From Octopus sinensis (lineage: Eukaryota): a stretch of 64,000 nucleotides of DNA. The DNA lies in NCBI RefSeq assembly GCF_006345805.1, contig NW_021832604.1, forward strand, positions 1 through 64,000. Direction: 5' to 3'. Shown one piece after another: positions 1 to 64,000 of the stretch. Below the pieces are notes generated by a model. That model had not been told where the DNA came from. It did not search any database and worked only from the letters and a program-made list of their open reading frames with translations. The first letter of the stretch is position 1. The number at the start of each line of letters is the position of its first letter. The position numbers and the translations under genes were made by a program.

Positions 1-55
1 AAATTCGATGAGAAATGAGGAAATGGATTTAGTGACTTGTGTATTGAAATGGATT

Positions 56-331
56 GGTACTGTTGCATTTCATCCTGCACGAAAATAGCCTCTAAATGAA
101 TTAATGAAAATTTTTATGAATATTAAATCAAAAATTTAAATAATGGAACAATGCCGAATTTGTAAATTTTATTCTAATTTTTTTAAAAAAAATTTGAATT
201 TTTTACCGGCTTGTGGAGACGAATGATACAGTTGTCATGCGAAAATTTGCAAAACTGAAGGACTATGAACTTCCCCGTACTGAAATGAAGTCAGTATCCT
301 TCCTTCAAGAGGTTGGAATTTTCAAAAATGA

Positions 332-335
<4 letters not shown>
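56..335 (+). mobile_element. Possible Merlin/IS1595-type transposon 5' end remnant
   Basis: Absent from the paralogous copy; starts GGTACTGTTGCA; short frame from 237 (MRKFAKLKDYELPRTEMKSVSFLQEVGIF) resembles my recollection of Merlin transposase N-termini. No second TIR seen. Confidence 0.3.
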
Positions 336-337
<2 letters not shown>

Positions 338-368
<31 letters not shown>

Positions 369-753
369 TTTGGAATTATATGTAATTGACAAATAGTTAT
401 TAACTAACTAAATTTCCGGCCTCGTAAATGGAAACACAGTTTCCACGTACTATGGCCAAGGAAATCCTTTCGAAAAGCCACTTGGACTCGCGTGGGTCTC
501 CCCGTTTATGGGAGATCATGCGGCCAAGCTTTTTTAGAAAGGAAAGAGACTTTTCGCCGATGACCCCGGAAGTCTCGACGGCGATGGGAGTGAACAGATA
601 CCGTTCAGAGAGCTCCTTGTACTTTCCAATCTTCATCTTCTCGGCTTTGCGAGAGACTGAGCCAGCCTCGACAGCTGAAGAAGGAAGGTTGAGCTCCGAG
701 AAAGTGTCTGAACACGTCGCATCCCATAACAGAGACTTGCCGAACTCAAACGG
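338..753 (-). mobile_element. 5'-truncated CRE-like non-LTR retrotransposon with poly(A) tail and 8-bp TSD
   Basis: Poly(T) 336-366 on + strand; GAAAAATT at 330-337 and 754-761, present once in the paralogue near 26190; ORF 400-636 ends with RLE motifs (PIAVETSG...WLFERISLAIVRGN). Confidence 0.88.
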
Positions 754-1012
754 GAAAAATTGTATAATAAAAATAAATTGGTGAAATACATTGAAGAGGC
801 TATCTATATAAAACGAAAAGCCTCCTCATCAATAAGCTGTTTCTTAAATATTTCTTAGGAGTTAGTCAATCCAGGGTATTGCTGGATTCCAGAATTTAAT
901 AATGTACTAGTAGAAAAAGACAGCATTGAACAAGAAATTCTAACAATGTCTCACAATTTATTTACCCGCGACAAAATATGACCAAAATGTTGAATTTGGA
1001 AAAATGCAAAGA

Positions 1013-1085
1013 TACCCCGGCTGGGAGTCGAACCCAGAACCTTTCGCGTGTAAGGCGAACGTGATAACCGCTACACCACCGAGGC
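1013..1085 (-). tRNA. tRNA-Val(TAC)
   Basis: GCCTCGGTGGTGTAGCGGTTATCACGTTCGCCTTACACGCGAAAGGTTCTGGGTTCGACTCCCAGCCGGGGTA; full cloverleaf, anticodon arm TTCGC-CTTACAC-GCGAA. Confidence 0.95.
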
Positions 1086-1672
1086 TTTTATTTTATTTTC
1101 GTACATTGTAATAAAACCTCTATCACTTAAATAGATGACATTACTCATTCCATGTTCCAACTGTCCGAAATGAGTATAATCTGTTTTGTCAGTACATGAA
1201 GGTGATTCTCTTAGAGTACTCTCCTGACTACATTTCATCGTACTCACTTGGCTTGAATTCGATCAGACCGCAGTAGTAATCAAGCAAAGAAATAGCATAC
1301 TCATTCAACGAATAGAATTAGTTTTCCGCAATGAGGCGATTTGCATAATATTGACGCCAACTCCACAATTTCTCGTTTTTTTGATCAAGACAAAATACTT
1401 GTATTGTTGCTTTTCCTTTAAGACGTTCACTGGATCACCACACACAAAGGTCACCGATTTTTGTAGTCAAGATCCATTTAATGAAACCTTCCAGAGCTTT
1501 GCCCACTCTACTCAGCTGGACTAACAGAAAAATATATAAACAAGAACTAGCTATCATAAACGTATTTAGATACGCAATTTTATCAAATTACTAGCTCAGC
1601 AGTTCGCTTCGCTCACTGCGAGCTAGCTCCTGCGGAGGCCCTGCTCGCTACGCTCGCAGTTTCCTTAAATAA

Positions 1673-2540
1673 CTATAAATTTATGTAGATATATAAATGC
1701 GACCTGCTTTGATATAACCTTATTCTAAGGCTGTGGATAAACGATGTTTGCAGTCCGTCCATCCTTGGCAAATATAAATAAATTTCTTTTCTACCTACCC
1801 TTGAGCACCCCACATACAGCTGGCCATGTGAAAAGCACTCGTTCTCTAAAAATAAGCCTACTACCTTTAAAGACTGTCCCTGGGCCTTGTTTATTGTCAT
1901 AGCAAAACTTATCTTCAGCGGAAATTGTAGTCTCTTAAATCTATCGCAGGCCCTTTCATGGTCCATAATAACGTCGACCGATTATATATTCTTTCTCTGC
2001 CAGGGATTTTCATTAATAAATCTAAATTTATATTAAGTACCTCATCATTAAGTGGAGCTAATATAGCTCGTTCACGCAGCCAGTCGAAATTCACGTAGTG
2101 TTCAGATAGTTCGGAATAGACGGCATTCAATAATTCTTCTGCTGTTTCTACGAAAATACATAATTCTTCCGGTAGCCTAATTTTCTGGTCGTGCATTTCT
2201 GAAGTGATTGCCCCATTTCCAATATCTAGAAGGATTTGTGGGAATATGCTATTAACGCCTTGTAAATGTGCATGTACATTTACATCTAAGCTTACCTTTT
2301 TCACGTGTGTCCACAAATATGACGATTTGAGGCAGGCATTCAATTCATCCGCAGGCGTCCCTCTTTGAATAATTGGCAGCGTCTGTCTAAAATCACCTGC
2401 CAATACAACTAATGCTCCCCCAAACAAATGGTCGCTACAATTCTTGATATCTCTATATGTTCGGTCAACTGCTTGAATGCGCCTTTATGAGCCATCGTAC
2501 ATTCATCCCAAACAAATAACCTAGAATGCATAATTCTATT
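1673..2540 (-). pseudogene. Helitron Pif1-family helicase fragments (internally deleted, frameshifted)
   Basis: FGGALVVLAGDFRQTLP and [22 protein letters not shown]...[14 protein letters not shown] motifs in two different frames. Confidence 0.88.
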
Positions 2541-3239
2541 ACCCGTAGTTGAGTCTAACAGCAGTCCTGACCTTGTTCAGCTGTTGTCTAAGTTCCCTCA
2601 CCATTTAAGCACATCTTCCCTCGTTTCTCTTTTTTGTTATATGGTTCATATTCTCTTGTTTGTTAACATTCTCAGATCTCTCTTTATAGGACATTCTTAT
2701 GATTTTGTAAACGCGAATCAGTAATTTATATTAAATTTTCTACGTAAATTTATTTAGTGAAATTTATGTAAAGTGTATTATCCAATCAAAGCCATTATAC
2801 TTAATTGCCTCTATGTTTAAAGGAATTGAAACTTTAGCATAATCGAACTTGTCTGTTTCGGTAAAGAAAATGATAATCAGCTTCATCTTTGTAGTATTAT
2901 AAGGAAAAAAATTAAAGCCTGTTAAATCAAGGAGATTTAAATATAGGCAAATTGAAATTTACATGACTAATTTAAATTTTATTTGCCTCTATCTTTTAAG
3001 AAATCTAAACAGTAGCATAATCGAATTTGTCAGTTTCGGCAGTTAAAAAGAATCAATTATGTAAATCTCTAATAATTTTTGCTTTTTCTTTTTAGTGGTT
3101 TTCAAAATCTGATAATTGCACAGTCTATTCATGGTCGATAACAATTAGAGCTTTTATTTTATTTTTTTTAACGAAAATTTAACAAAAAAGAATTTATGTC
3201 ATCGAAAAAAGATAGCTAAGCTAATTAATGGCCTCACGA

Positions 3240-4719
3240 GGCTTGAAGGTTGTGGAGGACCTCATCATGTGAGTCGAGGACTTTCTTGTCGTTCATTTTA
3301 ACAAAAACGCAAAAAATATTTTTTTTTATTTTGGGCTTGAAGGTTTTGGGGGACCACATCATGTGAGTCGAGGACTTTCTTGTTGTTCATTTAACAAAAA
3401 CGCAGAAAATAATTTTTTTTATTTTTTTTGCCTGAAGGTTTTGAGGGACCACATCATGTGAGTCGAGGACTTTCTTGTTGTTCATTTTAACAAAAACGCA
3501 GAAAATAATTTTTTTTAATTTTTTGGCTTGAAGGTTTTGAGGGACCACATCATGTGAGTCGAGGACTTTCTTGTTGTTCATTTTAACAAAAACGCAGAAA
3601 ATAATTTTTTTAATTTTTTGGCTTGAAGTTTTGGGGGACCACATCATGTGAGTCGAGGACTTTCTTGTTGTTTATTTTAACAAAAACGCAGAAAATAATT
3701 TTTTTAATTTTTTGGCTTGAAAGTTTTGGGGGACCACATCATGTGAGTCGAGGACTTTCTTGTTGTTCATTTTAACAAAAACGCAGAAAATAATTTTTTT
3801 AATTTTTTACCTTGAAGGTTTTGGGGGACCACATCATGTGAGTCGAGGACTTTCTTGTTGCTCATTTTAACAAAAACGCAGAAAATAATTTTTTTAATTT
3901 TTTACCTTGAAGGTTTTGGGGGACCACATCATGTGAGTCGAGGACTTTCTTGTTGTTCATTTTAACAAAAACGCAGAAAATAATTTTTTTAATTTTTTAG
4001 CTTGAAGGTTTTGGGGGACCACATCATGTGAGTCGAGGACTTTCTTGTTGTTCATTTTAACAAAAACGCAGAAAATAATTTTTTTTAATTTTTTGGCTTG
4101 AAGGTTTTGGGGGACCACATCATGTGAGTCGAGGACTTTCTTGTTGTTCATTTTAACAAAAACGCAGAAAATAATTTTTTTAATTTTTTAGCTTGAAGGT
4201 TTTGGGGGACCACATCATGTGAGTCGAGGACTTTCTTGTGTTCATTTTAACAAAAACGCAGAAAATAATTTTTTTTAATTTTTTGGCTTGAAGGTTTTGG
4301 GGGACCACATCATGTGAGTCGAGGACTTTCTTGTTGTTCATTTTAACAAAAACGCAGAAAATAATTTTTTTTAATTTTTTGCTTGAAGGTTTTGGGGGAC
4401 CACATCATGTGAGTCGAGGACTTTCTTGTTGGTCATTTTAACAAAAACGCAGAAAATAATTTTTTTAATTTTTTAGCTGAAGGTTTTGGGGGACCACATC
4501 ATGTGAGTCGAGGACTTTCTTGTTGTTCATTTTACAAAAACGCAGAAAATAATTTTTTTAATTTTTTGGCTTGAAGGTTTTGGGGGACCACATCATGTGA
4601 GTCGAGGACTTTCTTGTTGTTCATTTAACAAAAACGCAGAAAATAATTTTTTTTAATTTTTTGGCTTGAAGGTTTTGGGGGACCACATCATGTGAGTCGA
4701 GGACTTTCTTGTTGTTCAT
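3240..4719. repeat. Minisatellite, 16 units of about 95 bp, inside the Helitron
   Basis: Core ggaccacatcatgtgagtcgagg recurs at 3257, 3351, 3446, 3542 ... 4585, 4680; variation is mainly homopolymer length. Confidence 0.95.
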
Positions 4720-4830
4720 CAGGAAGGTTCTTAGAGGATATCAACCTTTTATTGTGCCTCATTTCGAATAACTACAAAAGGGAAGGTTTTGACAATTTGA
4801 TCTGGTTTTAACAATTTGAATGTGGGTGTG

Positions 4831-4874
4831 CACAGACAGACAGACAGACACACAGACAGACAGACAGACACACA
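4831..4874. repeat. (ACAG)n/(AC)n microsatellite near the Helitron 5' end
   Basis: acagacagacagacagacacacagacagacagacagacacacac read directly. Confidence 0.85.
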
Positions 4875-5523
4875 CCATACCATTTTATTATTAAGATGTC
4901 ATTTGTTAGTAGGTAAAAAATAATTATGTGAAGAGATATGACATTGTTGTCCGCAGATTAGCCAATGGTGGCTGCCATTTTGCATTTTTATTTAATTTTC
5001 GAAACTCTGTCGGTCCAAGTTTGTCAGATTTCTTTCCACTTCTGCTTTTCAGTTCAAGAAACAGAGCTGCTTAAAAGTTAAAATTTAAACCTAAATTATC
5101 TCTAGGCTGGAGGGAAATGCTGCGTGAATATTCCTCCAAGTCGATTCCTAAGAGTTTCCTTATTTCCAATGAAATAAACTTAACTAAATGTTATCAAAAA
5201 ACTTTGATCAGATTCCAATCTCTGATTCCAATTTTGGGTAAATTTGAGGCGTGCATGTGAATTAGTTTTCGGCCATTTATGTAGTTATTCTCAAAGCATT
5301 CCTTTCGATTAATCAAGCATTGATTACTGCCAACTCAGGGTGGCCAAGTTCTGTTTTGACCCAGTCTCCCACCTGCTTGATAGACCAGTCAATGCAATCT
5401 GGTACACTAACTAATTCGTGCTGAGACATTACAATAAATATAAGCTTTGTCTTGGGAACAGTTTTCTGACTATTTTATATAGTTAAATTATTTTAAATAA
5501 AATAAGTGTCTCTTTGTGAGTCA

Positions 5524-6718
5524 ATGTCCGCAAATAAACCATTCAACGAAATATTTTTAGAATACAGAGAAATAATAAACAAATTTAAAAAGTAGATAAA
5601 TAAAATAAATTCTAGACGATCAAAAAGAGCAAACAACAGCGACCTCATAAAACAAATGTCTGCCCTAATAAAGTCCTTCCACACCAGGGAGAATTCGACG
5701 ATGACTGTGCCGCATTTCTCCACTACCTAAGCCACGAGTAGTCCAATTTATCATAAAATTAGTTTTCAGGCAGCCTGTTCTAAGGAAGTATTGTCCGACC
5801 CGACAGATCTTATAGAAGCAGCCAGGAAATACATATCCCACGACACGTACTGCAGAATGAATCGTTTCATAACATTCGGAGAGGATCTGGAGAACGCAAT
5901 ACAGTGCTACAATCAGTGCATTCAAGTTGATTTTGTCATCATTCGGCAGATCTTCATTGCGGCCAAAAAAGCCTAAAAGTATTTCAATTCAGTTTGGAAA
6001 TCGGGCACTATTTGATGGTACTAATATTACATTTTATTAGAAAATTTGCCACTTTCCGGATGCTCTGAATCATCTGTACAAAGCATTGGAATACTCGGAG
6101 AGTGTATTCTAGTATATAACCCAGTCAGGTGGTTGTCGAACAGATATTTGTAAAGCAGTTGATAATAGAGTGCCATGTGGATATCAGTTGTGTGCTGACT
6201 GACCCAATTAGACGAATTCGAGAGTGCTTTCGACGTGGTTAATTCTGTTTTTGAGTTCGAGGGAGTGTCGAACAAAGCATTGCTGTACCCTCTCTGTGGA
6301 GTACTCGTCCAGTTGGAAATATCGAGAGTGCTCCTCCTCTGCATTGTGAATGTATTCAGTAGGCTAATTGGCCAGAATTGCTCTATTCCTGTGTGGGAGA
6401 AGGATTGTGCGATTTTTGGTAAATATTGTGGGAGGACAGTCGAGGAGGACCTATCGAGAGGACCCGAAGGTTGTGTTCTGAATATGTTTGACAGATAAAC
6501 TCGTGTCGACTGAGGTGTACCAGTATTTGAAGACTCTTTTGGTAGAGGAGATGGGAGATTGGTAGGTGGCCGTGGCTGATTTGTCTGTCGATGATGTCAA
6601 ACAGGTCGAGGAGTTGTTTGGACCTGATTTAACGCGCACTCATTCTTTACTGTTTTCTGTACTCAAGGAGAAGATGCACAACAGATTAGTCCACGTTATT
6701 AAAAAACCAAGAAATTAA
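5524..6718 (+). pseudogene. F8A1: HAP40/F8A homologue, copy 1, with two 1-bp deletions
   Basis: Same gene as 27669-28866, but lacks one C near 5680 (ttccacaccag vs ttccaccaccag) and one A near 5965-5970 (6 vs 7 A, giving gcc taa). Could be sequencing error. Confidence 0.6.
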
Positions 6719-6791
6719 CCTTTTTATTTTTAATTACTTATTTAATTAAATAAATTATATTTTAATTGTGGTTTCTTGTGTGTCACTAGGA

Positions 6792-7087
6792 ATGGACTAT
6801 GCCTCGCTAAACTTTTGTATCATCACTCTACTGTGGGTTCTCTTTCTAATCATTTCGTCCATTTTCCTGAAGAAATCTCGCTAGAAGCTGTACGTTATGT
6901 CCCCTAATGTGTTTAGAATGATAATGATTCTACTCGCCATTACTGCGATATGTTGCTACATTCAGTACAATCAGTTTTAATTAACGAATTTAGTTGGTTG
7001 GTCACGTGGCTAATACAGCTGAACCCACTTGTGGCACCTCAACTGTCAAAACTCCATTTATATGCAATCAAAAGAGGGTGGAGATGA
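6792..7087 (+). pseudogene. ATP6V0E: V-ATPase V0 subunit e, copy 1, premature stop
   Basis: In-frame TAG at 6882-6884 where copy 2 has TAC (29031-29033). Confidence 0.75.
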
Positions 7088-7293
7088 TCTTGTTTTACTG
7101 TCTTTAATTAAATTATTAACTACAACTCTTTTTAACTATAAAATACTAATTTTAAACCATTCAAAGGTCCACCAACATTTAGTAATATTTGTCACCACAA
7201 TAATCAATATGAGTTTTACCTTTTAATATAATTTAAAACTTTTTAAAATTAAAACTTTAAATTTTATAAAAACATTATTCACGTGTGAACAAA

Positions 7294-8402
7294 ATGAAGC
7301 TGGACAATCAGTCTATGCAATGTCTGCGCGTCGCAAAAGTATTCAAGGAGAACCGCAAGGAAATAAATCACATGGACTTTACCAAAAACGGGGAGATTCT
7401 CATCACAAGCGGAGATGATGACCAAATTTCAATCTACGACTGCAACAACGGAATGTATTCCTCCACAAAACTCTCCCAGATTCCAGAGACTTTTAAACAG
7501 CAAGAAATATGGGGTGTCTCTAATCCAATACACTCACGCGGAGAATACGGTCATCCACGCATCCACAAAACTGGACGGTCCTCCCCCTCCATCAATTTAT
7601 AGACAGTGTTCGGTACCTCTCACTCCACAATAATCAGTATATTCGCTATTTTAGTGGACATAGTGATCGGTAGGGAGAATATTGTTTATTTTAGAGTGAC
7701 CTGTCTCCAGATGTCCCCACTTGATGATCTCTTTCTTTCCGCCTCCCTCGACAAGACTGTGAGGATTTGGGATCTCAAGTCTCCGAATTGCCAGGTTTGA
7801 GTGTTTGGGGAAAGTAGGGAATGCTGACTGTCCCTGACTTCCCCGTGGCCGCGATCGACCCCGAAGGACTCATATTCACGGTGGGATATCGGTCTACACT
7901 CAAATTTTATGATTTGCGATCGTATGACAAGGTTTGTTTGATTTGTTCATTTGGAGGGTCCTTTCCTCACTTCGGACATCAAGGAGACCCCCGAGTGGAC
8001 GGGCATTAAATTCAGTCCCGACGGGAAAAATATTTTGGTCTCCACTTCCGGGTGCTGTCATTTCCTTGTGGATGCATTCCACGGGACTTTCAAACACGCA
8101 TTTGAGGCATTTCTATTTGGTTACTCGTTTAGGGATTTACCAACAATCATTCAAAAATTGAAGCAGATTTCACCCCGGACTCGCAGTATGTGATTTCTGG
8201 TTCTACTGACGGTGGATTGCATTCCTGGAACGTCGAGTCGGGGGTCAGGACTTGTCAAATCAAGTCGACTTTGCCTAACGAGTGTGTTCGTCTTGTCCGC
8301 TTTAACCCCAAAATGATGCTCTTGGCTGCTGCTTCTCTACAACTTGTTGTTTTCTTTTTTCATTTTTAGGGATTTTATCTTTCGTATTTAGAAGATGAGT
8401 GA
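7294..8402 (+). CDS. WDR82: WD repeat protein 82 (Swd2), multi-exon, copy 1
   Basis: [63 protein letters not shown]; frame restored by 23-26 nt introns. Confidence 0.93.
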
Positions 8403-9399
8403 CTTGTTGGAATATTTGAAACAAAGTTTTTCGCTTTTTTGAGTGCGCGCGTAGTGACGAAACGAATTAAAGAAACAATATTTATAAAGATTAAATATTT
8501 AAGACGGTTTTATTTTATTGCTCCACGATTTTTTTGGAGAGTCTTTGTCGCCGTCGAGTTCGTTGACGTCGTTTTTAGGGAGAAATAGCTTTTTTATTTT
8601 AGACAAATAGTTTTTTTATTTGTTCCTATAAAATGATATTATTTGTGTACTTTTATCGATGTCATCTCTGACAAAATAGTTTCGTCCTTTTCAGTAACTG
8701 GTTGACATTGCGTGATGTGACTTTTCTCAAAATTCATTTGTTGATTCTGATCGAACAGTTCTATCAACCTCTTAATTATATGTTTTATAAAACAACGTGA
8801 CATTACATCATTTGCTCACATTTAGCGAAATAATTCTGAAGGATCAATTATTAGTAGAATATAAAGAATTATTGACTTGACTTTATAATATGCGTAATTA
8901 GCTGCTTATGTACTTTATTAAATGAGAGTTTCTTGATACATTTTGTTATAGAAATTGCACTTTCTAAAAGTTATTTTACGTGCTTTCTAGAAGAGTGGGG
9001 AATTGTATTCCTTGATCATCTCGAAAGTTAACAATTTTCATTTTGTCATGTGATTTCTAAATGGGTAAGAACATTTTTAACCTATGATGAACAGATTATG
9101 CTCTCTGAGATTCAATTAGAACCTGCGTTCCCCAAAAAGAAATCAAATATAATTTCTGTTAAGTAAATATCGGAGATTTCATAAACACTGAATTGTTAAT
9201 AACGTTGATCCTTGAAAAATACTGTCAAAATTATTTTTACTTTATTTGGAAGGAATTTTGTAAACATATAAATTGAACTTTAAGGCAAGTTTGTTACATA
9301 GTTGAATATTTCCATTCTAATTAAGAAAATGGAAAAGGCTTCTTGGCCATTCAACAGGACCAACTGTTAAAAGACCAAGACCTTAGCAACCAAAAGCAC

Positions 9400-11199
<1,800 letters not shown>

Positions 11200-11760
11200 G
11201 ACAACCTCCTTGTTTATTAATATTTTTAAATATTATTCTAATCTTTTATTCAATTTTAAAAATAATATAAAATATTGTTTAATAAATGTTTTGACGTTCT
11301 TTTATAAATTGAGATTAATTTATATAATTGAACTTTTTAATTATTAGTGCGTACATTATTGACGCGTCTATTCTGCGTAAATAGTTGGCTATTGTGCTTT
11401 ATTTTCCGACCCCTGGGATTGTTTTGTGCCAATTTTTATTTTTTAAATATCGATTATCAATTAGGCTTATTTTCTTTATTGAGTTGTCGAAAAATTCGAC
11501 TGTCATGCTTAAGCATTATTTTTACACTCACTTTTTACATTTATTACTTATAAATCTTTACAGTAGTCTTTGAACTTGTTCAGCCAAATCCCCTATTAAG
11601 TGAGTTTTTCAAAATTCGATTCAAAAAGATCTCCTCTTCTGCATTCTCAATATTTTGTCACTTTTTATTGTGTCCCTTTGTTATTATACATATGGATTAT
11701 TATTTTTTGATTTTTTGATTGCAATAAAATTGAATAAAATACACAATTTTATAATCATAA

Positions 11761-12670
11761 ATGTTTTTGTATAAAAGGCACGCTTATTCATAAATATATA
11801 GATTGCTGATTATCGCATCTGTCATCCTCTTAGGAATCATTCTTTATTTTCAGAATATTGTCGTCCTCGGAAGAACTGACAGTCATCGACATGTCATATT
11901 TTGTATGATTTTAACATCAAAAAACAATTATAAAACCCGAGGACGTGCAGTCTTGGATACGTGGGGCAAAAGATGTGACAAGACATTTTATTTTGTCGGA
12001 AAAGTCATAGCGAACGAGTCCTTCATAACCTCGCTGAATATCAACGATGACTACGAACATCTCCCTTCAAAAACATACGGCGGACTGAAATATATCGAAG
12101 CCAAATTTCACGACGAATATGACTGGATTGTCAAAGCAGACGACGATACATATATTATTGTGAACAATCTTCGCCAATTCCTCGTTTCTGAAGATCACAG
12201 TCGCCCTGTTTCATTTGGACTCAAATTCTACAAATATTTCCCCAATGGATATTTCAGTGGGGGAGCCTCCTATATTTTGAGTAGAGAGGCTGTAAAGAAA
12301 GTGATTTCTGCCAATAAGGCAGAGGTAGTGGCTTAAATATACTCCCAGGTGAAGGAATGCAGCGCCAAGACAGGCATGGAAGACGTGGAAATGGGTCGTT
12401 GTTTAAATCGTCTTGAAATTGACATTAAATCCGACGAATCCCAGTTGCCTCGGTTTTCTTCATTTAATCTGATCGACACGTTTTCAAAAAATACACCGGA
12501 TTGGTATAAACAATTTCGAGAGTTGGACAAACACCCAGTTCGTCTGCTTTATTTTACTAATGCAGGAGCGCAATGGTGTGAGTCGGCATTTGATATCTCT
12601 CCACTACATCACCCCCAATTCCATGAGGACTATCGACTATTTATTAAATAATGTGAGCATTCGGAAGTAG
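11761..12670 (+). CDS. C1GALT1: Core 1 beta-1,3-galactosyltransferase-like (GT31)
   Basis: N-terminal TM segment, TWGKRCDK, DWIVKADDDTY, YFSGGASYILSREA, EDVEMGRCL, ISLHYITP; ATG joined by a probable GC-AG intron. Confidence 0.88.
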
Positions 12671-12859
12671 TTTATCGACGTTGGCATTACTTTATTTCTC
12701 GATAAGTCTTAATAAAATCTTAAGAGCTTCTTAATAGTCAATATAATGTTAAGTGATTTATATTCGTCGAACTATATCATGATTGTTGGTGTCTTGCATT
12801 AGTTTAGCGATTCTGTTGGACTGATATACGTGATAATATTTTATATACATTTGTTTTAT

Positions 12860-13159
12860 TTATTTTGGATCTTGGCACGTTTCGGGAAAATGGTTCGGAA
12901 AGAATGGCTTCGAAATGAAATGCCTCTTGGGCGGTGGGAAGGCAGCCAATGATGTGCTTAAGTTGTGCATTCTGTTATTTATTCTTATCGACAAACAATT
13001 GATTCGCGACATCTGTGCTTGAAGAACTTTATTCTGTTATCTGCTTCCGAAGATCTCGAAATGTTATAATTTTAAACTACTTTAACGTGGCAATAATGTC
13101 TTTATTTGGTTCATTTGGTATCCCTGTGTTTTCTAAATATAACTTTTATAGTTACTCAT
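12860..13159 (-). CDS. Small coiled-coil protein, possibly WAVE/SCAR-homology-domain-like
   Basis: Two micro-introns give MKNTGIPNEPNKDIIATLKSSEADNRIKVLQAQMSRINCLSIRINNRMHNLSTSLAAFPPPKRHFISK; weak resemblance to the WAVE N-terminus. Confidence 0.3.
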
Positions 13160-13529
13160 AGTTGCTTAGCAAGCTAATTTTATTCATAAAAAAAATTTTC
13201 ATTTTAATTTTTAAATCATAATCAAAAAATCCGAGGTACAAAAAATCAATAGCCATAGTTTATTCCTCCTTAACAAGAAAAATGGTATTTTGTTACGAGG
13301 AAATAGGTTGAGCACTCATTGTTAATAAATTCTCGCATCGAGATAGGTCTCGTAAAGGCATTGGTCTCAGTCATGTTTCCCTTTTGATTGAAGTGAGGTG
13401 GTCTTATGTGACATTAGCAACCAGGCCTCTATGGGCAGCCTGTGCGTTACGTGTTACTATGGCAAATAGTTAACAAATTAATGCTACGAACTTTAAAAAT
13501 TAATAAATAGACATTTAATTGCTATTTTT

Positions 13530-15017
13530 TTAACGAGACATCAACACCGATTTTTTATCATCATTTGAAAATTTTACATAAACATGAATTTCGTTGAACA
13601 GTATTTTTAGTATTTCGCAAGTATCGGAATATTTGGATTCAAATTTATTCAACATTAAAGCTGGATTCGTCCCATAATCCTTTGTAATCCAAGCCTTATT
13701 TATCATCACTACAAATCGGATGTATTTCAAAATTAAAGAAAATGTTTTTTCGGACGATTCTAAGATTACTTAAAATATGTCACTTTCTACGCATTCGATT
13801 ATCGGCAACAGATTTGTTCCTAAAATTCCTGATAATGCTTGAATAGGGTATCTGAAAATGAGGGCATCGTTATATTTTAGCAATGGACTGAATATTCAAG
13901 AATTAAGACTCATTCATTTACATTAGGATACTTCAATTGATTAAAGAGCTCAACTATTTCCTACAAAATAATATATTGTCGTAATTTTTGAATTCTGTCC
14001 CATTGTCCAATTGTAGAATTTGACAGGAATCATTGAGATAAAAAGGGACTCGAATTTTTTTGAAACCTCGACTTCTGACTTATTCATTAGTGCCCTAGCA
14101 AAAGCAAAACTAGGATAATTATAATCATAAAACAGATAACGGATAGAATCCATTTGGATCCTCCGTTAACGTTTTTAAACCTTTTCAGATAAATAAAGTC
14201 ATTTTGAAACCACTCATTCGGTGCAGAAGCAAAAATATGATTCGTTTTGTAAAATCTTTTTCGAATCATTTTCAAGCTAATGAATCTCATCAAGTAGGAC
14301 AAAAATATGTTGAGTGCTAACTAATAGTATTCATTTTTGTATCATAAATAGATACAAGACATTAACATTTTTAGAGAACAGGGACAATAGTCAATTCAAA
14401 CCAACGGCCATTCAACAGAAGGACAGTCGATGTAATCGTCAAAGTCCAAAAAGTCATGAAAAGATTGATTATCAATAATATTAAGCCACACATTCTCAAT
14501 TTCGTCAGAAAAATCCTCGCTAAAATAAGCAGAGAAGTATACCCAACACTCTTGAGCAGCTCACCGTTCGGTTTCAAGTCATATATACCCACTTGCAAGT
14601 TTCTAGTGAATCTTACCTGGAATATAGAAAATTCCATTACCTGGACATACAGACTTATATTTAGTTTCTTCATTAGTTTAAGCGAGGATGGGAGTATTCT
14701 GATAATATATAATTGAATATTACATTCGAGGATCAGAAAAACTAATCTTTTCATAATATCCAGTTATTTGGTAGTCGTTGTCATCACAAAATTGCTCCAA
14801 CTTGTATTAATAATATATATTTAACTTTTTTCAAACACATTTCCATAGTCGGGGACAATGTCAAATTGAGATGTAGAACGGGGACACTCCCAATGACCGT
14901 TTCGGGGGAATTCTTTTTTGATATAAGAAATCCGTTTATGTCATTTTTTGTAAATTTAGCCACGTGAGTGCATATATTTGTCCAGTTGAATGAACAAAAG
15001 TTATAATCACCTAACAT
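13530..15017 (-). CDS. Unidentified multi-exon gene (lineage-specific?), paralogous to 24960-25800
   Basis: Several minus-strand open frames; 14130-14260 aligns by eye with 25190-25300. Confidence 0.4.
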
Positions 15018-15299
15018 GCTATCGTGTTTATTACTTTAAAAATATTTTAGGATTAAATTTACTAATATTTTTATTTTACTTACTTCTATCTTGCAGGTCT
15101 GAAAAGTTTGGACGCAATTATTCATGGAACAACTACCGACTGATCCTCTTCCCGACTGAATGCAAGCACTATTGCACGGGATTTGCACCACATGTGGATC
15201 ATCTTAGAAAACTACATCGCTATTGAAAAATCAACGATCAGATGTGTCTTACAGGTCAAACTAAACCAACATAAGCCCTGAGCTTCTAAAATATGGACC

Positions 15300-16070
15300 A
15301 AAAAACGACACAAATGCAAAAATCCTATATGACATTTTTTGATACCAACACCGATCTAGGACTTGGAAATGGACAATTAATACTCATACAAAACCGAACA
15401 AATCAAAAGGATCAGTAGAAAATCTTTGCCCGATAATACTTTTGAATTCGATACGCAAGGTGCTGGCAAACACGGATAAAGGGAGTGACAGATCTATCAA
15501 AATGGGTACTGAAAAGGGAGGTCTACGGCATTGGAGCCACAGATGTCGCTGGGCAACGACCGTGTTGGGAATAGATCTCTCCAGAGCTTTCTAACAGACC
15601 AAAGCTGATGAATGTGCTTAAGCAAATAAATTGACGGTTAGGATAATCAGACTACTACTTGAGAACAAAGACTATTTTCTATGACAGAAAGAGCAACTTC
15701 CCGCAGTTTCAAAACAACGATTGGGACACTCCAGGGTGACTCCATTCAATCTGCACTCCGCGACCTCCCTAAATGCTATATAGGAGACATAGAAGAGGCA
15801 TCTTATGATGTGGATTTTGTGTCCGCACTCCAACACCTACTAGAAAATGCACCTGCGAAGCTTGGAAAATGGTTTCAAAATCGAAACTACGGAAATGAGA
15901 AGACAAGTCGATATTACTCATGAAAGATCTGATCATACTGTCAACGCTGGGACATGAGGAAGTTCTCTCAACGAAGTATTGAAACTGAATTCGTTCCATA
16001 TAAGGCAACTAAGAAGCTTAGTAGGAATTGAGAGGTCACGAAGAATATCAACCACTGGTATTTACAACAA
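15300..16070 (+). mobile_element. Degenerate non-LTR reverse transcriptase remnant
   Basis: LGIDLSRAF (about 15565-15590) and GTLQGDS (about 15723-15742) RT motifs with stops and frameshifts. Confidence 0.6.
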
Positions 16071-16204
16071 GTGTTCATTTAGGTATCAAAAATCGATGTC
16101 ACATACTTGAAGAATTGATTAAATCATTAAATGTTAATCCAATAAAGCAACAAAGGACAAGAATAAGTAGCAAATGAAAAAAGTAGCATAATTAGTACTA
16201 ATGA

Positions 16205-17183
16205 TTAGTTAAAGGCGTTTCGATTAACTGCCACTTGTGTTATGAAGGACGAATGGTTAGCATAAATGTCCATTCCAGGCACAAAGTCCATCCATTGGAC
16301 ACCCACTGCGTCATCCCCTGACAAATGCGTCATCCTCTATCACAACCATGATGGAGATTCAGCTGGGCGATAGGAGAGTTCCACTCGTCCGCATGATAGT
16401 TCACGGCCACTGTCTCTATCCAAGAATTGTCCGTGTTTCTGGGGTCATCCACATATCCTCGATAAATCTGGGTATCAGTGCTTTGGTAAAATATGCCTCC
16501 ACCCCATTCTGGAGTGACTCTTCGATAACTTTGTGGTTCATTTCAATGTTGGCAGCCTCCTCACAAAACTCTCGTTTTAAAGTGCAGGAAACTTGTTCGC
16601 CAGGATCGACCATTCCCTTAAATAGTTAATTAAGTGGAACCCCAGGGAGAGCCCAGGCCCCGCAGTCTCTCCTAATGATTGCCACGAATTGTAGAATGGG
16701 GAGACCCGAGTCATTATCAACAAGTACTTCATAATTCGAATCCCTTTTCCATCTGACTAAATGTTTAATATTTCCCGATTGGAACCGTGTCACGATTGGG
16801 TCGGCAGCATGATTTGGTCCCCATCTCCCCAGTCTTCCCCTCCCTACCAATCCTGTCCTCCCAACCGGATTACTACCACTACTACACACAATTTACAGAG
16901 GAATGTTATTTTCGGTCACATCAAAAGGACCCATATGACTAACTCGGTTAATTGACTTTTCTAGTGTGTTGAATACTATATTGGAAGTATCTCTGTGTTT
17001 TTATGACCACAAGAATAACTCTGTGTCGGCCCAGGGAGGATTGTCCTCCAATATGTGGGGGGATGTGTAGTATGGAGGATTGTACTCCGGCAATGACACA
17101 TTCCATTGAGCTGTAGCCCTGTCCAATGGAAAGCGAGAAATAAGTGAGCCCGGATATCGACAAGTGAGGCAGCGATAATGCAT
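16205..17183 (-). CDS. NUDT9: ADP-ribose pyrophosphatase
   Basis: YPGS...YNPPYYT...[37 protein letters not shown]|[34 protein letters not shown]. Confidence 0.93.
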
Positions 17184-17262
17184 AGCAATAATTGTATACT
17201 TGACAATAAGTAATTTTATTAGAAATTATTGAGATTACTATTAATAATTAAATTTGTATTAG

Positions 17263-18118
17263 TCATCGTGAGGCATAGACGGAATATCCCTTATGAAGAA
17301 TGAGCCCCCTCGAAGGAATGATGGCGCTGTGTCGCATGAGGACTTTGATCCCCCAATTACTTTTGGCCACCGGGAGATTACCCTCTAATTCACCAACAAC
17401 CAGCGGAACTAATCATAATAAAGAAAACATTACATTTCGGGTCGTGATGAGTCAATATTTTAATATTATTATTTTTGCAAAAAGTAGTCAGTTCGGCAGG
17501 AATGACACAACAGTCATCAAAGTTGGATTGGACGACGCAGGGCTTGACCGCAGCACGTTCGAACAACTGAACGAGCAAAGCAAAGTCCATATCAGCAACC
17601 CCCAACGAGTTGGCCACACCACACAACTCAAGTTCTCTCCAATGTGCCATGAATGTTTCACTGATGACATTTTTATCCCCCGAATATGAGAGAATGACCC
17701 TGTTGAGGCACCCCACTCCGAGAACCCCCCTCACTGCAATATCAACGAGGAGTACATCTATTCAATTCTCCACTCAAAATGGCCTCAGTTTCCAACTCGT
17801 TGACGAACAATTTAACTGACTGTTTATTTTAGTGTGTACCAGTTATTTCCATATCTCGGGGGTGGTCATCACTGAGGACATACCCATCTCCCAAATAAAG
17901 GGTCTCTTCGCTCTATAAACAACAAAATGGTCAATTTACGGAAAAAGGATCAATCATGTCTAAATGTGTACGAATGGAGGACAGCAGAGAGTCGGTGACC
18001 TGATTTATTTAGCAGTGGATGCCCACCTCCTCTATAAACATGTTTACTTTGTTGGTCTTGTGATAGTTTCTCTTTATTATGTTGACTCCATCGATTGTTA
18101 ACTTTGAAAAGTTTTCAT
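17263..18118 (-). CDS. GCLM: Glutamate-cysteine ligase modifier subunit
   Basis: ITVKLF, LGVGCLNRVILS, WRELE, LGVADMD, VQSNFDDCCVIPAELTTFCKNNNIKILTHHDP, RHSAIIPSRGLILHKGY. Confidence 0.9.
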
Positions 18119-18361
18119 TTATAAAACACTGAGTGTCCATAACCGCATCAACCAGTTCACATTCCATTAATAGTAATTTTATTTCATTTTTAATAACTAA
18201 AAATATATTTTTTGCCCTACAAATAACTTTTTGTTACGGCCTACAAAATCTGGTCAATTCAATCAACCTTTTAGTTTTACAAATAAAATAAACTAATTTT
18301 CAGTCAATAAATAACTCATCCAAATAAATCTATATTTAAAAACAATATTAAAAATGTGTGA

Positions 18362-18912
18362 TTAAAGGATAGGCGCATTCCCCGAAAGCAATTCGACAAA
18401 CTAGAGTAAAGAAATGAGTGCAACCTTCGTGCAAATGGGCATCCTGGCCAGGGCTCCGATCAGGGGGACTCGGGAAACATATCCCAGCACCACGGGGAAA
18501 AACCCTCTACAAAATACGTCCGAAAATACCTCAACAACATGACCAGGCCGTACAATTCGATTACAATTCCAATCAATTTCCAATTTAAAAAAATACAAAA
18601 AATTCCGAATAGAAATGCAGCTGTGGATGTAAGTTTATTTCGTTGGAAAAAAAATCGGAAGGATCCTTCGAATCCAATAATCAAAACAATCCCCGAAACA
18701 ATCAACACCTGTAATGTGACTAAACATTGCTCTAAACATTGCCCATGGTGAGAAGGCCTCGATTGAGAAACAAAAAAAGGCCCAAAGAGAGTGAAATCAG
18801 TCCAAAACTCACCAGCCAGATTCCTATTTCTGAAAAGTATTATTTAAAATAAAGTTGATGATTTATAAGTATTCTTTTTTGTAATACTTTGAGTGTCACT
18901 TAAACCAAGCAT
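18362..18912 (-). CDS. GOLT1: Vesicle transport protein Got1/GOLT1
   Basis: MLGLSDTQK|IGIWLVSFG, LLTMGN, GFEGSFRFFFQRNKL, IGIVIELYG, GFFPVVLGYVSRVPLIG. Confidence 0.9.
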
Positions 18913-19466
18913 TTCGGAAGGACGTAATTCAAATTTAATATAATTAATTAATGTTTATTATATAAAAAAAATATTATATTTCTCACCATTTAACTAAAAA
19001 TTAATATACTATGATTCTGTCTCGAAGGCACCCAATGCTAAAAAGGTACGACTTGCCCTTTGCACGGAAAACAGGACCTATTCTAGTCCCCATCAGGGAT
19101 TCCTGCACTTTACGTTAGGCTCAATTTTTTAGATTAAAAAATTCCTTTACGCTCGCGAATTGTATTGGAGTATAGGCAGGACAAATATTGACGCACTTTG
19201 ACAGCTGTTGGAATGTATTCGTATTGACGTTCTCATTGTTCCGTTTTGTGAATACAATCAACTGGACTTTTGTTAGTTTCCATGGAATATTCAAACTTGA
19301 TCATTCATGCTAGGTTTCGTCGTGTAGAGCTCTCTTGAGGCTTTATTTGTAATGACCTTGAATATTAAGATTATTTTGTTAAAAAGAAATGATCAATTAT
19401 TTAAAAATTAATATAAAACATAATTTTAAAGTCACTTATGATCATCTTGAAAATTCCATTTATTCC

Positions 19467-22400
19467 TTAACTTAAAAATGTGTCTTCCTTCAAGGATTCC
19501 AACGAAGCTCGAAAATTGGGATTTTTTGCTTCAGGAACAAGTTCAATTTCATTTGTCAGCTAAAATAAAAATATCAGCCAAACCAAGGAAGCGTGGAAGA
19601 TTTTATTCCCCAACAACTCCAAAACCACCGTTCCCACTCCCCAGACGTCAATCTGTCGATATTCAAAAAACATAACCTTTTTAGAAAAGTGATGATATCA
19701 TTTTTCCAGATTTCCGGAGCAATTGCAGGATATTCATCACAGTAAATTACTTGTTTCTACTATTATTATTATAGCACTTTTCACGAAAGCCATAATGTTT
19801 ATAGCCCCGCATGTGCAACACAGTGAGATTCGAACCCAGGAACTTAAGAAAGCTACCAAGTATGTCAAGCACTGTACCATCAAGGCCCCTACGTTCAAAA
19901 ATACAGAAATATCAAAAATCTCAATTTTGATTTGTGTATTTAAAAGAAAGACTGTCTCTGCAGAAATATAGTAATGAATGAAATCACGAGAATGCTAAGA
20001 TACACACTTTGGCACAAAATACCCAAAAAATGAGAGCATTGATCAGCTGTTCGACATAATTGATCACTTCAAAGCATTTAAATTCACTAACCGTCATGCA
20101 TTCCCTCAAAGAATTCACTTTACCCATTATTCTGAGAAACATACTTTTAAACCCACTAAAGGCGACCGAAACGAAAACATCGTTAATCGAAACTCCATAA
20201 TAACCAAAGATATGCTGGTGAACAATATTCCTGCTGTGTACAAGATTTATTAGCGAATGGAGATCATTGGCCTCACTAACACAATGCTCAAAGATAAAAC
20301 TTGAAATCGACGCAGCGAATGATCTTCAATGTTCCCTTTTCGCTTTGAAATATTTGAATGCCAAACGAGGAATTTTTCGAAATGGACGAAAAGTCAATAG
20401 GTGAAAAAACAAAGTCCTAAACTCAGTCTTTGATAATTAAAACGGTGTCGAAAAACGATTTTTGAACGTTAAGATTTTGTGAATGAGTTGCACTCCAATC
20501 AATGATGCTTCCAAGTGAACAGATATTACTTGACCTTTCTGCCTTCGAAGAGGTCAGAAAAGTCAGAGTCTTGTCACCTGTTATCGAGGAAATCTTGACT
20601 GTGTTGTCATTCAACCTAAAATTCTCTGAATTAAAAATAACGTGAATTTTGCTTGCTCTAGAACAGAGGTTTCCAAATGGGGAGGCGCGCCTCCCTAGGG
20701 AGGCGTTGACTCGTGTCAAGGGAGGCGCGAAAAGTATTTCAGAAACATTTTTTAGAAAATTATATCTATGTAAAAAACGTGACTATATTCCGATAATAAG
20801 AGTTATTAATTTAAAAATTATATTTTTTCAAAAATTTATTTAATTTATTAGACAATTAAATAATTTTAACACATGAATAAATTCTTGAGTGGTTGCAAAA
20901 GAAAATTCACGAATAATAAAGATTTTGACGATGGTTCAAAAAATCAAAATGATTGGAATATAATCAATACCACTCCAAAGACAAGAAAATACTTTCCATC
21001 TTACTTATTGTTAGGAAACACCTTTTGCGCCATAGTGAACATTGAAGCAAACAAAGACATATTTGCTGAACATTTGGATTGTTTGTTGAAGCATTTTGCT
21101 CACTATTTTAAAGATCTCGACTGTAAAATGTTCGAATGGATACAGAATCCATTATTGATGAAGAAGATAATCAATTTGCATTGACAACTTTTGAAAAAGA
21201 AAAATTGATAGAATTGTCATGCGATACATTATTGAAACAAAAATTTGAGAGAGAACCGCTAATTTCTTTTTGGTTGAATGTAAGAACGGAATATGAAATT
21301 TTGTCGAATAAAGCAATGAAAGTTTTGTTGCCATTTGCTACTTCATATTTATGCGAAACTGGATTTTCTGCACTAGCTGCAATTAAATCTAAATATCGAA
21401 CTCGTTTAGTAGTGACTAATGAGCTAAGAGTAGCACTCTCTGCGATGACACCAAGATTTGAAAAACTTTGCGCCAAGATGGAAAAAAAATTATCTCATTA
21501 ACTTTTTGTTTTAAAAAATTGTTTTTGATAAAATAATAATTGTATTATATTATGGAATATAAAGGGAGGCGCAAGATTGTACTTTTTCTCTAAGGGAGGC
21601 GCGTAAAAAAAAGCTTGGAAACCTCTGCTCTAGAAGGTGATAACTCTCTACCGTTTCAAACACAACACTCTAAAAATGTGATAAGATAATCAGACCAGAT
21701 GGTTGTCTTCGGAAACTGGGGTCACTTTGCAAATGGACCTTCTCATTCCGTGAGTGCCTTGATATGTAAAAATCAAATATCACATATATCGAGCACACGT
21801 CCATGATGTAGTTCGAAGAAAGTTCTCTATACTATCTGGGCGAACTAAAACTAGATATATCCACATTACCGAATTGTTGAAAATTGAGCGATCCGCAATT
21901 CCCAAATCACCACTGAACCGAGTCAATACCATAATGTTCCTCAAAAGGGAAGACAATTTCCTAAAATGAATTGACAAAGTTAACTTCTCCGAAGGTCTGT
22001 ATTCAACGATGAGACTCAAGTGAGACTCGATTTTACGGAACTCGCCAATGATGCAGAATAGTACTACGAGAGTGGATGCACTCCAATATTCATCATTTCG
22101 ACCACTCACAGCCCGGTCCTTGACCAAAGCAACTGAGATAATCCCAAACAAAAACCCAATTCCTTCTTATCCTTAGTAGAAAAGTCCTCTCCGAGAGCGT
22201 AAGCAAAGGTTAGCACATTTATAGGGTTTACTATGTCGTACTGGTCCTCACTCAGAGCCTGGGCTGTCTCGTACCTGCATAGTCAGCGAATTTGTCACCA
22301 TTTTTTGCATAGAAGAGCGTGGTCCGTGTTTTCGGATTTGAGGTATTTATTATTCAGTCCACGTGCAAGAAGAGTGTAAATTTCAGGAGATTGACGAATT

Positions 22401-22737
22401 GGGCATGTCTTTAAAGCCTAACTATCAAACCACCGGGTTTTACATTCTTGAGAATATCTATTCCAAGATCCAGGTCCTTGTCCAAATTTCTCCTAAAAAT
22501 TACCAAAAGTTGTACAGACTCGAATAAGGCAAAGACATAAATGAGTTGTATATTCAGACTAGCAGTTACTTGCTTATTTGACATATTTTCAACGTAAAAA
22601 AATAATCTTTTCATGTTCTTATCAACTTAAAAACAAGTTGAACAACCCCGGCCTCCTCCAAAGTCATAATTTTTCTATATAGTTATTTGACAGTATTTTT
22701 ATATCCTGAAAATAACAATTGTGCAAGTTCATACCAT
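19467..22737 (-). CDS. ASK1/MAP3K5-like TPR-PH-pseudokinase, interrupted by a hAT element
   Basis: IYVFAL|RRNLDKDLDLGIDIL, INVLTFAYALGEDF, EYWSAS, SEKL match the ASK1 TPR region; kinase subdomains present (APEIW, IDVWGVGTVVLELL, RASLESLKEDTFL) but HRD region reads HYYISAET; frame continuous through micro-introns except the insertion at 20664-21627. Confidence 0.75.
19814..19886 (-). pseudogene. Degenerate tRNA-like sequence (pseudo-tRNA or SINE head) in an intron
   Basis: A-box-like TGGTACAGTG and B-box GGTTCGAATC at tRNA spacing; acceptor stem does not pair; lies in the 136-nt intron 19757-19892. Confidence 0.5.
20664..21627 (+). mobile_element. Buster-type hAT internal-deletion derivative (964 bp)
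   Basis: TIR CAGAGGTTTCCAA; 8-bp TSD ctcTAgaa (20656-20663, 21628-21635); subterminal GGGAGGCGC repeats; dimerisation-domain remnant LLPFATSYLCETGFS...KSKYRTRL. Confidence 0.95.
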
Positions 22738-22892
22738 CGAAGAAAAAGTAATGATAGTGCACTATTCTGACTGAAACGTAACGTGACAAAATTTAAAGTC
22801 ATTACGTTAATATTAATGCGTTAGAATCGTCCTATCATCAATTATCATAAATAGATTGTTTTATTACAATCAGATAATTTAGTTAGTATTAC

Positions 22893-23001
22893 TCGCGATC
22901 CTCGGGAGGTGGACTGGCTATTGCAACGGTTCTCGATCGCCGTTATCCGGGGGAACAGTTTGGCGATCCGCCAGGCCTCTGGCCTTCCCTTCGATTAATC
23001 G
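22893..23001 (+). mobile_element. CRE-like 3' end stub
   Basis: RDPREVDWLLQRFSIAVIRGNSLAIRQASG; similar to 59192-59276 and 57930-57995. Confidence 0.8.
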
Positions 23002-23355
23002 ATATTAAATGATAGATTAAAATTTGGAAAAAATATTTTGACATTATGTTTAGAATTATCCTTGAAAATTAACATAATGAGTAATGCCGATTAGATAAAA
23101 CTGAAAAGTGAATAAGCTGACTTTGAAAAACTGACTAACATTTTGGTTTTTTTTGAGCTTCAATAAAACTCTAAATTTTGATTCCATAAAAAAAACTATT
23201 TAAATTAAAAAACTTTTCATTCTTTACTAACAATTCAGATAGCTGCTGTTTTCATAATTATGATAATTAATTGGATTCTCGTCATAATACAATTTAAGGT
23301 CATATTTTACAAAAATTTTTTTTAATAAAAATTCAAACTAATTGATAAATTCAGA

Positions 23356-23421
23356 GGATCCTGCTGGCTGTCATGCGTGGCAACAGCTGTTCCCTCCGTC
23401 TCGCTGGGAGAATTTATTAGT
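23356..23421 (+). mobile_element. CRE-like 3' end stub
   Basis: ILLAVMRGNSCSLRLAGRIY*, matching the SLAIVRGN terminus. Confidence 0.5.
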
Positions 23422-23961
23422 TTGTTGACTTTACTTAGTAGTTAGAGCAATTAATTTAATAAATATATTATTGATAAATCAGTCAGGTGTTGACAGGCAA
23501 TGATTTATAAGGTCAATGTAATAGGCCATATTAAAGCAATTAATTAAATGCAATTTAATCCTGTCTAGAAATAAATCTTTTTTATCTTTGGAAAATATGC
23601 ATTTTATGAACCCTTAAAGATGCAGTGACGTTCCGTTAAGATGGTCTCATTATCTGAACTTGATTCTTGTAGCATTTGACTCAATTTTTTAGATTAAAAA
23701 AATTCCTTTATGATCTAAATATTTTTTTATTTACTTGAACTTTAAAATATCAGATTTTTGTTAGTTTTATTCTTCGGCGTGATATTAAAGATTTTATTTT
23801 TTTATAATCCGTCTGTACACTCATTTATAATCCGAACCTTTATTGCCCTTATTATTTTTTTGATAACAAGTGTTGTACTTCTGTTGTTGATCCTTGTTAA
23901 TTCTGACAAATATTATTGTTGCAATTATGTATATAAATTTTCACACTAAAAATAGACAAAT

Positions 23962-24601
23962 ATGAAACACAATGTTTTGGTTGGGTGTACGGGAAGTGTG
24001 GCCAGTACCAAGACTCCTCATCTTGTTGAACAGTTGATGGTTAAAGTTCAATCATATTTCCAGAAAATTGCAAACGTAAAACTTGTTGTTACAGAACACG
24101 CGTTGCACTTTTTTTCGAAAGATTCTGTGAAATGCCCAGTCTATCAAGACAGTGACGAATGGGTTGACTATCATTTTTGATACGGCAGAGGTGGGAAATG
24201 ATGGGGGACACTATTCTACATATTGATATCAGGAATTGGGCTACTCTCTTCTTGATTGCTCCACTCGATGCTAACAGTCTCTCAAAAATTAGTCACGGCC
24301 TCTGCGACAATTTACTTGTAGATTAGTATAATCAGTCCAGACCTCCATTGCTCGTTGTTGGCCTCCTGATAAGCCACTTCTCTTTGCGCCTGCCATGAAC
24401 ACGACAATGTGGGACCATCCAGCCACTTCCGAGGCTTTGGAAAAACTGCGGAATTGGGGATATGAGCTCATCCCCTGCATATATAAGCATTTGGCTTGTG
24501 GGGATACTGGTTAGACTTAGTTTTCATCTTCTCCAGGATTTGGGGCAATGGCTGAGGTGGATGACATTTGTAAACAAGTCTCGACTTTTCTTGAACGATG
24601 A
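23962..24601 (+). CDS. PPCDC: Phosphopantothenoylcysteine decarboxylase
   Basis: VLVGCTGSVA, VVTEHALHF, DSDEW, LHIDIRNWA, APLDANSLSKISHGLCDNLL, APAMNTTMWDHP, LACGD. Confidence 0.93.
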
Positions 24602-24959
24602 ATTTTTTTTAAATTTCTTTTAGCATTTTTGTTTTTTTTAAAAAGATTTGACTTTTATTTATCCTCACTTTACTAGTTTTAAAGTCAGTTTCTATTGTCT
24701 GTTTACGTTGAATATCTCATAATTGATTGATAAGTGACTATAGAAAAAACGAATTTTTTTCATCAATTCCAAACAAGATCGATTTGCAATCCGAACCTTA
24801 ATGAGATTAAAAACTAATTTACAACATTATCTTTCAAGGAATAATTGTATTTATGCCAATTCTTCTATTTATCTTTTTTTAGTATTCATCGGATTTATCT
24901 CAAAATCAAAGGATCCGTCTGCTATCCATTCTCGCCATTAGTTAAATAAACACCGTTTA

Positions 24960-25800
24960 TGTATTCAATCATCGTTAAATGATTTTTACAAGAATATGTA
25001 TATTTTCTTGAAAAACTATAATCTTAGATTGTTCAGACTGCTGTAAATCCGTTGAATCTTAAACTTTCCCAGACAATTCGGATTTCGAAATTTTTCAATT
25101 CTGTCCTATTATTGTCAGATTTAGAATCTGGGGACTCGATATTTCTAGAAACTAAAATAATTATAATCATAAAATTGACAATATAAGTCAAAAACAAATA
25201 GGATCCATTTGTATCCTCAGTTAACACTTTAGACCTTTTCAGATCGATGAGGCCAATTTAACATCGCTCATTCGGAATAGAGGCATAAACATGATTAAAC
25301 GCACAATCCCTAATTTGTCACTTTGTTATGGAATGTCTTAAGTCATATAGCGATGCATTAACATTCTCCAAATATCCTTATTTCTAGGTCAATCAAAAAA
25401 ATCAAATTTTAATTTGAGATCAAATAGTAAACTACGAACCATTTTGTCAAAACAGGCCATGTTACCAATAACTTGCTACAAAATTATTCATTTTGCAAAA
25501 AATAAGAAGTCTTTATTGAGATTGAGAATTTATAAAGCAAAATATTCTTATATTTACTGAAGAATTTTGTTCTTCATAAATTAACAAAGTTGACTTAACT
25601 TACAGCTTACCAGTAATACAGGTCCTCAGAGAATTGAGAGAGTATCCGAAGATCTAGCTCCATACTAAATCCAATTTTTATAAATCATTCTATTGGTTTT
25701 GACACTTTACTACGCATTCAACGTCCAAAAATCCCTGAATAACTTCCAAAATATTTACGGTTACATCAATAATTGTTTGTGATTCAACTTGTTACTGACA
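24960..25800 (-). pseudogene. Diverged paralogue of the unidentified gene at 13530-15017
   Basis: Local nucleotide similarity to 14130-14260; stops in the apparent frame. Confidence 0.35.
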
Positions 25801-25825
25801 TTGATAGGAAAATTTCCACGAAAAT

Positions 25826-25900
25826 TAACGACCAAAGAGAGGCGACTGGGTTCCCTAGCGAATTCGGGTCGCTGAGCTCGGGGAAACTGCCGTTGAATAC
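25826..25900 (+). mobile_element. Degenerate CRE-like 3' stub
   Basis: gaccaaagagaggcgactggg...cgaatt...cggggaaactgc resembles the DPRE..W..RI....RGNC coding pattern. Confidence 0.4.
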
Positions 25901-26458
25901 CCAGCGGGGGTCGTTGAGCTGACTTGTAGGCTCTCGACTATCCTTTCAACGACGTCAAAAAATAAGACCATCGGACGTGAGTCACTTAAAACTTTTATTA
26001 AAAATCTGGGCTGCGAAATATTTCCGGTATCCTCGTGAAATTCGATGAGAAATGAGGAAATGGATTTAGTGACTTGTGTATTGAAATGGATTTAATTACA
26101 ATTTAAGACCCAAATACATGGGAGACCCAAAAATCCCTAAAGTCAAAGGATTGTTTAGAAATTTAACCAGACGACTCAAGAAGCTTTTCAAAAATGAAAA
26201 ATTGTATAATAAAAATAAATTGATGAAATACATTGAAGAGGCTATCTATATAAAACGAAAAGCCTCCTCATCAATAAGTAGGCTGTTTCTTAAATATTTC
26301 TTAGGAGTTAGTCAATCCAGGGTATTGCTGGATTCCAGAATTTAATAATGTACTAGTAGAAAAAGACAGCATTGAACAAGAAATTCTAACAATGTCTCAC
26401 AATTTATTTACCCGCGACAAAATATGACCAAAATGTTGAATTTGGAAAAATGCAAAGA

Positions 26459-26531
26459 TACCCCGACTGGGAGTCGAACCCAGAACCTTTCGCGTGTAAG
26501 GCGAACGTGATAACCGCTACACCACCGAGGC
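26459..26531 (-). tRNA. tRNA-Val(TAC), copy 2
   Basis: One difference from copy 1 (acceptor G-C becomes G-T). Confidence 0.93.
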
Positions 26532-27668
26532 TTTCATTTTAATTTTCGTACATTGTAATAAAACCTCTATCACTTAAATAGATGACATTACTCATTCCAT
26601 GTTCCAACTGTCCGAAATGAGTATAATCTGTTTTGTCAGTACATGAAGGTGATTCTCTTAGAGTACTCTCCTGACTACATTTCATCGTACTCACTTGGCT
26701 TGAATTCGATCAGACCGAAGTAGTAATCAAGCAAAGAAATAGCATACTCATTCAACGAATAGAATTAGTTTTCCGCAATGAGGCGATTTTGCATAATATT
26801 GACGCCAACTCCACAATTTCTCGTTTTTTTGATCAAGACAAAATACTTGTATTGTTGCTTTTCCTTTAAGACGTTCACTGGATCACCACACACAAAGGTC
26901 ACCGATTTTTGTAGTCAAGATCCATTTAATGAAACCTTCCAGAGCTTTGCCCACTCTACTCAGCTGGACTAACAGAAAAAATATATAAACAAGAACTAGC
27001 TATCATAAACGTATTTAGAATACGTAATTTTTATCAAATTATGTCATTTGTTAGTAGGTAGAAAATAATTATGTGAAGAGATATGACATTGTTGTCCGCA
27101 GATTAGCCAATGGTGGCTGCCATTTTGCATTTTTATTTAATTTTCGAAACTCTGTCGGTCCAAGTTTGTCAGATTTCTTTCCACTTCTGCTTTTCAGTTC
27201 AAGAAACAGAGCTGCTTAAAAGTTAAAATTTAAACCTAAATTATCTCTAGGCTGGAGGGAAATGCTGCGTGAATATTCCTCCAAGTCGATTCCTAAGAGT
27301 TTCCTTATTTCCAATGAAATAAACTAAACTAAAAGTTATCAAAAAACTTTGATCAGATTCCAATCTCTGATTCCAATTTTGGGTAAATTTGAGGCGTGCA
27401 TGTGAATTAGTTTTCGGCCATTTATGTAGTTGTTCTCAAAGCATTCCTTTCGATTAATCAAGCATTGATTACTGCCAACTCAGGGTGGCCAAGTTCTGTT
27501 TTGACCCAGTCTCCCACCTGCTTGATAGACCAGTCAATGCAATCTGGTACACTAACTAATTCGTGCTGAGACATTACAATAAATATAAGCTTTGTCTTGG
27601 GAACAGTTTTCTGACTATTTTATATAATTAAATTATTTTAAATAAAATAAGTGTCTCTTTGTGAGTCA

Positions 27669-28866
27669 ATGTCCGCAAATAAACCATTCAACGAAATCTT
27701 TTTAGAATACAGAGAAATAATAAACAAATTTAAAAAGTAGATAAATAAAATAAATTCTAGACGATCAAAAAGAGCAAACAACAGCGATCTCATAAAACAA
27801 ATGTCTGCCCTAATAAAGTCCTTCCACCACCAGGGAGAATTCGACGATGACTGTGCCGCATTTCTCCACTACCTAAGCCACGAGTAGTCCAATTTATCAT
27901 AAAATTAGTTTTCAGGCAGCCTGTTCTAAGGAAGTATTGTCCGACCCGACAGATCTTATAGAAGCAGCCAGGAAATACATATCCCACGACACGTACTGCA
28001 GAATGAATCGTTTCATAACATTCGGAGAGGATCTGGAGAACGCAATACAGTGCTACAATCAGTGCATTCAAGTTGATTTGTGTCATCATTCGGCAGATCT
28101 TCATTGCGGCCAAAAAAAGCCTAAAAGTATTTCAATTCAGTTTGGAAATCGGGCACTATTTGATGGTACTAATATTACATTTTATTAGAAAATTTGCCAC
28201 TTTCCGGATGCTCTGAATTTTCTATACAAAGCATTGGAATACTCGGAGAGTGTATTCTAGTATATAACCCAGTCAGGTGGTTGTCGAACAGATATTTGTA
28301 AAGCAGTTGATAATAGAGTGCCATGTGGATATCAGTTGTGTGCTGACTGACCCAATTAGACGAATTCGAGAGTGCATTCGACGTGGTTAATTCGGTTTTT
28401 GAGTTCGAGGGAGTGTCGAACAAAGCATTGCTGTACCCTCTCTGTGGAGTACTCGTCCAGTTGGAAATATCGAGAGTGCTCCTCCTCTGCATTGTGAATG
28501 TATTGAGTAGGCTAATTGGCCAGAATTGCTCTATTCCTGTGTGGGAGAAGGATTGTGCGATTTTTGGTAAATATTGTGGGAGGACAGTCGAGGAGGACCT
28601 ATCGAGAGGACCCGAAGGTTGTGTTCTGAATATGTTTGACAGATAAACTCGTGTCGACTGAGGTGTACCAGTATTTGAAGACTCTTTTGGTAGACGAGAT
28701 GGGAGATTGGTAGGTGGCTGTGGCTGATTTGTCTGTCGATGATGTCAAACAGGTCGAGGAGTTGTTTGGACCTGATTTAACGCGCACTCATTCTTTACTG
28801 TTTTCTGTACTCAAGGAGAAGATGCACAACAGATTAGTCCACGTTATTAAAAAACCAAGAAATTAA
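27669..28866 (+). CDS. F8A1: HAP40/F8A (huntingtin-associated protein 40) homologue, intact copy
   Basis: EIFLEYREIINKFKK|RSKRANNSDLIKQMSALIKSF, CAAF, DLIEAARKY, FGEDLENAIQCY, QLEISRVLLLCI resemble HAP40 (DFLARYRLVSNKLKKR, LTEAARLF, YGEPL, RCEVSRVLLLLL) as I recall it. Confidence 0.75.
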
Positions 28867-28940
28867 CCTTTTTATTTTTAATTTACTTATTTAATTAAAT
28901 AAATTATATTTTAATTGCGGTTTCTTGTGTGTCACTAGGA

Positions 28941-29236
28941 ATGGACTATGCCTCACTAAACTTTTGTATCATCACTCTACTGTGGGTTCTCTTTCTAATC
29001 ATTTCGTCCATTTTCCTGAAGAAATCTCGCTACAAGCTGTACGTAATGTCCCCTAATGTGTTTAGAATGATAATGATTCTACTCGCCATTACTGCGATAT
29101 GTTGCTACATTCAGTACAATCAGTTTTAATTAACGAATTTAGTTGGTTGGTCACGTGGCTAATACAGCTGAACCCACTGGTGGCACCTCAACTGTCAAAA
29201 CTCCATTTATATGCAATCAAAAGAGGGTGGAGATGA
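28941..29236 (+). CDS. ATP6V0E: V-ATPase V0 subunit e, intact copy
   Basis: Three exons: ...KKSRYKLMIMILLAITAICCYIHWLVTWLIQLNPLVAPQL...GWR*. Confidence 0.9.
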
Positions 29237-29444
29237 TCTTGTTTTACTGTCTTTAATTAAATTATTAACTACAACTCTTTTTAACTATAAAATACTAATT
29301 TTAAACCATTCAAAGGTCCACCAACATTTAGTAATATTTGTCACCACAATAATCAATATGAGTTTTACCTTTTAATATAATTTAAAACTTTTTAAAATTA
29401 AAACTTTAAATTTTATAAAAACATTTTTTTCACGTGTGAACAAA

Positions 29445-30553
29445 ATGAAGCTGGACAATCAGTCTATGCAATGTCTGCGCGTCGCAAAAGTATTCAAGGA
29501 GAACCGCAAGGAAATAAATCACATGGACTTTACCAAAAACGGGGAGATTCTCATCACAAGCGGAGATGATGACCAAATTTCAATCTACGACTGCAACAAC
29601 GGAATGTATTCCTCCACAAAACTCTCCCAGATTCCAGAGACTTTTAAACAGCAAGAAATATGGGGTGTCTCTAATCCAATACACTCACGCGGAGAATACG
29701 GTCATCCACGCATCCACCAAACTGGACGGTCCTCCCCCTCCATCAATTCATAGACAGTGTTCGGTACCTCTCACTCCACAATAATCAGTATATTCGCTAT
29801 TTTAGTGGACATAGTGATCGGTAGGGAGAATATTGTTTATTTTAGAGTGACCTGTCTCCAGATGTCCCCACTGGATGATCTCTTTCTTTCCGCCTCCCTC
29901 GACAAGACTGTGAGGATTTGGGATCTCAAGTCTCCGAATTGCCAGGTTTGGGTGTTTGGGGAAAGTAGGGAATGCTGACTGTCCCTGACTTCCCCGTGGC
30001 CGCGATCGACCCCGAAGGACTCATATTCACGGTGGGATATCGGTCTACACTCAAATTTTATGATTTGCGATCGTATGACAAGGTTTGTTTGATTTGCTCA
30101 TTGGGAGGGTCCTTTCCTCACTTCGGACATCAAGGAGACCCCCGAGTGGACGGGCATTAAATTCAGTCCCGACGGGAAAAATATTTTGGTCTCCACTTCC
30201 GGGTGCTGTCATTTCCTTGTGGATGCATTCCACGGGACCTTCAAACACGCATTTGAGGCATTTCTATTTGGTTACTCGTTTAGGGATTTACCAACAATCA
30301 TTCAAAAATTGAAGCAGATTTCACCCCGGACTCGCAGTATGTGATTTCTGGTTCTACTGACGGTGGATTGCATTCCTGGAACGTCGAGTCGGGGGTCAGG
30401 ACTTGTCAAATCAAGTCGACTTTGCCTAACGAGTGTGTTCGTCTTGTCCGCTTTAACCCCAAAATGATGCTCTTGGCTGCTGCTTCTCTACAACTTGTTG
30501 TTTTCTTTTTTCATTTTTAGGGATTTTATCTTTCGTATTTAGAAGATGAGTGA
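29445..30553 (+). CDS. WDR82: WDR82, copy 2
   Basis: Near-identical to 7294-8402. Confidence 0.93.
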
Positions 30554-30639
30554 CTTGTTGGAATATTTGAAACAAAGTTTTTCGCTTTTTTGAGTGCGCG
30601 CGTAGTGACGAAACGAATTAAAGAAACAATATTTATAAA

Positions 30640-30956
30640 GATTAAATATTTAAGACGGTTTTATTTTATTGCTCCACGATTTTTTTGGAGAGTCTTTGTC
30701 GCCGTCGAGTTCGTTGACGTCGTTTTTAGGGGAAAATAGCTTTTTTATTTTAGACAAATAGTTTTTTTTATTTGTTCCTATAAAATGATATTATTTGTGT
30801 ACTTTTATCGATGTCATCTCCTGACAAAATAGTTTCGTCCTTTTCAGTAACTGGTTGACATTGCGTGATGTGACTTTTCTCAGAATTCATTTGTTGATTC
30901 TGATCGAACAGTTCTATCAACCTCTTAATTATATGTTTTATAAAACAACGTGACAT
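30640..30956 (-). CDS. Hypothetical protein exon(s); also at about 8500-8810, with a 1-bp deletion there
   Basis: Open frame IIKRLIELFDQNQQMNSEKSHITQ...; no family recognised. Confidence 0.25.
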
Positions 30957-33227
30957 TACATCATTTGCTCACATTTAGCGAAATAATTCTGAAGGATCAA
31001 TTATTAGTAGAATATAAAGAATTATTGACTTGACTTTATAATATGCGTAATTAGCTGCTTATGTACTTTATTAAATGAGAGTTTCTTGATACATTTTGTT
31101 ATAGAAATTGCACTTTCTAAAAGTTATTTTACGTGTTTTCTAGAAGAGTGGGGAATTGTATTCCTTGATCATCTCGAAAGTTAACAATTTTCATTTTGTC
31201 ATGTGATTTCTAAATGGGTAAGAACATTTTTAACCTATGATGAACAGATTATGCTCTCTGAGATTCAATTTAGAACCTGCGTTCCCCAAAAAGAAATCAA
31301 ATATAATTTCTGTTAAGTAAATATCGGAGATTTCATAAACACTGAATTGTTAATAACGTTGATCCTTGAAAAATACTGTCAAAATTATTTTTACTTTATT
31401 TGGAAGGAATTTTGTAAACATATAAATTGAACTTTAAGGCAAGTTTGTTACATAGTTGAATATTTCCATTCTAATTAAGAAAATGGAAAAGGCTTCTTGG
31501 CCATTCAACAGGACCAACTGTTAAAAGACCAAGACCTTAGCAACCAAAAGCACATCACCCCGATTTAATTATTCACGAAAATTGTTCCCCGCCCGTCCCG
31601 CACTTGCGTTGGTTCCAGAATCCAACATCGGGAAAAGCTGAGAAAGATCTTGAGGATTGTTGGAATCACATAATTAATTACCCTAATTAACTTTTGGTGA
31701 TTCTTGGGTTAAATGATAATAATTTTCATTCTAAATCAAAACAACGACTTGATCATTGACTTTGACGGGTCACTATTTATTTTGTGTTCTCTTAACACAC
31801 AATTCGTCCAGATGCTCTCTCCATCCTGCAATATGATGTCCGATTAGATATACTCAATTACTTCAGTCCAATTCTCGTGTTTGAATTCCGTACTTAACTT
31901 TTTATGTTCCGTTCTTCACTCCTCTCCATGTTAATTTTGTAACACCGTCGTCCCTTCTAGAGGTTTTTATTGACTCACAGATTCTGAGCCTCTTTTCTAG
32001 CACTTTTGCATTATCTTGTATTTGCCTAGCAGTTCTAAGGAACTCTTTTTTCTTAGATTTTCGGTATCCATGCTTTTATCGTAGTTTCACTTTTAGTTCT
32101 TATCTTGCGTCGGGCTACCTTCACTTTCGAACTCCTTTTTGAGTTTTGCCACTTGATTAATTGTATCCACTCATTTTCCTCAAAAATTGAGAGGTTTTCG
32201 AAAGCACACCGAGCAAAATAAATTATATTCGTGACCTCAATCATGCTTTCTAAATGATTTGATTAGAAAAATTCATGAATCGCCGCATTTATTCCGATTA
32301 AAATCACCCTCTTAATTTGCGCTTTTTTGTGGGTTTCTTTGCATTTTTGGAGTCATTTGGACAATCCGTGTTCCAAGCATCCACCTTATTATAACATATC
32401 CTAAATATCGAAACTTCTGCTTTTTGAAACCCTTTTCTAGAATCCAATTCACTTCTGAGCATCTCCTCTTGGTTGCAGCCTTGCTATTAATATGTTCCCT
32501 TTTAATTGAAACTTTGAACTATTAGGGGCCATATTCTAAAAAAGTTCTTTTTATTTACCTGATTCATCGTTGCCTGCAAGCACATGAGGCTAGCGAGTTA
32601 GTCCGGATTGCTTATACTTTTGGTTCTCTTTACCAAGGAGAACTTGGTTGTATTTATGTTTGGTTTTTAAGAGTTTCCACAGGTAAGTTAACAGGAATGG
32701 AATCATTGCCTTCAGTTGACACCAACATGCTTCCACCACAAGAAAATAATGATCCACACTTCCTAATATTCGACATCTTTCATTCTAAATGCGACTCCAA
32801 AAGTCAACAATCCGAAATTGACAGGTTTTAATAATTACGGCAAGAGAAGATAGCAAAACAATACTAGTCGGTTTAAATGATCTTTTAGATATTTCAATGA
32901 ATTTTGCAGCTCTCGAAATAAAGAAAATTCGACGGTATTTTACGTTGTCGAAAAAGATTTGAATAAATGGTTGCTGGTAGAGGTGGTATTCCTGGGATTG
33001 CGCCTGGACTGCCCTTTTACGTCAGAAAATGGCTTTTGTAATCTTATATACAAATTATATGTTTGATTTCTCGCCAATATTAAATCTAAAACTGTTAAAG
33101 ATTCTAAATTTAAATATATTAATTTCAATAAATAATTTTTTCCTATTTTAAAAAATAAACACATAAATTTTCCAACGTGTAGTTGAGACTTTTCTTGCGT
33201 TAAACCGAATACAACATTTCTACTAAA

Positions 33228-35665
33228 ATGCCAGTAAATAAACCGCGGAATGACCGAGTCGAAATGGCTCGTCGGTGCATAGAACAGAATCCTTACAACA
33301 CGGACGCCTGGGACCTCTTGATTGCAGACTCCCAGGTGGGAATATCTAATTTATCCCATCAGACCATGCCCATGAGCGAATGTAGAGAATTCTACGAAAA
33401 CTTGGTGCGACAATTCCCAAACAATGGGGCCTACTGGAAAGCATATGCAGATAAATTAGTTTGTGTTGAAGAATCACATTTCCAGATTGCATGCAGAGAT
33501 TATGAATCTGTGGAAAGTCTTTTTGAAAGGTGTCTAACAAACGTCCTCCACGTCGACTTGTGGAAAACGTATTTATATTATATTAAAGAAACGAAATACA
33601 ATTCTGCCACTTTCCAGTAGACGAGTGTAATACTGTTAGTGAAAGCATGGGAAAAGCCTACGAGTTTGCCATTTCGAGGATTGGGTTGGATTACTTTTCC
33701 TTCGGGATATGGAATGACTATCTGACATTCCTGACGAGTGTGTTTGTGTGTGTGCTGACCAATCCAAGGCCTACTCAGAAAATGTCATCGGAGGCACTGC
33801 GCATTCAGTTAATAAGAAAGATATTCCACAAAGGAATAAGCACTCCAATGCAGCACATTGATCTGCTCTGGAATGACTACTGCCACTTTGAACAAGTTTT
33901 ATTAATACTCATTTTGAGGTCCACTGCCAGCCTGTGGCCAAGAGGCAGATTGAGGACAGAAGACAGGACTATAAATCGGCGATTGCCATGGCTGCGAGGA
34001 TGCTGCCCTTCATTGAACGACTTGATTGTACAGTCTGTGTGGGTTACGGGACTCCCGAGGCTAAGGAAAACGTGAATTTGAAATTGTTCATTTTTAGACG
34101 AAGGCTTGGAAAGAGTACATTTCCTTCGAAAAGTCAAATGTGATGGAAATTGAGGACATGGGACTGTTCAGTGAAAGATGTAGGACTATGACTAATAAGT
34201 AGTGATATTTGCATTTGAACAAGCCATGCTCTCATTGGGAGGCAACCTCGAGATTCTGATCGACGTGACTGCCTTTCTTGAGAAGATCCGACTGAATATT
34301 GCTCGGAAGGGGGTGAGTATATCACATTCATTCAAAGGACGTCAATCTACTCAACAAACTGACTGACGAGATTGCCAGAATATACGGCAGGGCTACACAG
34401 GAGTACTTCAAGGACTCAGTTCTTGTCCATTTAGCCCACGTTCGATTCCAAGAAGTTTGTATTTATACTTTAAATGAAGAGTTGTCTGCGCTACTCAAAC
34501 GCCCACTCGATTTACCGCAACCTGCTGAGTGATACTGCCTCAGTGGACTTGATATATATTCACTACTTCCGGTTTCTGCGGAGAGTGGAAGGAATGAACG
34601 CTGCGAGGAATGCATTCATCGAAGCCTGCAACGACCCGAGGACGACTCACCGAATCTACGTTGCATTTGCATATATGGAATACTACTGCATCAAAGTGGG
34701 GCATTGGGTCGACTTTTAGGACAAACAAGTGGCTCAAAATATTTTTAATCTCGCACTCGATAAGTTTGGGGACAAGTCCAAAGATTTGGTGACTGCATAT
34801 CTTGATTTTACTCTTCTATTGAATGGTTTGTTAATATTTCATGCATGTCTAGACGATGGTATAATCAGGGCTGCATTCGGGAGGTATTTGGGAAATGATG
34901 TGTTTGTGTCGTGCTTTTATATTTTAGTGACTTGCTGCAAAAATACGGAAACTTTGAGTCCTATGCGGGAGATCTACCCGCGATTGAGAAGATCGAGAGT
35001 CGTCGAATGACACTAATGAGAGATGTATTCATTAGCCTATAACTAGGACGATATTGTGGCACAAGTTGCCGAGAATTATTCGTTCATGGACTTGACACCA
35101 CTGCCCAAAGTGGACGAGACCACCCAACCGGAAGTGACTAATGTTATTATTATACTTATTATTACAAAATTGTTGCGAAATAATTTATCTCAGGATAATA
35201 ACTTCCAGTGTATAGTATCAAAAAATGGCCGTTTTTCGTTAGCTCGTCCTGACATTTCACAAATGTTGTCTTTTAAGCCGAGAATGAGTTTCATGAGTTT
35301 TTGTCTTTTTGAAAACGTAGCAACCTCGTTTCATCCTGTTCTCGGTGGATCATATCCGCCAATATCCTCTTTGGACTATCTAAACTCGTGTCTCCCCCCG
35401 CCACAATTTTTTCACGTAAAATATTTTTAATGACTTTTAGGGACCCTTCGTCAATGTTGATAAATTTTTAGAAGTAATAGTTTCCTTGTCTCCAATCGAT
35501 ACGAAGAGTATGACACATTTTTTGAGTGATGCAGATGATTTTCTGGCTAGTTTCGAGGATTTGAAAAAGGTCGATCCTGGAAGTGCAATGACTCTTTTAT
35601 CAGGGCCAAAATCCAGTTCGGCTGATGAGTTTGTGGACATTTACAGCGCACGTCACTCAAAATGA
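33228..35665 (+). CDS. CSTF3: Cleavage stimulation factor 77 kDa subunit
   Basis: NPYNTDAW, REFYENLVRQFP, VESLFERCL, HVDLWKTYL, AYEFAISRIGLD, IRKIFHKGISTPM, YFRFLRRVEGMNAAR, YVAFAYMEYY, RPDISQM, LPPP, DIYSARHSK*. Confidence 0.93.
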
Positions 35666-35779
35666 TTTGACTTTGTTGATTGTTTAATTATAGCGTGTTT
35701 ATGGATTTCTAGTTGATTGCCTTCTGTAGGATATTTCTAGAAAGTGATTAATATAATACAAACATAGTACAACAAATTA

Positions 35780-37805
35780 AGCTCCAGCCATCGATAGGTT
35801 TTTATCCCGGCTCCGATGTCATGGATTCTGGAGAGTAGGCCCAGGTGCCACACGCTATCGAAGGCTTTGGCCAGATCCAGACACACCACAGTTAGCCATG
35901 CTTCATTTCTGTCAGCACGGGATAATTGGTGCTCTAACTCCCTGAGGCAGTCCCCTGTGGATCTTCCTCCACGAAATCCCCATTGTTCGGGTAAAAGCAA
36001 ATTTTGTGACTCTATATGACCAGAGAGTCTGTTAAAGACAATCTTTTCCATTGTCTTAGAGAAAGCACAAATGAGGCTAATTGGCCGGTAGTTCTGTGCC
36101 AGCAGTGTCGATTTACCAGATTTTGGAATCATTCGAACAATCGTATGCTTCCACGCCGATGGAAGGTGTCCGAACGTCCAGCTGGCGTGAAACAACATAG
36201 TCAATGCTCGTATCAAGATTTCAGGGGCCTTCTTTAACAACTTCGGAGGGATGTAGTCGAAGCCAGGCGCCTTGTTCTTCAACCCAGCAATTGCCCTTTC
36301 AACCTCTTCCTGTGTTATCGCCCCACATAATGGTCCCTCCGATAATTGCGAAGAGCCAAGCTTCTTCACAATTCGGTCATAAGTCCCTCGTGGAACGGTA
36401 GATTCGACCTCTTGAACCTGATTAAGTTGGTTCCTGAGTACTTCCGGGATACGATCAGAGGAGATATATTTCCCGTCTGGTTCTTTTAGTGAAATTTCAA
36501 ATCCTTTGGCATCATTTCTGGTAAGGCGTTGATATGTTTTCCAGAAATTAGGGTTTCGCTTATCCAGTTTTCTGCATTCAGACCTCCATTTACTTTCGAC
36601 CTCAGTCTTGGCCATTTTTGCAATAGTAGATTTTATCTTGTCGATCTCCAATTTTAGGCGGCATTTGATTGACTCAACCCGACATCTTCTCCTGCGATTT
36701 TCCAGGGTACCTTTCGTTCTGATCAGAGTGACAAGTTTCGAATTCATCCGCTTTTGCGTTCCTTTGGGTTTCCATACATTTTTTAATGCATAAACATCCA
36801 GGAATTTTATGATTGACGATCTAAGGTGATCATCGAGATTGTCAATATCATCTCTGCTTCTCAGAGGCTGGGACACGACATTTCGAAGAGAATCCCGCAT
36901 ATATGATTCGAATAAACTCCAGTTCATGTTCACGAGGTTGTAACCAATGAACAAGTCCTCCGTAACATTCATAGTCATCTTTATCAACATCGTTTGCGGC
37001 ACGTGGTCAGAGCCAATGTCCGCTTCCAACCTCGGTATGTAACATAAAGGACTAATTGATGCCGAGCATAGAAAGAGACCCAAGCGATCAGCCCTGCCTC
37101 TGTCTGCTTAATGATTCAGTTCTTCCGATGTAAATACCGAAAAACCCAAGCTACTGGCCAAGTCCTCAAGGACAGTTCCATCCATATTCGTAGTTTCACA
37201 TCCATAACTCATATTTTTGGCATTAAGATCTCCTGCTAGGATTGACAGGCAATTTTCCTCAAAGAACGTCCCAATAACGTTTGAATAGCGCCTTAGCGAC
37301 TTTGAGTACATTCCCCCGACGGTTAGCCAGCCAGCAGTCGTGTGCAGCTCGAGCACAATAAGTTCACAGAGTGACTCCTCCACAATTCTGATGTTTCTTA
37401 CCTTAAGGTTCGCCCTGTAGTAGACTGAGGTTCCTGTCCCCGCCACTGAGTTTATTTTCCATGGTATATTAATAGACTTATAGCCTTCGAATTTCACCCT
37501 CGTAGCTTCCTTCAGCTTAGTCTCATTGATAATCAATATGTGAGACTTCGCTGTGGCCAGCAGGAGCCTCAGCTCCGATGCCCGTCTCGCAAGCGAGCAG
37601 GCATTTAGAATTGTCAGAGCAAGGAATCCTTCCGACATGGGTGGCTGACCTCCCGTGGGAGCGCCACCTTTTTCGGTAAAGGGGGTCTGCCTGCTTTCCG
37701 TTTGCTACCGGTTTCAGCCGGCTCTGGAGGCGTCCCATCGTCCTCCAGCCGGGCTTCGGGGCTTGGCAGCTGAACTCCAGATTTTGCTACTGCAGTTTTC
37801 TTCAC
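35780..37805 (-). mobile_element. Jockey/I-type LINE fragment (ORF1 tail, APE endonuclease, RT), 3'-truncated
   Basis: LIINETKL, LAGDLNAK, KAPGFD, YRPISLI, QWGFRGGRST, LDLAKAFDSVWH; one in-frame TAA near 37108 separates APE and RT. Confidence 0.9.
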
Positions 37806-37811
37806 TGCTCT

Positions 37812-38108
37812 CGCCTTCGGGGCGGCGGAAATATAGAGAACTCTCGGAGCGATATCTATTCGCCCCTGTTGCTGTCGAGACTTCAGGGGTCATTGGGGAA
37901 AAGTCTTTGACTTTCCTCTATAAGCTCGGACGTCTGATCTCTCTGAAGAGAAATGACACACGCGAGACGGGCTGGCTCCTTCAGAGGATTTCCCTTGCCA
38001 TCGTACGAGGAAACTGTTTCTCCATCTACGAAGCGGGGAAGTCCTCTAACTAACTTTAGTTTCATTTTGATTTTTCTGGTTAAATAAACTCTTTGTATAA
38101 AAAAAAAA
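37812..38108 (+). mobile_element. CRE-like 3' fragment with poly(A)
   Basis: KYRELSERYLFAPVAVETSG...WLLQRISLAIVRGN; A-run 38098-38108. Confidence 0.85.
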
Positions 38109-38140
38109 GTTTCAGAGAACAAGTAAAGATTAAATTTGAG

Positions 38141-39720
38141 TTATTGTTCGGAAACTGATTTAGTTTGTGCCCATGTCTGAATTTCGATTTGTGCAAAAAC
38201 TGTAAACAACAAGACGGATACGAGATGGAGTACAAGCATTATGCTAAAAGCAATCCTCCATTGATTAAAATCATGCTAAAAAATATTATTTGATCAAACT
38301 CTCAATGTCACAATCTCAGATGTAAAAAAGATTGCAATGATTCCAAAAATAGACCCCAGTGTGTTTGCAATACCAATCAATATGCTGCTATAATCTGGTC
38401 CAATGTCGACAATAGTTGGCATGGTCCCAGAAAGAGATACTCCTAGAAAAAAACAAGCGATCATAATGCACGTAATCCCTCCAAATTTATTAGATGTTAG
38501 AGTGGCACACAACATGAAGATGCTTACTGGAATGTGTCCTGATTAATATAATTTATGTTTAATAGAAACCAAGAAAAAGGAGCAGTTTTCGCAACTTTAA
38601 TTTCCCCATTACCTCCCTTCGGACAAGAACGTCAGATAAATAGCATGAAACAAATCCTCCAAGCCAAGAAACGATTGGAATTAAGAATGTAATTTCCGTT
38701 TGCAATTTAATATTGATTCAAAAATACATTTTTTACTTGGATATTATACAACCCGTCGATTATCCACGGAATATAACTAATAAGCAAAAACACGCTATAT
38801 GATTCTGTAGAATACGTAAATAATAAGGACAAAAAAACTTTTGAGGTCAGTGCCTGACGCCACGGGAAATCCTAAAAATAAAATCAAAATTTTGCCTTTA
38901 TAGTCCTGGAAGTTTTTAAGCTAACGTTTTCTTCCAAAAATTTTTTTTCTTCTGAAGTGATCCATTTGTTATCCTTTGGAGAGTCGGTAAAAAAGACAAG
39001 AAAAAATATTAAATAAAGAGTTGCTAAACCTCCTGAAAATAAAATTAACTAAAAATATGCCAAAAATATAAAAGGAAGCACTCCATGGATACTCGTTTTT
39101 TGCCAGCCCAGAAACAACCGAATAAGCTAAAATAGAACCAACATTGATCCCTGAAAATTATCAATCAAAAATGCCTGGTATGATCATTCCATTGGCTGTG
39201 CTTCGATAATTGTCCGGAAACCAGTTCACAATAATGAGAATGATTGCAGGAAAAATGCATGCCTAAAAACTATCAAAACATTTTAGACCTGTACAAGTCC
39301 CATGATTATTCTCACAGCTATCAGTGCATAAACAGAGTATTCAATTGCCACGGGGGAAACAACACACATTGCAGTTGATATTATGATCGAGATTGTAAGA
39401 ATTAATTTTTGACCATATTTTTTAGCCAACACTCCACCAAGAATTTGGGTCAGAGTGTATCCTATATAAAACGACATCAAAGCGCCTCCTCGTTCTCCAG
39501 TAGTCCAAACAAACAGTTTCTTGAAATCATATATGCTTATTTACATTATTTGTGTTATTTTGGTCAACAGTAGCAATTTCTGCAGCAACCACATTTAGAT
39601 TGACTCTCTGTGTATATATAATACTCAAACAAAAAAATGTAGATGCCACTACTATTCCTCTCCCTCGGACATTTTCTAATGCTGAATTATAAGAGTTGTG
39701 TTATTACTTGTCAAAGACAT
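38141..39720 (-). CDS. SLC17A5: SLC17/sialin-like MFS transporter, copy A
   Basis: RVNLNV, SFYIGYTLTQILGGVLAKKYG, VRIIMGLVQ, DIGPDYSSILIGIANTLGSIFGI, W..AF; micro-introns. Full frame not checked exon by exon. Confidence 0.85.
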
Positions 39721-40592
39721 TTAGTAAAAAATTAAGCACCAATATGTAATTTAAACGATCTAATTAGATCAGATATCCGAATATTAAAACCTAATTATTT
39801 ATCTATTTTTATAAAATTAAGTACATTAATTGTCCTTTTTAGTATAATAAATCCTCTCTTTTTTGTCATCTTAATGACCGAAAAAAATATTGACTGAGCA
39901 TATGACCTATGACGGCATTCAGCTCAGGCGAATTTATATCGAAATTTTCTTTTTGATAAAAAATGATTTTAATTTTTTAGCTATCTTTGATGCTTCTTCA
40001 GTATTCACAAAAGAATTTTTGGAATTTATTTATTCTAACCATAAAAAATCGAAGAATCAGAATTGATATTAAGCTAGTCTTCCATCTCATCTAATTTGTA
40101 AATGTTCGAAAGGAATTTTAAGTAAAGTCCGACCCCGGTTTGTCCCAGACCTCAGCCTGGATACACCCTACTTTTCGGGCTAATTTTTAGAAATAAGTAA
40201 TTTTTAATGGCAGTTATCTCACGACCCTGGTCAGCTTTGTTATTTTTTTGTATTCGACGATCCTCAGGGAAAGAAAAATTGTGTTTCCTACCCTCTTACA
40301 GTCATAGACAGTCCCCTCATCGTGAATTCCGAATGCAAAAATTAGAGAAATATTAAATAAACAGAAATTAGAAAAATCAAAACAACTGATAAAACATAAC
40401 CTGCCATGTCGTCTCTTCATTCGAAACAACCAATCTGTTGAACAGGGAAAAGCAAGACTACATTTATTACAATTTTTTTATTTTAGTTCCTGTCAGCATG
40501 ACTAGACAGGACTTATCTGACAAAAGAATTTGCAAATTCTATTCCATCTTGCAACAACACAAACTCTTTTAAAAATATTAAAACAATTCTTT

Positions 40593-40808
40593 TTATTTGT
40601 CACAACGTTTCTCAAAGTTTTGTATTTTGAAAGGAGACCATCCCAGGAGAACAGGAGGAGTGGCGTCCACAGGTAAGTAGCGAGATATGTGATTTGTATA
40701 ATCCCGGTCTTGTTCAGTATAACGATTTTTAAACATTTCGTTCAGATTTTGCTCTTTTAGCAATATTTCTGTGTTTCCTTCTGCAGACGTCTCGGCTTTC
40801 CCAGACAT
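40593..40808 (-). CDS. RAMAC: RNMT-activating mini-protein (RAM/FAM103A1)-like
   Basis: NEMFKNRYTEQDRDYTNHISRYLPVDATPPVLLGW resembles [32 protein letters not shown]. Confidence 0.75.
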   Translation of the reverse strand: MSGKAETSAEGNTEILLKEQNLNEMFKNRYTEQDRDYTNHISRYLPVDATPPVLLGWSPFKIQNFEKRCDK

Positions 40809-40959
40809 AGCACACAACAAAAATCAAATAATTAACACATTTTTAGATATTATTTGAATTAATGAAATATTATAAAAATAAGTTTCATGAATTGGGAGGA
40901 TTATCATGGTAGACGTGGATGACATCATGGCAATTGGAATGCCCTCTACAGTGTTGGTT

Positions 40960-41913
40960 GTTCTGTTGGCAAGTTAGTCCCCATATGAATACATTGTTAG
41001 TCCCCATCATTATTCGCTGCATCATCATTTGATTCATTTGGGTGTTCTCCATCATCATCATTTCGAAATAATCTCAAATATATTTTCATATCCACCGTGT
41101 TTATCCAAATTCCGATCATTGGGCTGTTGAACCTCCACTTGCTCACAAACCACGGGTTGGTCACAATCACAGGCAGGGGTGCACGGTTCCTGCACTTCAC
41201 AGGGCCTACATTTTGAGCGGACTTGGCAGCCTGTCGTCGATTAAACACGCATTACTGTCATGACAAGGCAGGGGGCACGGACTGCACGTGGATTGCAAGT
41301 TCTAAAGGAGTGTGACTTTGAGCACCTTCAGTTTATGGAGCAGATTGTTTTGATTGATGAGTGCTTGTAGAGACGATAGTCGTGGAGATAGTTGTGCATG
41401 TCGACTTAATGTGCAAATCTCATTACTTTTTGTGCTGTCCGATGTGCTGCATGGACGACGTAATTTTCTGTTCTCCATTTTCTAGCATGACTGAAATTGT
41501 CAACTTTTTGGAGAATTCTAGTTTGCAGTCTTGTGAGCTCATCGTTGATATCTCGATCACTGCTGGAATGCATTCTCCTCGACGATACTTCCCCAAGTTA
41601 AACTAGTGCTTGGATACGGCGACAATATTATCAATTCGATGACGCAGTCCATTCGAGTGCACATTTCCGACAAATTTCTGTGATGACGTTAATTCCACTA
41701 ATCACGAAATCTAAAGTCACGTAAACTTCAAGACAAGCCTGATTAATACAACTTCTCTGAGTAGTTTCTGGCCACAATGTGATTATGTCACCGCACCAGG
41801 GAAAGGGAGCGGGAGCTTTGTGCTCGCACAATTGCAGCCAAAAGATCGCCGTTGTAACGATCAGATGGGGAGATTGTTGAGGGTCTTTTAGTTGCTGTTA
41901 AAACAGCATCCAT
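40960..41913 (-). CDS. Unidentified multi-exon coiled-coil protein
   Basis: Probable start MDAVLTATKRP; spliced frame DINDELTRLQTRILQKV...SLQALINQNNLLHKLK; some junctions unresolved. Confidence 0.45.
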
Positions 41914-41934
41914 CCAACCCACGAGAAGGTGACC

Positions 41935-42546
41935 CACATCGTTGGATCCAAAACTCAGGCCTCCGCACAATAACTGGCTGCCTAGCCTCCACTCCCATCG
42001 ATCATCTTCATTGGGAATCTCGTATCCTTCCGTTCGAAGACCATTTGGAGATGAGAGGACTTCAATTCCTCTACGAAATACAAGAAATATCTCATCCATG
42101 CCACAAAATCTCTATCTCAGAAAACAAAAGACATATTATCACTACTCTAGCCGATCAATGCAGACCTCTCTCAAAAATACTCTTAACGAACAATGGGAAA
42201 ACTGGGAAGAAATTAATTCACGACTACATCTCAACTCGTGCTATCAGGATGCTTAAAAATAACAAACTCCTTGATTCTCCTCCGCCACCAGTCCATCCTT
42301 CAAAGCAATCACTCGACAGGTACTTCCGTGTCCAGCTTGCACGACTTCGCTCGGGACATCATCCACTCTTTTTCGAAACACTCCGCACCCTCGCCCCTGA
42401 AGACCTTTTTTCCTGTCCTGGACCGCCTCACCAGTCGCCACCTATTGGGATTCGGGATCTCTGGGAGCGCCCGATCGCCGCTGTCCGCTACTTGATTGCA
42501 GCCGGCTTCCTACATGCTAGAGAAGCCGGGGTAACTAACTAACTAA
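41935..42546 (+). mobile_element. Jockey/I-type LINE 3' end with (TAAC)n tail
   Basis: IQNSGLRTITGCLASTPIDHLHWE, LARLRSGH, RPIAAVRYL; tail gtaactaactaactaa. Confidence 0.8.
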
Positions 42547-42674
42547 TGTGATTATGTTATATTGAGAATTGAGGTCAATTATGTTGAGTGAGGAAAATAT
42601 TCAAATTTCCCAATTCTTAATATAATTTATGAGATTGATTTGACAATACAATAAATTTAATTGGCGGCGGTTGC

Positions 42675-45600
42675 ATGTGTAATGTGAGGTGTCGATTTGC
42701 CCATTGTGAAGGCCATACATTATTCACACACACTTCAGGGTTAGAACACTTGAAATATTCCAGGTACCTCATAACTGGGGGTTCCGATGGGGATTTTCGC
42801 CTCTTCCAGTCGGTGGATGATGACGACCCAGTGTCCCAACAGGCCGAGGGACTCATTTCCGGTCTTTCCTCAATCGTACTGGCAGTTGTATGACCAGCAG
42901 GGCAATACTCTCTACGTTGGGTTGGACAACAACCGACTGGAGGCATACTCCTTTGTGCCCGACCGGAGTCCCCAAATTATGTTCGAGCGTGTGGTGGCAT
43001 CCTTCGAAGCCCCCGTTTACTGCATTGACGTGGTTCAACAATCAAATAAACTCATTGCTGGATCTGCGTATTCCTGACTGTTATCATGGCAGTGACTTTA
43101 AAATAAAATTGTGTGACCTGAGTAATGGAGTGCCCACTGTCCAACTCCTCGAAGGCCACACCTCCCCCGTCCTCTCCATTGCACTCGACCCACAAGATGA
43201 GTTCGCTGTACTCATTGCCTACCAATCCATCAGGCCAGTTCCAGTTGCGACGGGTCTCTGAGAATATGGAGAGTGAGTGATCTCTGCTGTGAACTGCACT
43301 CCTTATTCCCCAAAATGAACGACTTGAAGTACTGCCCTTGTTTAGCATGTTTTAGACACTCCAAGTCACTCTCGGGGGTCTGCTGGAGTCGTTCTGGGGA
43401 GTGGCACTTCCACGTGCTATTCGATTCCTTCGAAGGGACACGTGGGCAGTCCACTCGGAACTGGTACCCCATTCTGTCCAATTCAGTCCAATCCTTCCGA
43501 CGATGACTTTTCGCTGTGTACATTCAGTGCAGATGACAAAGCAATGGCCACCTGTTCGCTGAGGGGGGTTGTCGCCCTCTGGTCGATGAGTTCACTCACT
43601 AAACTTGCCTCGTTTTGTGTCATTATTCAGTGCCAGGTGTCAGTCACCCACTTCCATTTGTGCTATTTCTTTCGACAAGTTTGTTCTGAATAGTTACAAT
43701 TGCATTTTCACTGATTTTTCTGTTTTGTTGGGGAAATTAATTCACAGGGGTCTCTGGGATTCGTGGATTTCTCCGAGATTGCGGAATTGGTGGACGTTCA
43801 GGAGTGGGTCGATGAGGGACAGTCAGTAAGGGAGTCCTCCCAAGAAGTGACTCCACAAGATCAGCCTCGACAGTCCAAGAGTGGGTTGTTCATATAAATA
43901 TGATTAGTCATGTCTTCCGACGACGAGGATGGTGTTGTCGGGGGGATGGGGGAACGACAGTCCCCTTTCCAGCCAGGCTCCACGCCTGTCTTCCTTTCTG
44001 AGCGTTTTATGGTTAGCAGTTGGATTGAGGGTAGGTGTGGAATTCAGTGGGGATTGTGCGACAATACAACCACAAAGAAGGGGAGGACAGCATTGACGTG
44101 GAGTTCCACAATTCGGCCATTTCTCACTCTTTCCACATCTACAACTCATCCCTCTACTCAATCGCCGATCTCTCCCAGAATGCCCTTGTCCTTGCCTCCG
44201 TGGGGGATGAAGAGGGCACTCACTCTAAGCTATACTGCATGCTAATCAAGACATGGGATAACTGCAAGGAGTGGACGGTCGAACTCCCCGGAAATGAGCA
44301 GATTACTGTATTTTGTGTTTGCCACTTCAGTGCGTTGCCATTAGTTCGGACGATTGGGTGGCCGTCCTCACTACTCGACTTGTCGTGAGAATATTCTCCC
44401 TGTCTGGTCTGGAATTGACGGTCTTCTCCATTCCAGGCAGCCCTGTGTGCTTGGTGGCCTCCAAAGCACAACTCCTCCTTGTCTATCATCGCGGAGTCGG
44501 TTGGTCTTTATGTTTATGGTCTAGCTCAACTGGGGGAACAGAATTTGGGGTTTATGTTGTTTGAGGTGGCTCAGTCCTCTATTCTCCCCCTGATCTCCTG
44601 TTCTGATCTCCCCCTGTCACCTCACTCTTATTTGTCGTGGGCCGGGTTGTATATTTGTTGACTTATTTAGTTTTTCTTCGTCTGGGAGAGTGTACAGCAG
44701 TGATTCGAGAGGAGTCGTTCGGTGTATGTTTGGGGGACAATCCCATTGGTGGGGACAGGTCTGTGACCTTTCGGTGAGATTGTCGTGGGGATATTCTCCA
44801 GAGTCACCTGGGGGACAATAACTGGGTCGTGGGAGTGGACGAGGAGTCTCAGCGTGTGAGGTACATCTCGTCCAAGTCCAAATATGTTTCCCTTCTCCCC
44901 AAGCCAGTGGTGTTGACGATGCCATTCAGTGTCCCATTGTGCAATCCGGCAAGTCAGCAGTCCAAACTGCAGGTCTTGGTTGATTTCATTGGCAGGAGGC
45001 AATAATTCGTTCAAATATGTTCCCTCATTCGAGTATTGACGAGGAGTCACTCGCAATGCAGCTTGTCGCAGTAAGTCCACATTTCACACATTTGCAGATT
45101 TGCTGTCAGGAGTTGATGGATCGGAGAGCTTTTGATGTCGTCAAGACTGTCATGTCCAGCCCAGCTGCCCTTGGAGGCATATTTGGGTCACTGGCACTCA
45201 AATATGCTGAGAGAACTGGACATTCTGTGTTGGCTGAGAATATTCTCAATTTAATAACTGCCTGTCAAGAAGAGACTCCCCCGGTTAACAATTCGACGAT
45301 TGGAAATGATTATTCGGAGGAAATAGTAGTCCCCAGAACATTGCGTATTCAACCAGGCATTTGTTCAAAGAAGGACACTCGCATGTCTCCCGAGCGTAAC
45401 GAGTCCGTCATGTCAGCCTCCTTTCTATCTCAGTCCCAAATGACGGTGGATGAGTCGTTCGATCAAAGTTTTGTAGAAAAATCGACTCGTTCATTCAATC
45501 CATTCCGAGTTAGATTGAGTGTTGTTTGACTCCAGTAGGTTGACAGAGATGACCCTTCAGCCAGTGTCGATGATTTTAATGAAAAGGTCAGAAGAGCCTG

Positions 45601-45832
45601 CGAGTCCCACCCGAAGAATCCCCCGTCCAAACGGTTGTAATCTGGTCGGCCTAATTTTAATCAGGAAAAAGAAAATTTCTGCATTTGACATGTGGTTGAG
45701 TGAGACTGGTAATTCTGATTCGAGAGGGCGTGCTCAGTTGCTGGCTGAGTTCAGTAAGTTGTCGTCGGATGATAAGAAAGTTTGGTACTACTGGGCTGAT
45801 GTGTTTAGTATTGGAAGGATAGGGCTGAGTGA
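42675..45832 (+). CDS. WDHD1: WDHD1/And-1/Ctf4 (WD40-SepB-HMG box)
   Basis: FAHCEGHT, LITGGSDGDFR, DDDDP, LEGHTSPVLSIALDP, PFQPGSTP, ERFM|WNSVGIV, IDVEFHN, ESLAMQL, HMG-like KK|YWKDRAE*. Confidence 0.92.
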
Positions 45833-46008
45833 CTGATTTGTTAAATCCATTTTGTCATTTAAATAAATACGCATTACTACCAATAGAATAGAGCAGTGGT
45901 TCCCAACCTGGGGTCCGCGAAACCCCAGGGTTCCGCGGAGCCAGTTTAGGGGTTCCGCGAAATTTATTATATTTATTTAATAATAGTTTTTAATTATTAA
46001 AATATATT

Positions 46009-47328
46009 AAACATCCACGCTTATATCTTGTTTCTCTTTTGAGTTAGTTGGTCAATTTTATAAGATTTTTAATGAGAAACATCCACGCTTATATCTTGTT
46101 TCTCTTTTGAGTTAGTTGGTCAATTTTATAAGATTTTTAATGAGAAACATCCACGCTTATATTGTTTCTCTTTTGAGTTAGTTGGTCAATTTTATAAGAT
46201 TTTTAATGAGAAACATCCACGCTTATATCTGTTTCTCTTTTGAGTTAGTTGGTCAATTTTATAAGATTCTAATGAGAAACATCCACGCTTATATCTTGTT
46301 TCTCTTTTGAGTTAGTTGGTCAATTTTATAAGATTTCTAATGAGAAACATCCACGCTTATATCTTGTTTCTTTTGAGTTAGTTGGTCAATTTTATAAGAT
46401 TTCTAATGAGAAACATCCACGCTTATATCTTGTTTCTCTTTTGAGTTAGTTGGTCAATTTTATAAGATTTTAATGAGAAACATCCACGCTTATATCTGTT
46501 TCTCTTTTGAGTTAGTTGGTCAATTTTATAAGATTTTTAATGAGAAACATCCACGCTTATATCTTGTTTTCTTTTGAGTTAGTTGGTCAATTTTATAGAT
46601 TTCTAATGAGAAACATCCACGCTTATATCTTGTTTCTCTTTTGAGTTAGTTGGTCAATTTTATAAGATTCTAATGAGAAACATCCACGCTTATATCTTGT
46701 TTCTCTTGAGTTAGTTGGTCAATTTTATAAGATTTCTAATGAGAAACATCCACGCTTATATCTTGTTTCTCTTGAGTTAGTTGGTCAATTTTATAAGATT
46801 TCTAATGAGAAACATCCACGCTTATATCTTGTTTCTCTTTTGAGTTAGTTGGTCAATTTTATAAGATTTTTAATGAGAAACATCCACGCTTATATCTTGT
46901 TTCTCTTTTGAGTTAGTTGGTCAATTTTATAAGATTTTTAATGAGAAACATCCACGCTTATATCTTGTTTCTCTTTTGAGTTAGTTGGTCAATTTTATAA
47001 GATTTCTAATGAGAAACATCCACGCTTATATCTTGTTTCTCTTTTGAGTTAGTTGTCAATTTTATAAGATTTTTAATGAGAAACATCCACGCTTATATCT
47101 TGTTTCTCTTTTGAGTTAGTTGGTCAATTTTATAAGATTTCTAATGAGAAACATCCACGCTTATATCTTGTTTCTCTTTTGAGTTAGTTGGTCAATTTTA
47201 TAAGATTTCTAATGAGAAACATCCACGCTTATATCTTGTTTCTCTTTTGAGTTAGTTGGTCAATTTTATAAGATTTCTAATGAGAAACATCCACGCTTAT
47301 ATCTTGTTTCTCTTTTGAGTTAGTTGGT
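46009..47328. repeat. Minisatellite, about 19.6 units of 66-68 bp, inside the hAT element
   Basis: acatccacgc recurs 20 times from 46011 to 47287; no unique spacers. Confidence 0.95.
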
Positions 47329-47461
47329 TGGACGTCTCAAGACCCTGAGAACACACAATCCTCTGGAGACGAGATGGCTCCTCCAGAACGTGTCCCAAGC
47401 AATAGTGAGTGGAAACTGGATCGCCATCAGTTCTTCTGCTTTACATACATAGTCTAAAAAT
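47329..47461 (+). mobile_element. CRE-like 3' stub abutting the 68-bp array
   Basis: PLETRWLLQNVSQAIVSGNWIAI resembles RETGWLLQRISLAIVRGNCFSI. Confidence 0.7.
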
Positions 47462-48677
47462 AAAATCTACTAAAATGAACGTTGGATTTGAAATTATCAC
47501 TGAACAATAATTGCATAAGAGATTCCCAAAAATATTCAAAAAAGGTTTTTTATAATTATAATTTTAGAAAAGAAAATATGATGAAAGCTACCTCTCATAT
47601 GGGTTTTCTCAGAATGGATCTGATTTACCACATACGGCAGAATGTGTAATATGCCATCATATAATGCCTAACACATCTCTTGTTCCTGCCAAACTATCAA
47701 GACATTTATTGATGAAGCATCCTCATTTAAAGGATAAAAGATATTCCTTTTTTTCAAAACAAATTAAATGCATCTACAAGGTGCAAGTTGGAAATGTCCA
47801 ATTTTGCGAAAGAAGACAATTTAAAATCGACCAGAACATCTTATGAAGTATATAATTATTTTAATCAAACAGGTGATTTATCTTGTAGCACGTTGTGGAG
47901 AGGCACATACAATTGCCGAAAATCTTATAAAGCCATGTTCAAAAAAATCATCGAGTGTATTTATGGCGAACAAATGTCTAAGAAACTGGATCTTGTTCCT
48001 TTGTCAAATAATACTATTTCAAGGCGATTCAGGAACTTTCGGAAAATATTGAAACACAGTTACTAATTCGTTTGAATAATTCGAATGGTTCGCTATTCAA
48101 ATTGATGAATCTACTGATGTTGAAGGTTGGCAGTTTTATTGGTTTTCGTTCGATACCCTTTGACGATATTATTGAAGAAGATATGTTAATGTGCGAAACG
48201 TTGGAAATATTTACTGGGGAAATATTTCAACACTATTAAAAAATATTTTTTGCAAAAAACATAAATGTGTGGATGTTTGTAGCGATGGAGCTGTACCAGG
48301 GATAAAACAAATGGCTCCCAATTGTACTAGTAGTCATTGCATTCTTCACCGTCATACTCTGGTGTCGAGAGAATATTCCTTTTCATTGAGTGAAGCTTTG
48401 GAAGATGCTATCTCAATGTTCACATTAAAATTGTTTCTGGTTATTACTATTATGTTTTAGTGAAATTATAATAATTGAATTGGAGGGGTTCCGCAAAAAA
48501 TAAATTAGCCCAAAAGGGTTCCGCGAGCACCTTAAGGTTGGGAACCACTGGAATAGAGATTACTTTGCCGATTAACTTATTTTTCAAAAATCGATCTCTC
48601 TCTATTGCAAGTGGAGGATACAAATTGTGAGCAACAAAAGTATTAAATCAGCAAATTATGAAAACTAACAATAATAA

Positions 48678-49345
48678 CTATGCTTGATTTGTAGAGAAAC
48701 TAATTTCTTCCTCCCTCTCGATTGGTAGGTCTTTGGCAGATTTTCGAATTTTAGCCATCACGTCTTCAACCCTCTGCAATCAAGTGCTAAACTACCCTCC
48801 TTCTTTCCTGTCTCTCCAATTCAAGGACGCTGGTTTTATAGACCGCCTCCCCAATCTCCTCATATTGTGTCTCTTCCTTATTCAACCCGGCCTCCACTCC
48901 CGAGTCTGTCTTGTTCGACAAGGCTTCGGCAGTGTCGTGCTGAGGTAATTCGTCCTCGCTTATTGATGAATCGCCTTGTTTAATTTACACACTCACTCTT
49001 GGATTGCACAAAATGACAATCGGATTCGTCAACATTATTCCGAATAACAGGGCTGATGGATTTCATAAGATTGTGGTCCTTAGTAGTGCCTACAGCATGC
49101 ACTCGGAAATATAACTCTGCAGTCTTGGCTGTCGAGGGCGAGATGTGGGCGTGGCTTTGTCGAACCGGGGAGTGCTGCTGCCGAAAACCATTTTGCTGGT
49201 TGATGTGGGTCGGTTCTTGGGAAGACAAGTTTTTCCTTTAATTTTATTGAGTGTTTTAATCTTGAATAGTCAGATAGAAGTGGCACCATCCGGTCCTCTT
49301 CAAGTTTCTTTCTCCGTTGTGCTGCAGCTGCATGTCTGTCGAGAC
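48678..49345 (-). CDS. MAP7/ensconsin-like protein (start not located)
   Basis: RHAAAAQRRKKLEEDRM and ERQERRR|RVEDVMAKIRKS resemble MAP7 coiled-coil and C-terminal motifs, separated by low-complexity sequence. Confidence 0.5.
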
Positions 49346-49934
49346 TGATTAAGTTTAGTTGTTTGATTTTCTGTAATTTTGTTGTATTTTTATCTATCAG
49401 TGTTTGTAATTAACTCAATTAGCAGATCGTATTGATTATATATATTCGATGGGGAAACTAATGAAACAGGCATACTTGTGGAAACGTCTTGTTTGTTTAC
49501 CATGACGGTCTAGAAGGATAAATACAACAAATAATTGGGATTGTTTAACGATACTTACAGCACTACTTGAATTGAAGTGCGTATTATTTCCGCCTTTTTA
49601 TTATACCGACGTTGCATAACCAATCAATATATTATCCAATATTATCGAAATGGATGTTTGATATAATATTCTCTACAAACTATTGAATAAAAACCGGAGG
49701 ATAACTGTGTTAATGTGATTTGTAAAATGATCTACAAAATTGAATGCTTAGTGATCCGTACACGTCCATGCATGTCTTTAACCGCAGATAATCTAAATTT
49801 AATTGGAACACTCAAATATTTGCTCACAATAACATTTCCCTTTGTCGTGGATTTGTAGTTGATGTGCATTTCTGAGAACTGGAGTTATCTACTTTTTGCG
49901 GAATGTCTGCCGGCACCCCATCAATGGTCTAATT

Positions 49935-50203
49935 CAGAGGTCGGCAGGATTTTTATCTCCGCGCGCCAAAATTTTATTTTTGTATGCGATTCGGGCCAAA
50001 CAAAAAAAATCCTTATCGGTCGCAAAAATAACGATATACAAGAATCCTCTTGGCTGAGACGGAGGATCTCGTTTCGTTTGCAATCGTGAACGGTGACGCA
50101 TAAACTATCTGTTTTGTTTGGAACGAACCGTTCCGGGGCAACGCTTGCAGATCTATTTGTTAAAAATGATTATAAAGAAGTGAATTTATTTTAGTCACTA
50201 ATC
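49935..50203 (-). mobile_element. 3'-terminal segment of a SPIN/GTF2IRD2-like hAT element
   Basis: Begins CAGAGGTCGGCA preceded by gtcTAatt (nnnTAnnn); its inner end duplicates the sequence at the transposase stop (52656-52703). Confidence 0.6.
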
Positions 50204-50227
50204 TGACTATCCCATTTACAACTCTAT

Positions 50228-50390
50228 TTTGCATGTAGGAAATTTAATTTGCGGTCAGTAAACTCATTTCTGCAAGTAAGAAATGATTTTTGCGGTTAAG
50301 GAAAGTCAATTTTGCAATCAAGAAAATTAATTTGCGGTCATGAAAATCGGTTTTGCAAGTGGGAAGTTTAATTTGCGGCTAGGAAAATTA
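50228..50390. repeat. Degenerate ~21-bp tandem repeat with alternating monomers
   Basis: aggaaatttaatttgcggtc / agtaaactcatttctgcaagt / aagaaatgatttttgcggtt / aaggaaagtcaattttgcaatc ...; GCGG and GCAA monomers alternate. Confidence 0.7.
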
Positions 50391-50547
50391 AATTAAAATA
50401 TTTTTAGAAAGTGATTAATATAATACAGACATAGTAAAACAAATTAAGAAAGAATTTGAAAAAATTATTTCTTGTGAAAAAACGGATGAAAGAGAATTAA
50501 ATTTGTTAGAAATAAGTTTTAGAGAACAAGTAAAGATTAAATTTGAG

Positions 50548-52125
50548 TTATTGTTGGGAAACTGATTCAGATTGTGCCCATGTCTGAATTTCAATTTGTG
50601 CAAAAACTGTAAACAACAAGACGGATACGAGATGGAGTACAAGCATTATGCTAAAAGCACTCGCCCATTGATTAAAATCATGCTAAAAATATTATTTGAT
50701 CAAACTCTCGATGTCACGATCTCAGGTGTAGAAACGATTGCAATGATTCCAAAAATAGACCCCAGTGTGTTTGCAATACCAATCAATATACTGCTATAAT
50801 CTGGTCCAATGTCGACAATAGTTGGCAAAGCCCCAGAAAGAGATACTCCTAGAAAAAAACAAGCGATCATAATGCACGTAATCCCTCCAAATTTATTAGA
50901 TGTTAAAGTGGCACACAACATGAAGATGCTTACTGGAATCTGTCCTGATTAATATAATTTATGTTTAATAGAAACCAAGAAAATGAAGCAGTTTTCTCAA
51001 CTTTAATTTCCCCATTACCTCCCTTCGGACAAGAACGTCAGATAAATAGCATGAAACAAATCCTCCAAGCCAAATAAAGATTGGAACGAAAAATGTAATT
51101 CCCTTTTGCAATTTATTATTTATTCAAAAATACATTTTTTACGTGATATTATACAACCCGTTGATTATCCACGGAATATAACTAATAATAAAAAACAAGC
51201 TATATGTCCCCGCAGAATGCGCAAATATTAAGGATAAAAATACTTTTGAGGTCAGTGCTTGACGCCACGCGAAGTCCTAAAAATAAAATCAAAATTTTTC
51301 CTTAATAGTCTTGGAAGTTTTTACGGTAACGTTTTCTTCCAAAAATTTTTTTTCTTCTGAAGTGATCCATTTGTTATCCTTTGGAGAGTCGGTAAAAAAG
51401 ACAAGAAAAAATATTAAATAAAGAGTTGCTAAACCTCCTGAAAATAAAATTAACTAAAAATATGCCAAAAATATAAAAGGAAGCAGTCCATGAATACTCG
51501 TTTTTTGCCACCCCAGAAACAACCGAATAAGATAAAATAGAACCAAAATTGATCCCTGAATATTATCAATCAAAAATGCCTGGTATGATCATCCCACTGG
51601 CTGTGCTTCGATAATTGTCCGGAAACCAGTTCACAATAATGAGAAAGATTGCAGGAAAAATGCATGCCTAAAAACTATCAAAACATTTTAGACCTGTACA
51701 AGTCCCATGATTATTCTCACACCTATCAGGGCATAAACAGAGTGTTCAATTGCCACTGGGGAAACAACACACATTGCAGTTGATATTATGATCGAGATTG
51801 TAAGAATTAATTTTTGGCCATATTTTTTAGCCAACACTCCACCAAGAATTTGGGTCAGAGCGTATCCTATATAAAACGACATCAAAGCGCCTCCTCGTTC
51901 TCCAGTAGTCCAAACAAACAGTTTCTTGAAATCATATATGGTTATTTACCTTCTTTGTGCCATATTTTTCAACAGCTCTAATTCCTGCAACAACCAAATT
52001 TAGATTGACTCTCTGTGTATACATAATACTCAAATAAAAAAATGTAGATGCCACTACTATTCCTCTCCCTCGGACATTTTCTAATGCTGAATTATAAGAG
52101 TTGTGTTATTACTTGTCAAAAACAT
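50548..52125 (-). CDS. SLC17A5: SLC17/sialin-like transporter, copy B
   Basis: Same exon-intron layout as 38141-39720 with many amino-acid changes. Full frame not checked exon by exon. Confidence 0.82.
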
Positions 52126-52690
52126 TTAGTAAAGAATTGAGCGCTAATATGTAATTTAAACGATTTAATTAGGTCAGATATCCGAATATTAAAACCTAAT
52201 TATTTATCCATTTTTATAAAATTAAGTACATTAATTGTCCTTTTTAGTATAATAAATCCTCTCTTTTTTGTCATCTTTTATGACCGACAAAAAATATTGA
52301 CTCAGCATATGACCTATGACGGCATTCAGCTCAGGCAAATTTGTATCGAAATTTTCTTTTTAATAAAAAATGCTTTTAATTTTTTTAGGTATCTTTAATG
52401 CTTCTTCGATATTCACAAAAGAATTTTTGGAATTTATTTATTCTAACCATCAAAAATCGAAGAATCAGAATTTCGAAAGGAATTTTAAGTAAAGTCCGAC
52501 CCCGGTTTGGCCCAGACCCCAGCCTGGAGACACCTTACTTTTCGGGCTAATTTTTAGAAATAAGTAATTTTTAATGGCAGTTATTTCACGACCCTAGTCA
52601 GATTTGTTATTTTTTTGTATTCGACGATCCCCAGGGAAAGAAACATTGTGTTTCCTTTGTTAAAAATGATTATAAAGAAGTGAATTTATT

Positions 52691-53949
52691 TTAGTCATTA
52701 ATCGTACTAGTTGCTAAACGTAATATATCGTTAAGAAGTGAATCGGTCATTCTCGTTCTCAGACAATTTTTTACATTATTCATTTTGGAGAATAACTGTT
52801 CACATAAAAATGTGCTTCCAAATATACAAGACATTTTCTTAGCATTGTCGGTTAATTGTGGATATTTTTTGACACATACAAAATTTTTGTAGAAGCTCCA
52901 AATATCTAATTCAGAAAAATATTTTGAGTATCGCATTGAATTTCAAGTAATTCCATTTGATATCAACCTGGTACTGTCTCAATTTCAACACCTACAAAAT
53001 TATATATAAGCATTTTACTCTTAAATCCATAAAACGTGATGAAAATTCTGATATCAATTCCATAACTATGTTTGCATATTCCGGAACATCAGTCGGATTC
53101 GTAGAAAGAAAATTCACAAAATGCGTCATATTTCTTTTTTGTAGCTGTGATTCTCACAACTTCAATTTATTTTCAAAAGCAGTGATTTCGGCATACATTT
53201 GGTTATAAATTCATTACTTCCCTGCAGTTTCAAATTTAAGTCATTTAGATGTGATGTTATGTCTACCAAAAATGCCAATTTGGAAATATTAATGCTATTT
53301 CGGAAATGTGAAGCATCATAATTCTTTTCCTCAAAAAAATTTTGATAAATTCTTCAAAAGTTTGGAATGTTTTAGTTATCTCTCGAACAAATACGACAAG
53401 TTAAGAAGTATCTCTTCTTTCAGTACTAGTATCCAATGCGAAAGAAAAGTATTTTTTTATAGAGAGATCTAAATCGAATGACATTTCTTCTAATCTTCTT
53501 TTCACCGTTCTTGGAGATAAACAGATAGATTCAAAAATGTTTTTTTGTAGGGAATAGATTTTCAGCTACTGCCATTAAGCATTCTTTTATAAATTCTCCA
53601 TCTGAAATGGTTTCATTCATTTCGCAATTATCTTTAAAATTTTGTAATTTGTACGTGTGATATCATCCTTTTACATTTCAAATTATTAAAAAATGTTGTT
53701 TGCTTTCTGTAATTTTGTTCGAGGTTCTTAATTTCCTTTAAGCGAGATTTTCCTGAAAACTTTGAATTTTTCGTAATGACGAGTTTCATAATGTCGCTTG
53801 ATATTATAACGTTTTTTGACAGCAACTTTTTCGAAGCATAGGAAACTCCGTTGTGAAATAATGAAAATAATTTTTTTCAATGAATTCGTTGCGGCCGAGT
53901 TTACTACAGTGAGTGAGAAAAGCAGAGTTCGATTAAATAGCTTGTTCAT
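52691..53949 (-). pseudogene. hAT (SPIN/GTF2IRD2-like) transposase remnant
   Basis: KRYNIKRHYETRH, IFGSTFLCEQLFSKMNNVKNCLRTRMTD...ILRLAT. Confidence 0.85.
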
Positions 53950-54583
53950 ATCAATCGACCTTAAAATAGTTCTTCGGAAGAGACTATAAACCGGGAAGCA
54001 AAGTAATAGATTAGAGTAGATAAATTTGCCCTAGTTGAAACTCTAAAAGGGCCATTTATGCTGGGTTTCGAGAGATTGGCAAAATGCACAGAATCCTTTA
54101 AAATGAATCTTTCGATGATTTTTTAAATAGAAGGGAAGTCGGCCTGCAGGAAAGATTTTTTAAGTGATTTTTTCATTTGGCTCAAATTTTTTTTGAAGAT
54201 AATTTTGAGTTTATACAAATTGATGGATTGTGAAAGAAGGCAATTAATTCTAATGAATTGAAAAATTCACTGTTGATGTACCTTAGTATATGTGATAACT
54301 ATGGTGTCATACGCCAGGAAAGTTGTGAGGCGTCCAGCTATGTGTGTAGTTGGAAATGATTCAAGACAACGAGGATTTTCTTAATAGTATATGTTGATCG
54401 ATTTGTTGTTACCGTCAAGAACTCTATAAATAATATATTTTTGTTGCAAATGTTTTTGTTTGGTAGAGCAAGCATCTTTTGGACAGATTTTATATATTAA
54501 TCGCAAAGCGACGTCTTCGAATTTAGATGTATATCTTAAATCGCCGTATTATTGGATATATATAGAATCAAGAAATGTAAATA

Positions 54584-57420
54584 TTGATGGAACATGTTAT
54601 TCATCGATTTTTTGGAATTATGAACGCAAATCTTGACAAGCTTAGGAAGGAACTCGACTTGGTAACACCACTAAGTAATAATGACAAAACGAGAAAATCA
54701 TTCAGTGAAGGATTGAGAGACATCTTGAGCAAATATGGATACCGGAAGGCCAAAAAAGGAGATTTATTTAGAATTGTCACTTGCATCCAGGATGAGGTAA
54801 AGATTGTTGAAAAAAATTGGCAACCCATGAAGCAAAGAAAAATTCCGGAGGGACAATATGTGTTTTGAACTTAACCGAAGGCAATTTTACAGAAACTTGA
54901 CTGAGAAAAAGAAGAATACACAGTTTATGTTTGACCAGAGTCAGTGTCTCTAATTCTGGGAGAGTGTTTGGGTAAAACATGAGTCCGTGGGGGACTCGAT
55001 TTTATTGGATAACCGGGTGACTGGTGCCGAGGACACAATTGCTGATTTTGAAAAAGACACAATTATTGAGATCATTAACCAGCTGCCAAATTGGAGGGCC
55101 TGTGGATGCGATGGCATATACAACTTTTTTTTTGAAAAAGTTCACTGCGGTCCACGATGACCTCTGTAAGAACGTCGCGGATATCATATATGGAAAGTAC
55201 ACACCTTATGAGTGGTTCTACACAGGAATTACCCATCTTATTTCAAAAAAAGAAATTTGTGACTCACCCAAGGACCTGAGGCCGATTACTTGCATGTCAA
55301 ATCTATAGAAACTTGTAACAAAATGTGTGAACAGAAAATTGACGGACTACATTGAAGCATACAATTTGATCAGCGACAATCAATCGGGGACGAGAAGAAT
55401 GTGCCAAGGAGCCAAAGAGCAGGCACTGCTCAACCAATGTATCCATCAACAAAATGGGAATAATTTGCCTTTTGCCTGGATTGATGTAAAGAAGGCTTTT
55501 GACTTTGTCGATCACGAGTTTCTGTATCAAGTCTTCGATAACTCAGGCCTCCCCCATTGGATTGTGGATTTTATCAAGGCAATTGTCACGAAATGGAAGA
55601 TCAAGCTGAGATTTAATCAAAAAGAGATTGGTGAAGTGAAAATGGAGAGAGGGATCTTGCAGGGTGATTCTTTATCGCCGCAAATCTTTGTTCTTGTCCT
55701 GGACCCCCTGAGTAGAATATTGAATGCGAAATTCCCAAATGTGCTAGTGGAAAAGTCTGGCAATAGTCCTCGGGTATAATCAACGAACCACTTGTTGTTT
55801 ATGGACGACCTAAAATTGTTTGCTCGGAAGGAAGACACTGTAATGAGAATGATGGCCGAACTGCCGGATTGGAGCAAAACGTTGAAAAGTCTGCAACTAA
55901 TCTTGAAGGGTTGAATAGCAAAGGTAAGCTGCTTGACGGGATTGATGGCTATCGCTACCTTGAAGTATTGGAAGACAAAGATAGCAGAGTTTTGAAGAAT
56001 GACACGATGAACTCAATATCGGATGCAATCGAGGAGAGAATTAATAGCCTGGCAAAATCGAAGCTAAATTCTGCAAATTTTTTCAAGGCTGTCAATGAGC
56101 ATGCATTATCGTTGTATAATTACTACATCGGGCTCATTGATATCGAACCATAGGAATTTGAGAATATCGACAAGAATGTGCGCAAGATTTTGATACGCCA
56201 CCAAATACACATGAAACCTGGAAACAAACATAGACTTTATCTTTCAAGAGACCGACTAGGAAGAGGATTGGTTTCTGTGGTGCATAAAAGCGAGCGAATG
56301 CTTCTTGAATTCCTCAAGGACATTGAGATGAAGGCTTCCTATTGTTTGAGGAGAGAAGGAATCCTGAAAGCCGTCAGATTCAAGAAAACTCATATGGCCA
56401 CTATCAAGTGAATGTTCTGAAGTATTTGCAAGGAAAGCACTTACTTGAACAAATACAAAAAAAGCCACTTCACTCGATTTTGTTTAATTGCTATGATGAT
56501 TTGGACGTGGATCTGAAAGAATCGTCCTGGTGGTTATCTCATGGGAACAACTCTCCAAGGTCGGAGCGAATGCTGTGCATGGTTCAGGACCGCAACTTAT
56601 TCTTTGACAACGGTGGTAGTTGTTGCAACCATTGCAACGCCGCCAAAAAGACTGTGGATCATCTTGCCACAAGATGTGGCAGAATGTTGAACAGTGATTA
56701 CCTACGTCGCCACAATGAGGTTGTAAGGTGCATGCACCTGCACATCTGCCGAAAATATGGAATAAAATAGTCTCGGAAGTTAAAGACCCACTCAGTTCAG
56801 TCGACTGTCTCTAATTAGGTGATCGAAATACGTGTGGACACGACCATCAAGACGGATACTGCAATCAGTAATAATAAACCGGACATTTTTGTCTACGACA
56901 AAGTTTGGAATATTATTACGCTCATCGAAATTGGGATTACTTCTCAGCAATCCTTGAAGCATGTAGAAGTAGAGAAATTACATAAATATGACCTTTTGAC
57001 GAACGAATTGAAGGTAATCCATAATGCAAGGGTGAATGTCATACCGTTGGTTATTACGTGGGATGGAATAACATCCAGATTCTATAAACACTACCAGAAC
57101 TCCTTACAAGTCCAGGAATCTACGCGAGCTTATATCCAGTCAATCGTGATCAAGAGAACATTGGAAAGCATGCGCCCGGAGTATAAACTTCTACAGCGGC
57201 GAATCATGCAATTAAATAGGACTCGAAAACAACCAAAAAGTGGCCTGCCTTGTAAAATGGATAAGTGTACCCGTCGAAGACACTTGCTCGGGCTCGAAGA
57301 GGAGGAGAATCGACTGAAAGCAGACGCAATAATTAAAAATCAATTTTATCTGGACTTTTCAAATATATAATATTTATCGATTTAAAATTTTTTTTGTCAA
57401 TGTATAAAACGCAAATAATT
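54584..57420 (+). mobile_element. R4/Dong-like non-LTR retrotransposon (RT, CCHC, RLE), decayed
   Basis: RPITCMSNL, QGAKEQAL, WIDVKKAFD, GILQGDSLSP, LLFMDDLKL, CNHC...DHLATRC, NKPDIFV, LIEIGIT, EKLHKYDLL; several stops and frameshifts. Confidence 0.9.
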
Positions 57421-57840
57421 AGATTAGAAGTTAACAAAGCCATCTATGCGAAGTGGACCCCGCCAACATAATTGACGTTGCCTCTCACGATAGCAACGGA
57501 GATCAACTGGAGAAGCCACCGGGTCTCACGTGTGTCGTGGCTTTTTAATGTGGCTAAGCGTCCAAGCTTCTTTAGGAAGCGATTTCCCACTTATTCCTCC
57601 AGTTGTCTCGACCACAATCGGACAGAACACGAATCGATCTCGCAGCGCTTCATATTTTCTCTCCTTTGCCCTCATCGTTTTTTCGCGGCATACAGTCTGT
57701 CCTCCCGGCAATGTTGGACGGGCAGAGAGTGTCCACACAGGTTGCGTCCCAGGGGTTTCCCCTCTTCAAATGGGAAAATTGTGATCCCATCAGGACGTTT
57801 TCCATCTCCAAGCCCGACCGGTTCAAGTACGGCTGGGTAT
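57420..57840 (-). mobile_element. CRE-like RLE-domain fragment
   Basis: [28 protein letters not shown]. Confidence 0.8.
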
Positions 57841-57924
57841 CCTGCAGATTTTAAATTTAAAGCAAAAAAGGGCGTTTGAATAATAAATATGGATAATCCG
57901 AAATCTAAGTATTATGTTTATGAT

Positions 57925-58975
57925 AGATTGTAGCCTGGCGGATTGCCAAACTGTTTCCCCGGATAATGGCGATCGAGAACCGTTGCATTAGCCAGTCCGC
58001 CTCCCCAGGGTGCGCATTGAGATTTTGGCTCCGAGCTTGCGAAGGAACTTTTCAGTTTTTGGACCGAGAGCACCCTACGTCTCCGCCGCGATCGGCACCA
58101 CGGAAAACTCTTTCGAGAGGGCAGAATATTTTGATAGCTTTAAATCTTCAGCCTTCTTAGCTGCAGATTTAGCCTCCAGAGCACACGAAGTTAAGTGAGA
58201 AGCAGAAAAGGTGTCCCAGCAGGTTGCATCCCATACGAGGCCCTTTCCGCCTTCAAAGGGGAAAAGGGTCATCCCGTCAGGACGTTTCCCGTCGCCGCGG
58301 TCAAGACCCGGTGGTTCGAGGACCGAAGGAAATCCCGCCGAGTCGAGGGCCCTCCGTATGATGTCATTCATAGCAGAGTGCCTCGGGAAACGTCCGGCAC
58401 TCCTCTTGCACGATAACTGCTGCAGACCGAAAGGGTCAACAGTGCAGCCACAGCGGCACGTGTGCGGGACACATTGCCTTAGTCCGAGTCGCAGAGAGAC
58501 TCCGATCCTTACCGGTTCATCGTCAAGGAGAGTGCCAGATGGGGCGTTCGGGAATGCACAAAGCCAAGCTCCGCTAGCCGGGGATGCTGCCGACAGAAGG
58601 CAAGCGCGGCGGTGCTGGTTGGACGACTCGAGCAGCAGATTGAAAGTTTGCTTGCATCTAATTCGATCCCAGGCTCGTTGAGACATCTGATTTTCCGGAA
58701 AGTCAAGACCTTGTTCCCTCCAGACTTCGCTGAAATGAGCCACATTTGTGTCCAAGGAAAATTCAGAAAAGGAGCGTAGAATTTCCATAACAAGTGTGTG
58801 GCTCGCGGAGACGGAAGAAAGGAAAGCAGGTAACGATAGGTCGGAACATGAGCGGATGCCGAGCCCTCCAAAAGACAACGGGAGGGTTGCCTGTCTCCAA
58901 CCCATGTCGTCGAAGGGGGAATTGCATATGTTCTGAGTGCAAGTGCGGATAAGGAGGTCGTAAATCATTCTTGAA
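57925..58975 (-). mobile_element. CRE-clade retrotransposon C-terminal part
   Basis: QATLPLSFGGLGIR, SGAWL, LRLG, CRCG, RFPRHSAMNDIIRRAL, GKRPDG, VWDATC, VVPIAAET. Confidence 0.9.
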
Positions 58976-58994
58976 GTGGAATGTTGATATCTAT

Positions 58995-59280
58995 AAATGT
59001 CTCACATCTAACTTCGTGTGTCTCGGAGGCTAAATCTGCTGCTAAGAAGGCTGAAGATTTAAAGCTAACTAAATATTCTGCCCTTTTGGATGAGTTTTTC
59101 GTGATGCCGATAGCGGTGGAGATGTCGGTTCTCTTGGTGCAAAGACAGAAAAGTTCCTCCGGAAGCTCGGGGCGAAAATCTTCATGCGCACTCACGATCC
59201 TCGGAAGGTTGACTGGCTTTTTCCGGGGAAACAGTTTGGGGATCCGCCAGGCTGCTGGCCCTCCCTTCGATTAATCTTTT
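58995..59280 (+). mobile_element. CRE-like 3' fragment, back-to-back with the previous copy
   Basis: HLTSCVSEAKSAAKKAEDLKLTKYSAL parallels 58100-58200 on the minus strand. Confidence 0.85.
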
Positions 59281-59783
59281 AACACTTTTGCAAAATATCT
59301 ATAAATTTATTCAGATATTGGATTTTAATGATAATTTTTTGTATAATTAATGAATGAATTAATGAATGCAGAATTTTAGAATGCGCATAATTGCATAATT
59401 TAATGATTTACGACAAAAATTCAATTTAATTCAAACGCCCTTTTTTGCTTTAAATTTAAAATCGATGAATAACATGTTCCATCAATATTTACATTTCTTG
59501 ATTCTATATATTTTCGATTCAACCTCAGTCTTAATTTTGGATATAATCTTTATTACCGATCAAAATAAATTTAAAGAATCAAAGAATATAACGCGATTTT
59601 CAGACTCCAATTGTGATTTCGTTCATTATCACAAAACATTACAAATCGGGCTTTCCTGTGATTCTACTGCAGCTAAGACTGGTCTCAAATAAGCTAATGG
59701 TCTAAATGTGTATAAAATTTATTCAATTATTCAATTAAAATAACCGCCTATGACTGCTATAAAACCGTATCAAACGCTAGTAC

Positions 59784-60233
59784 ATGATGCAACAATGCGG
59801 AAAGAAATTATGCGGAGATTTGTATAATGGCGACTCGGGTATATCAAACTTGAAATTTTTTATACCACCATCAAAGGTTATTCGGAAGGAAGGTTCAAAA
59901 TCCGAGCTGCAAAAAAAATGTAATTTTTGCGAAGAACTTATCGAAACAAACCAAGATATGATGGTTCATAAACAAATTTTACACGAAACAAAAAATCCTT
60001 TTTTGTGTTTGAAATGCGGAAAACGCTTCACTACTTTCAGCGCCAGATACAAGCACAAATATGTTCACATTACAGTCAAGCCATTTAAATGCTATTTATG
60101 TCTAGCAACTTTTTCTCAGAGTGGTAATTTGCACAGGCATATCAGACAAATACACTACAATGTTTCTGTGAAGGAATACCACGAAATGATTGAACAAGAC
60201 AAAATTAAAAATATCAGAGATTTGATTTTCTAA
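59784..60233 (+). CDS. C2H2 zinc-finger protein (three fingers); true start uncertain
   Basis: CNFC...HKQILH, CLKCGKRF...HKYVH, VKPFKCYLC..TFSQSGNLHRHIRQIH. Confidence 0.85.
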   Translation: MMQQCGKKLCGDLYNGDSGISNLKFFIPPSKVIRKEGSKSELQKKCNFCEELIETNQDMMVHKQILHETKNPFLCLKCGKRFTTFSARYKHKYVHITVKPFKCYLCLATFSQSGNLHRHIRQIHYNVSVKEYHEMIEQDKIKNIRDLIF

Positions 60234-61306
60234 TATATTTTTTATTAAAACAAAGAATGTTCTAGCAAACACAACAAACGGATTTTAGAAATTTGATACA
60301 CAAACGAAATCGAGTTCGAATAAGTGTGTGGAAAATATAATTGTGAAAATTAATTCACACTTAAAAATAATATCAACTTTTTATGCTATTGGGACAAATT
60401 TGCCTGTCACACTTCACATGTTTCCTCCTCACTAAAGTGTTCTAGGGATTCAGATTGACAAGTCTTCTCCTAAGAAGAACTGTACATGTTTAATAGGTGT
60501 GAATATAGCAAAGATCCACTCAAAGTTAGGAACTGGCTAACCATGCTAGAAACAAGTAAAATGTAGCAATATATACAGAGGCAACTCAGGTTATATTGCG
60601 AATATTGTTGTACAGATAAAAAGTATCAGAGTACATAAAAACATCCGATGTCATTTGATATTAATAAATCATCCCCAAATGACATGAAAAGGGAGGAAAA
60701 CAAGAAGGGTTAGGGTTACGACCACAAGGATCGAAGGATGTTATTTAGAATTTATTTAGAATTAAAGTATTTAGTAGGCTTACCAGTAAAAATAATTATA
60801 AAATAAATTCAGATATTCCATAGTTATTCTTTAATATTAAATCAAGTAAAATCTCCGCAACCCAGAAAAGAGCTTTCACACTTACCGAAAGGTGGTATAC
60901 AGGTGAAGCTATCAAACCACCAATCCCTTTCGAAACTCTCATTGAGAAGAATACAAAAGGGCATCAATGGTATAAAGGAACGATCCGCCCTCAACGATCT
61001 TGTGTGGGCTCAAGAGAGCAGCACAGAGCGAAGCTGAGAGCAATGATCAAATTCGTCGGGATCACCTAGTTAGTTTTTTTGGTTAACGGTGGTCTTTGGA
61101 ATAAATTTTGATTTGATTTGAAGTCATTCTTAATGAAAAACACGAGACTTTTATTGCCTGTAGTATCTAAGGATTGTCTTCTGTGACGAAAATTTATCTA
61201 TCAAGAAAATTATGCCAGAATTATACTATATAGAAACACAAATAAATAAATGAAAATAAATATTATACAATTGAACTTATACGGCCAATAGAGCCTAAAA
61301 TTTCAT

Positions 61307-63640
61307 TTAGCAGTGACTGTCTTTTCTTTTACTAACTCCCAACATGAGACCAATATTTGGGTCGATTCCATCAATTAAATATCCAATGGTGACGTGCATA
61401 TTAATTATCTTCATTTCTGATAATATTTTGGAAAACAAATAACCTTGATTATCAATTTCATTTAACAAAAATAGAGATAGTTTACTATGTTTTGGTTCGT
61501 TTTTAGTCAATTTTGTAATCAAATATTTTAAAAATGATTCCAAAGTGACGTTTCCATTAACCTATCAAAAATGTATTGCAAGACTGAACGTTTTCCAAAA
61601 TGCTCTTTTTGTCTTTGTACTGTTTCAGCATATAATGCTCCACACTGTGACCAATAATGACTGATAATTGATATTTGCTGTCGACTCGCTCACATGCACT
61701 TATGCATGAAATATTAGATGATTTCTTTTTCTAATTTAACAATACTTAACAGTACCAAGTTTTTGAATTCAGTAAGACTCAAACCAGTACGACGACTAAA
61801 TAATTTATATTTAAAAAATACTCAAAAGTTCCGGGTTTGGGCTGGATCATGATCGAGTTTTCAAAACTAAGTTTAAATTACTTTTTCAAACCTCTGAATT
61901 GAGGAGAGAATATTTAATCTCATCAATTTTACTGAAAATTCATTTCTAAACTCGACATGGTAGTTTTTTGAAACAGTTTGCATCAGTTTAATTTCAATTA
62001 TGACCTGAAAATTTTTCTTACATTTCTCAAAATTTATTTTTCCGTCAATTTTATCTTCAAACGCAGAGTTAATCATCTCCAAGTCTTTGAGAAAAATCCC
62101 AATATAAGGAATCGTGCCATAATTTATTTTCTAAAAGTTACTTAATTGTAAAAATATTAACATTTGAAACCTATAAATATCACAACTAAAGAATACTTTC
62201 AAGTTTTTATGTTTTGATCTTTCCACTCCAATTTTAGCAGTTGCTTCCTATGAATTATGAAAATAATTATTGCCGAGTATATAATTTCCCTCATCTTCGT
62301 GTAGTTATTCTCGAAGGATGTAATTTCAAGAAGATAATAGTACACCAGCATGGTTTCTCTGATGAATTATAAAACGCGTGATACTTGCTAACAAATTTCC
62401 ACGTGTGCGTCAAACGAGAAATTGACGTATTTTGAAGAGATGTAATTATGGCACACAGGGAAGAAAAATTTTTCATTTCTCTTAAATGGTGACATATTTT
62501 TATCCATTTTTCGATGAGTTTGCTTCTTTCCTGGACTTCGAGGGAAATGTTTGATAAAATTGTGCTCTGGACAATATTTCCGATCAGATTATATTGCTGA
62601 GCTAGTTGGTATATCGAAGACTTTTTATTAGTAGAACAAGATTTATCCAAAAAATCATGTGGAAGAATATTCGAGAAAAGGTACTAAAGCATTATTGTAT
62701 TGCTAAACAACAGCATCTCGTATGGTGAGTTGTTCAGCAAAATACTTTTCACTTCCAAATCTGAAAAATTCTATTTCCCATTGATTGCATAGATGACAGT
62801 ATGAAGTTAGGTCGGAGATATTGTCTAATCATATCTCTGTTAAAAAACCAGTTTTTTTAGTGGCCGAAATTTTTTTGAATATTTTCAAAATAGTAAATCT
62901 TGTATTCTCGTTAAGTTTTTTGGATAGTTTATTGATAAACAAATTAAAACAATTTTTTTCCATTTCATAAAAGTCATTCGGGTACATTTTGATCCAAGAG
63001 TGTATAAAAGTTGACATTTTTCTAAGAAATTCTATAAAAACTTAACACTTATCAATTTCCGCAGAAAGGGATGGCATTTCTTGTTGTAGAAACTCAGATC
63101 TTAAAGACATTACAGATATTTTAAAACCTACTGAATAGTGACTCTGCCAATTCTTCGGGGCTTATGAAAGTCCGGAAAGTAGCCAAAAACGTATTCATGT
63201 ACATAGAATCTACATACTCTTTTTCTGGAATAAATAAGGCTGATATGAGGTCGTTTAGATAGGCTTCTTTTATAACTGATTTAGATGACTGCTCCATGCT
63301 TGTCTAAAATAATTATGCGCCATTTTTATGAAAAGTAATTCAAATTTGACGTCAATTTCAGGAAATTGCAGAATCAATTGTGTCACATATTTAAGAAGAT
63401 TAATTAGTTGTCTCGAACTTTTGACTAAAAATAATGTTCACTGACTTGATATTTTAATAAACTTTCTTTTACTTAATCCTTCAGCCATAGAAGGTTAACT
63501 CAAGACTTAAGGGATCTTTGTTTTCAATGAACAGCTTGGAGATCTCTTTTCTCTTTCTATAGATTGAAGGGAACTCTTAAATAAGACTCCTGTTTAAGCA
63601 CTCGATACCGAAACGTCTTTTTAAAAAGACGTTGATAGAA
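61307..63640 (-). CDS. RalGDS/RGL-like Ras-GEF (REM, CDC25, RA-like tail); start uncertain
   Basis: TFIHSWIKMYPNDF, RSKLIEKWIKIC, KNFSSLCAIITSLQ, SISRLTHTW, TIPYIGIFLKDL, KINFEK. Confidence 0.82.
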
Positions 63641-64000
63641 AACTAAATTTTTATACCACTTAAGATGGTCGAAATAATTTTGGAAACCGAGCAAAAATCG
63701 CGAGGTTCAAGAAAAATAAATTTTATATGACATGGTGCAGGATAGAGTTGCAGGAATATTTCTATCTAAAATAATGAGTCAGATTATTTAAAAGAAGTCA
63801 TTTATTCTGACGAAAGTAATATTAGGTATTAAAAGGCAGATACTGTAAAAAAGTTAATTGCTAATGCACTTCTTAAAGTGGCTTGAAATTTAATTTGTAT
63901 TTTTAAAAATATATAGTTTCAATAAAACGAAATAAAAAAATTTACACTTTTCAGAAAACTAGTTAAGGCTGCTTTAAAAATGTTTATTGGAATTTTGTAA

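Follow-up and report, generated by a model that had tools for sequence, protein, structure and literature searches.

The gene at 7294–8402 of the window (the whole 64,000-nt stretch of DNA analysed here) raises the question of how a conserved protein can be encoded by a frame that breaks repeatedly, and whether the short segments that break it, which bear little resemblance to classical splicing consensus motifs, are introns. Read from the ATG at 7294 without any removal, the frame breaks again and again, whilst removal of seven segments of 25, 25, 25, 23, 25, 26, and 24 nt leaves a 936-nt ORF that runs to the TGA at 8402 and encodes 311 aa. A protein search identifies this product as a WDR82/Swd2 orthologue, with 100% coverage, 54–56% identity, and an E value of about 1e-111, the matches coming from Lingula, arthropods, Bugula, Nematostella (56%), and vertebrates; no identical protein is present in a collection of 5.8 billion. 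Restoration of WDR82 by the removal of seven such segments lies far beyond chance.

The boundaries were placed with our own protein-to-genome spliced aligner, which allows GT-AG or GC-AG segments of 15–150 nt under a flat penalty without length preference, GC being penalised more. Guided by five, and then by eight, diverse WDR82 homologues, the aligner returned exactly the same seven introns, except that one or two homologues stopped before the small last exon. A preliminary description of this DNA had claimed that conserved proteins are recovered here only by removing tiny introns, and every coordinate it gave holds (Table 1), as do the sites it singled out: the GC-AG intron (intron 6), the GAG acceptor (intron 5), the purine-rich 3′ end lacking a pyrimidine tract (intron 4), and the GTCCTC donor (intron 2). 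The GC-AG intron was picked with 8/8 homologues despite the heavier penalty on GC. Intron 7 has a second donor at 8349, which would shorten it to 21 nt, the 24-nt form being favoured in 7/8 homologue alignments. With seven introns in a 936-nt coding sequence, intron density is high. A dynamic-programming gene finder based on codon usage only mis-modelled WDR82 itself, proposing four ‘introns’ of 23–117 nt and then of 23–60 nt, and was therefore given no weight; tblastn without gaps, run with permissive thresholds, yielded noise only.

Mapping of the exon structures of WDR82 in Lingula anatina and Lottia gigantea, a comparison covering this one gene, reveals eight introns of 129–928 nt in each. 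All seven introns of the window gene share the alignment column and codon phase of seven of these eight (column/phase 53/2, 86/1, 108/2, 142/0, 181/0, 233/0, and 305/0), with the remaining Lingula/Lottia intron (256/1) lost in the window gene; both the GC-AG intron and the intron with the GAG acceptor lie at conserved positions. WDR82 is also contained in a segmental duplication, in which 4896–9547 matches 27041–31701 with 99.1% identity. The two copies of the gene differ at seven sites, with no indels; the introns (173 nt in total) account for four of these sites and the exons (936 nt) for three (Fisher p = 0.014). Each exon change is synonymous and falls at a third position of the spliced frame, a signature of purifying selection on that frame. 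The introns evolve faster than the surrounding exons, and their constraint is relaxed.

These comparisons bear directly on whether the segments could be something other than animal introns, namely assembly frameshifts, lesions of a pseudogene, internal eliminated sequences (IESs) of the ciliate type, or Paramecium-like introns in a ciliate gene. A length of ~25 nt does resemble that of Paramecium introns and of the shortest IESs; however, the termini of the modelled introns are GT/GC..AG in 54/54 cases (a count shaped in part by the aligner, as set out below) rather than TA..TA, the WDR82 introns match those of animals in both position and phase, all homologues are metazoan, and the exon changes between the two WDR82 copies are all synonymous. 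In the ciliates the genetic code is a variant one, with TAA and TAG read as sense, and the depletion of introns with lengths divisible by three (3n) in Paramecium is tied to NMD. In the window the code is standard, with neither TAA nor TAG interrupting the frame over 2,283 nt of modelled coding sequence and NUDT9 ending in TAA, and 3n introns are undepleted. Taken together, the code, the metazoan affinity of the orthologues, and the intron positions shared with animals exclude a ciliate origin, and this whole family of explanations strikes us as exceedingly improbable. As the segments are bounded by GT/GC..AG, restore full-length proteins, share their positions with WDR82 introns of other animals, and evolve faster than exons, we consider it highly probable that they are genuine U2-type (major) spliceosomal introns, their splicing being predicted from sequence, which have been reduced in length to about 25 nt whilst keeping ancestral positions and phases, in an animal genome whose source is most likely a dicyemid mesozoan (Dicyema).

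Table 1. Genes with micro-introns in the window, and their modelled introns.
Feature	Position	Strand	Length (nt)	Description
WDR82/Swd2 orthologue	7294–8402	+		8 exons of 161, 98, 67, 100, 114, 150, 213, and 33 nt; 7 micro-introns
WDR82 intron 1	7455–7479	+	25	GTATTC..CAG; phase 2; chosen with 8/8 homologues
WDR82 intron 2	7578–7602	+	25	Donor GTCCTC; phase 1
WDR82 intron 3	7670–7694	+	25	GT-AG; phase 2
WDR82 intron 4	7795–7817	+	23	gtttgagtgtttggggaaagtag; purine-rich 3′ half; phase 0
WDR82 intron 5	7932–7956	+	25	GAG acceptor; phase 0
WDR82 intron 6	8107–8132	+	26	GC-AG; phase 0
WDR82 intron 7	8346–8369	+	24	3n, in-frame TAG; phase 0; 7/8 homologues
WDR82, second copy	29445–30553	+		99%-identical gene; same 7 introns; identical protein
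Copine	9411–11226	-		Model ends uncertain
Copine intron	9775–9796	-	22	
Copine intron	9919–9944	-	26	
Copine intron	10055–10079	-	25	
Copine intron	10348–10364	-	17	
Copine intron	10460–10483	-	24	Lower confidence
Copine intron	10774–10795	-	22	
Copine intron	11043–11065	-	23	
NUDT9-like ADP-ribose pyrophosphatase	16205–17183	-		Aligned to PDB 1q33
NUDT9-like intron	16318–16346	-	29	
NUDT9-like intron	16468–16502	-	35	Or 29 with a GC donor
NUDT9-like intron	16617–16640	-	24	
NUDT9-like intron	16753–16785	-	33	
NUDT9-like intron	16873–16896	-	24	
NUDT9-like intron	16993–17019	-	27	Or 18
GCLM-like gene	17.26–17.96 kb	-		One low-confidence intron, in the lower tier of the census
PPCDC (phosphopantothenoylcysteine decarboxylase)	23962–24601	+		
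PPCDC intron	24040–24063	+	24	
PPCDC intron	24163–24188	+	26	
PPCDC intron	24318–24340	+	23	
PPCDC intron	24510–24536	+	27	
CSTF3/suppressor-of-forked orthologue	33228–35503	+		15 micro-introns of 17–27 nt; 3′ end undefined
CSTF3 intron	34072–34097	+		5/5 support
CSTF3 intron	34180–34202	+		5/5 support
CSTF3 intron	34313–34337	+		5/5 support
CSTF3 intron	34455–34479	+		5/5 support
CSTF3 intron	34696–34719	+		5/5 support
CSTF3 intron	34826–34852	+		5/5 support
CSTF3 intron	35297–35320	+		5/5 support
CSTF3 intron	35416–35440	+		5/5 support
WDHD1/AND-1 (Ctf4) orthologue	42675–45836	+		8 high-confidence introns of 23–26 nt; about 6 more of lower confidence
WDHD1 intron	42740–42763	+		High confidence
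WDHD1 intron	43068–43092	+		High confidence
WDHD1 intron	43208–43233	+		High confidence
WDHD1 intron	44012–44034	+		High confidence
WDHD1 intron	44308–44330	+		High confidence
WDHD1 intron	44500–44524	+		High confidence
WDHD1 intron	44646–44670	+		High confidence
WDHD1 intron	44973–44995	+		High confidence

The pattern had also been said to recur in nearly every gene, and homology-supported micro-introns are indeed found in six more: the second WDR82 copy, copine, the NUDT9-like gene, PPCDC, CSTF3, and WDHD1, with a single low-confidence intron in the GCLM-like gene. Guides for these genes were homologues from protein searches and PDB sequences, together with human guide sequences for PPCDC and GCLM. 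The PPCDC model was afterwards checked independently against PDB and Pfam, the spliced protein aligning to residues 19–195 of human PPCDC (1qzu) with E = 1e-59 and covering positions 2–159 of the 162 of the Pfam Flavoprotein domain. For neither the GCLM-like gene nor the gene at 27801–28713 was a PDB relative found, and both gene models are of low confidence. The transposon ORFs of the window (LINE, PIF1/Helitron, hAT) are uninterrupted, without micro-introns. Gene finders and aligners applied to such DNA must permit introns of 17–35 nt, as under default settings every gene in the window appears frameshifted.

The census comprises 54 introns, 42 of them of high confidence, meaning support from most homologue alignments (at least 3/4 of those spanning the site) for WDR82, WDHD1, copine, and CSTF3, or one unambiguous guide alignment for PPCDC and NUDT9. 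Their lengths are narrowly distributed (mean 24.7, median 25, SD 2.9, range 17–35 nt), with 47 of the 54 falling within 22–27 nt, and all 42 high-confidence introns measure at most 33 nt, for which the chance under the flat prior of the aligner is about 1e-36. Two introns of 17 nt, 10348–10364 and 34911–34927, are outliers on the short side and possibly mis-modelled. Lengths modulo 3 are divided 17/17/20, and neither the 3n depletion nor the stop enrichment known from Paramecium was found when sought in the 54 introns; an in-frame stop is present in nine of the 17 3n introns, hence retention of any of the other eight would introduce no premature stop.

Fifty-three of the modelled introns are GT-AG and one is GC-AG, a count that is partly a product of the method, because the aligner behind most of the models allowed no other termini. 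For copine, both ends of WDHD1, and CSTF3, a version that also accepts all other termini, under a heavy penalty, was used; in copine it favoured a non-canonical segment (GT..TG or shifted), discussed below, and in CSTF3 it proposed a few. One of the CSTF3 proposals, a 19-nt segment at 35031–35049 returned with 4/5 homologues, corresponds to the canonical 22-nt GT-AG intron 35025–35046, and three further ones, each from one homologue, were left out.

The preliminary description held that almost no splice signal exists beyond the terminal dinucleotides, which is fair for the classical consensus motifs and unfair for total information. Donors carry 0.65 bit outside the GT, with about 0.3 bit for positions +3 to +6 together (54 introns): T, A, G, and C occur at +3 in 24, 17, 11, and 2 introns, nothing informative stands at +4 to +6, the fifth position being G in 19/54 (35%), and a single donor in 54 matches GTRAGT. 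The last exon base is nevertheless G in 27/54. Acceptors (CAG 25, TAG 21, GAG 4, AAG 4) carry about 1.4 bits outside the AG, chiefly through a pyrimidine at −3 (85%). The sites described as unconventional are present and yet less deviant than proposed, the GC-AG intron being an ordinary minor U2-type variant (1/54) and the GAG and AAG acceptors a minority (8/54, 15%). No pyrimidine tract is concentrated towards the 3′ end, the pyrimidine fraction being 0.60 in the last 10 nt against 0.55 in the first 10 nt, and some introns are purine-rich at that end. U-richness is diffuse, but it is marked on the sense strand of intron interiors (T 39.9% versus A 25.5%, p = 2e-9), and the GC content of these interiors is 0.35 compared with 0.46 in coding sequence. 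Adenine is enriched at +17 (23/49) and −8 (27/49) and depleted at −3 to −6, with at least one A at +16 to +18 in 46/49 introns (p = 3e-8); a YTNAY-like motif is found in only 16/39. U12-type introns, defined by AT-AC termini or by a /GTATCCTT donor with a TCCTTAAC branch site, are not apparent, with ATATCC or GTATCC in 0/54 donor hexamers and CT[AG]A in only 3/39 introns.

What these residual signals are worth can be judged from the exons. The exons of three genes modelled in full contain 40 GT..AG decoys that fit the same length rule as the 14–16 true introns, or about 2.5 decoys per true intron, and the two sets differ in G at −1 (64% of true introns versus 25% of decoys), in pyrimidine at −3 (86% versus 33%), in T content (0.40 versus 0.24), and in GC content (0.36 versus 0.50). 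Neither a count of exonic decoys nor the single GT..TG candidate considered below was found reported in the dicyemid literature searched.

A distance rule, in keeping with the earlier suggestion of length-based intron definition, fits the data: in 47/54 introns, the acceptor used is the first AG to occur 21 nt or more from the donor. Recognition would rely on intron definition, spanning a segment that is very short, rich in U, and poor in GC, in which the 5′ site may need little beyond (G)/GT(A/T). The branch adenosine, as assigned statistically, would lie ~16–18 nt from the 5′ end and 7–10 nt before the 3′ end, and the 3′ site would be the first (Y)AG past about 21 nt from the donor, equivalent to the usual rule of the first AG after the branch point. 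Two short and almost constant distances, one between the 5′ site and the branch A and the other between the branch A and the YAG, would then fix intron length in place of strong motifs, with the compositional contrast to exons probably supplying some of the specificity that the motifs lack. The termini, the restored frames, the shared WDR82 positions, the relaxed constraint, and the length and adenine statistics are observed here, whilst which adenosine serves as branch point, how the acceptor is scanned for, and what base composition contributes are inferred.

One segment of the copine gene sits uneasily with this scheme. A conserved 12-residue copine motif is in frame only after removal of 22 nt at about 10212–10234, a segment which is intron-like in its GT start, its U-richness, and its A at +16, and which ends in TG, no AG being found in the permissible interval. 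A 44-nt copine ‘intron’, put forward by dynamic programming with a homology bonus and by a canonical-only profile aligner, swallowed the coding 12-residue motif, and was replaced by the 22-nt segment after three-frame reading and the admission of non-canonical termini. Either the canonical rule is imperfect or the assembly is in error at this point, and the segment could stem from misassembly, polymorphism, decay of the gene, or a true non-AG acceptor. Together with the share of GAG and AAG acceptors, it hints that a molecular ruler, measuring from either the 5′ site or the branch point, may set the 3′ site, with relaxed AG recognition and working non-AG acceptors, an idea we hold to be quite unlikely. 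Were it true, sequence proofreading of the U2AF35 or U1 type may be weakened or lost, and dicyemids would offer a natural minimal-signal system for the sequence needs of the metazoan spliceosome.

The same copine segment, taken with the low information of the donors at +3 to +6, the infrequent G at +5 and single GTRAGT match, the lack of a 3′ pyrimidine tract, and the narrow length distribution, could also be read as the mark of a spliceosome that has lost components (such as U1 proofreading of the 5′ site, SF1, or recognition of the tract and AG by U2AF) and defines introns purely by length, nothing but the terminal dinucleotides being needed besides, and no inventory of the dicyemid spliceosome was found in the literature searched. 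However, the residual position and composition signals separate true introns from the 40 exonic decoys, and the A at +16 to +18 and the preference for YAG point to ordinary branch-point and 3′-site chemistry. Myxobolid myxozoans, a convergent case, are moreover reported to conserve U2 snRNA and U2AF1/2 despite introns that are equally short (PMC13644364). The window itself contains no gene bearing on the question, with no snRNA detected by Rfam (the only hits of Rfam and ARAGORN being two tRNA-Val genes) and no splicing-factor gene, CSTF3 being a 3′-end processing factor. Loss of spliceosome components is neither required nor shown by the window data, and we regard it as unlikely.

How the metazoan spliceosome picks such introns among GT..AG look-alikes is a question that has already been posed (PMC2483917, PMC13644364), and several known systems resemble the ordinary, if minimal, U2-type splicing favoured here. 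Paramecium tetraurelia, the Bigelowiella natans nucleomorph, and Stentor likewise have narrowly distributed introns of 15–35 nt, a 5′ site of approximately GT(A), no branch-point signature, and high intron density (PMC2483917, PMC2222250, PMC13644364); unlike the source of the window, these are protists or a nucleomorph, and the window departs from the ciliates in its standard code and in its 3n introns (17/54). Amongst animals, introns below 30 nt are known only from myxobolid myxozoans and Dicyema japonicum (Hadjez 2026, PMC13644364).

The myxobolids (Henneguya salminicola, Thelohanellus kitauei, and Myxobolus spp.) are parasitic animals with a reduced genome, and share with the window introns of less than 30 nt (medians 22–27), similarly reduced logos of GTa and AG, and a weak run of A residues (PMC13644364). 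The same phenomenon could therefore have its source in one of these parasitic cnidarians, as would be compatible with the identity of the WDR82 product to its Nematostella homologue (56%), which equals that to spiralians. The best matches of WDHD1, however, are from molluscs, horseshoe crab (chelicerates), and a brachiopod, and no myxozoan protein is present in the top 120 matches of WDR82 or WDHD1. The proteins of T. kitauei are public, and a myxobolid query should match them first. The GC content of the window (37.2%) and its intron lengths (24.7 ± 2.9 nt) fit D. japonicum and D. acuticephalum, and fit poorly with H. salminicola (GC 29%) and T. kitauei (median 22). A myxobolid source thus appears very unlikely.

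From the intron statistics, the GC content, the repeat-rich setting with its many transposon ORFs, the metazoan best matches (several of them spiralian), the leaning of WDHD1 towards molluscs, a brachiopod, and chelicerates, and the top matches of WDR82 and WDHD1, which offer no closer relative and include neither myxozoan nor orthonectid proteins, we infer that a dicyemid is the best-fitting source. Very short introns are, as stated in the preliminary description, known in this group. Comparison of cDNA with genomic clones of D. acuticephalum revealed 16 introns, 26.2 ± 1.9 nt long and conserved in position (Aruga 2007, PMC2222250), and 41 introns of the same species have a median of 25, a mean of 24.93, and an SD of 2.51 nt, with a 5′ boundary of 0.5 bits described as the ‘weakest known’ (Irimia & Roy 2008, PMC2483917). 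A survey of 40 D. japonicum genes is cited from Ogino 2010 (Gene 449:70, in PMC6543705), the median intron of a Dicyema sp. genome is 27 bp (Zverkov 2019, PMC6543705), and the D. japonicum genome has 6.2 introns per gene, a GC content of 36.7%, and 49% repeats (Lu 2019, PMC6736024). In D. japonicum only ‘GTa’ and ‘AG’ are left of the logos, together with weak A residues whose distance from the AG grows with intron length (PMC13644364).

The window agrees with these dicyemids in intron length and 5′ information (0.65 versus 0.5 bit), in lacking a classical branch-point motif and a pyrimidine tract, in a weak A before the AG, in ancestral intron positions and high intron density, and in a repeat-rich setting with a GC content of about 37%; nothing substantive separates it from them, its own species assignment being putative. 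Since its statistics reproduce the published dicyemid numbers almost exactly, the phenomenon described here, weak signals included, is correct but already known in dicyemids, and the window provides a clean local case of the shortest introns found in animals, in which ancestral intron positions are kept whilst length and consensus collapse.

The WDR82/Swd2 orthologue at 7294-8402 retains seven of the eight ancestral intron positions seen in the WDR82 loci of Lingula anatina and Lottia gigantea, with an intron at alignment column 256, phase 1, present in both Lingula and Lottia, lost from the window gene. This orthologue lies within a segmental duplication, with segments 746-1590 and 4896-9547 matching 26188-27041 and 27041-31701 at 98-99.1% identity, and with tRNA-Val, a predicted multi-intron gene, and WDR82 as its cargo. 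The first copy is split by a stretch of ~3.3 kb (1590-4896) that contains a tandem array of 95-bp units as well as PIF1/Helitron-like ORFs. The two copies of WDR82 differ exclusively at synonymous or intronic sites, and the arrangement could represent either a genuine duplication of recent origin or haplotypes left uncollapsed in the assembly. Comparison of the predicted gene upstream of WDR82 with Pfam and the PDB returned no matches; the ab initio models of this gene disagree between copies, with five introns of 23-25 nt in the copy-2 model.

A further 2.2-kb repeat (38103-40289 and 50510-52656, both on the minus strand; 92.6% identity) is not a transposon but two copies of an MFS transporter gene, one exon of which matches Pfam MFS_1/Sugar_tr. 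By eye, the pair resembles SLC17, and at this divergence the paralogues could be used to compare exon and intron substitution. Intron-free transposon ORFs do occur in the window (table), and their presence is consistent with a repeat-rich genome. The table also gives three further host genes in outline, namely the galactosyltransferase, C2H2 zinc-finger and RasGEF-domain genes.

Features of the window
Feature	Position	Strand	Detail
PIF1/Helitron-type helicase ORF	1676-2484	-	intron-free
Tandem array	3240-4719		95 bp x 15.6 copies, 96% match
Predicted multi-exon gene	5650-6565 and 27801-28713	+	directly upstream of WDR82 in both copies
17-nt intron	10348-10364	-	homology-supported
C1GALT1/Fringe-like galactosyltransferase gene	11794-12670	+	first exon long
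hAT dimerisation-domain fragments	21127-21498 and 47568-47843	+	intron-free
17-nt intron	34911-34927	+	homology-supported
LINE endonuclease and reverse transcriptase ORFs	35737-38065	-	intron-free; immediately downstream of CSTF3
Tandem array	46009-47328		68 bp x 19.6 copies, 97% match
Further retroelement-like ORFs	55-59 kb		intron-free
C2H2 zinc-finger gene	59781-60230	+	
RasGEF-domain gene	61876-63041	-	

In the copine gene (minus strand), a conserved 12-residue motif is brought into frame only by excision of a U-rich segment of 22 nt at ~10212-10234, which reads GTATTAATATTCCTCATTTTTG (GT..TG), or the same 22 nt moved by 1-2 nt, and in which an AG acceptor is absent. The segment is a candidate non-canonical intron, or else it reflects decay of the gene or a misassembly. 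The two 17-nt introns are shorter than the main distribution of 22-27 nt, and are either real introns at the lower limit of length or the product of wrong local models where conservation is poor.

Across all 54 modelled introns, lengths fall 17/17/20 among the three classes of length modulo 3, showing no depletion of lengths that are multiples of three (3n), and just 9 of the 17 3n introns contain an in-frame stop. Nonsense-mediated decay is therefore unlikely to act as a general safeguard against retention of these introns, which in both respects contrast with those of Paramecium, where 3n lengths are depleted and in-frame stops are enriched.

Follow-up and report, generated by a model that had tools for sequence, protein, structure and literature searches.

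A probably recently inactivated ASK-like pseudokinase gene copy in the Octopus sinensis assembly

Gene structure at the locus

The window, a 64,000-nucleotide stretch of contig NW_021832604.1 (contig C9075 in what follows) from the Octopus sinensis assembly, contains a whole ASK-like pseudokinase gene copy on the minus strand at 19467-22667, which runs from an ATG at 22667 to a TAA at 19469-19467 through 17 exons and 16 micro-introns and is disabled. The model uses splice sites homologous to those of a paralogue, C8320, and Pfam was run on the joined frames. A minimal-intron shortest-path model also gave open paths; its introns were non-homologous, and it was dropped in favor of the splice sites common to both paralogues. 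An earlier note on this DNA had placed the gene at 19467-22737: the end stands, being the minus-strand TAA, but the start is more likely the ATG at 22667, which is conserved in C8320 together with its context (GGAGGCCGGGGTT), than position 22737. An in-frame TAA lies six codons upstream of this ATG.

The exons and introns are all on the minus strand and are given here in reading order, with positions compared to a canonical ASK gene elsewhere in the assembly (on C2/C2400, called the host gene for reasons given below). Exon 1 (22644-22667) encodes MTLEEAGV, and intron 1 (22618-22643, 26 nt, GT..AG, phase 0) sits at the same position as a host ASK intron (Q^D vs V^E/N). The match to the MAP3K_TRAF_bd profile starts in exon 2 (22520-22617), and intron 2 (22493-22519, 27 nt, phase 2) has the position and phase of the host intron after YAFALNR. 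The homology model then gives exon 3 (22444-22492), intron 3 (22418-22443, 26 nt, at most one codon from a host ASK intron), exon 4 (22299-22417) and intron 4 (22275-22298, 24 nt, with two stops inside), which splits a Trp codon as TG/G, with Tyr next, exactly as the host ASK does. It continues with exon 5 (22156-22274), intron 5 (22133-22155, 23 nt, phase 1, at most one codon from the host intron after KKIG), exon 6 (21985-22132) and intron 6 (21961-21984, 24 nt, phase 2), whose position and phase are those of the host intron after NPPNW. The TRAF_bd match ends in exon 7 (21870-21960), before intron 7 (21845-21869, 25 nt).

Exon 8 (21784-21844), intron 8 (21758-21783, 26 nt), exon 9 (21696-21757) and intron 9 (21670-21695, 26 nt) lead to exon 10 (20642-21669), whose 56 coding nt are split by a hAT element. 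Intron 10 (20616-20641, 26 nt), exon 11 (20535-20615), intron 11 (20508-20534, 27 nt), exon 12 (20444-20507) and intron 12 (20417-20443, 27 nt) follow, exons 11 and 12 again from the homology model. The kinase-like region comprises exon 13 (20301-20416), with a degenerate Gly loop and the beta3 region (LKIIR, 20329-20315); intron 13 (20276-20300, 25 nt), matching a host kinase-domain exon break at about ERD^SRY; exon 14 (20023-20275), from alphaC to alphaE; intron 14 (19995-20022, 28 nt), matching the host exon break KYL^HDN; exon 15 (19677-19994); intron 15 (19653-19676, 24 nt); exon 16 (19584-19652); intron 16 (19560-19583, 24 nt); and exon 17 (19467-19559), with the stop codon. Compared to C8320, exon 17 carries a 52-nt deletion (junction 19527/19526) that removed nine codons and one 25-nt intron and is net in frame.

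Micro-introns and the intact paralogue

All 16 window introns are GT..AG segments of 23-28 nt (median 26 nt). The earlier note's micro-introns appear real, since the C8320 paralogue, 72% identical in nucleotide sequence, has the same sites with differing lengths and the frame retained: window and C8320 segments measure 24/22 (intron 4), 23/25 (intron 5), 24/25 (intron 6), 26/31 (intron 9), 25/29 (intron 13) and 24/27 nt (intron 16), and introns 3, 8 and 11 measure 26/28, 26/27 and 27/29 nt. Eight of nine such intron indels are not multiples of three, and the larger exon indels (6, 9 and 52 nt) are all in frame. Introns 1, 2, 4 and 6 are identical in position and phase to breaks in the host ASK exon DNA, introns 3 and 5 lie at most one codon away, and host kinase exon breaks at about 45/46, 124/125 and 247/248 (approximate limits) correspond to introns 13 and 14 and to the extra C8320 intron. 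These comparisons indicate that the micro-introns are genuine spliceosomal introns at ancestral ASK positions.

The intact member of the family lies on G000:C8320 at about 141.2-143.3 kb and has a fully open spliced ORF of 569 aa. Family genes have 17-18 exons and introns of 22-31 nt (median 27 nt in C8320). Between C8320 and the window copy, omega is 0.12 (CI 0.08-0.17), with 117/77/250 differences at codon positions 1/2/3. Within the window clade, omega was taken from a cleaned alignment, in which misaligned columns beside deletions and the SINE had been removed: it is 0.31-0.47 between the window copy and its close relatives, and only the pair of fragments C12580 and C8210 reaches about 1.1. 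Neutral-looking within-clade tables (codon position, polarisation and NG86) were rejected because of the misaligned columns beside the deletions and SINE.

The compared flanks of the C8320 and window loci have no similarity, homology ending at the ATG and at the stop codon, and a CSTF3-like gene, used as an orthologue test for a second species, was found only as the window copy. We favor the reading that C8320 is a paralogue rather than an orthologue. Searches of a protein library for homologues found nothing with the 569-aa C8320 protein and only a spurious tandem-repeat protein (P0001) with a 128-aa window ORF.

The compactness of the unit (about 2.1 kb, vs more than 90 kb for the parent) suggested a retrocopy or processed pseudogene. 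This candidate is excluded by the conserved GT..AG segments and shared intron phases: a processed copy would be missing its parent's introns, and 16-17 are present at ancestral positions. A broader version holds that an active ASK left a simple decayed pseudogene or retrocopy at the locus, whose "micro-introns" are frameshifts and stops read generously. The raw frames are indeed broken some 17 times in 2.2 kb, Pfam on raw ORF pieces gives TRAF_bd at only E=0.017 and no kinase match, and several fragmentary copies are present. However, this reading is already contradicted, and we give it next to no credence. First, every break lies within a conserved 22-31 nt GT..AG segment that has another length and the same restored frame in the 72%-identical copy. 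Second, the breaks coincide with canonical ASK intron positions and phases, so a retrocopy is excluded. Third, divergence at third codon positions is three times that at second positions, omega is low, and the C8320 ORF runs through 569 codons without a stop.

Domain architecture

The window protein, conceptual and with frames joined, scores 46.9 bits against MAP3K_TRAF_bd (PF13281, cut-off 24.1 bits) and 39.5 bits against Pkinase (PF00069, cut-off 31.7 bits); the C8320 protein scores 42.7 and 43.9 bits. The ASK TPR region and the kinase-like region that had been proposed from the sequence are thus both recovered by profile search. The PF13281 match spans only profile positions ~152-350 of 371, and the kinase-like domain sits C-terminal to it, so that the C-terminal two thirds of the MAP3K TRAF-binding/TPR region are joined to the kinase-like domain by a linker of about 140 aa. 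The linker is of the right size for a PH-like domain and gave no Pfam or PDB hit; by eye, its HVKKSFFDK resembles HCKKFFEMV of ASK1. A phmmer search of the PDB with the N-terminal 339 aa returned nothing relevant.

The proposed lack of thioredoxin-binding and C-terminal domains agrees with the limits of homology between the paralogues. No thioredoxin-binding domain was found: the protein starts 6-8 codons before the exon matching host "DYHAMVKLVEDL", and the sequence upstream is unconserved between paralogues. Nor was a C-terminal coiled-coil/SAM region found, the stop coming right after subdomain XI in both paralogues with nothing conserved downstream.

Among solved structures, the kinase domain is closest to STE20 kinases (MST3/MST4) and Aurora A, with MAP3K5 (8qgy, 29.4 bits) at about rank 50, so ASK kinases are not its most similar relatives, and tblastn with a human ASK1 kinase sequence did not find the locus. 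The order of TRAF_bd/TPR and kinase and the shared introns nevertheless identify these genes, at the level of sequence, as true members of the ASK (MAP3K5-like) family.

Catalytic motifs and selection

In the HMMER alignment to STE20 kinases, C8320 and the window copy have HLY/HYY on HRD, T on the catalytic Asn and FFH/IFD on DFG. The earlier note had read HYYISAET in place of HRDIKGDN, and exactly this is encoded at 19976-19953 in exon 15; its loss of DFG is confirmed by IFD at 19919-19911. The alphaC Glu is replaced (exon 14) and the Gly loop degenerate (exon 13), as it had also stated, and the motifs that it considered retained are in place: APE at 19720-19712 (exon 15), DxWxxG as DVWGVG at 19649-19632 (exon 16) and the subdomain XI Arg at 19511-19509 (exon 17). 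Its reading of the AIK Lys as IIR is ambiguous: the HMMER alignment agrees, placing R/T at the beta3 Lys position, but a Lys three residues upstream (LKII) is conserved in both paralogues.

This upstream Lys raises the alternative that the family still has kinase activity and catalyses by unconventional means, for example through a relocated Lys as in WNK kinases. The retained APE, DxWxxG and subdomain XI Arg and the strong selection would also suit an active enzyme. We consider it highly improbable, however, because none of the HRD Asp (the catalytic base), the Mg-binding Asn and the DFG Asp is kept, the residues in their place vary between paralogues, and the Gly loop and alphaC Glu are degenerate as well. 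With the HRD Asp, catalytic-loop Asn, DFG Asp and alphaC Glu gone, the domain is by sequence a pseudokinase.

Since C8320 is intact, passes Pfam, carries the dead motifs and has a dN/dS of ~0.12, the pseudokinase appears to be real and under purifying selection at the family level. The earlier note had reasoned that relatives with intact catalytic motifs and dN/dS near 1 would indicate a plain pseudogene; the value is not near 1, and the motifs are lost in C8320 too. Its argument for selection rather than decay holds for the family, which has an intact selected ORF in C8320, but not for the window copy, whose ORF is broken by four lesions.

Lesions of the window copy

The window copy is a disabled gene with four independent young lesions: two exonic transposable elements, a premature TAG and an uncompensated frameshift. 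First, exon 10 is interrupted by a non-autonomous hAT element of 964 bp (20664-21627) with TIRs CAGAGGTTTCCAA and an 8-bp TSD, TTCTAGAG, at 20656-20663 and 21628-21635. It contains a relic of a hAT dimerisation domain on the plus strand and is not present in the C12291 and C8320 copies. Copies of this hAT family are 98-100% identical (54 of 54 matches on unplaced contigs), so the insertion is very recent. Second, a SINE-like repeat (19761-19889) lies inside exon 15, in the region coding for the activation segment; its matches are only on unplaced contigs, and ARAGORN called no tRNA there. Third, a +2 "TA" insertion in exon 8, common to C10832 and missing from C12291 and C8320, creates an in-frame TAG at 21829-21827. 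Two window-only changes follow, a G run near 21814 in exon 8 and an A run at 21746-21747 in exon 9, each 1 nt shorter; the three indels (+2/-1/-1) total zero and the frame is restored. Fourth, a 1-nt deletion near 19692 in exon 15, outside any homopolymer and carried by four contig copies, puts APE and subdomains IX-XI in different frames, and no GT..AG choice was found in the window copy that brings APE and DxWxxG into one frame. The open frame described in the earlier note thus fails here: with homologous splice sites the frame does not stay open, and both elements lie within exons.

These lesions are common only to near-identical sequence, namely C10832 (99.5% overall) and the identical 3′ part of C12291, which argues that they are young. 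The shared frameshift had been dated before the split of the window copy and C12291; this was withdrawn, since C12291 is a mosaic, its 3′ part matching the window at 99-100% identity from 19868 downward.

Could the window copy still be an intact, selected pseudokinase gene that removes its transposons and frame breaks as introns and yields a scaffold product? A 136-nt GT..AG span around the SINE (19892-19757) would splice in frame with APE, a candidate GT..AG span around the hAT would remove the element and 24 nt of exon in frame, the exon 8-9 indels cancel out, and omega against close relatives is below 1. However, introns of 136 nt and about 1 kb would be far beyond the 23-28 nt range of the other 16, the hAT insertion is very recent, and the TAG is avoidable only with a non-homologous acceptor that scrambles 14 residues. 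The deletion near 19692 is beyond compensation: there is no AG from APE to the exon end, and both other frames meet stops. We regard this reading as very unlikely. The lesions could instead be assembly or haplotype artefacts, with a working gene at the locus in the organism itself. At two homopolymers the window and C10832 differ in length by 1 nt, which could reflect assembly errors, and the region is a mosaic of near-identical contigs. But the hAT, the SINE and the +2 TA are found in two independent contigs (C9075 and C10832), the non-homopolymer deletion is in four contig copies, and the whole assembly contains no intact copy of the window type; we give an artefact very little weight. A true inactivation is preferred, and a functional protein from the window copy is most likely absent. 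The within-clade omega of 0.31-0.47, rather than 1, suggests that the window lineage was still constrained in the recent past, and a functional allele may survive.

Genomic context

The earlier note had proposed looking for a separate active ASK. A canonical active-type gene does exist on C2/C2400, but its introns of 2.5-4 kb and more make it most likely part of another (host) genome. As the C2 gene is probably the host's, it does not prove that the micro-intron organism keeps an active ASK. Searches for a canonical ASK in the micro-intron contigs (with PF13281, a human ASK1 kinase sequence and host TPR peptides) found only the host gene and missed the family itself.

The CSTF3-like gene of the window also has insertions of 24-27 nt, and the genomic context is ~36% GC. 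Introns of ~26 nt, 36% GC and transposon families with matches on unplaced contigs alone suggest that a dicyemid-like parasite was assembled together with the host: the window contig, and unplaced contigs generally, most likely derive from a second organism with dicyemid-type ultra-short introns. Dicyema has 36.7% GC, 49% repeats with LINEs, a median intron of 27 bp and conserved intron positions (PMC6736024; PMC6543705; PMC13644364). The resemblance (PMC6543705 and a 2010 paper cited there; PMC6736024; PMC13644364) extends to median introns of 26-27 nt, below 30 nt and at conserved ancestral positions in both the window copy and C8320, to GT..AG ends with a weak flanking consensus, and to a LINE- and repeat-rich context of ~36% GC. 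A difference is that the family has 16-17 introns per 1.7-kb CDS, far above the ~5 per gene in Dicyema. The dicyemid assignment is thus one by resemblance, and a myxobolid-type parasite has equally short introns.

Discussion

We consider it probable that this gene copy, on a contig of a second organism, was inactivated recently and belongs to a small ASK-like pseudokinase family with an intact, selected copy on C8320. An ASK-family gene would have been reduced to a TPR-linker-pseudokinase core with 17-18 exons at ancestral intron positions, and the window copy would then have been disabled by the TAG, the frameshift and two insertions, a young hAT (exon 10) and a SINE (exon 15), with the canonical active ASK on C2 contributed by the host genome. 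The intact member may be a catalytically dead scaffold or decoy whose TPR-linker-pseudokinase unit binds a TRAF-like or MAP2K-like partner, presumably without thioredoxin (redox) control and without C-terminal oligomerisation.

To our knowledge, all known ASK kinases are active stress MAP3Ks regulated through a thioredoxin-binding N-terminus and C-terminal oligomerisation. ASK1, ASK2 and ASK3 (MAP3K5, MAP3K6, MAP3K15), including the host C2/C2400 gene, share with the family the TRAF-binding/TPR region followed by a kinase domain, intron positions and phases (for the host gene), APE, DxWxxG and the subdomain XI Arg. In contrast to them, the family is without the thioredoxin-binding N-terminus, the first ~150 TRAF_bd profile positions and the coiled-coil/SAM region; it has lost HRD, the catalytic Asn, DFG and the alphaC Glu; its introns are ~26 nt rather than kilobases; and its product is 569 aa, whereas ASK proteins have ~1300-1400 aa. 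Among pseudokinases, STRADalpha and KSR1/2 are STE-group and RAF-like scaffolds, and a similar part as allosteric partner or scaffold in a MAPK or STE20 module is presumed. They too combine a kinase fold (here predicted from the Pkinase profile match) under selection with replaced catalytic residues; unlike them, the family arose independently, from the ASK lineage. The window copy also resembles a transposon-disrupted duplicated pseudogene, with elements in two exons, a premature stop, a frameshift and sister fragments (C12580, C8210) that evolve at omega ~1.1, but its parent is a selected, already catalytically dead gene rather than an active enzyme, and its inactivation is so recent that omega against the closest copies is still 0.3-0.5.

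A bolder version is doubtful, though possible: the C8320-type gene may be the sole ASK-family gene of a dicyemid-like parasite, a stress MAP3K turned into a trimmed, dead and strongly selected scaffold and the first ASK-family pseudokinase, with the window holding a freshly transposon-killed duplicate. A literature search gave no paper describing an ASK-family pseudokinase, which is an absence of hits and not proof.

Unplaced contigs of a chromosome-scale assembly appear to hold the genome of a second animal, whose introns measure ~26 nt. Genes of this kind will be mistaken for frameshifted pseudogenes by standard gene finders and six-frame readers, and co-assembly of two organisms can give a wrong answer on the presence of an active paralogue in the assembly. 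Kinase-independent activities of ASK1 have been reported, namely disruption of TRAF6-TAK1 and Daxx-dependent death (PMC3215182). A selected dead ASK core would be a natural experiment on the role of the core without phosphotransfer, such as scaffolding or decoy of TRAF or MAP2K partners. If the reading is true, the family would be a further lineage in which a pseudokinase evolved independently from an active kinase, and the window copy would document ongoing turnover within it.

Micro-introns in an ASK-like gene

The ASK-like gene copy in the window lies on the minus strand, and its raw stop-to-stop ORFs are short, the frame changing at intervals of roughly 100 nt. Scanned with Pfam, the joined raw ORFs gave only a sub-threshold match to MAP3K_TRAF_bd (E=0.017, 14.6 bits) and none to a kinase, and tblastn with the human ASK1 kinase (used as a probe only) did not find the locus. 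With short ORFs and weak Pfam support, a decayed pseudogene seemed likely at first; that reading was dropped because the micro-introns are shared with a probable paralogue on contig C8320 (141.2-143.4 kb), a complete, transposon-free copy 72% identical to that of the window (65% in protein). When the two are aligned, all frame breaks fall inside segments of 22-31 nt that start with GT, end in a T-rich AG and occur at matching columns of the alignment in either copy. Their lengths are often unequal (window/C8320: 26/28, 24/22, 23/25, 24/25, 26/27, 26/31, 27/29, 25/29, 24/27), and only one of the nine indels within them has a length divisible by three. The larger exon indels preserve the frame: one is of 6 nt, one of 9 nt, and one of 52 nt corresponds to nine codons together with a 25-nt intron. 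Removal of the segments restores a single continuous frame in both copies. For C8320, once 17 introns are taken out, 569 codons can be read without a stop between an ATG and a TAA that are both conserved; the window gene model runs from ATG 22667 to a TAA at 19469-19467, its 17 exons separated by 16 introns that measure 23-28 nt (median 26). These comparisons argue that the micro-introns are real.

Their positions point to the origin of the gene. A canonical ASK gene, with introns of 2.5-4 kb and more between its exons, was located on the chromosome-size contig C2 (~153.05 Mb) and the small contig C2400 by a PF13281 profile search. The human ASK1 kinase probe found five exons at C2:152.964-152.993 Mb (minus strand), 51-84% identical to human; two TPR exons lie at C2 153.051-153.055 Mb (plus strand) and three further ones on C2400, a 13.9-kb unplaced contig. 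This layout, with mixed strands on C2 and the remaining TPR exons elsewhere, is odd, and the split between C2:152.96-153.06 Mb and C2400 looks like a local inversion or a gap misassembly. Compared with the exon DNA of the canonical gene, introns 1, 2, 4 and 6 are identical in position and phase (intron 4, for instance, divides a Trp codon TG|G ahead of a Tyr codon in either gene), and introns 3 and 5 lie at most one codon away. Introns 13, 14 and the extra C8320 intron coincide with the approximate kinase-domain exon limits ERD^SRY, KYL^HDN and ILK^CFE. The ancestral ASK positions of the introns rule out a retrocopy as well as a series of frameshifts; the locus is an ASK-family gene, with its ancestral introns reduced to ~26 nt.

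The predicted protein

Once spliced, the C8320 protein passes the Pfam gathering cut-offs for Pkinase, at 43.9 bits (E 2.4e-11), and for MAP3K_TRAF_bd, at 42.7 bits (E 5e-11) over positions 152-349 of the 371 in the profile, which bears out the TPR and kinase assignments of the earlier note; a TPR-S match is also present. The conceptual window product (X at lesions) scores 39.5 bits for Pkinase and 46.9 bits for MAP3K_TRAF_bd. HYYISAET, said to replace HRDIKGDN, is encoded exactly at 19976-19953 on the minus strand. In HMMER alignments to STE20 kinases, the HRD position is taken by HLY (C8320) or HYY (window), the catalytic Asn by Thr, and DFG by FFH (C8320) or IFD (window). They also show, in line with the note, a replaced alphaC Glu and a retained APE and subdomain XI Arg; DxWxxG is retained too. 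The claimed loss of the VAIK lysine stands less firmly: Thr or Arg aligns there, in agreement with the note, but a Lys in LKII, Lys351 of the C8320 product, is conserved in both copies three residues upstream, and by its distance from the conserved intron each of the two is a candidate for the beta3 residue.

Outside ATG..stop, no conserved sequence was found between the window and C8320 loci (3.7 kb upstream, 3.2 kb downstream), so the thioredoxin-binding domain and the C-terminal region are truly absent, as had been proposed. The linker at the site of the ASK1 PH domain has no profile or PDB match, and ASK1 is not specifically the nearest of the solved structures to the kinase-like domain. 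Searches of large protein libraries returned no relatives. The sole library match to a 128-aa window ORF, P0001, consists of a tandem repeat in translation (602 aa, ...LVRDRSESGSQYDHYWQVSTRIV... seven times) and was rejected as a chance, repeat-inflated match.

Recent inactivation of the window copy

The earlier note held that the frame of the window copy stays open through its micro-introns. It does not: four lesions persist after removal of a hAT element and of a best-case 136-nt GT..AG span around a SINE. Exon 8 carries a +2 'TA' insertion leading to a TAG at 21829-21827 (common to the C10832 copy, missing in C12291 and C8320); the frame is regained in exon 9 by two homopolymer shortenings unique to the window. 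Exon 10 (56 nt) is interrupted by the hAT element, and read-through meets a stop. In exon 15, the SINE lies within the activation-segment coding region and 1 nt is missing near 19692, so APE (19720-19712) and DVWGVG (19649-19632) are in different frames. Because there is no AG from APE to the end of the exon and the APE segment has stops in its two other frames, alternative splicing could not cure this shift. The spliced length is 1685 nt (2 mod 3).

The non-autonomous hAT-type element (20664-21627, 964 bp; TIRs CAGAGGTTTCCAA, 8-bp TSD TTCTAGAG) retains a relic of the hAT dimerisation domain. Extra sequence separates positions 1-361 and 361-972 in most other copies, which makes the window element an internally deleted derivative. 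Copies (on C12463, C9889, C8598, C10066 and others) are 98-100% identical, which suggests recent or ongoing transposition in the genome carrying the window. The SINE-like repeat (~19761-19889), with the box-B-like motif GGTTCGAATC and an (AAT)n tail, has dozens of copies of 92-98% identity on unplaced contigs; ARAGORN called no tRNA in it. Both insertions are missing from C8320. The window lesions recur only in C10832 and in the mosaic 3′ part of C12291, both of which are at least 99% identical to the window, and this, together with the near-identity of the hAT family, makes the inactivation recent. The window copy is best explained as a functionless young pseudogene.

Selection was assessed by a cleaned analysis, initial within-clade tables having been rejected for misaligned columns beside deletions and the SINE. 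C8320 and the window differ at 117/77/250 sites (codon positions 1/2/3), giving an omega of 0.12 (95% CI 0.08-0.17; dS saturated, neutrality p ~1e-54). Window against the 5′ part of C12291 gave 8/8/13 and 0.31 (0.14-0.65), and window against C12580 20/15/26 and 0.47 (0.27-0.79). Between the truncated C12580 and C8210 copies (22/13/13) omega reaches 1.13. By these substitution patterns, the ASK-like family has been kept up as a protein, its truncated fragments are drifting neutrally, and constraint in the window lineage lasted until recently.

Copies and rearrangement

The C10832 copy (99.5% identical to that of the window) carries its lesions. C12291 has two copies (93-99%) with large internal deletions, separated by 23.6 kb, and brings window positions 11467 and 33202 together. 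The window itself contains near-identical ORFs 22 kb apart (6027-7602 and 28175-29753), a segmental duplication of ~22 kb; together with the C12291 arrangement, this places the gene in a tandemly repeated, rearranging unit. Only 3′ halves are left on C12580, C8919 and C8210. These gene parts are 82-89% identical to the window, below their flanks, which match window 23075-25514, just upstream of the gene, at 94-96%. This patchwork points to recombination between copies, or to gene conversion.

A probable second genome in the assembly

The window contig, C9075, is one of the unplaced among 13,516 contigs in a 2.72-Gb assembly. Its GC content is ~30-47% (per 2 kb) and mobile-element remains are abundant: a LINE-type reverse transcriptase (35737-37704, minus), a PIF1-like helicase fragment, possibly Helitron (1915-2484, minus), and hAT sequences. 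Remnants of a copine (9791-10225, minus), a galactosyltransferase/Fringe-like gene (11794-12336, plus), a C2H2 zinc finger (59781-60233, plus) and a RasGEF domain (62291-62683, minus) are also present. A CSTF3/Suf-like (HAT-repeat) gene at 33200-35010 (plus), single-copy at the DNA level across the assembly, has inserts of 24-27 nt relative to a reference, in-frame or stop-containing, that are micro-introns. All SINE matches and 54 of 54 hAT matches fall on high-numbered unplaced contigs, with none on chromosome-size contigs, and Pkinase matches with internal stops are common on unplaced contigs and rare on the large ones (C1-C29).

Among animals, introns under 30 nt have been reported only for Dicyema and myxobolid myxozoans (PMC13644364). 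In Dicyema, the GC content is 36.7%, repeats, many of them LINEs, make up 49% of the genome, the median intron measures 27 bp and intron positions are conserved (PMC6736024, PMC6543705), features that match those of the window. The window contig seems to come from another animal, with introns of ~26 nt, whose genome was assembled together with that of a large-intron host, and we infer that this contig and C8320 belong to a dicyemid-like parasite of the host. The separate active ASK that the earlier note asked about does exist on C2/C2400, but given that origin it would be the host's gene. Canonical ASK was not found among the micro-intron contigs by searches that also miss the known ASK-like family and so are too insensitive to indicate absence.

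Meaning for the ASK family

The usual redox and oligomerisation controls of ASK1 depend on its thioredoxin-binding and C-terminal regions; a C8320-type protein, having neither, would escape them. In such an intact member the TPR-linker-pseudokinase core may act as a non-catalytic scaffold or decoy. This would be consistent with the reported kinase-independent actions of ASK1, TRAF6-TAK1 disruption and Daxx-dependent death (PMC3215182). A literature search returned no ASK-family pseudokinase, in line with the earlier note, which knew of none described with this architecture. We rate the window feature itself as a disabled copy within the ASK-like pseudokinase family.
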